Part shown: positions 1 through 64,000 of the stretch, in pieces
Numbering within the stretch: position 1 is the first letter of the stretch
Layout of the letters: every line of letters begins with the position of its first letter
Origin: Eledone cirrhosa
Taxonomy: Eukaryota
Length of the DNA: 64,000 nucleotides
Assembly (NCBI GenBank): GCA_964016885.1
Contig: OZ024742.1
Coordinates: forward strand, 280,054,001-280,118,000
Direction of reading: 5' to 3'
The notes under the pieces: model-generated
The model's input: the letters and a program-made list of their open reading frames with translations, nothing else
What the model was told of the DNA's origin: nothing
Databases searched by the model: none
Made by a program: the position numbers and the translations under genes

Positions 1-53
<53 letters not shown>

Positions 54-57
<4 letters not shown>

Positions 58-185
58 ACAACAAATTCAATATAGAAATGAATAGAACTGTTTCATTCGA
101 AGGAAACCAAGAGGCTTTCCTGGTGATTTCCTTCGAATGAAACAGTGCTAGACCTGTAGAAGCTATTTCTATATTAAATTTGTTA
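54..185. mobile_element. Short fold-back remnant related to HHR family A
   Basis: ACTGTTTCATTCGAAGGAAA is inverted against TTTCCTTCGAATGAAACAGT; degenerate core CTGGTGA...GAAA; similar to 26081-26140; follows a (TA)n tract. Confidence 0.65.
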
Positions 186-1063
186 TATATAGTTCTGTGT
201 ATATGCGCGATATCACTATACACTGTTTACATATACTATTTCCTTGCTGCTTTTGTAAACACATGACCGTCATTAGCATCCACATACCCACATATCTAGC
301 AGTCAGTAGCCATTTTCATGTTGATTTGGTGGCTGAAAATTCACGCTTATCGCTTCTGTTCTCACATTGTCATCTTTCTTCTTGCCTGAATGGTATTATT
401 ATATTTGTGAGAATAACGTGTTGACTCCGCCCCACACCTTTTTTTGTTATATATATACACAATATAATCAGATTACCAAATATAACTAAAAGTCAAAAAC
501 CTAAAGAAACATAAACATGAAATGAAATCGAAATATTTGTTTTTCATCACGTGAATCTTGTTAACACTTTTAGTACTCTGAATTCCGAAATGCATAGGTT
601 AACTTTTTTTCTGTACAGCTCGAGGAAATGTTACCAATAAGCCCCGTTAGATTTAACCTGTTCAACCAACGTATATTATGAGTTCTACCTTGAAACGAAA
701 TTTTAAGAATGCATTCAACAAAAATATTATTTAGAAATAGAATGGAATGGAATGGAATGAAATGAAACAGAGTGATTTGTTTTCTTTTGGCTGATTTTAT
801 TATTATGGAATGCAGAAATGTGGCACATGCATTGAATTGTTGTTTTGATAGAGAGTTCAAATGTTAAATATAGAAGATTTACTTCTTCAGCAAATTCCAT
901 TTAAAAATCACTCTTACTAATAAATATAAAAAAAAAAAAGACAACAGCATAGAGAAATATTGTACGCACACATATATTTTACACACACAAAATAAAACTC
1001 ATAGTTGCACACAATAAGCCTCTATCTATCTATCTATCTACATATTATATATATATATATATA

Positions 1064-1640
1064 GTTTTAATATAGAAGAGCTACTACAGGACTAGAACTG
1101 TTTCATTCGTGAGAAATCATCAGGAAGCTGGCTGTCCAAGTAAATGGTAGTATTTATGTCTTTCCTTATCTGGTGGTAGGAGAGGGTGGGAATTGGGATG
1201 GGTGTACGTCATTGGTTGTAGGATTTAACGAAAGGCGATTCATTAAAAGCTAATTCTTTAAGGCTATAATATTAACAAAGGCAGAAAGAATACTGTAAAC
1301 AAGTTCAAAATTGGAATACCAATCCTTGTTTATCACTTAAAGTAACAATTGTTTCTAATTTTGGCACAAGGCCATCAATTATCCAGTGTATTACTGGTAC
1401 TTTATTTTATCGACCTCGTAAGGATGAAAGGCAAAGTTAACCTCGCAGTAAGACAGGTGTTTACAGGATGGGTGGGGTTCAATGGTTTAAAGAAAAGGAA
1501 GATTTTTTAGAAGCTAATTCTTTAAGGCTAAAATGAGGGTGACAAAGGCAGAAAAGGTTCCATCAACAGATTCAAGTGTTGGGGTGAACACTCTATAGTG
1601 AAGTTTCTCTAAATATATATTCCAGGTGTCGACAAACGCT
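1064..1640 (-). mobile_element. HHR family A copy (PLE pseudo-LTR-like), interrupted by a SINE fragment at ~1345-1445
   Basis: Reverse complement reads CTGATGA-TTTCTCACGAAT-GAAACAGTT (1095-1123); homologous to 25715-25915. Confidence 0.75.
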
Positions 1641-1811
1641 TTCACACGCGCGCCCACTTACACACGTACATACACTTACACGTATGCACACACAGGCAGG
1701 CATACACACAACACACATACGTAATGGTACATACACACATACATACATACACATACATACATACATACACATATACAAATACATGTGTACATACACACGC
1801 ATACATATATA

Positions 1812-1875
<64 letters not shown>

Positions 1876-2079
1876 AGCATAAATAAATATATATACAAAT
1901 ATATATATACATACATATACATATATATACACATACACACATACACACACATATATATACATATATATATACATACACATACATATACATCTAGACGCAC
2001 GCACACACACGCTCTCATGCATACACACGCACACACACATATATACGTATCTCTCTCTCTCTATATATATATATACATA

Positions 2080-2204
2080 GGAAAAAGTATGACCCCGATG
2101 GCAGAGCTCAAGCCGTTTCGCCGGCTATTTCCCACTCTACTACCCTAAGTATTGAGTACTCTGGTGCGTTATGGTCCATCTGGTTCCTTACCACAATTCC
2201 TTTG

Positions 2205-2206
<2 letters not shown>
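2080..2206. mobile_element. Family F remnant: inverted HHR 3' half fused to the tail
   Basis: Homologous to 3128-3346 and 35043-35183; lies between TA tracts; tail has ACTC(2134)...TTGAGT(2157). Confidence 0.7.
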
Positions 2207-2249
<43 letters not shown>

Positions 2250-2375
2250 CATACGTACACCTATACACACATAAATATATACACACGTACACACATATAA
2301 AAACACATACATATACATACATATACACACATATATACACACATATATATATATGCATATATATATATACACACA

Positions 2376-2545
2376 TGGAAAGACATAAATACTACCATTT
2401 ACTTGGACAGCCGGCTTCCTAATGATTTCTCACTTATGAAACAGTTCTAGTCCTATAGAAGCTCTTCTATATTAAAACTTGTATACTCTGCTATGTATTG
2501 AGTACCTTACTTACTGTGGTTACCTCCGATTCAACCCGGAATAAA
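2376..2545 (+). mobile_element. HHR family A copy with 3' tail
   Basis: Inverted homologue of 1064-1165; core mutated to CTAATGA...GAAACAGTT; tail nearly identical to 26140-26206. Confidence 0.75.
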
Positions 2546-3127
2546 TTATATATATATATAAATATGATCCCATTTGCAACAACGCACCACGCCATTTTTC
2601 ATTCATATTTTTCCCTCCGCTGTTACCAGTCTGTTTCTTTCTTACTGCTATCATTTTCTCTCCCTCTGTATCTCTCACCTTCCTTTCACCCCCTCTGCCA
2701 GTCACACTCTCTCAGCTGGCCTCACACTTTCACTCACCCACTCTCTGCTACTCACCCCCTCTCACTTTCTCCCGTCTGACCTGTGTGAAATCCTTTTTCT
2801 CGCTCACATCTCACATGGCTCGGACGCATCTGTGTCTCTCCTCGTCCATGATTTGATCGAACTTAAGTTCACAGATATCACGTATTTCTTTCCCCTCTTC
2901 CTCTCTTTCCGTTTCATTACCATCTCTGTTTGTTTACAGCTCTCGCACGCTTCACCCCATTCTACGTGTCCCAATAACTTTTTTTAGTTATTGCTCGCAC
3001 CAGCCAGAGGTATATAATCTTTAATGCGAAGAAATACCATTGACGGCTGGAAGATCACTGATGATGTCTTCTCGCTCTAATTTTGTTCATATATATATAT
3101 ATATATATTACTATTATATATATATAT

Positions 3128-3346
3128 ATAACGAAGGAAATGTGGTAAGGGACCAGGTGGACCATAACGCACCAAAGTACACAATACTTAGGGTAGTAGA
3201 GTGGGTAATAGAAACGAGTAGGACCCCGACGGCTGAGCTCAAGCCGTTTCGACGGCTAATTCTGGACTCAATTCTGGATTCAATTCTGTCCAGAATTAGC
3301 CGTCGAAACGAGTTGAGCTCAGCCGTCGGGGTCCTACTCGTTCCTA
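3128..3346. mobile_element. Family F fold-back element containing only the HHR 3' half
   Basis: Arms ~3208-3270 and ~3288-3346 are inverted; GAAA-CGGCT...AGCCG-TC gives stem III and a GUC triplet; the CTGANGA half is lost at the fold; TA flanks. Confidence 0.7.
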
Positions 3347-3951
3347 TATATATATATATATATGAATATATGTGGGTGTATATGAGTGCGTGTACACCAG
3401 ACATCTAAATTGGGCTTATAATTGTGCAGCTAGTGCCATAAAAACTCCATTTAATAATTTTGCTTCACAAACACATGGTAATTTTTCGATCGCACGGCGT
3501 AACATCTTCGAATAGCATATTAAAACGTCAGTCCAATGATTATCTTTGTGTGTGTTTAGTATTTGTAGTGAATGGAATAATCGTAGAATTATATAACGCT
3601 ATGGGTCTCGCTTCCAACAGTAATCGTTCATTTCTATGCTATATATATTCTCCATCTACTAAAATAGTTGTTTGTTGTGTATATTGCAGTAAATCATTGC
3701 TGCATATAGATGTAGAGCTGTGGTTGTATAACAAAAAAAAACAAAAACATTTCGATGTACTGCTACAATGATGCTTTTCGACAGTCCTGCTATAACGAAG
3801 CAGCACCAACATTGCACCATACTGAATAAGAGAATCTGAAGTTCCCAAAACCTTGATGTTGGATATAGGATTGTTTTCCCCAAAAGTACTTGATAACAAT
3901 ATAAAATTAGAATTCATTCGTGTTTTATATAGAATGTATATAAAAGAATAG

Positions 3952-4059
<108 letters not shown>

Positions 4060-4157
4060 ATATATATATTCTATTTAAAACACAAATGAATTCTAATTTT
4101 ATATTGTTATCAAGTACTTTTGGGAATTTGTAGTATTTTTATTCTTAATACCGTGTT

Positions 4158-4214
<57 letters not shown>

Positions 4215-4215
<1 letters not shown>

Positions 4216-5832
4216 AACACTGCCGCATAGTTAATTACACGAGTGATGGTGTAGAATACCTACCACACAATGACGATCACGACACCGGTGACGGTGACCG
4301 CTGTAGCCTACTAGAATTATTCCACTACTGTAAGATCAACAAGGGCGATGGCCTACTTCCAACACCTTCCAACCAGCGTTTTGCTATATATAAACGCAGC
4401 AGAAGGAAGCTGAGTGCAACCGAGCATAAAGTGAAAGGGACACATAACAGGATACAGCACAAGAACGGTCACCCTGAAAGCACAATCCATAGGAAAACTA
4501 CAAATACACGGAACCGCCATCGTAACGTCCTATGGTTCCATCCTCCCTACTCTCGGAGTGTGGGCTCCGATGTACCCCGGATATTATTCGAAGCCTTAGA
4601 GTAGAACTTCCCACCCAACCATAAATATAGGAAAATCCTCAATAGGAACACTATTAAAATATCCTTCTCTACTACTCCTAACCTAGCAGACATCATAGGA
4701 ACAACTAATCACAGTAAGATCACCAAAACACAGCACCGTAGCACCGATACACCTAGACCTGGCAATAACCATAACGGCCTTAACGACTCCCGAGCAGAAC
4801 CCAATAGTGCTGGCAGCAGCCACAACTGACGCAACCAACATAACCGCAACATGACTGGGGAATATGCAGGTGACCCGACGACAACAGAAGGCGCTGCGGC
4901 GTGCGGAGTGATAATGGTACTACTCCGCACGCTATGGGATATAATAGTACTAACGACAGGTATAGAGGCGTAGGTAACAACATAGATAGCAATAATAATA
5001 GCCATGCCTTGAGAACTGGAAGTGACTGCGACCGAAATTGCAACTGTCGTGACAGGGGACGCTGCCCCCTTAGGGGAAATTACCTGACAGAAAAGGCTAT
5101 TTACAGGTGCACCGTAACTAGCCATAATAGCGTTAAGAATTATATAGGGACTACGTCTAACCCGTTCAAAAATAGATTTCGAACACATCTCCACTCTTTC
5201 ACGAATAAAAAAAAATAAGACACTCCACTTCGCGCGCCAATTACATCACAGCATTAAAAGACTCAAACATCAGCTTCTCCACGCACTGGGAAATTGTCGG
5301 CAGGGCAGCACCGTACAATTTCAAGAGGAGCTTTACCATATCATAATGGCACCCCCTGAGCTCATCAACAGCAGAGCACAAACAGTGATAAACTGCAGGC
5401 ACCGTATGAAAATCTCTTACTTCAGATGGAATAAGAATGAGGCGTGAAAACCGTAAACCGGGTCACCCTGCACCGCGGCGGGCAAGCGCTGCAAATAAAC
5501 ATCTGGAAACTAACCATGCAACCCACACCCGGTGTGAATCGACAATGGTTAAGCTGTACCCACGAAGTAGTAAAGGGTTACAAATAGCTTGGGGAACACT
5601 GCCCTGACACCGGCTACAGTTATTTCCTTTGATCTACTGCAAAACCAATAAATGTGGTTTACGAAGAGTGAACTGTGATGTGAATTTATCTTTAAAAACC
5701 CCTTCTGGGTCACGTAAGGAACACTCTTTAGTTGTTTATGCCCTTGAGAAGCCCTTTCGGGCGAAACGTACGTAGGTGCTATTTTAAATAAACATGTTTT
5801 AACGGTTTGTTCTCCTTTATATACTTCTTCAC

Positions 5833-5833
<1 letters not shown>
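4215..5833 (+). mobile_element. 5'-truncated Penelope-like element: linker, GIY-YIG endonuclease and pLTR with HHR
   Basis: 4521 onward RNVLWFHPPYS...NRNTIKISFS; CNCRDRGRCPLRG; IYRC...YIGTTSNPFKNRFRTH; then WEIVGRAAPY...INSR...CRH to a stop at ~5447; stops and frameshifts present; flanked by (TA)n. Confidence 0.88.
5740..5779 (+). ncRNA. Minimal type I hammerhead ribozyme, U3-A8 core variant
   Basis: GCCC-TTGAGAA-GCCC TTTC GGGC-GAAA-CGTACG-TA-GGTGC; palindromic stem III; short bulged stem I. Confidence 0.7.
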
Positions 5834-5876
<43 letters not shown>

Positions 5877-5889
5877 CTGAGACATTCTA

Positions 5890-6330
5890 ACCCCATGTCC
5901 GTAATATCGGAGCTGTGCTTTCTTAATTAAGAGAAGTAGTGCCTCTACATGGAGCAACTCTCTTATTGCCTAACGCTACTATAAATCCATTCAGAAGAAA
6001 ACTAACTCTATTACGGATCCCTTCAGAAGAAAACTATTTCGGCCGCTTGTATTCGTGATCGTATTCTTTCGTTCGTTACTCATGATTCATGACCATAAGG
6101 GTTGACACGAATATGAATTGAAGACAGCGGTTTAGCTTGTTCACCTAAATCCCTTTTTCTGATTATAATCAGATAATTATCGAATGTTGAAGCTGGCGCA
6201 TTACTGCACCCGCTTTTGCAATTCGTGTACATAATTCAGCTTCATGAATTCCATGATTTGTGAACATGGCCCTGAAATACTTGAATTTCGCCACCTTCTT
6301 CTGTCTACCTCTTTTCACATGTAGAGTGTA
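5890..6330 (-). mobile_element. RTE-clade LINE 3' remnant
   Basis: KVAKFKYFRAMFT...ELCTRIAKAGAVMRQL resembles the post-RT FKYLG...RIAKA region of RTE elements; degenerate. Confidence 0.65.
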
Positions 6331-6411
6331 CCATGTATGGTCTGTGTGTGAATGCATATAATTTATTGGAAGATATATCTTCTCGAAATTTACAGTTATA
6401 CATACCACATA

Positions 6412-7694
6412 CAGGGTGGGGCATAATTCCTGTTACACAGTTTTAAATCAATTTAAAAATACATTATGTTGCTAATATAACTAATATATTTGTATCAAAT
6501 CCATGCACTATAACCATATTAACTATTTTTTAGAACATTACTCCATTAACAATTTGCAATGTCCATAGAATTGAAAAGAAACTTCATAATAGGGAAGCAT
6601 GAAAAAACGCCTGACTCCACCTGAGATATTTAAACTGGGGAAAACTCTTAAGATCAATAGAATGTTGATCAAAAGAACAATCGATCGATTTAAGGGAACT
6701 AGATCGACCAAAGACAGACCTCGATCCGGACGCCCTCGCACCTCAAGAACACCAAAACTCGTTAAAGGTGTGAGGGAAAAAATAAGGCTTAATCCAAGAA
6801 GGTCCATGAGAAAAATGGCAGAAGAAGCAGAAACCTCCCACAAGAACTATGCGTAAGATATGTCAAGATAATATGTGGATATCACCCTATAAGTTCCAAA
6901 AGAGGCAGCTTTGTTCTACAGCCAAAATTGAAAAGAGGCTCTCCAGAAGTAAACTGTTATTGAACCGTATGAAGGATGGCACGCTGCAAAACATCATATT
7001 TACAGATGAGAAGTTATTCACTGTGTAGCAGTCTCACAATCATCGAAATGATTGAGTACTTGCCAAAAGTCTCAAATCAATTCCTTCATGTGTAGAAAAG
7101 TGTTCAGAACACAGAAACCAGCATCAGTGGTGGTTTGGGCAGCCATTTCTGAAAGAGGGAAGTCTCCTATGATTTTTGTGCCTGAAGGAGTTAAAATTAA
7201 CAAAGAACTTTACATAAAGGATATTTTGGAAGGAGCACTGATGCCATGGTGCACATCTGTTTATGGCGATGAGATTTGGATTCTCCAACTAGATGGCGCG
7301 ACAAGCCACACTGCTAGCGTAACACAACAGTGTTGTAGAGACCATTGTCCTGCAGGGATCTGTAAGGAAGAGTGGCCTCCCACATCACCAGAACTCAACC
7401 CTCTCGATTTTTATTTATCGTCAATTCTTGAGAGTGAAGCCTCCTCTACTCTAAAATCAAAACTGAATAAAGTATGAGAGAAAATATCCATGGAAACTGT
7501 TCATGCAGCCATCTAAGACTTTCCTAGAAGACTACGAGCGGTAGTGAGAGCTAGAGGAAAGCATTTCGAATACATTTGTGTGCAGTTGTTTAATAGTGTA
7601 TTACTTATTATTTATTGAAGTCAGATCTTGAAATAAATGTTTTTTCAAGAATTATTTGCATTTTATTTTGTCACAATTGTTATGCCCCATCCTG
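6412..7694 (+). mobile_element. Tc1/mariner DNA transposon of DD37D (maT) type with a disrupted transposase
   Basis: TIRs CAGGGTGGGGCATAA / TTATGCCCCATCCTG with TA on both sides; RSGRPR linker, FTDEKLFT, DGATSH...WPPTSPELNPLD with 37 residues between the second and third Asp; frameshifts and stops. Confidence 0.92.
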
Positions 7695-7854
7695 TATATA
7701 TATTATATAACAGGATAAATGAGTTGGTATAACACAACGAAACATAAACACCTGTTTATGTCACCGTTGTAACTAATTATATTTAACTCGTCCTATGGAC
7801 TGCGTGTTCTTACACTTGGATATTTCTACCAAACATACTACAATATAAATATAT

Positions 7855-8720
7855 TAATAGATCCGAGAGCTCCTGTTTGATAACGATTCAGCACTTGTTG
7901 CGCACTCTGAAAGATTCATGCAACGCCTAATTTCATCATTTGCAAATGCTTTTGATTTATTTGGCCAGGATGTCAGCTTGAAGAATACAGAAGTCCTCTA
8001 CCAACCTGTTCCCCAAGATATATATCATCCAGCAGATATTTGCATCAAACAGGTAGAGCTGAATGCTGTGCAACAATTCTGCTATCTTGGGAGTGTCATT
8101 TCCGTCGACAATGGAATTGATACAGAGAATCTTACCCCCTCTAATACGGTTAAGAGAAACGGGTCTTGTATCGCTGTCACACCCGGCTCCTGGAGAGATT
8201 CCACCAACACTGTTTGCGCAACAAAGTACACATTCACTGGAAAGAACATGTCACCAACATAGGGGGAGGTCCACGAGAGAACCAACTACCAGTATCAAGA
8301 CTACGCTTATGAAGACATAGATGCGCTGAATAGGGCATGTACCCAAAATTGTAGATTATCGCCTGCCTAAAGTGTCCTGTATGTACAATTGTCTTCTGGC
8401 ATTCGAAAAAGCGGTGCGCCGAAGAAGCGATATAAAGACATGTTAAGAAAGTGCATGAAAGCATGTAAAATCACCCCCCAACAATGGAACTGCCTGTCTG
8501 CTAACTGCAATACTTCACCATTCAGCAGGCCACCGGCGCATTCAAGGTAAACCGTCGAGTAAGCCAGGAGGAGAAGAGAGCCAGACAGAAGAGCTGCGCA
8601 GGATAGAGCAAAGTAAGACAAAAGCATTTCCTTGCGGTCACTGTCGGCGGACTTGTCGATGTCGAATCAGCCAGACCAGACACCAACGAGCAAGCATGCC
8701 GGAGGGCAGAGTCGACCCGT
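7855..8720 (+). mobile_element. RTE (BovB-like) LINE 3' remnant
   Basis: IRELLFDNDSALVAH (degenerate FADD motif), SLKNTEVLYQP, FCYLGSVIS, and a C-terminal FPCGHCRRTC...H zinc-finger-like tail. Confidence 0.8.
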
Positions 8721-9367
8721 CCTTTAATTTAACGTATCTTCGTATTAAAATCAGCGCACTGTCATCATGAAATGTATACACACTTTGGTTACCTGTACAG
8801 GCAATATTTATTAGAATGGTACATACATTTAATTTAGACAAACTACACACGCACACACACGCGCATGCACACATACACACATATATTTATATATATATAT
8901 ATATATACATAAATATGTATACATATATACTTATAGATATGAAATCTATAGAAGAAACATAATGATATATTTCGGTTGTATCTTATTATCAATATATTCT
9001 GTTGCTGACTACTTATTAAGTATAGTTTTTCTTTATAATTACAATAAGTAATTACATTTAATATAGTCAACTTGTTTTATTTGACCTTATTAGTCTCTCT
9101 TTTCCTTATCAGTTAAATATTTCGTTGTCTTATTTTGTTCACCATTTAGGATCTTATTAAACAACATACGTCAAAACCATTAATTTAGTAACTCTTGACA
9201 TTAGTATACCTAATAAATATTCGTCTATTTACTTGTCACCTTTGATCCCCCCTTGCCTATCACCTCCCAAAAATACTGAACTAGATAATTTGATCTACGG
9301 AAAGCCATCTTTTAGCGTAACTCTTTTTTTTCCCCTCTCGCTCTATATATATATATAAGAATATCAA

Positions 9368-9400
<33 letters not shown>

Positions 9401-9402
<2 letters not shown>

Positions 9403-11750
9403 CTTTATTTGCCACAAGGGCGCACAAGAAATGGGGGCAATACAGACACATGCTTGGGATTTTACATACAGTCGTGAAAAAAACAAATATAACAATCGAA
9501 ATCCCCAATATGGGGATGTGCCACAAATGGGTGTGTTTAATACCCTGTCGATAGAACAACCCTCAACTTCAGGAGAGTGTTGTGCAAGTGCTCCCTTCTT
9601 CCTTTTGCTCTCTTCTTTAACCTACAGGCCCAATGAGAGAAGGCCCAATCATTCGAGCCATTTTCGCTTCATTCACCCCCCTTTCAGTATATTTACTGGG
9701 GTGCAGTGCCTCTCTCTCCACTCTGATTCTCCTTCTAAATTGATACTTAAAGAAGGGAATCAATTGTTGTCCGGAGAGAAAGTCATTTGTCCCCAGACTC
9801 TCAATCTCGTCCAGCATTTAATCTGTGTCTCCCAGGACTGCAGCCATAGCCACTGTACAGAGGAAAACCGTCTCTCTTTCGTTTATGAAAGAGGCTGGCG
9901 GTTTGATCCTTACTATGGACTCGGCAGTCAACTTGATATGCCCCATACGCGACAGCAGTTGTTCTGCATAGTTCCACAGTACACAATTGGGTGCAAGACG
10001 GTTTCAATGTCCTGCTCGCATCTTGGACACGTGTTCTTGGAAAGATCCCTGCCGGGGCGTCCGTGCCTAAAGATCTTGTCTCGAACAGGTAGAGCTCCTC
10101 TGTAGCACTGCGGGACCAGGGACCTCTGGAAGTTTTCGATGGGTGCAGCGCGGAAAGTCTTACTGAACAGACTGGTGAGCTCGTCGTCTTCGACGCCTAG
10201 AGTCTCCCCGAGCACATCGTCGCACTTGTAAAGTACTAACCCTCTATAGAATGTCAAAGTCGAGTCACCACTGATTGCTGTGCCCGCTTTGAGCGCCTGG
10301 GTGCATTCAATGTGCCAGGCGCCCATCTTCTTTGGTCTTCGCTTGAATCAGGACTGCAGCTCCGTCAGCGAGACAAGTTGTGGGAAGGCTTGTCTTACAA
10401 ACGGTGCCCACAGCGGTTGGTCGGTGAGAAATACCTGCAGATGCCGTAGCCTCAGCGCATGTTTGCGCATCATTAGCCACGGCATGCCCAGCCCTCCGAT
10501 GGAAGGGTGTTGACTGTAGACGAATTTCCTCACCAGTGGAGCTTGCTTCTTCCACGCGAACTGGAAGAGCATGCGTTCCATCTTGGTGAGGTATTCACGG
10601 GGACAAGGCATGACAGTCAAGCGGTAGTAGATGATGGACGCTATGAAAGTGTTCGCCACCTCCGCTCGACTATTCAAAGACAGTTTGCACTCAGCCCACT
10701 TCTGGGTGAGTGCAAACACCTTCGTCGTGATCTCGTTCCAGTTCTTGTCCACCTGGAGGTCTGGACCGAACCAGACCTCGAGCAATTTCACCGGTCCTTC
10801 CGTCCAGCGTCCGACGACGCTGTCGGACGGCATCGGTTTGCCTCTCCACGTTCCGAGTTGCAAACCGACAGACTGGTTCAGGTTCACTTTTGCTCCTGTG
10901 AACCTTTCGTATTCCTGTAGTACGTTGCCGATTACCTCGATTTCCGAGGTTTTCGACACCATTACGGTTATGTCGTCGGCATAAGCCGACGCCGCTTTTC
11001 GCAGTTCCGGTTCTAAAGGTATGCCCTGCAAAATCTCCAGCTTCCGCAGTAGTGGCTCTAGAGTCAATACGTACATAATGGAGGAGAGAGGGCCTCCCTG
11101 TCGAACGGAACGCGTGTTTGCGAACGGCTCCGATATGTAGCCGTTCACCTTGACCTTCGAGCAGATGCTGGTGTGAAAAGTCTTGATCCAGCCCCTGAAA
11201 ACGGGACCGAAACCGGCCGCTTTGAGAACCGCTTCCAAGTGTCAATGGTCGACCCTATCGAATGCATTAGACTGATCTAAATTGATCAGAGCCCCACCGA
11301 AGCCGGGTTTACACCCCACCCTCTCTATGATGTATCGCATGAGGTGGAGGTTGTCGTGTATTGACCTGGTCGGGATAGCACACGTTTGCGCTTTCCCGAT
11401 CAGGTTTTCTACGACAAGCGCCAGCCTCGATGCTAGCACATTGGCCAAAATCTTTAACTCTGTGTTGAGCAGAGTTAAAGGCCTGAATTTGTTTATTTCG
11501 TCCCCCTTGTTCTCGTCTTTCCTAATCAGCGTTACTACGCCCTTGCCTGCAGAACTGGGAATTGTCTCGTTCTGCTGCCAATGCAATAGACGGCTTCGAA
11601 GAGGCCAGAGAACAAGTCCGGCATGCCTATGTAAAACTCATAGGGTAGACCATCTACACCGGGTGATTTGCGTTCCCGCAGTGGCCCAGAGCGTCCCTTA
11701 TCTCAGTGGCTGTGAGCGGTCTTCCGCAGAACTCTACGTCCATGCTCGAG
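9401..11750 (-). mobile_element. 5'-truncated Tx1-clade non-LTR retrotransposon (RT and C-terminal Cys/His motif)
   Basis: FRPLTLLNTELKIL, LDQSNAFDRVDH, RQGGPLS, AYADD, CPRC...ETVLH...C; 3' end TTTATTTGCCAC shared with the copies at 15687 and 21243. Confidence 0.92.
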
Positions 11751-11779
11751 AGATAGATAGATAGATAGATAGATATATA

Positions 11780-11782
<3 letters not shown>

Positions 11783-11860
<78 letters not shown>
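11783..11860. repeat. (GA)n microsatellite, preceded by (GATA)n
   Basis: Directly visible. Confidence 0.95.
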
Positions 11861-11866
<6 letters not shown>

Positions 11867-13039
11867 TTGGTTTTATTTATGCAAAATGCTTTCCATTTGT
11901 AGGTTTTATAGTCCTTGCGTTAGTGTGGATATCATGCCAGTGTTAGGTTAGCAAAAGAAATGTATGAAATAGGTAAAATATGACGAGATGAAACTTATTT
12001 AAAACATCATATGTCTAAACTGTTATTGTTCATTTAGGTATGGGTGGGTTGTATAAGTAGGCGGCTCGAAAATAACTATGTATAGATACGTAGATGTACA
12101 GATAGAATGATACATGGGTTGTTTAGTGTGTAAATGGGTGCTTGGTTAGGTAGATAAGTGGATATTAGGTGAGGCGGGGTTCTATTGAATTAAGAGAGGG
12201 TATAAGTAGAAAATGTGAAATAAGAGAGATTAAAATAAATGAATTAAATACCATTCCCATGTATGTAACAGACATTAAGTAACTGAGAGTGCAATACTCT
12301 CCAGCCCGTCACAAGGCTAACACTCAACCACTGCTCGTTCTCGGAATTAGGTTACAGCTATGAAGTGTCATTTTCAATACATTAATTATCTCGGTATCGA
12401 ACCCACGACTTTATGATCGTGAACATTATAACACTAGGGCACACACTGCCGAGGCATTGGTGTCTTGCAAAAATGCAAATTACGCTGCCCCTCTTCTTCG
12501 ACAAATCTCTAAACAAGATGAACTTTTTTTTTTTCTGCGTAGGCATAATACATCTCATTCGCCATTGCTCCTCGTGAGTTTTATCAGTATGTTTGAAATA
12601 ATAAACCTTTTTTGAAGGTTAAATATTTTCGGTAAAATATTGTTTGTTTCCTATTGATCTCAACAGCAAAGGTTACTTTCGAACCTGTTGGTCATTTATC
12701 ATGACATTCTGGACATTTCTACATAACACACAAAGACACACGGTAGCCAACCGTATAGTTAGAATATTATATGAGGTCATATTTTCATAGAAAATACCAA
12801 TAGTTTTATATAGATAGCCTTTCACCTACAATCGTAGGAATGACTTCAATGTTTATACGTACATACATTACACTCATAAACATACACACACACACCACAC
12901 ATACACACGCACATACACACACATATATATATAAATATAATTATGTGTATATATATATATGTATATAAATATAAAATATAATTTTATATACATACACACT
13001 CACAAACACGAACGCACACCGCTTTCCCCACATACGTAC

Positions 13040-13080
<41 letters not shown>

Positions 13081-13109
13081 TATATAAATATATATATAAA
13101 TATATATAG

Positions 13110-13207
<98 letters not shown>

Positions 13208-13908
13208 CTGTGTTGTTTCAATTCTTGCCATCGTTTGTTAAATGTGAACTGTGTATCGGGTGACGATGGGCGAAGAAGAGACAAAACATTGTGTCAAACC
13301 TATTGATTTTGTTTCTGTGCTGTACGCCACAAGCTGCTTGAACTTTCTGACATGTTGAAGGCCAATAACTGTTCTTGAGTTTCCGGTTCCTATCACACCT
13401 TGCAGGTATGACAGTACAATATATTCTTACTGTCCTCACTTCTCACAGCAACACCCAAACACGAACACGCACACACTCTTACACACACACAAACTTACAC
13501 ACATACACACAAACGCGCGCACGCATTTATTCTCACACGCATATACACATGCATACACAGAGTTACTCAGAAAGTACATTAGATTTACATTAATAAATAA
13601 ATTATTATTATACATCATCTACTCATGTACAATATAAATAGATAAATAGGTAGATTGCAACAAGTACACACATATGTACATGTGTGTGTGTGTGCGTACG
13701 TTTGTGTGTGTATACGAGGGATGTGTGTTTTTGTGTGAGTGAGTATGTGTGACTATGTGTCTGTGTGTTTCATTATACATATATATGATCTCATACGGAG
13801 TCTTTAAGACGATTCTCCATGGAAGAATGCAGGACAGAAGAAGGTGAGGCAAACAGAGGATGTGGTGCCTTAACACAACCCCTCCGCTATATACATATAT
13901 ATATATAT

Positions 13909-13983
<75 letters not shown>

Positions 13984-14051
13984 CATATAAAAATATATCG
14001 TTTCTGAATTTGTTTAGCAAGATTCTTTATCTGAAAACGTGTGTTGAAACC

Positions 14052-15091
14052 GATATTGTTATACTTTGGGAGGGTCATGTTGCCAATAAGAAACACACGC
14101 ACCAGTAGTTTTTACTTCAATTTACTATAATAAATTTATAAATTTAGGAATCTATAAATTTATAAATTTCCGGTTGGTTGGTTCCACAACCAGATAGTTG
14201 TTTATATATTGTCAAAGTTCTTTCGTCACACATTCCGTGACCTCTTCAGTGACTGGGGATTATTTTCTTTCTTTTTTGTGCCTCTCCTTTGTTCTGTCCT
14301 ACGCCATCTTGTTTGTTTGTGTGTGTGTGTTGTGTGCTTAGTTTGCGCATGTGTTACATCCGGGTGTCTGTGTGTGTTTATATTTTTTATTTATTTGTTT
14401 ATTTACATGTTACTGGTTGGTTGTTGTTACATGTGCGTGTGTGTTTTCATTTTGTCCTTAATTGTAAGTTGTGATCTTGCTGTTCCACTCATGTTTTCTA
14501 TTTAATTTTGGTTGGAGTTCATTTATGTTTTTTGCCTCTGTGATTTGTCTAAACATTGCGTCTTTTCTGTGTGTAGAATCTATTTGTATTTCTATGTTCT
14601 CTAATTTACACTTATGTTCTAATTTAGTATGTTGGTAGAGTACAGATGATTCCTTACTATCCCGAAGGTCTCGCCAGTGCTCATCTATCCGTTCCCCCAT
14701 ACCACGAGCTGTCTCACCTATGTACACTATATTTTTATCTCTACATTGTTCTTCAGTACATCTTATGCTATATACTACATTTTTAGTTTTACAGTTAATA
14801 TGGGGGCTTAATTTACAGATTATACATTTCTTATATATACAGGGAGGTCTTTGAAAAGTGTATGTCTTGCTAATAAGAAAAGAATCCCCAGTCACTGAAG
14901 AGGTCACATAATGTGTGACGAAAGAACTTTGACAATATATAAACAACCATCTGGTTGTGGAACCAACCAACCATCCGGAAATTTATAAATTTATAAATTC
15001 CTAAATTTATAAATTTATTATAATAAATTGAAGTGAAAGCAACTGGTGCGTGTGTTTCTTATTGGCAACATGAACCTCCCAAAGTATAACA

Positions 15092-15095
<4 letters not shown>
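14052..15095 (-). mobile_element. PLE remnant of a second lineage: GIY-YIG between inverted pLTRs
   Basis: Minus-strand CIYKKCIIC...NVVYSIRC...YIGETARGMGERIDEH...RQITEA...LNRKHEW (14860-14458); 14052-14261 is inverted against 14883-15095. Confidence 0.88.
14891..14933 (+). ncRNA. Type I hammerhead ribozyme (inverted partner at 14210-14253, minus strand)
   Basis: GTCA-CTGAAGA-G-GTCACA TAATG TGTGAC-GAAA-GAAC-TT-TGAC. Confidence 0.85.
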
Positions 15096-15144
<49 letters not shown>

Positions 15145-15200
15145 TATAAAAAGGAAAAAAATAATAATTTTCTTCCTAATAATCGTCTCTTTCTCCCTGT

Positions 15201-15248
<48 letters not shown>

Positions 15249-18200
15249 ATTGTACGCAATCCCAGTTAAATTCTGTACTGTATATGTATAGATATAACTC
15301 GAACGTATACTTCGGTGCCTTAACGCACACATTCATATGTTATATTTAGCTACCAGCATCGGTCTCAGAATTCTGGAAATTAATCAGTCATCTTATGATT
15401 GCTACTACATTTGCATGGCTTCATAAAACCATTAAAAAGGAACCTTTTTTATGTGATTTCTCATGTACATATTTTCTTATGAGGTTCCAATTATGATAGA
15501 AAATCGATATATAAATATATATATATAAACGCTGCATTAATAAATATTAAAAAGAAAATTTATCACTGGAAAACCTCAGTGGAAACAGTTTTGATGACAT
15601 ATGTTGATATTATTACTATAACCTTCATTTCTTTACAGATTATGGTACACATATACAAGTAAGGAGGAACACACCTACATAGATATCTTTTTTATTTGCC
15701 ACTGAGCGTACAAAAATGGGACAAAACGTGACGGCGGGGGTTTTACATAAAAATAACTTTAACATTAATAAATAACAATAAACTATATATAATAAAATAA
15801 CAATTGAAATCCCCAATAGGGGGGGGGGGGGTTACTGCAGGTTTGTTTTACACCCCGTGGTTATAGAACAACCCTCAACACCAGGAACACGTTTTGTAGG
15901 TGTTCCTGTCTTCCCTCTGTTTATCTTCCTCAACCTACAGGTTTATATACAGAGAGGCCCATTCACTCGGGCCATTTTTGCCACATTCACCCACCTTTCA
16001 GCGAATTTACTGGGGTGTAGCACCTCTCTCTTCACTCTCACCTTCCTTCTGAAGTGGTACTTAAAGAAGGGGATGAGTTGTTGTCCGGAGAGAAAGGTGT
16101 TTGCGCTCAGTCCTTTTAACTTCGTCCACCATATTACCTCTCTCGCCATAGCCACCAGAGAGAGGAAAACAGCCTCTCCGTTCTTAAATGAAGGCGGCGG
16201 GGTGATCCTCACGATAGACTCAGCTGACAACTTCATGTGTCCCACACGTGTCAGTAGCTGTTCGACATAATTCAACAGGTCGGTCACCCCTGGGCACTGA
16301 ACAATTGCGTGCAGAACGGTTTCCATGTCCTGCTAGCTCTTGGAGAGGTCCTTTTGGAAGGATCTCTGCCAGGGCGTCCGTGCCCTGGACGGAAACTTCT
16401 CCCGAACAGACTGGTCAGTTCGTCCTTCTCGATGCCTATAATTTCCCCGAGAACGTCGTCGCACTTATCCTCCATTAATCACCTATAGAATGTCGAAGTA
16501 GAGTCTCTGCTGATTACCGTTTCCGCTTGGTAGAGGGCTGTGAGCGCCTGTAGGCACTCGAGGTGCCAAACACCCATTTTTGGCCTTCGCTTGACACAGG
16601 ACTGCAGCTCTGTTAGTGAAACGAGTTGTGGAAGAGCTTGTCGACAGCCACACCGGTTCACCGGTCAGGAATACCTGGAGATGGCGTAGCCTCAGCACAT
16701 GTTTGCGCATCATCAGCCACGGCATGCCCAGAAGGGTATTGACAGCAGATGAATCTCCTCACCAATGGAGCCTGTTTCTTCCAGAGGAACTTGAAGTGTA
16801 GGCGTTCCATTTTGGTAAGGTATTCGTGGGGGCAAGGCACGACTGTCAAGCGGTAGTAGATGACGGACGCTATGTAAGTGTTTGCCACCTCCGCTCGACC
16901 TTTCAAGGAGAGTTTGCACTCAGCCCACTTCTGGGTGAGTGCAAACATCTTCGCCATGACCTCGTTCCAGTTCTTGTCCACCTGGAGGTCTGGACCGACC
17001 CAGACTTCGAGCAATTTCACCGGTCCTTCCGTCCAGCGTCCAAGGACACTGTTGGAAGGCATCGGTTTGCCTCTCCATGTGCCGAGTTGCAAACCGACAG
17101 ACTTGTTTGGGTTTAGTCTTTCTCTTGTCAACGTTTCGTATTCCTGTAATAGGTTGCCGATTACCCTGATTTCCGAGGTTTTCGACACCATTACGGTTAT
17201 GTCGTCGGCATAGGCTGACGCTGCTTTCCGCAGTTCTGGTTTGATCGGGATGCCCTGCAACAGCTCCAATTTCCACAGTAACGGCTCGAGAGTCAGTACA
17301 TACAGAATGGAGGAGAGAAGGCATGCCTGACGGATGGAACGCATGATTTGGAAAGGCTCTGATAAGTAGCCATTCACCTTGACTGCCGAGCAGATGCTGG
17401 TATGCATGGCAGCGATCCAGACTCTGAACACGGGACCGAAGCCGGCCGCCTTGAGAACTACTTCCAAGTATTGATGATCGACCCTATCAAATGCCCTAGA
17501 CTGATCTAAATTGATCAGAGCCCCACCAAAGCCAGGTTTACACCCTACCCTCTCTATGATGTATCGCATGAAGTGGAGGTTGTCGTGTATGGACTTGGTC
17601 GGGATTGCACACGTTTGGGCTTCCCCCACCAGGTTCTCGACGACAAGCGCCAGCCTTGCTGCTAACACCTTGGCCAAAATCTTTAACTCTGTGTTGAGCA
17701 GAGTTAAACTCATAGGGTAGACCATCTAAACCGTGTGATTTGCGTTTCCCGCAGCGGCCTAGGGCATCTTCTATTTCTCTCGCTGTGATCGGCCTTTCGC
17801 AGCTCTCCGCATCCGTGCTCGAGAGTCGGGTACGCCGTCGAGGTAGGAGCTGAAGTCCATCACCTTGCTCGATGTACCGCTTTGCCCGAACAGTTGTGCA
17901 AAATGCTGCTGGAAGGCTGCGCACATCTGCTTGGATTCAAATATAATGCGTCCATCTTTGCCTTGCAAAGACCGAATTGTGGATTTGTTGCCATTTTTCG
18001 CCTTTGCCACTCGGGCCCAGCTAACAGCTTTGGCTCCCTCGTTTCTTAGAGCACGTGTTCTACTTCTGACAATACAACCTTCGTGTTTCACGTTGAAGAA
18101 CTGGTCTAGTGCTGTTCTCGCCGCTAGCACGTCAGCTGTACTACCATTCCTAAGTGCTTCTTCTATTTTAGCTACCAGTTCCTTTTCAGTTTTGTTTTTT

Positions 18201-18417
18201 TCTAAAGCTACTTCCTTGCTAAATGCTATTGATTCTATTCTAATTGCCCCCTTGAAAGAGCTCCACCACCTATTGTTGACGATCGTCCCCGTCAACTGGC
18301 ACTTAACTAAGGTGCTAATCCGTTTACTGTAGGCCTTACGCGCCGAGAGCGACATGTTTAGCTTCCAGTATCCGGGTCCCTGTCTATTTATTCTATCAAG
18401 GTTGAATACGCAGGTGA

Positions 18418-19090
18418 TTAATTGTGGTCTGAATAGGCAACCATGTCCATTTGTGGACAGCTTAATGTTTCCTGATTCTGTCTAATTAAAAATCTATCTA
18501 AATACGATCTAAAAGACACAGTGCGGTTACTCCACGTCCACAGTTGTGCACTTTGGAAGTCTAGTCGATATCTATCAGCCAGTTGGAATTGGCTGATGAG
18601 ATATTTGAGGCTATTACACCCCACTCTATTATCACAAGCTCCTACATAGTCCCAACGTGCGTCTAAGATGCCATTCCATTCACCCGCTAAAACTAAGGAG
18701 CGAGACGTTCCCAGGAATGGCTCCAGATGCTTGAAGAACTCTGGTCGCGATGTCCCAGTCGGGGCATACACGGCCACCAGTCTGAAAGCTCCACCTTCAC
18801 TACCATTCAAGTCCAGGACCCCCAGGCTGCCCTCCGGGTCCAAGTGGACCGTCTGTATTTTGAGAACCAAGTTTTTTCGAAACAGAACAGCAACTCCCCC
18901 TCCACCTTCTGGCTGACAGAGAGATGCGTAGATCTCAAAATCATCGAACATGGGGGATAGCTGCTGCTTGTCGTGAATTCTGGACTCGGTGATGGCTATC
19001 ACATCTATACAATGTGACCTGAGATCATTTTAAAGCTGGCCCTGTTTCCAGGACACGCCCAGGCCACGTACATTCAAACATCCAGCTTGT
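18418..19090 (-). pseudogene. Apurinic-like endonuclease domain of Tx1 ORF2
   Basis: CLNVRGL (frameshifted), IAITESR, GGGVAVL, AVYAP, LAGEWN, WTW, SYLDRF, SDH. Confidence 0.9.
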
Positions 19091-19279
19091 ATAGTCGCCA
19101 TGTTGGTGAAGAAGAGTTAAGGAGAGACAAGTCAGGAACACACACCTTTTGGTTTCTTGGAGGTCGGGTTGTTCGATCTCCATGTCCAGATTGGTGGTGT
19201 TTGGGGAGGGAGGGAATCCTTTTAGCAGGACACGGTTAAGGGGCTTTTGGTAAAGGGGGGGGGGGCACATTATGTGGGA

Positions 19280-20760
19280 AGTTCTCTTTTAAAGTTTCAT
19301 ACTGTAGGATTGTTACCCTGATAAGTTTGAGGTTTGCGGGTGGGTCGTTGGTGGGGAAAGTTTTCCCTTCCGTTTGTATTGTGGGGTCCTTTCGGACAGT
19401 TTCCACCGGTTCTTTGTTTCTTGTTTTTATGTATGTATCGTGTGTTTTGTTTTTTATGTGTACTGTTTCTGTTTGTTGTTTTCTTTTTGTGGTTGTGGTT
19501 TGTGATTGTGGTGGTGTGGGTGTTTGTTTTGTTGGTGAAGTGTTTGGTTGTGTTGCTGGTGATTGTGTTGTTGGTGTGTTTGTCGTTTGTGGCGGTGTGT
19601 TTATGGTGGGGTTGGGTGTGTGCGTTTTTTCTGTAGATGTTTTTGTGTCTTGTTTGTGTCTTTTTTGTTTTTTGGATTTTTGGGGTTCCTCTTCATTCTC
19701 ACTTGGGGATGTAGAGGTTCCCGTATCTGAGACTTATGAATCGGGGGTAGATGGGAGTGGTATGTTGTGTGGTAGAGTGTTTGTGCAGGTGTTTGTGGAA
19801 ATATTTGACAGGGGGGAAGAGGCTATGGAGGGTTTTTCAGTGGGATTTTGTGTGTGTGGTTGTCTCTGGTCTGTGGTGGTGTGGGAGTGGATGTTGCAGG
19901 TGTTTGTGTTGTGTTTGGTTTGGAGTGTTGATGTTGGGGTTTTGGTGTTGGTAATAACACCTTGTTTGTCCTCGGTTTGTTTAAGAGAGGACAAAAGGCC
20001 TTTAAGTGTGTGGTTTTCCCACACTTATGGCACTGAGGTCTTTTTCCCTCCACTAAAATGGAGATGACATCTTCCTCAAAGACGATCCTGTCCTTATTTT
20101 TTCAACTCTCTCTGGCCTCATTTGTACCAGAACCTCGATGCAGGTTCCAAATCAGTTATGTCGGTCTGTCCTGTCTACAGATAGGAGGATGTCCTCATTC
20201 TTCTTCAGAATGCAGCGTAAAATCCACCATATGTTGACCACTGCTGAGATCCTGGTTATTTTGATTTTTTAGGATCTTCTTCCCATGTATGTGGGAAGAA
20301 GATGTGTTGATCCGTTTTTATTGGATGAACCGAGTATTTTTGTGCCAGAGTTTCGCTCTTAAAGAGCACTGACACCCTTCCATACTGTTTACCTCTTTGG
20401 AGGTATGCCACGTCTGGCTTGATGTCTTTTAGTGCTGCTTGCAGAGTGCTTGTTGGGAGCGTTATGGGTTTTTTGGTAGCGATGTCAACTGTTCTATAAA
20501 TTAGCTTCTTTTTCTGTGTCATCTCTCTTACTTATGGGGGAATGTGTATGTGTGGGGTGTTTCCCTCAAACGTCACATAGTTGGAAGCTTCTTCCAAATA
20601 TTGGGACTTTTGGGAAATATCCATGGAGTAGTATTTAAAATCCTGTTGTTTAGCAACTGTTGCTGCAAATGAAATTTTGTTATTGTTGTTGTTGGTGGTG
20701 ATGATGGTCTCATTCGTTGTGTTGCCGCTGATTCCTTTTGTTGAGTTGTTGTTCTCATAT
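19280..20760 (-). pseudogene. Tx1 ORF1 remnants with a gag-like zinc knuckle and a Thr/Pro/His-rich linker
   Basis: CHKCGKTTHLKAFC matches CX2CX4HX4C; split across several frames. Confidence 0.8.
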
Positions 20761-21242
20761 ATTGTGTTGTTGTTGGTTGTGGTGGTATTAGTGTTTGCTA
20801 CATATACTTCCTTCTGTGTGTGGATACATGTGACGTTTGTGACGTCAGGCGTGTTCAGTTGCTTACAAGCAGCTGAATGTTGTTCCTCTTCTAAATGTTG
20901 GCATTCCTTTGTCTGCTACTACCTGCTGGTCAAGTAGGCGTGGCTTTCCCTTCCCATCTTCTTGTTTTGACAAAGAAGTAGGTGCCTTGCTTCAGGCATT
21001 TTTTTTTTATTTGAAGTGCTTTGCAAACATTTTTTTCTAAAATACTTTGGATGTTTTTGCCCTGAGGGGCACGATATTTTGGGAGACTGAAGAGATCAAA
21101 ATTTGACCTGTCAGTCCCTCTATAAATTGGTATAAAAATACAAGTTCACAATGACGAATTTCTAAAGAAATTTAAACAAAACTTACCGAGCAAGTTTAAC
21201 ACATGTGTCCATCCCAGAGTAAGGTAAAAGGTACATAGATAT

Positions 21243-21727
21243 GTTTCTTTTTATTTGCCACCAGGGCATAAAAAAGTGGGACAAGTACAATGGGGGGAGT
21301 TTACATGAAAAGGCGAGTAAAGAAAATATATAACAAATATAAAATTAACAATAAACTTAACAATAAGTCCTCAATAGGGAGGGGGTGTTGGGGGGGGGGG
21401 GGAGGGGGGGGGTCACACACATCCCCGAAAAAAGTGTGCAACCCCTTCCCCTCAGGAGCACAGAGAGAGGGTGCTCCCTCGTTCCTTCCTCTTCTCCACC
21501 TACAGGCTTATGTAAAGAGAAGGCCCATTCACACGGGCCATCCTCGCCACTTTCACCCACCTTTCATAAAAACGACTGGGGTGGAGCACCTCTCTCTCCA
21601 TCCTGATCCTTCTTCCGAAATGATATCGGAAGAAACGGACCAGTTGTTGGCCAGAGAGAAAGGTGCCTGACCTCAGTCCTTTCAGACGCGTCCACCAAAC
21701 AACCTCTTTCACCATGGCTATTACGCA
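21243..21727 (-). mobile_element. 3' fragment of another Tx1 copy, directly adjacent to the long copy
   Basis: AMVKEVVWWTRLKG...FLSGQQL...RWVKVARM matches the ORF2 C-terminus; same 3' end. Confidence 0.88.
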
Positions 21728-22149
21728 CAATGTAAATAGATAGCAGAAGGATCAGCGAAAGAGCAGCCAAACTAGTCACAATTAATATCCTATTACCTTG
21801 AAAACTATTGAACATGGTTTCCGATGTACATTAAACCTCAAAGCAATGTCATACCATTCAGGCTTGGAATACTATTTGATCCTATATCCTGCTATAAGCA
21901 GTCACATGTTTAAATTAGATTAACAAGGAGGTAAACAGAAGAGATTCGAATAGGTAATGACATTCAAGCATTTTTTATATCGATTCTTATTAAAAATTGT
22001 TATGAAGGTTATGTTCGCCGAAAAATTTGTTGCATCGATACATTTTCTTAAACAAAATATTACAGGATTTGTCCATATAATGATAATATAATGTTTATAT
22101 TCTCATTTTATCAGTATTTCTGAAGCTGAGGATTTCAAATCAGAGCGCA

Positions 22150-22720
22150 GTGTGACGAAACATTACCGAGATATTTGATACGACGCTCTAACGACTTAAC
22201 CTAAAGATTTAATGTAAATTAAAACAAAACATTTTGTACGACGCTCTAACAATTCTCTCAAACATTTAATACTGATTTCTAAGTTTATATACAAGACCAG
22301 CAATTTGTTGAGATGGGAAAGTCAACGAAATTATTTCCACCAATCCCATAAGGATGACCACCAAAGTTGACCCTGGTGAGATTTGAACTCATATAAATAA
22401 ATAAAGAGCCCGATTATATAACAGCTAAAAAATCTCTACATGACTCACATCATTCTGCCAATACCCCACCTCGGCTTATCTATTTGAAAATGGATTCTGA
22501 TTTAGGTACAAGTACAGAAAATTCGAAGTGGGAGAAATCAAATTAAATCAAGCCGAGACTACTACTCTGTCTACAAACCCCAGAAAGATAAATGCCAACG
22601 TTCGCGTCAGCACTGATTTGAACCGAGAACGTGAACTCCCTTAACAAAATGCCGGACTGAATTACAGCAAAAAATGTTCGTCCGACGCTCTAACGATACT
22701 ACCAATATTTTATCTTGGTT
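22150..22720 (-). mobile_element. Cluster of degenerate tRNA-SINE fragments
   Basis: AAAGTTGACC...ATTTGAACTC (reverse B-box) and repeated GACGCTCTAAC; similar to the 61340-61530 family. Confidence 0.55.
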
Positions 22721-23186
22721 TATCTAATCAATAATTTAAAAAGAGATAATAGACTGCACCTACACGACAGATCTTCTATTATATTTTTGTCAGTATCTCT
22801 CATTCTAATGAGAGTTAAAAGAAATGTGACATTTTTCCTGTGATTTGTTTTTTGTCTGTGAATTCGTTAATCACAACACTATACCATTCAATGCAACCTC
22901 TTCGTTTCACACTCGTCTCAATCACGACCGGTCCTCCATAAATTATTAACTCATACGTCATTCGCATGGCACGCTCTTATAGACACCAATCACTACCCAC
23001 TATACATACATCTTTCTTAATGAGCGTAACAGTTGTTTTAATTGATACTTCATTGGTGAATCTCGTCTCTAGCACTGACGGATTTAAGTAATGACCTTAA
23101 CAAGTACGAGAATAGAATACAATAGATGAAGTGACAGCTATTTTATACTTTTAGACATCTCTCTCTCTCCCTCTCTCTGTATTTAA

Positions 23187-23252
<66 letters not shown>

Positions 23253-23255
<3 letters not shown>

Positions 23256-24200
23256 ATAATAATAAAATTGAAGACTAAAATCCAAAGAGGGCTCGATAAG
23301 GAAAATATATATCAAATATATAAGAACCGTAGAGCAAATATTTATTAAAATAACAGATTAAAGTTTAAGCAAAGAATCGCTGCTTTCACCCTTAACGGGA
23401 TCATCTGAAACTAACAAAGTCAAACTGTAAACGCAGAACTGGATATTTCAAAAAACGTTGCAGCCGGAGGAAGACAGGAAGACGATACTTTGGTTCGTGG
23501 TAACGTTCGCTGGCAAAGAACGGGAAAAAACGAATAATACGTCATTAATAGGAGCGGTGAAAAACAATTACGCGCAAAGACAAAACCACGTTTATGGTAT
23601 AAAAGAGGTCGTAGACTAATGTTCTCTTAGTACTAACTGTAATTGTAGGAATCAGGCTGATTGCCCCCTATCCGGGAAATGCCTCTCTAGTAACATTGTC
23701 TACAAATGTAAGGTTGTAACACCCACGTCCCGTAGGGCCTACATAGGGTTAACCGCCAATAGTTTCAAGCAGCGTCTTTACATGCATACCCATTCGTTTC
23801 GTTACCCTCTAAGAAGGAATATGACGTCACTTTCAGCTTATATCTGGAGTCTAAAAGACAACCACACCCAATATAAGTTACACTGGGAGATCCTAGCTAG
23901 GGCTCGATCGTATAACGGAAATAAAAGACCATGTGATCTCTGCGCCGCTGAGGCCCTGGAAATACTCTACGCTACAGACCACATCTGAAAAAAAAAATCT
24001 GAGGCAATTTCGGCTTGTAAACATAAATTGCACAAAACTTTCCTGTATTACAGCCCCACGTTATACCCGAACGGATAGCACGATCTATACGTGGATATTT
24101 TACGTCTTGATGTGGGAACTAAGTATATGTTTTGTTTATTCCTTTACTTATTTGCTTAGGTAAGTATATATTACCCATATGTTTTGTTAAGGTATGTATA
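23253..24200 (+). mobile_element. PLE GIY-YIG remnant preceded by an inverted degenerate pLTR
   Basis: 23635 onward NCNCRNQADCPLSGKCL...IVYKC...YIGLTANSFKQRLYMH...TSLSAYIWSLK...WEILARA...CDLCAAE; degenerate minus-strand HHR (CAGATGA-TCCC...GGGT-GAAA) at ~23375-23410. Confidence 0.85.
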
Positions 24201-24202
24201 CC

Positions 24203-24284
24203 TTCACTCTTAGTACGGCACTTACTTAAATGTAAGTATGTATGTATACGTACATACATATACGTATACAGACGTACAGTAGCA

Positions 24285-24326
<42 letters not shown>

Positions 24327-24917
24327 TACATACAGGTACACATACATATATGTACGTATCAGTTTATCGGACGTTTATTATAACGCCCGCTTTGTCCGTT
24401 TGGAAACAAACTGACAGCCTGAATTTATGCCGTACGGTGTTAAGGCAACCACGTCACCTTTTTGTTCAACACTGACACAGGAACGATGTACTAGTTTCAA
24501 GCTTCTTAGCTATCATCGTATACATACATACTTACATTTAAGTAAGTACCGTACTAAGAGTGAGAAATGAAATTTCGTTTTCATTTTATTACAACTTATC
24601 GCTTTCGGTGCGCCTGGCCGACTGAACTCACTCGATATGCAAATTAGGCTGCTCAGCCGTTAATTTTCATAAGGAAAGTATATACTTTCGAACGTTCAAC
24701 GATCTGGCAGAAGGATATACGGTGCTGATGATAGCTAAGAAGCTTGAAACTAGTACATCGTTCCTGTGTCAGTGTTGAACAAAAAGGTGACGTGGTTGCC
24801 TTAACACCGTACGGCATAAATTCAGGCTGTCAGTTTGTTTACAAACGGACAAAGCGGGCGTTATAATAAACGTCCGCTAAACTGATACGTACATATATGT
24901 ATGTGTACCTGTATGTA

Positions 24918-24973
<56 letters not shown>

Positions 24974-25492
24974 TGCTACTGTACGTCTGTATACATATAT
25001 GTATGTACGTATACATACATACTTACATTTAAGTAAGTGCCGTACTAAGAGTGAGAAATGAAATTTCGTTTTCATTTTATTACAACTTATCGTTTTCGGT
25101 GCGCCTGGCCGACTGAACTCACTCGATATGCAAATTAGTCTGCTCAGCCGTTAATTTTCATAAGGAAAGCATATACTTTCGAACGTTCAACCATCTGGCA
25201 GAAGAGTATACGGTGTTGGTGATAGCTAAGAAGCTTGAAACTAGTACATCGTTCCTGTGTCAGTGTTGAACAAAAAGGTGACGTGGTTGCCTTAACACCG
25301 TACGGCGTAAATTCAGGCTGTCAGTTTGTTTCCAAACGGACAAAGCGGGCGTTATAATAAACGTCCGCTAAACTGATACGTACATATATCTATGTGTACC
25401 TGTATGTATATATGTATATATATATATATATATATGCATGCTACTGTAATTCTGTATACATATATGTATGTACGTATACATACATACTTACA
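24203..25492. repeat. HHR family G locus: one inverted partial unit plus two tandem ~490-bp units
   Basis: 24203-24517 minus; HHR cores at 24725 and 25216 (period 491, including an internal TA tract). Confidence 0.9.
24719..24761 (+). ncRNA. Minimal type I hammerhead ribozyme (family G)
   Basis: ACGGTG-CTGATGA-T-AGCT AAGA AGCT-T-GAAA-CTAG-TA-CATCGT; predicted cleavage after GUA at 24755. Confidence 0.9.
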
Positions 25493-25581
25493 TATATAAA
25501 ACATATATATATATAAATTATATGTATATATATATATATATATAAATATATATTATATATATATAATATATATATATAAAT

Positions 25582-25672
<91 letters not shown>

Positions 25673-25714
25673 TATATTATATATATATAAATTATATATA
25701 TATATATATATATA

Positions 25715-26208
25715 GTTTTAATATAGATGAGATTCTACAGGACTAGAACTGTTTCATTCTTTAGAAATCATCAGGAATCTGGGTATCAAAAAATAAGTAT
25801 GGTATTTATAGGTCTCTACATGTGGTGGAGAGGGTGGGGAGTGGGATGGGTGTAGGTCATTGGTTGATAGAAAAGGGAATTCATTAAAAGCTAATTCTAC
25901 AAAGCTATAGTTTACTTTTGTTACTCTAAAAACAAAAATAAACTATAGCTTTGTAGAATTAGCTTTTAATGAATTCCCTTTTCTATCAACCAATGACCTA
26001 CACCCATCCCACTCCCCACCCTCTCCTACCACTTGTAGAGACCTATAAATACCATATTTATTTTTTGATACCCAGATTCCTGATGATTTCTAAAGAATGA
26101 AACAGTTCTAGTCCTGTAGATTCTCATCTATATTAAAACTGTTATACTCTGCAATGTATTGAGTACCTTACTTACTGTGGTTACCTCCGATTCAACCCGG
26201 AATAACGC
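25715..26208. mobile_element. HHR family A fold-back: ~200-bp arms plus a ~70-bp tail
   Basis: 25715-25913 is inverted against 25939-26139; CTGATGA-TTTCTAAAGAAT-GAAACAGTT...AACTG-TT on the plus arm; TA flanks. Confidence 0.9.
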
Positions 26209-26336
26209 ATATATATATATATATAAATATATATTATATATATATATATATATATAAATATATATTATATATATATAAATTATATATATATATTATATAT
26301 ATATATTATATATATATAATATATATAATATATATA

Positions 26337-26912
26337 TACATTATGAAGAGAGAAGAAACATTTAGATATAATTAGTAATAAAATGTATCATACCTAAACT
26401 GCTCCTAAATTCCTCGACTACGTAGTTTCGTGGCATAAACAAAAACAATATATCAAAGATATAGAGTCATTGCGAGGTCTGCCGACTTATCAAGAGGATA
26501 CCTCATTTTACTAGTCTTAAGAACGCGTCTACACGACGTGAGAAAGAATCCCAAAAGGCGGAGGGGGAGATAGTCACGCGATATAACGGTCGAGAAACAG
26601 AGCTAAGCCTCCTATAACCACGAAGAAAATACCACGGAGGCGGAGGGGGTATTCATATCGAGGCCGTAGAAGAGGTAGTGAAGAAGGCGAGAAGTATGAG
26701 TAATGGAAGCTTTCCAGTTGTCCCCACACTTCAAAGATTGCTCGACCAGAGGGAGTTATTAATATATTTAGAAACACACAGATACATGCGGACACACACA
26801 TATATACATGAATGCATCCGCACCCAACTGGCACCCTTAACTCACAGTTGGGTGCGGATGCATTCATGTATATATGTGTGTGTCCGCATGTATCTGTGTG
26901 TTTCTAAATATA

Positions 26913-26917
<5 letters not shown>
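26337..26917. mobile_element. HHR family H copy (minus-sense, with a short inverted end)
   Basis: Near-identical to the 595-bp unit; U3-A8 HHR at 26411-26498 on the minus strand; inversion near 26830. Confidence 0.9.
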
Positions 26918-27005
<88 letters not shown>

Positions 27006-27055
27006 TATATTATATATATATATATGTATTATATATATATATAGATAGATATATA

Positions 27056-27409
27056 CGATATTAAACAAATGGAAATTACATTTATAAAACCATAATTATT
27101 TCATTATATATATATTTCAGGGATATCATATTAAAATATGGTATGCCCTCTTCAGACAAAGTACAATATATAGACAGTTTTATAAATAAATTTGACATAC
27201 CTTAGAGTTTACAACTTCGATTTAAAAAGTTGTTACGGTATTTTAATATGATATCCCTGAAATATATATAATGAAATAAATATGGTTTTTTAAATGTAAT
27301 TTCCATTTGTTTAATATCGTAAAATACTCCAAAACTTGTTGAGTGCTTTTATATCAGTTATAAAATATTTACTCGTTGTAACCCAACATTTTAAATAAAA
27401 CTTTTGCAG
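27056..27409. mobile_element. HHR family B fold-back with tail
   Basis: 27056-27140 is inverted against ~27238-27319; minus-strand CTGAAGA-GGG...CCC-T-GAAA; homologous to 46905-47353. Confidence 0.82.
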
Positions 27410-27455
27410 ATAGATATATATATATTATATATATTTATATATATAAATATATAAA

Positions 27456-27522
<67 letters not shown>

Positions 27523-27564
27523 TTATATATATAAATATATAAATATATAATATATATATATATG

Positions 27565-27675
<111 letters not shown>

Positions 27676-27739
27676 ATATATAATAATATATATATATATA
27701 ATACATATATATATATAATATATTTAATATATTGGTACA

Positions 27740-28860
<1,121 letters not shown>

Positions 28861-28875
28861 AAATAAAATATATAT

Positions 28876-29027
<152 letters not shown>

Positions 29028-29056
29028 TCGTATATTATATATATACATATATATCC

Positions 29057-29450
29057 ATCAGCTTAGCCCCAAATGATGTTGGCATCACCTTTAATGTACA
29101 CCCAAGGCTTGGGCCCCGTGCTATCCGCCCACGACAAAAATCCCACTCGCATCACATAACAACAATACGGCACAATTATTTCCCCTCAATTGGCCCTGCT
29201 CTCTTTAACATTACACCAAAACACATCAAAGCAGAGCGAGACCACATCAAGTTCAAGAAGTCTTTGGATAAATTCCTTCAAGAAATCCAAGATAAGCCTC
29301 CTACACCCGGATTGGCGTCCGTAAACAATAACTCTCTGCTCGAGTGGGCCATGGTGCCCAAACACTGATTTGTAAGTTTTTGCCATGTGGTACTATTAAG
29401 TAAGACATGGCCTGGGCCAATACTGGCCGAAACCTATCAATGTTATCAAA
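29057..29450 (+). mobile_element. CR1/L2-group LINE 3' fragment
   Basis: 29063-29368 open frame HPRLG...IGPALFN...FKKSLDKFLQEIQDKP...NSLLEW*, a typical C-terminal ORF2 signature. Confidence 0.72.
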
Positions 29451-29465
29451 GTTATATACACACAC

Positions 29466-29510
<45 letters not shown>

Positions 29511-29563
29511 GATATATATACATTTATATATACACACACATACACACACACATATATATATAC

Positions 29564-29596
<33 letters not shown>

Positions 29597-29664
29597 CAGA
29601 GCTTCGTTTACGTTTTGGAATCGAGGGGGGCTTAAGTACATATACTGTACATGTTTACTATTCA

Positions 29665-29830
29665 GTATCGGTAGAGCATCGGACGCCATGCTTTGCAGCA
29701 AAGAGTTACGGCCCTTTATGATCTGAATCAAATCCCGCCGAGGTTAATTTTGCCTTTCATCCTTCCGAGGTCGAAAAAATAAAGTACCAGTAATATACTG
29801 GGATAATTGCCAAAAGTAGAAACAATTATT
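29665..29830 (+). mobile_element. tRNA-derived SINE (MetaSINE-like central domain)
   Basis: Homologous to 61340-61530; GCCTTTCATCCTTCCGAGGTCGA...GTACCAG. Confidence 0.8.
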
Positions 29831-30399
29831 AGCTAATCTTTTATCACAAATACGAGATTTAGAAACAATTAAAAAAGTTGATCATACTAAGATATTTAGA
29901 GTCAATAGAATACAAGTGTAGTAAAAACCAAAGCATAAGTGTATTGAAACAAATTATTGGAGTGGCTTAAGCCCCAATACAAACATGCCTGTATACATGT
30001 AGGTAGATATAAACAACAGAGAGTGAGATAGAGAGATAGAAATAGCTGAGTGGATTACACCAGTAATTCAATAAATATTCTTGCATCGTCACATTTTCTG
30101 TCTCACTAACTAATCTTGGAAATTATTATATATATATATATGTGGAATACGCAATCGGTAGGTGGACGTTTAACTGATGAAACTGTTATATGCTCATCGG
30201 ATGGCCCTTCATCACCTCCCCTATAATGCTGAACAATTTGACTCGATCTGAAAACGGCGAGCACATTATATGAATAAACTACAAGCCTACCATTTCTAAC
30301 GTTGGCTACTATTTCTAACGTTTCAAGCGGACACATATACGCCTGCTTGTCCTTTCCTTACAGTGTTGAAAATGATCCACCCTCTGAGCCGTGAACACT

Positions 30400-31460
30400 T
30401 TCAGACTAATTATACGATTCAAACAACATAATCCTTTACTTTGTTGTTCTGTGCCGTATTTACTAGTGTGGGGATTGAGGTCATTTGACTGCTACTTCTT
30501 GCATGTCTAGCGACTGCTTTGAACAGGCTTGCGAAACCTTTTCCGAGAAGCGGGCCTCATGAGATATAGTTCATCATCAGCGGGGCGCAAGCGCTAGTTT
30601 ACATTCGTGCCCACATTTAAAAAGGTTGCAACTCAGGTTGTTTTGATTTGTTTCTTCAGAATTCGTACACGTTATTTTCGTCGATCGTAAAAATGATACA
30701 AAGATAAATTATGACTGAAAAGTTGGAGAAAAAGAAACAGAAAGATTTCACTTAGGTGACTTAGGCGAGCCATTCAGAAAGCTTCGTGGGCCGCAGGTTG
30801 CCCATGAGTTGCTTAGAACCTACTTTATTAGGTCTTACTGCTTGCTAGTCCTTCAATATAATAGTGAAAAATTCGACTGCCGTTTTCAGCATCGTGTGCG
30901 ATCATATCCATCGCCTTTCGTTCGCTCTTATTACTTGCTATTCCGAATAATTGCGCAAACAATTTAGTTGCTATTTCCAGCATTGTGAGTGACTTGTAAA
31001 TGCCATACAGCTTGCTATATTTTCATTATAGTGCTCAACAAAAATTCCTCCTTCAGAGCACTGGACTCTACCAGGATAGATTATACGACTAAAACTACAT
31101 AATCCCTTCTTTGGATTTGTTCTAACCATACTTATGACTAATCGAATCGAGGGCATTTGGCTAGTACTTAGTGTGTCTACATAAAAAAAAGTGTCCTTTT
31201 CTAGCTATACTTAATTATAACAATATGAATGTTTACGTGTAATGTGTCCGAACGCTGACTAAGATTCAATCCACAAATGTATTTGGCTGCTATTTCTAGT
31301 AGTTTGTGTGTAACAGAAGTTTCCTCGTTAGATCTTACTGCATGCTATACCTTCATTATAGTATTCAACATCACTCCCTCTGCGTCGTGAAAGATTATTA
31401 TACGATTGAAACCATATATATCTTTCGATAGATTTCCACTCTACCATATCTATTCGGCTT
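30400..31460. repeat. Degenerate ~320-bp direct repeats
   Basis: ATTATACGA..AAAC.ACATA at ~30409, 31080 and 31397; TGCTATTTC.AG at ~30490, 30969 and 31288. Confidence 0.55.
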
Positions 31461-31785
31461 TGTGTTGCTCTCCAATTATAGATTAAGTCCATTAGACTCT
31501 CTCTTTGACAAGTAAATAACTAATGAAGCTATTGTTCCCTGGTTTATTTAATATAATAATGAATCACATTGGCTGCGATTGAGACGAGGGATGGAAAAAA
31601 AGATTCATTAAAACGAGACTAAAACGAGGTTGCCGAAGAAATATTGTTTACAGTGCAACGAAACGAAAGTAATTCAAATCTCTGCCTCTCAGACGTCTTT
31701 AATTCAATCTTAAAATACAGAACACTTATGATTGTCATCATATTGTTAGCATCATCGTTATAGACATCATCATCGTCGTCGCCGC

Positions 31786-31931
31786 CGCCACCACCGCCAC
31801 CGTCTTCTTCTTCTTCTTCTTCTTCTTCTTCTTCTTCTTCTTCTTCTTCTTCTTCTTCTTCTCCTTCTCCTTCTTCTTCTTCTTCTTCTTCTTCTTCTTC
31901 TTCTTCTTCTTCTTCTTCTTCTTCTTCTCCT

Positions 31932-31974
<43 letters not shown>

Positions 31975-31975
31975 C
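31786..31975. repeat. Compound (GCC)/(TTC)n/(TTTC)n microsatellite
   Basis: Directly visible; explains the poly-Glu ORF. Confidence 0.95.
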
Positions 31976-32243
31976 CAATGATATGATGTGCTATTATCTG
32001 AAAAAAATTTCTATGGGATTTTTTCCGCCATCATGATATTCAATGCTGATGCTTTAATTTTAAAGAATTATCCACAACAAAATCAACATATGGCTTCCTT
32101 ATATAGCCTATCCCAACGTTTAATACACACAGTAACCAAAATAAATGAGAAAAACAAACAGTTTGGGGAGCTGAGCGACAGCCAGTGGCTAATTTAGAAC
32201 CATAACAAAACTGGTTCACATACGGGAAAAATAAATCACTGAG

Positions 32244-32325
<82 letters not shown>

Positions 32326-32332
32326 GTATATG

Positions 32333-32369
<37 letters not shown>

Positions 32370-32390
32370 CTGTGTGTGTGTATGTGTGTG

Positions 32391-33092
<702 letters not shown>

Positions 33093-33134
33093 ATATATAT
33101 ATAGTTTTTTTTTGTTATGTTCTAAATTCCAGCT

Positions 33135-33240
33135 TAATAATTGTTTCTACTTTTGGCACTAGGCCAGCAAAATCCAGTACGTTACTGGTATTTTATTTTA
33201 TCGACCCCGTAAGGATGAAAGGCAAAGTTAACCTCAACGG
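33135..33240 (-). mobile_element. SINE 3' fragment
   Basis: Reverse complement of the 61340-61530 family body. Confidence 0.75.
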
Positions 33241-35042
<1,802 letters not shown>

Positions 35043-35345
35043 TAACAAAGGAGGTGTAGTAAGGAACCAGATGGACAATAGCGCACCACGGTACTCACAA
35101 AAATTTGGGTAGTAGGGTGGGGAATAGTAAAATGTTTAACCCCGAAGGCAGAGCTCAAGCCGTTTCGACGGCTATTTCTGGACTTATATTTGGGAAGGAT
35201 CATATTGTTATAATATTGCCAGAAATAATAATAAAACACCCTTACTGTTTTGAAGAACACACATGGTATATATATAAATTTATAAGATGTATAAAAATTG
35301 ATGTTAGCAAAGCCTGCTTTCTCCATTTAGGATTATCAAACATTT
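35043..35345. mobile_element. Chimeric remnant: family F joined to the 14052/38240-type pLTR end
   Basis: 35043-35183 matches 3131-3270; 35184-35252 matches 38244-38312. Confidence 0.7.
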
Positions 35346-35472
35346 GTTAATAGGTTAATTTGTATTTTCGTTAAAATTATTGTACAATGATTCTCCATCT
35401 TTTATAACGTGATCTGTATAGAACATTTTCTACCGCCCACACTTCTTTCAATATATATATATATATGTGTGT

Positions 35473-35555
<83 letters not shown>

Positions 35556-36148
35556 TGTGTGTGTGTGTCTGTGTCTTTAAAACCTGATCATAGGCGACAA
35601 GTAAAGACGACAAGTTTCCTTTAAATTGAAAAATGATGAACATCTTTAATCGATTTTCGGATCTTATTCGACACTCATCAGAAGACTTGTACGAGTATAT
35701 CATCGAATCAATCAAAAATCGATTAAAGTTGGTTATTATTTTCCAATTTCCAGGGTAATTTGAATTTTCTGGCGTGTTCACATATTAAGTATGTGTATCT
35801 ATTAATATATGTTGTTGCAGTCTCGGTTACACACTCTTTATTTATAAACATGTAACTGTATCATACAATTCGGGAACTAATGCACTTCTTACAATATATT
35901 TTAATTAATTACCAACAGGAGCGATAATTATATGCAAATTAGTATTCCATTTCAGAATAATACTAAGAGCGAATGGCTATCAAATTCATATTTCCTTGTG
36001 GTTGAGAGGATTCGTACAAAATGATATGTGTATTTATTTATATACGTAGTTGTAGTGGTAGTTACACACTCTCTATATATTCAGGTATAACTTTACACAC
36101 ACACACACACACACACACCCACACCCACACCCACACACACACCCACAG

Positions 36149-36188
<40 letters not shown>

Positions 36189-36364
36189 TCAATACGTTAA
36201 CAGAGAAAGCCTCAAGCTTTACTCTGACTGGCTACCATCTCACTCAACAAACATTAGGATATACCTTAGTATAATCCCAATTAAATGTTTGGGGTGCTAA
36301 CTATATGTATTTTGTGGAAAGCCAGTTGTATTATTTTATATGAGATATAATTAAAATTAAAATA

Positions 36365-36485
<121 letters not shown>

Positions 36486-36515
36486 GAGAGAGATACATAT
36501 ATATATATAGATATA

Positions 36516-38158
36516 TATTACTTCAAAATATTAATAAATATAGACATTCATGTGATCAAATATATTTTATTATACATATTTCAGAGATACTGAGCTATTT
36601 CAACAGTACGTCCTCATCAGATAAAATAAGTCGATGCCTGATATACCTTGACTATGTTGATGGTTATAATTTAGTCATGGCAGTGATTAGTTATGACAAC
36701 ACTCGAAATTTATATACCTTAAGTTGAAACATGAAAAAGTATATATAATACAGAGAGTGCGTAACGCTTTTATTATTTATACTAGTATTAATATTAGATT
36801 AAGGGTTTCTACCTTAACATTGAAAGTGTTAATCTGATCTCTTGTTGAGTACGTATGACCTTTAGATTGTTTAAATGCATTTAATTTTGATTTCCTATTT
36901 CCTAAATGTTATATCTTATATATTTGATACGTTTAATCTATTCAGGCTTGTAAACCGTTTATTTACTTTGAATGGTTATTTACGATTCACGAGGATTTGA
37001 TTATACATTTATAGTATAAAAGTCTCCTTAGATCCAAGTTGATACATTTTTTTGTATACTTAAATTGATGTAAAAGTTTAAATTCAGTAAAATCTAGTTG
37101 AATTATATTTATAACATTCTCAACAGAAATTATACTACATATAAGTGACTAATATCGTATTAAACCTTAAAATTTATAGTCTATATATAAATTATATAAA
37201 TGTGTATATCTACATAAATCTGGTTTAATAATATCTTATTAGATACATTTATAATGCTTTATGACTTATTAATAACATTTTAATTTTAAGGTTTTTTTTT
37301 ACTAATATATTGATTATATTCTTGATTTTAATAAACTTGTAAATATACTTGTGAATACCTTTGCAGCTATGACAGACATAAATTTATCTCTTTCACGTTA
37401 CATTTGCTTGAACTCATATATGATACAATAATATAAATCCTTTAAAATGTTATAGTCTAAAATCTTATGTCATTTGATTAATTGACTATTTTCAATTAAC
37501 TTAAGATTTGAAAATAAACGGTCATTCATTATTCTTTCCCTCTATCCAATTATACGCTATTTACATGTTACCATGCATATCTTTCTCCCTTTGATTATAC
37601 GATTAACTTATTTTCCTCTCTCTATCATTTGATCATTTTTCTCTTTTCTTGTTCCTACGATCACATCTCCTTTTTTTATTTTTTCTCTTTTTCTCTCTTT
37701 CCTCATGATTTGCTATCTCGATCTATAACTTCAACTATCAACAATAATGAGGTATGAATATATTACTATTATTTAAATTTATAACAGTTATATAAGTTTA
37801 TGTATTATATATTATTAATTATTTATATATCTTTTTACACAATCTCATACGCACCCTCTGTATTATATGTACTTTTTGATGTTTCAACTTAAGATATATA
37901 AATATCGAGTTTTGTCATAACTAATCACTGCCATGCCTAAATTATCAACATAGTCAAGGTATGTCAGGCATCAACTTATTTTATCTGATGAGGACGTACT
38001 GTTGAAATAGCTCAATATTGAAATATGTATAATAAAATATATTTGCTCACATGAATGTCTATATTTATTAATATTTTGAAGTAATATTAAAAACTCCAGA
38101 AAACCTACCTGTACAGTGAAACTTTATTCATTGATGAATTCATTGAACCTTGTTAAAC

Positions 38159-38167
<9 letters not shown>
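36516..38167. mobile_element. Fold-back HHR element: ~250-bp arms, 1.1-kb AT-rich spacer and tail
   Basis: 36516-36763 is inverted against 37848-38086; CTGATGAG...GAAA-TATGT...ATATA-TT at ~37985-38045 and on the minus arm. Confidence 0.82.
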
Positions 38168-38239
<72 letters not shown>

Positions 38240-38241
<2 letters not shown>

Positions 38242-38587
38242 TGTTATATTTGGGGAGGGTCATATTTGCGTAATATTCCCAGAATTAATAACAGAACACA
38301 CTCACTGTTTGGTTGGTTTTCGCTTCTCGCTGTCTTTTATATATACATATCTGCGATCTAACTTACTCAGTCCTCAATGTTGCCATTGACTGACCGGCGG
38401 TCAAAAATAATACAGATACAATATAGACAAACACATATATATATAGTTTACATAATTTACATAAATCTTTCGTTGCACATCTGCAACATCGTCAGTGGTG
38501 TTATATTCATTGTTCCTCCTGTTGTGTTGTGTGTCTACGCCATTTTTTTGTTCAGTCTGTCTATATATTTATACTAATTCATCGCCG

Positions 38588-38590
<3 letters not shown>
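38240..38590 (-). mobile_element. pLTR remnant related to the 14052 family, with HHR
   Basis: Minus-strand CTGACGA-TGTTGCA GATG TGCAAC-GAAA at ~38460-38500; end resembles 14055-14100. Confidence 0.7.
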
Positions 38591-38643
<53 letters not shown>

Positions 38644-38816
38644 GGGGTAACAAATAACAAATAATATACCCCCCACCTAAGTAATGTCAGGGTCTCCTCA
38701 AATAATTTATTAATAGCATTGTTGTAATTGTTGTTATTGTTCTAACTGAATGCCATTACTACTTCATATAGTAGCCTGTATATTCTTTTCTTGCCTGTGT
38801 ATTCTCTTCTTTCTCG

Positions 38817-38929
38817 CATGCTCCGAAGAACTGACTGGTTATAATTTTGTATTGGCGATCGAGTAACGTGAAAACAAGCGAATAGCGATTTTTAGACCTA
38901 CCAGTTCAGAGAAACAATTGTCAGCTATG
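38817..38929 (+). ncRNA. Degenerate hammerhead with a long stem II
   Basis: GCT-CCGAAGA-(CTGACTGGT...ACCAGTTCAG)-GAAA-CAATTG-TC-AGC; one core mismatch. Confidence 0.55.
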
Positions 38930-39007
38930 AGATTAAAAACCTTCTTTGTATAGCAAACCATGTCAACCTTCTTTCCTGATTTTTATATATATATATATAT
39001 ATATAAT

Positions 39008-40799
39008 TAAAGCGAAGTAGTTTCAGATGTTCAAGTCCTTTAATAATAATGCTGTGATATATATTTCAATGACGACACTGGCCACACTGTTCTGTGTGCG
39101 AGTGTCGTGAATTCATCAGACAGCTTGTTACATAATAAGGTTGTTTCCGAGGCAATCCAAATTGAATCGACATGGGAACGGACGAAGTTCGTGCTTTTGG
39201 GTTTTTCATCCGTTCCCTTGTGAGTACCAATTCACCTCCATCGGTCTGCGCAAGCGCATGTCCGAAGGAAGTTGACCATTAGCACCGCAGATTTCAACGA
39301 AATTCGCTGTCAGTGGCCCACCTATGCCTTGCCAAAGCTTACTGCTACCATCGCTACTGTGGCAGTCAGCCGAAAGCCAGAGGGGATGGGAGGGTGTTAG
39401 TTTTTATAGGTCATAATACTACCTTTCACTAAGCGTTGACAGTAAGACTGACCATCAACTCATAAGGTAAAATAAACTTAATTCTAGGTACTATGGTTTT
39501 ACATAGTAAGTTAAGAGTGACAGTTGGGAATAAAAATTAAAATTAAAGGTTAAAATCCTAAATCAAATATCAGAGATTATAAATTAAACAATAAAGAATT
39601 CAAAAATTCTAAATTCAAAAATTTTTCAAGTAATAATTCGGATTAAGTAAAGATATACATTGAAGTGAGTAAATAATATGGAGAGAGATGTTTAAGTAAT
39701 ATGTTCTGGGAGGGATTCTAGTGTTACAGATATTGAACGGCAGTGCCGGACCTTATAACGGGGGGCGAACCACATGGTTCAAGGCATTAGTCAATCCGCT
39801 ACACGGTCATACTTTCCATCACATGGAACAGAGTCAAAGAAAAACAGACAAAAAGTACACAAAAGAGAACACAAAAGAAAAGAAAAGAACAGAGACAATA
39901 GTGAATAAATGCAAAAACACAGAGTACATATATGTAAAATGATCCATATGATTGTCCATCTGTCCATGTATAGATTGAATTGAGGGGGCCTCTGTTCAGA
40001 AGCGATTTGGTGCAGGAAAATAGGGGTTTATCTTATTTTTTGTCTCCGCGTATTTATCCTGCCGAAAGATACTATTACGCCCGTCCAGTGTCAGGGGTTT
40101 TTCATCCCCATGGTAGAGGGGATTTCCGGGTAGCTCTAGGTTGGTTCCTCTCTTCTCCACCATATCGGTTACATCATAGAGCGCTCAACTAATCGGAGCT
40201 TAATTATTAGGGTAAACATGTAAAACCATAGTACCTAGAATTAAGTTTATTTTACCTTATGAGTTGATGGTCAGTCTTACTGTCAACGCTTAGTGAAAGG
40301 TAGTATTATGACCTATGAAAACTAACACCCTCCCATCCCCTCTGGCTTTCGGCTGACTGCCACAGTAGCGATGGTAGCAGTAAGCTTTGGCAAGGCTTAG
40401 GTGGGCCACTGACAGCGAATTTCGTTGAAATCTGCGGTGCTAATGGTCAACTTCCTTCGGACATGCGCTTGCGCAGACCGGTGGGGGTGAATTGGTACTC
40501 ACAAGGAAACGGATGAAAAACCCAAAGCACGAACTTCGTCCGTTCCCATGTCGATTCAATTTGGATTGCCTCGGAAACAACCTTATTATGTAACAAGCTG
40601 TCTGATGATGTCACGACACTCGCACACAGAACAGTGTGGCCAGTGTCGTCATTGAAATATATATCACAGCATTATTATTAAAGGACTTGAACATCTGAAA
40701 CTACTTCGCTTTTACTTATTCGATATTTACTCCGTCACTCCTATGTGGTAAAAGTACGTTGAGTGCTTGAATTGAATTGCATCAATATTTACCCTAATA
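39008..40799. mobile_element. HHR family C: 1.2-kb minus-sense arm plus a 0.58-kb inverted arm, non-coding
   Basis: 39008-39503 is inverted against 40219-40713; HHRs at 39051-39124 (-) and 40597-40670 (+); TA flanks. Confidence 0.9.
40597..40670 (+). ncRNA. Type I hammerhead ribozyme (family C)
   Basis: GCTGT-CTGATGA-[ACGACACT..CACAC/GTGTG..AGTGTCGT]-GAAA-TATATA-TC-ACAGC; predicted cleavage after AUC at 40665. Confidence 0.9.
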
Positions 40800-40814
40800 T
40801 ATATATATATATAT

Positions 40815-41475
40815 ACATCCCTCTTAATTTTCCTCTATTTCTTTCTGATCTTCCATACTTATCCTTCCTCTCTGCCTATGCTATATCCCCTCCTTCTCTC
40901 TTCTATATATATCTTTATTATTATTAATATTATATTTATTTATTTTGATGTAATACTTTGATTTTGTAAACTTTGCCGGTTATATATTGAACTATATCTT
41001 CGTTCCTTCTTTCGTCATTTTCTTTCTTTCTCTTTCATTTCCATCTGTTCCCCTTGCTTTATTTATTTATTTATTTATTTATTTATCATGTTAGTGATGT
41101 AGTAGTTTGAATTTTCAGTTTACCGTTACGCATATATTTTATATTTCTTATTTGTCCCTGATGAAATGATTAGACTTAGATGTATTGTAAATTGAGTTAT
41201 ACTTTCTCCTGTATTTAGCAATTTATAGACATTTATATCATGGAAATAATTTTAAGACTGTAAATAAATATCCTTGTTTTGTACTGTCAACCATGTTATT
41301 CTTCACTCTTTTATTACTCCAAGATATATTTACGTAGGAGTACAAGCGAAGTCATAAAATCGTCACCGAAGTAAACCTCTTGTTGAGTCACACTGTACCG
41401 TACGCTTAAACTGTCCATGATAAATAGTTTTCACAGGCTTTTATCGGATTACCTTTAACTTGTTATTGTTATCCT
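40815..41475 (+). mobile_element. pLTR-like remnant with a long-stem-II HHR and tail
   Basis: GTCC-CTGATGA(41158)-AATGAT...ATCATG-GAAA(41243); ACTCC(41316) followed by GGAGT and TTGAGT. Confidence 0.6.
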
Positions 41476-41500
41476 ATATATATATATATATATATATATA

Positions 41501-42614
41501 TAAGAATTAAAATACTAGAGTGTGTTGGAGTTAAACACCCTCTTCATATTATAGAAATGACAGTAAAGATATAGCTCAATGTAATTAAACAGAGCCGAAG
41601 AATTATGAAAATAAACCAAAGAAGCCTTCAATACATCAAAAGTCTTTATTAGCCAACAATGTTTCGTCCTATTAAGGACTCATCAGGGCAAGTAAAGCTA
41701 TAAGAAGCGCTATCGGCCAATACAAGCCAAAAACTCAGAAGAATATGGAGTATACATACATTAAAGCATAGGAAAATTATCAAGTAAAAATTGCTAAGGA
41801 AGTGAATAACATTTTGAACCATATTACAAATATAGTACAATGCAAAAACTAAAACTAAACACAAGTGGTGATATAAAGCGAGAATTACAGTAAGATATAT
41901 AATATTATATAATATAATATAATATATATAACAACTTCAATATGAAATATCAAACATAGTATAGTATACATAATTACATGGTTGGTAGACAGACATATGT
42001 GAATAAGTGAACAAGAACCAGACAGAAACTACGCACGGTAGTGAAAAAATATAAATAAAATCAACCGGAAATCGAAAAACAAAAACAAATATGAATATAT
42101 TTACTTAGGTGTCACAAGCAGTATTAAATATTTATATTTAAACTCTTAATAAGTGTTAGTTTGTGTTTGTATTGATGGATATGTGTATTGATATATATAT
42201 ATGTACATATGTATATATATATATATGTATATTGGGCCTTTTAATATTATTATTATTATCATTATCAATTATATTATATTATATTATATTATATTATATT
42301 ATATTATATTATATTATATTATATATCATACTGTAATTCTCGCTTTATATCACCACTTGTGTTTAGTTTTAGTTTTTGCACTGTACTATATTTGTAATAT
42401 GGTTCAAAATGTTATTCACTTCCTTAGCAATTTTTACTTGATAATTTTTTTATGCTTTAATGTATGTATACTCCATATTCTTCTGAGTTTTGGGGTTGTA
42501 TTGGCCGATAGTGCTTCTTATAGCTTTACTTGCCCTGATGAGTCCTTAATAGGACGAAACACTGTTGGCTAATAAAGACTTTTGATGTATTGAAGGCTTC
42601 TTTGGTTTATTTTC

Positions 42615-42619
<5 letters not shown>
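41501..42619. mobile_element. HHR family D fold-back: ~300-bp arms, tail on the left
   Basis: 41602-41910 is inverted against ~42310-42619; HHR on both arms. Confidence 0.9.
42532..42570 (+). ncRNA. Consensus-like minimal hammerhead (partner at 41651-41690, minus strand)
   Basis: GCC-CTGATGA-GTCC TTAATA GGAC-GAAA-CACTG-TT-GGC. Confidence 0.92.
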
Positions 42620-42686
<67 letters not shown>

Positions 42687-42819
42687 CAAGTGTTTACGAA
42701 GAATAGATAATTGAAAAAGAGCATTCTATGTACAGAGTCAGAGTATATTATATCAATAAGTTCTCAACGTAAAATGTGGTATATTAGTTGAACGTTTGAT
42801 ACAGTGGTTAACAAGTTCC

Positions 42820-43157
42820 AATGTTTCGAAAGCTAGTCCATCAAACAACCAATACTGACTTAAGGGAAATATAGATAAATAAATAAATAAATATACACAA
42901 GTACAATAACAACAAACACGTATAAATACACACTAGGTAAACAAGGTAAAATACGAAAACAAAAACACATACACTCAAACAAGAACACACACACCAAACA
43001 TTATACACGCACGCAAACTCATGCGTAGAGACAGAGACAAGAAAAAATAAATAAATAACAAAAAAATGGGTAGACATTACAATACAATACAATAGAAGGG
43101 AAAATAATAGTACCACTGATGGTGTTGCAGATATGCAACGAAAGAACTTTGATAAAC

Positions 43158-43190
<33 letters not shown>

Positions 43191-43295
43191 CTGTATTTTT
43201 AACCGTTGGTCAATCAATGATAAACATTGATTGCCAAATAAATTAACTATGGAGATATAAGGTATACAGAAGCGAAAAAAAAAACAACCATAGTT
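42820..43295 (+). mobile_element. pLTR remnant of the 14052/38240 type with a degenerate HHR
   Basis: TACCA-CTGATGG-TGTTGCA GATA TGCAAC-GAAA-GAAC-TT-TGATA at 43111-43154. Confidence 0.65.
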
Positions 43296-43299
43296 TACT

Positions 43300-44572
43300 G
43301 CTACCCGTCCCGTCTGTGGCAGTCAGCCGAAAGCCAGAGGGGATGGGAGAGTGTTATTTTTTACAGTTCACAATACTACCCCTCACCAAGCATGGACAGT
43401 ACGACTGACCATCAACTCCCAAGAGAAAATATACTTAATTCTAGGTATCATGGTTTTACATTGGAAGTTATGTGTGAGAGCTGGAAATAAAAATTAAAAA
43501 TCAAAAATTATAAATTTAAAAAATTATAAATTAAACAATTATAAAATTAACAATTAGAAATTAAAAAATGTTTCAAGTGAGAATCCGGATTGAGGTGAGT
43601 AAAAAGACATATGGATTGAAGTGAGTAAATGATATGGAGAGAGATGTTTAAGTAAGAAGTTCTGAGAGGGGTTCCAATGTGACAGTTACACTATCCACAT
43701 ATTGAACGATAGTGCCGTACATTAGAATGGAGGGTAAACTACAGTATTCAAGGCACTAGTCAATCTGGTACACAGTCATAATTTCCATCACATGGAACAA
43801 AACTAAAGAAAAACATATATAAAGTACACAAAAGAAAAGAATCAATAATGAATAAATTCAAAAACACAGAGTACATATATGCAAAATGATCCATATGATT
43901 GTCAATTTGTCAATGTATAGATTCAATTGAGGGGGCTTCTGTTCAAAAGCGATTTGGTGCAGGAAAATATGGCTTCATATTAGTTTTTGTTTCCGCGTAT
44001 TTATCCTGCCGAAAGTTACTATTATGTCCATCTAGTTTCAGGGGTTTCCATCCCCATGGTAGAGGGAATTTCCAGGGGTAGCTCATGGTTGGTTCCTCTC
44101 TTCTCCACCATATCGGTTACATCATAGAGCGCTCAACTAGTTGGAGCTAAATTCTTAGGGTAAATATTGATGCAATTCAATTCAAGCACTCAACGTACTT
44201 TTTCCACATAGGAGTGACGGAGTAAATATCGAATAAGTAAAAGCGAAGTAATTTCAGATGTTCAAGTCCTTTAATAATAATGCTGTGGTATATATTTGAA
44301 TTACGACACTGGCCACACTGTTCTGTGTGCGAGTGTCCTGACATCATCAGGCAGCTTGTTACATAATAAGGTTATGTTTCCGAGGCAATCCAAGTTGAAT
44401 TGACATGGGAACGGACGAAGTGTGTGCTTTTGGGTTCTTCATCCGTTCCACTGTGAGTACTAATTGACCACCACCGGTCTGCGCAGGCGCATGTCCGAAG
44501 GAAGTTGACCATTAGCTACCGCAGATATCAACGAAATGCACTTAGTCAGTTCACCCTCTCAGCCAAACAATG

Positions 44573-44575
<3 letters not shown>
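43300..44575 (-). mobile_element. Circularly permuted, diverged copy of family C
   Basis: 43312-44160 matches 39355-40215, continues through the tail sequence, then matches 39008-39300; HHR at 44282-44355 has core mutations. Confidence 0.88.
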
Positions 44576-44612
<37 letters not shown>

Positions 44613-44617
<5 letters not shown>

Positions 44618-44875
44618 ATAAAGAATAATAATAGGTAGACATCATAAAAAGGTAATTTATTCCGAGTGCTTACAAATGTTTCAACAGTAGGTATACAGCC
44701 TAGTCATGCTATGTGCAATTGACAATTAATAATTATTTGATTGCAGAAACTCAATTTTCAAATGCTGCGACTACCATTTCCTCAGAGCAGAAAGGTTAAA
44801 ATGTAAATACCCTTGTATTTCTTAAATGAATTTATTGGAGAAGATAGAGTAGAAAGGAAGAGAGAAAAAAGGGGG

Positions 44876-44907
<32 letters not shown>

Positions 44908-45272
44908 TATGTAGAGGTTGGAGAAGTGGGAGAGAGTGGTTTGAAGAATACAGATAGCTTAATCAAAATGTTGTGGTAGGGGTTTTATTTTACTGTTTAT
45001 TCTCAAGGTGACAGCCCTTAGGCATTGTGTTGATGTGGTCAAGATTGGGATTATTTATTGTCACAGAGAGCAGGTTCATTTTATGATGTCTACCTGCTAT
45101 TATTCATTCTTTATCTACACTCCGCAATACAGATGGATCAGAAACTGAATCTGTCCGACTATTCTTCCATAATCCGTTGAGTAACCCCTCACCGTACGTC
45201 AACACTATCTAGTGCAGTAATTAACAATTACTGCATTCAGGATAACCCTAAGCATTTCTTGCAAAACCTAAT
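44613..45272. mobile_element. Fold-back remnant with a long-stem-II HHR (minus strand, 44667-44789)
   Basis: TGCT-CTGAGGA-AATGGTAG...CTACTGTT-GAAA-CATTTG-TA-AGCA; 44615-44650 is inverted against 45079-45116; tail ACTC(45119)...TTGAGT(45182). Confidence 0.75.
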
Positions 45273-45767
45273 ATATATATACGCCACCTACATCCACAAA
45301 ACGTAAACCAACACACACGTACGTACCCCCACATATATACACACTCAGACTCCGGAATCCTCTACCCCTCCCACACCCCTCTGACCCCTCCCCATCCACA
45401 CGCACACACACACCGACCTACACTCCACCCCACACACACACCTTTTCCTGAACATGGAACCTCGTTTTTCCCTCAAATCTCACATTCACATACACACACA
45501 TACACACGTACACCTACACACATACGCCACCTTCAGCCCTCCCCGCTCGGACACCCCGCCACTTTCTCCCCACTCCACCCGCCACCACCCCTACACGCCC
45601 CAGACTCTTCCACCACTTGTTTATCTTCATGTTTATTTTTATTTTTATTTTTATTTTTATTTGTACCCCTTCCACCGATTTTCCTCCCTTTCCTCTCCCC
45701 CCCTTTTTCTAAATGTCTCTCCTCCACTCCCCAACACACCCTCGGAACTCTCTTCCCACCCACTTTT

Positions 45768-45806
45768 CGCCTGAAGAAGGGCTTATGCCCGAAACGTCGT
45801 CCCCAC
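45768..45806 (+). ncRNA. Minimal hammerhead core with stem I eroded
   Basis: CTGAAGA-A-GGGC TTAT GCCC-GAAA-CGTCG-TC. Confidence 0.65.
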
Positions 45807-45990
45807 ACCCCACTCTCAAGAGCGTGAAACTAATAAACCTTTGTTTGTACTGCCTCTGTTTTATTCCCGTTCCATTTTTCACTATATATATATCAGCACT
45901 AGTTGGATTGGCAGATAGTCCTGCAAGGTTAAGTCTCAGTAGTATGTAGGTTCATATCAACCAAATGTTGATATGACCCTAAACACTACC

Positions 45991-46069
<79 letters not shown>

Positions 46070-46158
46070 CGGTAGTGTGTAGGTTCATATCAACATTTGG
46101 TTGATATGAACCTACATACTACTGAGACTTTCTATACTTTTCATTTATATATATATAT

Positions 46159-46869
46159 ATGAAGGCCCACATCACCAGCAGCCCTAGGAGCAACACCCAA
46201 CCAGGATGCTCTTGCCGTAAGCCTGAAGCTTTCCCCCTTCAACAACAATGCAACAAACCAACTGTAATCTATGAAGCGGTTGTCACTTCCAACCGACCAA
46301 ACGAACCACAGGAGGTCAAATCCTATGTGGGCATGGTGGAGGGCCGATTCAAGGAGCGTTTCCTGAACCACCAGTCTACCTTCAGATACCCGGACAGACG
46401 TTCATCCACGAAACTCGCGAGCCACGTATGGAAAGCCATCACTAAGTCCAAGCCATACGCATGTGGAAATTCGACGTTTGGCTTATGTATTGACGAACGA
46501 ATAACTATCCTGAAGAGATTACGCAATAGTGATTGCCTAAATACGAGAAGTGAATTTTTCACACGTTGTTCACACGTCACCAAACATCTATTGCATAACT
46601 ACAAGCCTCCGGACTAATTCTTTGTAATTTTATTTTTAGATTTTTTAAATTTTATATTCAACCAAAAAACTTTCCGGTCTTTCGCAGTTATCTCCCTTAC
46701 ACCCCCCGCACGCACTCTACTATTGCCTGTGTGAAGTGACCGAGTTTCTGCGCATGCGCGTTCGTACGGTCGTCCTTCCTGTTCCTATAACCATATACAT
46801 CCCGAGCTGAAGATCCGCGAATGTGAAACAATTGTTCTCGGTATGGTGAACTAACTGTTGTGTAACAAC

Positions 46870-46872
<3 letters not shown>
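46159..46872 (+). mobile_element. PLE 3' remnant: GIY-YIG ORF and pLTR with intact HHR core (46802-46841)
   Basis: GCSCRKPEAFPLQQQC..VIYEA...YVGMVEGRFKERFLNH...TKLASHVW...LNTRSE...CSH*; CCGAG-CTGAAGA...GAAA-CAATTG-TT-CTCGG. Confidence 0.88.
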
Positions 46873-47478
<606 letters not shown>

Positions 47479-47713
47479 TGAGTATAACGTTGTTGTATTG
47501 TTTTTAGCTACCACATCATGACGCATATCATCATCACATTGCCCATATAATGGGCAATGTGATGATATTAAAACATGTTTTGTACAGTTTGGGCTTACCA
47601 GCCGAAATATCCTTGGATATTTTTTTAATTCGTTCGTTAGCGTAAGGGGTTTCTAGCGTTTCAACGCAACTAAGATCATACGGTCTGTAATTCTGTTATA
47701 ATATCTAGCTTTA

Positions 47714-48013
47714 GTGAAGATCCCCCGTTGTAATAGAAACACAGTTAAAATATCCTATTCAACCAATTCCAACTTCGCACGCAACATCACTGCATCTAAC
47801 TCAGCCAAATTTCTTTGTAGTAATATAAACAATCTTGATGTTTGTTCTTTCTACAATTGTATCAATACGAACTATTGCCCTCTAGTCGGGAAATGCCTAT
47901 CAAGCAATATAGATTACAAATCTAAGTTTGATATACCCAGTACTAGAAAAACTTACATAGGGTTCACTGCCAGTAGATTTAAGCAGCCTCTTAATTATCC
48001 GAAGCGAGTATAA
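47714..48013 (+). pseudogene. PLE linker and GIY-YIG N-terminal fragment
   Basis: NRNTVKISYS...NCINTNYCPLVGKCL...YK...TYIGFTASRFKQ. Confidence 0.82.
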
Positions 48014-48701
48014 ATATGAATATGTATGTATATCATTGTGCACAATGACATCCGATGCAAGTATATATATGTATGTGTATGTATATAATTCTGTGCACAC
48101 ATGCAAACGCACGTGCGTGTACATGTGCACAAGCACATACATACATGTGTAAATATATATATGTATACGTGTTTCTATAATTGTTATATACTTTATCTTC
48201 ATTTACAAACGCATACACACCGGTTTGCTCAAATTTCCGTTTGAGCCTGAATCCGAAAACATTGCTTTTACTATTAATCATCCCTTCAACGATTAACTAC
48301 AATTAATATCATGTTCCATATATAGTGGCTGGAAATTATTCGGTTATTCTAAAAATAATATGTTACTCCTAATCTTTCCATAGCAAGTATTTGTTCTTCT
48401 CACTCAATATAATGATATAATTCTCTTTGTATAGATTTCGCTCATCTGAATAAGAACGTTCTCATGCACTACCGTTGTTTTCTAAAGGCAATATTTGGTC
48501 GTAACTTTTTTGAAATATTTATTTCTGCGTCAAAGGATTGATTTTTCAGCTTCAGATGAGCCCGCATTGAATAAAATCAGAGTTTCTCGCTTAAAGGTTT
48601 AATCTATACTAATCGTAAATATTTCCTCTACGGGTATATGTATATACTTACATACAACCATTATTGAGTCCTTTTCGGCTTTAGTCTTTGTATCTTTTAT
48701 T

Positions 48702-48751
<50 letters not shown>

Positions 48752-49034
48752 GCATACATACATATATATGTATATATATATATATATATAAATGAAAAGT
48801 ATAGACAATATTGTAGCAAGAAGCCAATAGTATTCCATAATATATAAGTGACTATAGCGTCAAAATGGGAAAATAGTTAACGTAAGATGTGGGAAAAATA
48901 ATTCAAACTCAATTCAAAAAGAATCAGGATATAGATTTATCCAACAGAATTTAGTGAAATCCAGGGAAAAATCAATAGAGCCTTAACTCATGATAAAATA
49001 CAGTTTAAAATACTCATCCTTCAATTTGGAACAA

Positions 49035-49097
<63 letters not shown>

Positions 49098-49126
49098 CAC
49101 ACATACATATATTTATATACACATAC

Positions 49127-49160
<34 letters not shown>

Positions 49161-49162
<2 letters not shown>

Positions 49163-50996
49163 ACAATATATTTAGAAACACACAGATACATGCGGACACA
49201 CACATATATACATGAATGCATCCGCACCCAACTGTGAGTTAAGGGTGCCAACTTCACCGATGTTGCTCAATGAATGACCGGGACAGACCAATTCAGTTGA
49301 ACTAGACTGAACCAGTATCAGAGTTAAAAATACATTATGAAGAGAGAAGAAACATTTAGATATAATTAGTAATAAAATGTATCATACCTAAACTGCTCCT
49401 AAATTCCTCGACTACCTAGTTTCGTGGCATAAACAAAAACAATATATCATAAAGACATAGAGTCCCTGCGAGGTCTGCCGACTTATCAAGAGGATACCTC
49501 ATTTTACTAGTCTCAAGAACGCGTCTACACGACGTGAGAAAGAATCCCAAAAGGCGGAGGGGGAGATAGTCACGCGATATAACGGTCGAGAAACAGAGCT
49601 AAGCCTCCTATAACCACGAAGAAAATACCACGGAGGCGGAGGGGGTATTCATATCGAGGCCGCAGAAGAGGTGGTGAAGAAGGCTAGAAGTATGAGTAAT
49701 GGAAGCTTTCCAGTTGTCCCCACACTTCAAAGATTGCTCGACCAGAGGGAGTTATTAACAATATATTTAGAAACACACAGATACATGCGGACACACACAT
49801 ATATACATGAATGCATCCGCACCCAACTGTGAGTTAAGGGTGCCAACTTCACCGATGTTGCTCAATGAATGACCGGGACAGACCAATTCAGTTGAACTAG
49901 ACTGAACCAGTATCAGAGTTAAAAATACATTATGAAGAGAGAAGAAACATTTAGATATAATTAGTAATAAAATGTATCATACCTAAACTGCTCCTAAATT
50001 CCTCGACTACGTAGTTTCGTGGCATAAACAAAAACAATATATCATAAAGACATAGAGTCCCTGCGAGGTCTGCCGACTTATCAAGAGGATACCTCATTTT
50101 ACTAGTCTCAAGAACGCGTCTACACGACGTGAGAAAGAATCCCAAAAGGCGGAGGGGGAGATAGTCACGCGATATAACGGTCGAGAAACAGAGCTAAGCC
50201 TCCTATAACCACGAAGAAAATACCACGGAGGCGGAGGGGGTATTCATATCGAGGCCGCAGAAGAGGTGGTGAAGAAGGCTAGAAGTATGAGTAATGGAAG
50301 CTTTCCAGTTGTCCCCACACTTCAAAGATTGCTCGACCAGAGGGAGTTATTAACAATATATTTAGAAACACACAGATACATGCGGACACACACATATATA
50401 CATGAATGCATCCGCACCCAACTGTGAGTTAAGGGTGCCAACTTCACCGATGTTGCTCAATGAATGACCGGGACAGACCAATTCAGTTGAACTAGACTGA
50501 ACCAGTATCAGAGTTAAAAATACATTATGAAGAGAGAAGAAACATTTAGATATAATTAGTAATAAAATGTATCATACCTAAACTGCTCCTAAATTCCTCG
50601 ACTACGTAGTTTCGTGGCATAAACAAAAACAATATATCATAAAGACATAGAGTCCCTGCGAGGTCTGCCGACTTATCAAGAGGATACCTCATTTTACTAG
50701 TCTCAAGAACCCGTCTACACGACGTGAGAAAGAATCCCAAAAGGCGGAGAGGGAGATAGTCACGCGATATAACGGTCGAGAAACAGAGCTAAGCCTCCTA
50801 TAACCACGAAGAAAATACCACGGAGGCGGAGGGGGTATCCTCTTGATAATTCGGCAGACCTCGCAGGGACTCTATGTCTTTATGATATATTGATTTTGTT
50901 TATGCCACGAAACTACGTAGTCGAGGAATTTAGGAGCAGTTTAGGTATGATACATTTTATTACTAATTATATATAAATGTTTCTTCTCTCTTCATA

Positions 50997-51000
<4 letters not shown>
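49161..51000. repeat. HHR family H: ~2.8 tandem 595-bp units plus an inverted terminal segment
   Basis: TAACAATATATTTAG at 49161, 49756 and 50351; units almost identical; inversion at ~50835; one HHR per unit. Confidence 0.95.
50000..50089 (-). ncRNA. Type I hammerhead with U3-A8 core (family H; also 49405-49494 -, 50595-50684 -, 50838-50927 +)
   Basis: TCCTC-TTGATAA-GTCGGCA...TGCCAC-GAAA-CTACGTAG-TC-GAGGA; GUC cleavage triplet. Confidence 0.85.
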
Positions 51001-51067
<67 letters not shown>

Positions 51068-51074
51068 TATATAC

Positions 51075-51244
<170 letters not shown>

Positions 51245-51695
51245 GCAAAAGCATATGCGTTTGCCTTCAAACGAAAACATATCACACAGATAACAGATAC
51301 ACATATACACACTTAACAGAAACGCAAATGAACTTGAATAAAGTCACGCATATATACTTTGTGGAAACGCATATACAAATGCTATCATATATATATACAT
51401 ACACTCGCATATATACGCAAAAGCCACACATCCAATCAAACACATATACTTCCTTTTTTACTTTCAGATATTGAAGTCAACCCATGACGGATCACAATCA
51501 TTTGCGCTTTCATGTTTTAATAGATCATTTCTACCTCAATATTTTGTCAGCCTTTTACTTATTCCATCAAGATCTCTTTGTCGAACGGCTAGGTTAGGGA
51601 ACGAAAAGTGACATTATTATAAAAATATCATCGGTGTTTATACAACAGTAATGGACACATATACTTATCTATCCACACATATATATTATATGTGC

Positions 51696-51797
<102 letters not shown>

Positions 51798-52028
51798 GTA
51801 TGTGTGTCTGTATGTTTTTTTTGTGTTTGTATGGCTGTAAGCATAAATAGCATTGGGTTTGTCTAACGATTTGAACAAGTTAAAAAAAACAAAGTCTATA
51901 TATATATATATATATATATACAATATATATATATATACACACACACATGTGTATATATATATTTATATTTATTGATATGTGACGCACATACATGCACACA
52001 CATACGCATACACATCTATAAACACACG

Positions 52029-52100
<72 letters not shown>

Positions 52101-52116
52101 TGTGTGTGAGTGTGTG

Positions 52117-52176
<60 letters not shown>

Positions 52177-52347
52177 CTTTAAGAATAAATTAGGTGTGAC
52201 AGTGTAATAGAGCGAAAGGTTGGGTCGGCGACGGAGTTTATATTAGGCTAAATTATTTATTTTGAGGTCAGCAGACGTTGTTAATAGAAAGATAAACATA
52301 AGATAACAATAAGGAATAACAGAAGGAATGAAGTGTTTGACGAACAG

Positions 52348-52398
<51 letters not shown>

Positions 52399-53530
52399 GT
52401 GTGTGTGTCTGTAGGTATATTTGTCATACGTACATGTACATATTGGGATAGATAATACATTTTACACAAAGTACCAGTAATGCACTGGATAATTGCTGGC
52501 CTTGTGCCTAAAGTAGAAACAATTATGACTTGTCATTTGATCTGTTGTTGTTGATGTTGTTGTTGTTCTTGTTGAAGGTGTTGGTAGGGGTTAATATGAT
52601 GGTGATGATGGCGTTTATCGTGGTACTATTACTACTATCGCTGATAATGTCAATTCTTTTAAAATATTAGATCTAACTGTATGGTATATTAGTCGTGATT
52701 GTCCCTGTGTTTTTAATGAACTTTTTTTCTTTATTGGGTCGATAAATATCGTATCAATTATATTATGTGGTCGATTTAATCGTCTAAGCCACTCCACCAA
52801 ATAGCTCCACTTCTGCAAATGCTAGAAAATGTCCCGGTAACAAAAAAATCAGGATATCCTCTTTCATTTCCACATCACTCAATAGGGAATATTATAGAAA
52901 ATGTGCTTGGGTTTTGACTTTTCTTCCCATAAACTAGAAAAAAAGCTGTTTACACATTTTGTAGCGAACTTGCATATCCTTTGTTCAATAATACAAAGCT
53001 ATTCTTTATAATGTTTTATTTATCTAAGTATTTTCCAAAACAAGTTTAAGATAGAACATTTAACTTGTGATCCAAACATCACGTTATTTGCGAGAAAATT
53101 ATCTATATTGTTAAATTCAGAAGTAAATTTTCCTTCTGATGAACGAGTTCGGACAGTCATCAATATTGTTAAATTCGTCAAAATACTTGATAAATTTCAA
53201 AATCATTTGAAGAATATAGGCAGTGTCTTTCATTAAAAACATGACGTGTGTGTATTGCAAATGTTTATATGCAATGTTAGACGTCAGTATGTATCTGTGC
53301 GGGACATGTATGTATGTCTATGTGTATGTGCGAGTGTATGTGGCTGAATTTCTGTACGAATATAGGTCTTCAAGGGGAATTTGATAGCCCTTAAAAAGCA
53401 GTTTTATGATGTGCATAAACAGAAAGAATTCAAACATAGATATACACATACATATATACATACATACATACAAATAAACATGCATACATATATACATATA
53501 AATATATGTATGGGAGGGTGCGTGTGACAT

Positions 53531-53603
<73 letters not shown>

Positions 53604-53777
53604 GTGTATATATATATATTGAATAGAATAGTGGTTGGCTCCCCAAAATTCGAGGGCCAGTAAACTAAGAAACATATGCCACTGAATAAATACCAAACTA
53701 CTTCCATGCATCGAGTTACTCCGTCATTAACATTTTATGGTAGATTTATATCTACAACTACAAACTACAACTTGACA

Positions 53778-53851
<74 letters not shown>

Positions 53852-53930
53852 TGTGTGTGTGTGTGTGTGTTTGTGTTTGTGTGTGTGTGTGCTTGTGTGT
53901 GAGCATGAGCAAAATCTGCGTATGTATGCG

Positions 53931-53993
<63 letters not shown>

Positions 53994-54417
53994 CAAACAC
54001 ACGCACACATATATATATGTATATATATACATATATTTATATATTTATATGCGTCTGTGTGTGTGAAAATGTATGTAGGTATTATGTGTCTGTCCAGACA
54101 TTTTTTCATGTACATTAATATAAACAACATTGGGCCTTATACTGTGCCTTTATAAATACACATTTTTAATTGAAAATAACAAGGGAGCTCACTGGGATGT
54201 GTCTTCCTTGCTGCAATTTCTTTTGGTTTAAAGGGTAGTAGGTTTTCGTAACCAAGCAGGGAGGAAATGATTCGCTTACAGTCGGTTGGTTACTTGTTAC
54301 TTTTAAATCTTAAATTGTTGTTTACTTATGTCTGTTATATAACATCCAACCACTCACACCCATACCCACACACTAACACATCCCCATGGATACTCACATA
54401 CATACATACATGCATAC

Positions 54418-54763
<346 letters not shown>

Positions 54764-54790
54764 ATATATATATATATATGTATATATATA

Positions 54791-56414
54791 TAAGTATGTA
54801 TACGTACATACATATATGTATACAGACGGACGTACAGTAGTATGTATATATATATATACATGCACACGTATATATATGTACGTATGGATTTACCGTACAT
54901 TTATTATAATGCTCGGTTTGTTTGTAAACAAACATCCCGAATTAAGCCGTACAGTGTATAGCAACCATCGTTGCCCTTTTTGTTCAACACTGACAAAGGA
55001 ACGATGTACTAGTTTCAAGCTTATTAGCTATCGTCAGCACCGTATACCTTCCTACCAGATGATTGAACATCTGAAAGTATATACTTTCCTTATGCATATT
55101 AACGGCTGAGCAGCCCAATTTGCATATCAAGTGAGTTAATCGGCCGGGCGCACCGAAAACGATAAATGAAAAAAATGAAACGAAATTTCATTTCTCACTC
55201 TTAGTACGGCTGTTACTTAAATATAAGTATGTACACCTACGTACATATATGTATACAGACGTACAGTAGTATGTATATACATACATACATGCGCACATAT
55301 ATATATGTACGTATGGATTTACAGTTTATTTATTATAATGCTCGGTTTGTTTGTAAACAAACATCCCGAATTAAGCTGTACAGTGTTTAACAACCATCGT
55401 TGCCCTTTTGTTCAACACTGACAAAGGAACGATGTACTAGTTTCAAGCTTATTAGCTATCGTCAGCACCGTTTACCTTCTTGCCAGATGATTGAACGTCT
55501 GAAAGTATATACTTTCCTTATTTCATGTTAACGGCTGAGCACCCCAATTTGCATATCGAGTAAGTTAATCGGCCGGGCGTACCGAAAACGATAAATGGAA
55601 AAAAATGAAACGAAATTTCATTTCTCACTCTTAGTACGGATGTTACTTAAATATAAGTATGTACACCTACGTACATATATGTATACAGACGTACAGTAGT
55701 ATGTATATATATACATACATGCACACATATATATATGTACGTATAGGATTTACCGTACATATATTATAATGCTCGGTTTGTTTGTAAACAAACATCCCGA
55801 ATTAAGCAGTACAGTGTTTAGCAACCATCGTTGCCCTTTTCTTCAACACTGACAAAGGAACGATGTACTAGTTTCAAGCTTATTAGCTATCGTCAGCACC
55901 TTATACCTTCCTGCCAGATGATTGAACGTCTGAAAGTATAAACCTTCCTTATGCATATTAACGGCTGAGCCCGGCCGATTAACTTATGCATATTAATGGC
56001 TGCGCCCGGCTGATTAACTCACTCGATATGCAAATTGGGCTGCTCAGCAGTTAATATGCATAAGGAAAGTATATACTTTCAGACGTTCAATCATCTAGCA
56101 GGAAGGTATACTGTGCTGACGATAGCTAATAAGCTTGAAACTAGTACATCGTTCCTTTGTCAGTGTTGAACAAAAGGGCAACGATGGTTGCTAAACACTG
56201 TACGGCTTAATTCGGGATGTTTGTTTACAAACAAACCGAGCATTATAATAAATGTACGGTAAATCCATACGTACATATATATATGTGTGCATGTATGTAT
56301 ATATATACATACTACTGTACGTCTGTATACACATATGTATGTACGTGTACATACTTATATTTAAGTAACAGCCGTACTAAGAGTGAGAAATGATATTTCG
56401 TTTCATTTTTTTCA

Positions 56415-56418
<4 letters not shown>
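54791..56418. repeat. HHR family G: about three tandem ~430-bp minus-sense units plus one inverted unit
   Basis: HHRs with CTGACGA core at 55001-55043, 55429-55471 and 55860-55900 (-) and 56110-56152 (+); periods 428 and 431; inversion at ~55970-56020. Confidence 0.93.
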
Positions 56419-56474
<56 letters not shown>

Positions 56475-56524
56475 TGGATAATTTCTCCTAAATGAAACAG
56501 TTCTAGTCCTGTAGAAGCCTTTTG

Positions 56525-56567
<43 letters not shown>

Positions 56568-56573
<6 letters not shown>

Positions 56574-57386
56574 CGTTTAACAAGGTTCAACGAAAATACA
56601 TCCGTAGGACGCGAGATAGAATCCCGAAAGGCGGAGGGTTAGTCAATCACGTGATATAGCGGTTAAGAAACAGAGCTAAGCCTCGTGCAACCAAGAAACA
56701 AATACCACAAAAGGCGGTGGGGGTATTTATATTTATGTATATGTATGTGTGCGCATGTATCTGTGTATTTCTTAATATTGTTTCTAACTCCCTATGGTAG
56801 AGTAACCATTAAAGTGTAGTGACTGCTGGAAAGCTATCATTACTTATATTGTCAGTATCTGTAGAGGGTTGGACGCCATTCTTTCTAGCATAATTACGTC
56901 CCATTACGATCTGAGTTCAAATCCCGCCGAGGTTGACTTTGCCTTTCATCCTTACGGGGTCGATAACATAAAGTACCAGTAATACACTGGATTATTGCTG
57001 GCCTTGTGCCTAAAGTAGAAACAATTACATATAATTCTCGCCATCCTAGCCATCTCTTATACGGCTTTGATATAAATACCCCCGCCGCCTTTTGTGGTAT
57101 TTTTTTCTCGGTTGTAAGAGGCTTAGCTCTGTTTCTTAACCGCTATATCATGTGATTGACACCCCCTCCGCCTTTCGGGATTCTATCTCGCGTCCTACGG
57201 ATGTGTTTTGAAACTCTTAATGAGGTATCTTCTTGATAAGTCGGCAAACCTCACAAAGATTACTATATGTTTGTGATGTAGTGTTTTTGCATAGTATGCC
57301 ACGAAACTACGTAGTCGAGGACTAATTAAGGAACTTGGGTATGGTATATATTATTAATTATATCTAATTTATCTTCTTTCTTTATA

Positions 57387-57390
<4 letters not shown>
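56568..57390. mobile_element. Diverged family H fold-back with a SINE near its centre
   Basis: 56598-56730 is inverted against ~57073-57205; HHR TCTTC-TTGATAA...GAAA-CTACGTAG-TC-GAGGA at 57228-57321. Confidence 0.85.
56853..57027 (+). mobile_element. tRNA-derived SINE
   Basis: B-box GAGTTCAAATCC followed by GCCTTTCATCCTTACGGGGTCGATAA...GAAACAATT. Confidence 0.85.
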
Positions 57391-57473
<83 letters not shown>

Positions 57474-57862
57474 AAGTCAAAAGGAACACATATATTTAAA
57501 CATAACCATAGATACATATATAAGTGTAGCCTACCTTCAACTATGTGGCCCAATGAATGAATGAATTATATAAATAATCATTAATCAGAGCTACAAGAAA
57601 TTATAAGGTTGAAGAAGAGGCAGAAAAAATGTATCTAATTTATCTTCTTAGGCCGTATAATTTAACTAAATAAATAATCAGTTAAACGGAGCTATGTTTA
57701 AAATGTAAATCTCAAGAAATATTAGATGAATGTTTACCAATATCCCTCTAGCCCGCACTGTCAACAGTTTCGCTCGTACTTTGTGACAACGTTTAATCGT
57801 TGCATTATCGATGAGGCTTCAAGCTTATAATTGTGTATATATATATAATTCATATATATAAG

Positions 57863-57894
<32 letters not shown>

Positions 57895-57909
57895 TATAAA
57901 TATATAATT

Positions 57910-57985
<76 letters not shown>

Positions 57986-58518
57986 CTGTGTGTTTATGTG
58001 TGTGTGGGGGGGTATGTATGTATGTATGTATATGTATATAACTACAAACATTCTGTGATTGTGTGTTTGTCTCTAACGTAATAAATACGAAACAGAACAT
58101 AATGGGAAAATATTTTGAAAGGATGTTACCCCAGAAATGTGAATACAAACAAAACAAGATTAGCGTAAATCGGAGCTTGAGTACCTTCATAAATAGATAG
58201 AGAGAACGACATAGTGGTTCGGAGACAGTAGATTGAAAGAGGGACATAGAGTGAGAGAGAGAGACAGGGTGTAGAGAGAGAGAGTGAGAGAGAGAGGAGA
58301 CAGAAAAGGAAAATATAAGAGATAGAGCGCTGGTGTTGTTGTTGAAAGAAATTATAATACGTGAGATCAAAGAATCGAATACAGCTATATATATATATAG
58401 CTGTATTCGATATATATATTACAATTTCATTTTACATTATAAACATGTCTGTGTATATTTTAATTATTTAAAAATAATGTTTAAGCAAACGTGACCCAAC
58501 AGGTCGCGGGTCGTCTAC

Positions 58519-58643
<125 letters not shown>

Positions 58644-58811
58644 TTTAGTAAGTGAGTTGATTTTTAATTTTTTAAATTTTCTTATTTTACGTCCTTCATA
58701 TAATTGTTCTGCATCCCCTGAATAGAACCACAAAGGTACTAAGACATAACATATATATTTGCCAGCATCGGTATACATCTGTATACATATGTTGGTAGAT
58801 ATACTAATTAA

Positions 58812-58890
<79 letters not shown>

Positions 58891-58917
58891 TATATATATG
58901 TATGTATGTATGCATGA

Positions 58918-58971
<54 letters not shown>

Positions 58972-59245
58972 GAAGAGATTCATGAAGAAACGGACTTGAA
59001 TAAATATTGTTCTTAATCTATTTCGGTATTGAGTATTTTTTCATTGTTTCATATTTTACCCAACAATGATTACTTACCTACTTATATCCCTCTGACTCAT
59101 ATACACACACCCATGCACACACACACAGAGACACACACATATATATATATATGTTTGTATATATATATAAATATATATATAAGTGTGTGTGTGTTTGTGT
59201 GTGTGTATATATACATGTATATAGACACACACACAAACACACACA

Positions 59246-59296
<51 letters not shown>

Positions 59297-59321
59297 ACAA
59301 ATATATATATATATATACACA

Positions 59322-59373
<52 letters not shown>

Positions 59374-59893
59374 GCCACATACTTTATAGAACAGCACATT
59401 AAATATAGAAGGGAGAGTAGAGACGTTATTTTTCATTGCATAGCGCAATATTTACAAAGCAGTTTTTAAAATGGTGCCTCAGTCTTTCTATTCACGTAAC
59501 CAATGAAAATGTGGAATAAAATATTAAAGGAAAACAAATGACTATTACAGAAACAACAAAATAAAACAAAATGAAAAAAAAAAGTTTTCCAATCTTCTTA
59601 GAGAGGAGTTATATTTGCTATAACAGACATATTTACCCTAAAGATACATTCGTATGTATTAACCAATCTATGACAAAAACGCATTTGGGAGAAGTTTTTC
59701 TGGGCTTTCTATTTAAAAAAGACAAAATGGCTGATAATATTATAGCGCTCGTATCACAACACTTAGTGACAAACAACTATTATTATTCACCTTGTTATAT
59801 ATTATTGCTGGTTGATAAATCAAATCCTTTAAATACTCATAAATTTACAACGATTGTTCATACACACACAGACACATACTCTCACACACACAC

Positions 59894-59939
<46 letters not shown>

Positions 59940-59958
59940 ACATACACACACACACAAA

Positions 59959-60002
<44 letters not shown>

Positions 60003-60205
60003 AGTGTGTGTGTGTGTACTTGAATACATACACGCACGCACACACACATTTATTTTGTGACATTACATTTGGCAGTGTGTGTTTATTATAAACATAAATA
60101 TAATATCAATATTTTCACTCCCAGCGCTTCCATTTCTTTAATACGTCATATATACTCTCTAATACCCCCCCCCCCCCCCCACAAATATATATGTATATAT
60201 ATATA

Positions 60206-60645
60206 TATTAATAAAAGGAATTCCAACTTTGTCTGATTTACTCGTTTTATTTACAATGCTTTAAAATTTATAATGGTATCAGAATGAAATAGTATGGTAG
60301 AATATTAAATTTTAAGTGTTAATTGAACAAGTACGTTCATGCTTTCTCAATCTTCAGGTTCAAATTGTGTGGTGACAGTCAAGTTTGCAATTTTCAACTG
60401 TTGAAAATTTTCACAGTTGAAAATTGCAAACTTGACTGTCACCACACAATGTGAACCGGAAGATTGCGAAAGCATGAAAGTACTTGTTCAATTAACACTT
60501 AACATTTAATGTTCTACCATACTATTTCATGCTAATACCATTATAAATTTTAAAGATTCTAAATAAAACGAGTAAATCAGACAAAGTTGGAATTCCTTTT
60601 ATTAATATAATCTTCTATACACAATCATACACACCCGTGTATATT
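60206..60645. mobile_element. Fold-back HHR element with ~200-bp arms
   Basis: Palindrome centred at ~60407; two-arm consensus GAAC-CTGAAGA-T-TGC GAAA GCA-T-GAAA-GTAC-TT-GTTC (60325-60361 -, 60453-60489 +). Confidence 0.85.
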
Positions 60646-60659
60646 TCTCTCCCCCCCCC

Positions 60660-60712
<53 letters not shown>

Positions 60713-61239
60713 ATTCGCTTATCCGTCTATACGGCTTTTTCATTCATTTTACATGACAAACTAATTTTTCATTATTTCCGTACAAACTTCCTTGAATACC
60801 AACGTAAAGTAAAATATGTTCCTCGAAAATTTTATAGCACACCATTTTTCCAAGTTTGCTTCGGCCACTAAACCTGGTCATAACTTAAAGGAGCAAAGTT
60901 AAAGATATAGCGAGATTTAACCGGCTGCGGTGCAGACTGGTGTCCTCAGTCTTTTGATTGAGGCATTCTTCATAAAACCAAGCCGAGTGTCTCCCACCTC
61001 ATGAAGGAACCACGAGAAGTGGAATGTCTGATGCAGTGATTTTCGCTGATTCTTCTTCGTGGCAAGGCCTTCACTATCTTGTTCGCGTGTTTCACAACTG
61101 ATATGCTGCCTAGCCAAAGCTGTAAAGCTTGCCGCTCCCCTTTCTCCTTCTGTTTAAGTTGCCGCCTGTTTGTTTCTTGTATTTGTCTCGCTTCCTGTTT
61201 ATTATTCTAATCTTTGAAAACAAATTACTCTCATTATTT

Positions 61240-61530
61240 TAGTGAATTTTGCCTTTCATTCTTACGGGGTCGATAAAATAATGTACCCGTAATTCACTGG
61301 GTGATTGCTGGCCTTGTGCCAAAAGTAGAAACAATCATTTTGGTGAATTGGCAGTATCGGTAGTGGGTCGGACTCCATGCTTTGTAGCCTAGAGTTACAC
61401 CCCTTACCTATCTGAGTTCAAATCCCGCCGAGGTTAACTTTGCTTTTCATCCTTACGAGGTCGATGAAATAGATTACCAATAATGCACTGGGATAATTGC
61501 TGGCCTTGTACCAAAAGTAGAAACAATTAT
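61240..61530 (+). mobile_element. Tandem SINEs: a 3' fragment plus a full-length tRNA-derived copy (61340-61530)
   Basis: A-box TGGCAGTATCGG, B-box GAGTTCAAATCC, MetaSINE-like core; further fragments at 52468-52526 and ~62690-62810. Confidence 0.85.
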
Positions 61531-62852
61531 GTTATACTCTTATTCGCTAATAAATTTATTCTCTCGCTAGATAGACGTAAATTAGCTGTCAAAGAACACA
61601 TTTATGAATATGTTATTGTTATTGATTCACTGGATAGGTAGCGAGTGTATGGCAGTGTCCGTGTAGCAGAGAAGGATAACAGAGGAAGGTATCCTCGACA
61701 AGGGCCTTTATTTGAATGCCTACAACAGAGGATACTTCGTAAAAGGCATCCAAGGGTGAAATAGTGTCTTTTAAAGTCTACAATTCAAGTAAGCCACAGC
61801 ACGATTTGAAATCAGAACACAAAGTGTCGGAACAAATATCAGAATGCACTGGATGCAACATAATATGTCCACCCCTCAATTGCCCTGTAACAGTAATTTA
61901 TTTTACCGACGCCGGGAAGATATAATGTATAATGGACCTCTACGGGTTTTGAACTCAGATCTCAAATACTTTGCTAATTTGCCTGCCTACAATTCATACG
62001 ATCCGGGAGAGGTCCTCATGTTACATGTACCATATAGCATATATTATAGTGTAAGTGGCTAAGTATCCCACTGGGTCCTATATCTCGTAGGTGATTCCCC
62101 ATCCGAATCAGTGGGTCTTAATAGGTGACTTGTCTGGACTTTTGACTTACAGGTAAAATCTTTCGAAAGGGCATCTAAAAAGTTTCCGCCCAATACAACT
62201 TACGGGGCTTTCGTTGTTCCGATGTTATGGAATAGGCAGTGTCATGAAAACCGTTTATTCACCTAGGCGTACCTGAGTCCAATTGAACATGTTAACTAGA
62301 AAGCTGCAGTGAGATGAAGCGTAGGGGCTCATGATCGCGAGGCAAATGTCTTAAGGATACAACCATGATTATGTACAATTATTTAGAGTAACTAGTATGG
62401 TGCAAATAGATCGTATCTGCTATCTTATTATTGCGAGGTAAATCTCTTAACTAATCAATCTTGCATGTGTAAAACTTATGATTGCGAGAGTAACTTCTTC
62501 AACTTTCATCCGTGACTACATGCAATAAGTAAACGTGACAACAACTAGACAAGCTAGTATCTAGAGTGACGCAGTAGGTGAAAACCCACGACCACAATCA
62601 TGCCTGTGTAGAGACATGAATAGAGATATCTAATTTTTTGCACAAAACCAGTACATGTTGATTGATTCAACCCATTACTTGAATGACATTTCATTTTATC
62701 GTAACCAGAACGATAAAAGGCAAAGTTGACCTCTGTAGCATTTGAACTCAGGACGTAAGCATTCAATAATAAACCACTATGGAATTTTATCTGACGGCCT
62801 ACCAATTTTGCAAATCAAACAGATACAATTATGAATAATTGTATGTGACATA

Positions 62853-62915
62853 GAAGGGTCGAACTCACGAACCTATTATTGTGAAGCGAATTTCTTAACT
62901 ACTGCGCCATGCCTA
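62853..62915 (-). mobile_element. tRNA-like head of a second SINE family (similar remnant at ~12390-12450)
   Basis: Reverse complement shows TGGCGCAGTAG (A-box) and GAGTTCGACC (B-box); no complete cloverleaf. Confidence 0.55.
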
Positions 62916-64000
62916 CAAACAATTGTAAATAATCACAAGTGCCATGCAGGTTAAGAAAAATATAATTGGTTCAATCACAGGTTAATATAATCGATATAAT
63001 GAATACAAGAAAATGGCGTCTATTCAGAGCTTTACAGATAACTCTGTTCTTAAGAAATTTTATCGATAATGAAGATTGATTTATTGAAGAAAATTTATTA
63101 CTCAATTAAAAATAAGATAAAATGACACCGTTATCTGAACTTCGGTTGTTTTAATTCATTAGAATTGTAAGAATAACTTGAATGCATTTGACACTTTTGG
63201 CATCCGTTGTTTATAAACTACTGTCATTTTAACTCTTTAATGGAAATGGAAGATTGCACAGGCATTTTATTTATATCAAATCAAATCAGTTCTTTTTGCT
63301 CACAATCTGAACAAATATTATGTAATCAAATGATATTGAATTTACAGAAAGGCCGCATCTTACGCGGTCAGTCGTTTTCTTCCAGAAAAGTAGAACGTTG
63401 GCTGGTGTTAAAGACGGCTGGTGTTAAACATTTTCAGTTTACGTTTGGTTACATAGAGAAATGTAAATAGGCAGAGGATCTACGAAATACAATGTCAATT
63501 GCTTCTACAACAAGTGATTTTTAAAGTCTAATGAGAGTAATACAATATGTTACAAGACTTTTCTTTTGAATTACAAGTAGACGTTATACGATGGGCTTCC
63601 AGACTTTTCGTCAATCCAGTTTCATTCACAAAGCTATGGTAAATGATATTTGTCCACGATGACACACTGTAGGATCTGACGCGAGACATTAAGGATTGTG
63701 ACGAATGGAACTTCTTGAACATTTGACCATGCTATGTCCAAAAGGAGGAAAGGGCAGTGGTAATTGGAGATCGAATAAAATGATCTCTATAACGGAAGAT
63801 CTAGTATAATGATTGACCGTTCCTAAGATTTACGCAAACCTTTACCTGTCCAGTGATATACACGCCTTGCAGAAAGCTACATTCGACATGTTGACAAGAT
63901 ACAACGTTAGCAGACTAGATGATTTATATGTGATGCTTGTTCAATGATGTCTGCAACTTCTGATTTCAAGATCGATAGAGAAATATGTTTTGGAAATATA

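Follow-up and report, generated by a model that had tools for sequence, protein, structure and literature searches.

The repeat family examined here (family G), a non-coding tandem unit of about 430 bp, is probably a non-autonomous retroelement of the non-LTR retrozyme kind, which would borrow both the reverse transcriptase (RT) and the GIY-YIG endonuclease from a Penelope-like element (PLE). Mobilisation by PLE machinery is itself very likely and, given such mobilisation, there is a good chance that the hammerhead ribozyme (HHR) carried by each unit cleaves and that RNA circles are formed. The class to which such an element belongs, animal non-LTR retrozymes, is already known, and what is new is the presence of a PLE-type end signature on a retrozyme-type unit.

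Units and loci of the repeat family

The 64-kb stretch of DNA that was analysed (the window) is AT-rich animal DNA, dense in (TA)n tracts and mobile-element fragments, in which family G is present at three loci (A, B and C) that total about 3.5 kb. One SINE and the density of microsatellites suggest that the DNA is from a cephalopod, probably an octopus. At locus C, TRF reports 2.7 copies with a period of 429 and 93% matches (54788-55970), and BLASTN with one unit finds further copies at 56003-56420 (inverted), 24204-24517 (inverted), 24533-25483 and 32497-33098. The main arm of locus C (54788..55970, minus strand) consists of 2.7 head-to-tail units, is 5'-truncated at 55970, and is joined head-to-head to an inverted arm of about one unit (56003..56420, plus strand), which is also 5'-truncated; a 35-bp duplication (TRF 55948-56019, period 35, 2.1 copies) spans the inversion point at the junction (55971..56002). 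At locus A, a short inverted arm (24204..24517, minus strand), which begins within the HHR core, is joined head-to-head to a main arm of about two units of a diverged subfamily (24518..25493, plus strand). Locus B (32495..33098, plus strand) holds about 1.6 units with an internal deletion of about 89 nt and a degraded HHR (32877-32919), with (TG)77 and (TA)50 upstream. Measured from cut to cut, the monomers are 431 and 428 nt at locus C and 491 nt at locus A, the latter with an expanded TA tract.

No stop-to-stop frame on a dimer exceeds 67 codons, and the unit therefore has no protein-coding capacity. A frame of 139 codons (54690-55109, antisense strand), for which no Pfam match was found, enters the repeat from the flank. 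The preliminary description of this DNA, which reported three loci with tandem units and an inversion, one HHR per unit and no meaningful ORF, is thus confirmed by TRF, BLASTN, an HHR descriptor and the length of the longest frame. The monomer is predicted to be highly self-paired (-124 kcal/mol, z = -5.15, 0 of 100 shuffles as low), partly due to its self-complementary TA/CA tract. ARAGORN detected 0 tRNAs, leaving a tRNA-SINE origin without support, and exact-pattern scans returned 0 matches in metagenome contigs, prokaryotic genomes and viral contigs, which is expected of an animal repeat.

Outside the TA-rich tract, and with the inverted arms included, identity is 92-98% within locus C and 96-98.5% within locus A, compared with 76.5-90% between loci. 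At locus C, 42 of the 45 variable columns are private to one copy or to the end of one arm. Given this high identity within loci and the mostly private variation at locus C, each locus looks, from its sequence, like one insertion event in which one variant was copied several times.

Other mobile-element fragments in the window include two LINE copies, both broken, at 9359-11764 and 15782-19029; they are 82% alike over 1.3 kb and have domains for RT and AP-endonuclease. A DDE_3 transposase and a Helitron-like Pif1 helicase have also left remnants (7052-7477 and 34137-34562).

Fixed 3' ends and the PLE-type insertion signature

Copies of the unit stop at either of two fixed points separated by 59 nt, End1 lying 214 nt and End2 273 nt downstream of the predicted ribozyme cut, whereas their 5' ends are all different. 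End1 is found at 54788 and 25493 and End2 at 56420 and at approximately 33094-33098, where locus B stops at End2 or 4 nt short of it and is followed by a short TA tract. Four of the five 3' ends in the window fall on one of these two points, each running into a TA tract; the fifth (24204) lies about 30 nt into the interval between them, in non-TA DNA. The preliminary description had noted that two loci end at the same point, and this shared end is real and corresponds to End1, but it is only one of two fixed ends, the second lying about 59 nt further on.

Head-to-head inverted, 5'-truncated arms are found at two of the three loci (A and C). At locus C, the main arm stops at End1 and continues into a (TA)n tract, and the inverted arm stops at End2 and continues into (TA)27. 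As one arm ends at each of the two sites, the interval from End1 to End2 forms a tail at one end of the locus only (56361..56420, plus strand, about 60 nt). Any target site duplication (TSD) would be hidden by the (TA)n on both sides, and none is discernible. In the predicted folds of the locus C and locus A units, a short hairpin has End1 in its loop, and End2 immediately follows a longer hairpin on the 3' side; the first unit of locus B is predicted to fold differently from these.

A tail, an inverted 5'-truncated copy adjoining the 5' end, a bias towards (TA)n and tandem copies are hallmarks of PLEs (PMC8557442), and by analogy the fixed ends with a tail, the inversions and the (TA)n targets of family G are a PLE insertion signature. 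In vitro, AT-rich DNA is nicked on both strands by the protein of an anole PLE, which initiates reverse transcription at two internal positions downstream of the HHR; the tail is the interval between them, and HHR cleavage is unnecessary (PMC11167929). The EN+ PLEs Poseidon PAc, Neptune, Hydra and Naiad share with family G the tandem and inverted 5'-truncated arms, the tail at one end, the two fixed ends downstream of the HHR and the (TA)n targets (PMC8557442, PMC11167929). They differ in having an RT-EN ORF, a usual tail of 30-40 bp rather than one of about 59 nt, ends about 90 nt past the cut rather than 214 and 273 nt, and a minimal rather than canonical HHR. The unit of family G contains no ORF for RT and GIY-YIG endonuclease, which sets it apart from autonomous EN+ PLEs.

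This end polarity, with fixed 3' and variable 5' ends, already largely refutes the idea that the family is a DNA-level satellite, or a derivative of a DNA or rolling-circle transposon, in which the HHR motif is incidental. Three of the 45 variable columns at locus C do hold short local variants common to adjacent units, which indicates a degree of local conversion or slippage, but the arrays are short and dispersed, no terminal inverted repeats besides the inverted arms were found at the three loci, and the HHR descriptor gives one match in the real unit and none in 20,000 dinucleotide shuffles of it. Such an origin is considered extremely improbable.

Given that every end feature is PLE-like and that most PLE insertions are 5'-truncated, it might also be argued that these copies are mere 5'-truncated pLTR remnants of a coding PLE, with no independent life. 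The preliminary description had raised the case that the unit is only the pLTR of a coding PLE, yet in all five complete passes in the window, what separates End2 and the tail from the next HHR is about 120 nt of DNA that is non-coding and free of ORFs. Remnants of GIY-YIG endonucleases are present in the window at 4401-5411, 23638-24027, 27733-28011, 46159-46611, 47726-47986 and 14458-14982, and five of them match the C-terminal region of unnamed PLE-type proteins of about 700 aa; three full-length relatives had no Pfam match above the cut-off. One remnant (23638-24027) ends about 180 bp from locus A, but the adjacent arm of the repeat is in the opposite orientation and the two have no sequence in common, and this remnant was rejected as the parent of the family. 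No sequence common to family G and the PLE remnants or their flanks was found in the window (best BLASTN E = 0.31), nor, within these 64 kb, any terminal sequence shared with an autonomous PLE family. As the tail leads to the next HHR through non-coding DNA, and as no PLE remnant in the window matches the unit, family G is most likely a non-autonomous passenger, and an existence purely as pLTR remnants is improbable. A rare coding parent would still fit an element that borrows PLE proteins.

Public contig data point in the same direction with regard to the pLTR explanation. These data comprise three runs (X1-X3) of one sample, the kind of which is unrecorded and which is perhaps the source of the window itself, and contain 53-56% of the sampled words. 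Contigs matching one unit (query 54860-55288) number 16,102, 14,724 and 14,813 in the three runs. Summed word depth on the unit, which is no copy number, is 0.37-3.3 million per bin compared with 4-23 for single contigs listed, and suggests at least 10^4 copies if the runs are DNA. The summed depth is of the same order along the whole unit, contigs join the unit to itself, and there is no shared extension beyond the unit among the rows listed, all of which argues against that explanation.

The positions of End1 and End2 were fixed from the window before the contig data were examined. Among the 18 of 802 rows listed, loose ends joined to (TA)n pile up at 55162, which matches End2 (46, 41 and 44 contigs in X1-X3), and at 55221, which matches End1 (32 contigs, listed for X1), and the other loose ends represent the TA tract at the edge of the query and diverged variants. 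Joints within contigs, among the 15 of 28 listed, comprise seven between opposite strands, six skips and two that step back by one unit.

Several other repeats in the window also lie between TA tracts. A 595-bp non-coding tandem family (49213-51002, 26339-26866 and 56593-57389), the units of which are 99% identical, has an anatomy like that of family G, with a tandem arrangement, an inverted 5' piece, (TA)n flanks and shared ends. Neither of its strands has a CUGANGA core, its Rfam matches all fall below threshold or are lacking, and it is possibly a ribozyme-free non-autonomous PLE or the carrier of an unrecognised ribozyme. A repeat of about 500 bp (39009-40796 and 43288-44550) is arranged in inverted fashion, with arms 98% alike and flanking TA tracts.

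The hammerhead ribozyme

Each unit carries one type I HHR with a CUGANGA core and a GAAA segment. Helix I has 6 bp, helix II has 4 bp above a U.U, and helix III is palindromic and 4 nt long; the cleavage site is UA. A distal extension of helix I with an internal loop is also predicted, and canonical type I HHRs have tertiary contacts between loop 1 and loop 2. Position names such as N7 follow the hammerhead numbering. There are seven complete copies in the window, of which three are fully intact: two that are consecutive in locus C (55429..55471 and 55001..55043, minus strand, predicted cuts after 55435 and 55007) and one in locus A (24719..24761, plus strand, after 24755). A further two have an intact core and one mismatch in stem I (55860..55902, minus strand, predicted cut after 55866, and 56110..56152, plus strand, after 56146), one has two core substitutions and is predicted to be inactive (25210..25252, plus strand, after 25246), and one is degraded (near 32913). 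A partial copy lies near 24489. Across the seven copies, 65 of 70 stem cells are paired and no pair is altered on both sides, so that covariation was not detected among them, and the core is the same between subfamilies that are only about 83% alike, with the exception of N7. The Rfam HHR models gave no match to the unit at the gathering score, nor at E <= 10, and Rfam E-value scans returned only sub-threshold miRNA and snoRNA matches, mostly on the TA tract.

The HHR had been described as minimal in the preliminary description, a word that is wrong for this ribozyme, as its helix sizes (helix I of 6 bp, helix II of 4 bp on the U.U, and a palindromic helix III) are canonical for type I by published definitions (PMC4209133). 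In the min-HHR of PLEs, helix II is long (7-8 bp) with G10.1-C11.1, helix I is short and helix III is absent or reduced (PMC4209133). Judged by its sequence, the HHR of family G is the canonical metazoan type I form and not the PLE min-HHR.

Whether this ribozyme is active is the point at which the favoured reading meets its main rival. In the latter, family G is a non-autonomous PLE minisatellite with a weak or silent HHR, a passenger from a pLTR, and read-through multimers serve as the RT template with no monomer or circle accumulating. Damage to four of the seven complete copies and low predicted occupancy of the active fold both count against an active ribozyme. Folding models, which leave out tertiary contacts, Mg2+ and protein, place the active fold approximately 3.4 kcal/mol above the ensemble per HHR, with predicted occupancies of 0.4-1% for the three intact copies, approximately 0 for a mismatched copy and 0.05% in the circle, and a double hammerhead offers no gain over two monomer folds (6.6 vs 6.8 kcal/mol). 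In addition, HHR mutants of the anole PLE insert unaffected in vitro, with no reads ending at the HHR site (PMC11167929), and eight of nine predicted Xenopus retrozyme dimers were uncleaved (10.64898/2026.07.22.740005). Among the 18 of 802 rows listed, there is also no pile-up of loose contig ends at the cut (55006/55007).

Against a silent passenger stand the canonical helix sizes, which are not those of the PLE min-HHR (PMC4209133), and the conservation of the core between the diverged subfamilies. Furthermore, cleavage and circles are known for an axolotl HHR whose helix II likewise has a U.U at its base and whose helix III has 2 bp (PMC7229834). The common contig variants, among the rows listed, would also leave stem I paired. 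Variants were taken from 40 of 61 rows, at 38 positions, and at least four of these positions fall within the HHR, one being N7, one in loop 2 and two forming a single stem-I pair. The latter two change at 55040 (to U in 47-50%, to A in 21-23%) and at 55004 (to G in 40-44%), which would preserve the pair as U.G or A-U if the variants are phased, and the G.U, U.G and A-U states occur at matching frequencies. Within the same 40 rows, no variant was seen at the 12 core positions, which is not significant (P = 0.33), nor at 34 core and other stem positions (P = 0.043). On balance, a weak or silent HHR seems rather unlikely, and cleavage by the HHR remains the favoured reading.

An octamer motif (55118..55125, minus strand) is located some 80 nt upstream of the HHR core and is present in all six copies that span the site, with copies of family G holding six of the 11 octamers in the window. 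Octamers are an element of snRNA promoters. The motif was chosen after being noticed and also arose in 149 of 5,000 shuffles; as a candidate internal promoter it is no more than a lead. An snRNA-type promoter is ascribed to newt satellite 2 in a secondary mention (PMC2220036), and a review describes retrozymes as apparently without promoters (PMC7761336).

HHR-like motifs also occur elsewhere in the window. Motifs with a long helix II are found at 46903-47358, 27056-27412, 36567-36763 and 37848-38035, the first two within short head-to-head inverted elements between (TA)n tracts that resemble truncated PLE pLTRs. An inverted pair of arms of about 290 bp (41602-42619), with TA tracts on both sides, has in each arm a CUGAUGA core, a 5-bp helix II and GAAAC, and a short family with CUGAUGA...GAAAC (1064-1268, 2385-2544, 25715-26205 and 56477-56531) sits just past the TA tract that borders locus A as well as locus C. 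Immediately upstream of locus C, a CUGAAGA...GAAAC motif occurs in a short element whose arms are inverted (54516-54696 and 46772-46872). A loose contig end at 54974 (X2) belongs to a diverged variant of family G. This variant has a 14-nt stretch that recurs immediately upstream of the HHR core in the 36620 family, a hint that the two families are related or chimeric, with few contigs at that far end of the consensus.

Proposed mobilisation and relation to known retrozymes

In the mechanism proposed here, tandem arrays would be transcribed by read-through or from an internal promoter, and the type I HHR, aided by dimerisation via its palindromic helix III or by protein, would cut the multimers to monomers of about 430 nt, which a host ligase could circularise, as for the class in general. 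The end positions in the DNA place the start of reverse transcription inside the RNA, 214 or 273 nt past the HHR cut, presumably by a PLE protein that nicks (TA)n DNA. The arrays cross the predicted cut site unbroken, three times in the main arm of locus C, which shows that reverse transcription passes the site up to three times. The template is therefore no linear monomer but either a circle or an uncleaved multimer, between which the DNA does not discriminate. Priming from both target strands would produce head-to-head 5'-truncated arms, one ending at each site, which is the anatomy observed at locus C.

Non-LTR retrozymes of coral, mussel and axolotl, and newt satellite 2, are short tandem non-coding units of 150-450 bp with one type I HHR each (PMC7229834); where retrozymes have a TSD, it is longer than 4 bp. 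Family G resembles these metazoan elements in this and in its low GC content and self-paired monomer, and its HHR is like the axolotl HHR_Amex2 in the U.U at the base of helix II and the short helix III; HHR_Amex2 cleaves weakly alone but well as a dimer, and yields circles (PMC7229834). It differs in that its unit falls at the upper limit of their size range, contains an internal TA/CA tract and has no discernible TSD. Every sequence-level feature of a non-LTR retrozyme is found in family G, with cleavage and circular RNA being predicted. The retrozyme layout put forward in the preliminary description is supported by the tandem non-coding units of 428-431 nt with one type I HHR each, the structured monomer and the very high abundance, but that description had overlooked the two fixed 3' ends, the (TA)n targets and the inversions.

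The choice between retrozyme and pLTR is partly a false one, as a 2026 preprint argues that animal retrozymes derive from PLEs as non-autonomous elements, with one of nine predicted Xenopus dimers cleaved in vitro (10.64898/2026.07.22.740005). The pLTR-derived retrozymes of Xenopus are, like family G, HHR-bearing tandem repeats, mostly with < 7 units, but their link to PLEs consists of co-occurrence and pLTR homology in vertebrates, whereas that of family G consists of insertion ends, with no homology to a coding PLE (10.64898/2026.07.22.740005). The non-autonomous PLEs of Chlamys, such as MRC1, are also non-coding and inserted as multiple head-to-tail copies by PLE machinery; unlike family G, they are green algal, are mostly without a canonical HHR, and have 3' sequence in common with a known autonomous partner (PMC8557442).

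Among the titles and beginnings of abstracts searched, none described a retrozyme from a cephalopod or one bearing a PLE tail, with subscription journals being mostly outside the search and supplements possibly listing the family. The word 'tail' has 0 occurrences in two retrozyme papers checked, and a word search of PMC7229834 gave no mention of a tail, inverted arms or microsatellite targets on retrozymes. The words 'ribozyme' and 'hammerhead' are absent from the main text of a 2026 repeat annotation of Octopus vulgaris (PMC13282606). Family G is of very high abundance, and repeat libraries may contain it without a classification.

In a more far-reaching version of the favoured reading, family G would be a circular-RNA retrozyme of high abundance and probably the first described from a cephalopod-type genome. 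Its circle would carry a two-site PLE initiation cassette (End1 in a hairpin loop, End2 at a hairpin base) opposite the ribozyme, and perhaps its own octamer or snRNA-type promoter. This version is put forward tentatively, as a possibility somewhat against the odds. For the enzyme behind the mobility of animal retrozymes, PLEs have been proposed from co-occurrence and pLTR homology (10.64898/2026.07.22.740005). As the RT start points in family G are exactly placed and lie apart from the ribozyme cut, retrozyme mobilisation, including the form of RNA used, becomes testable with a short RNA. If the circular-RNA reading is true, these loci would provide direct genomic evidence of PLE RTs priming internally on RNA circles from both strands of (TA)n targets, and the family would offer a minimal 430-nt substrate for the study of PLE mobilisation.
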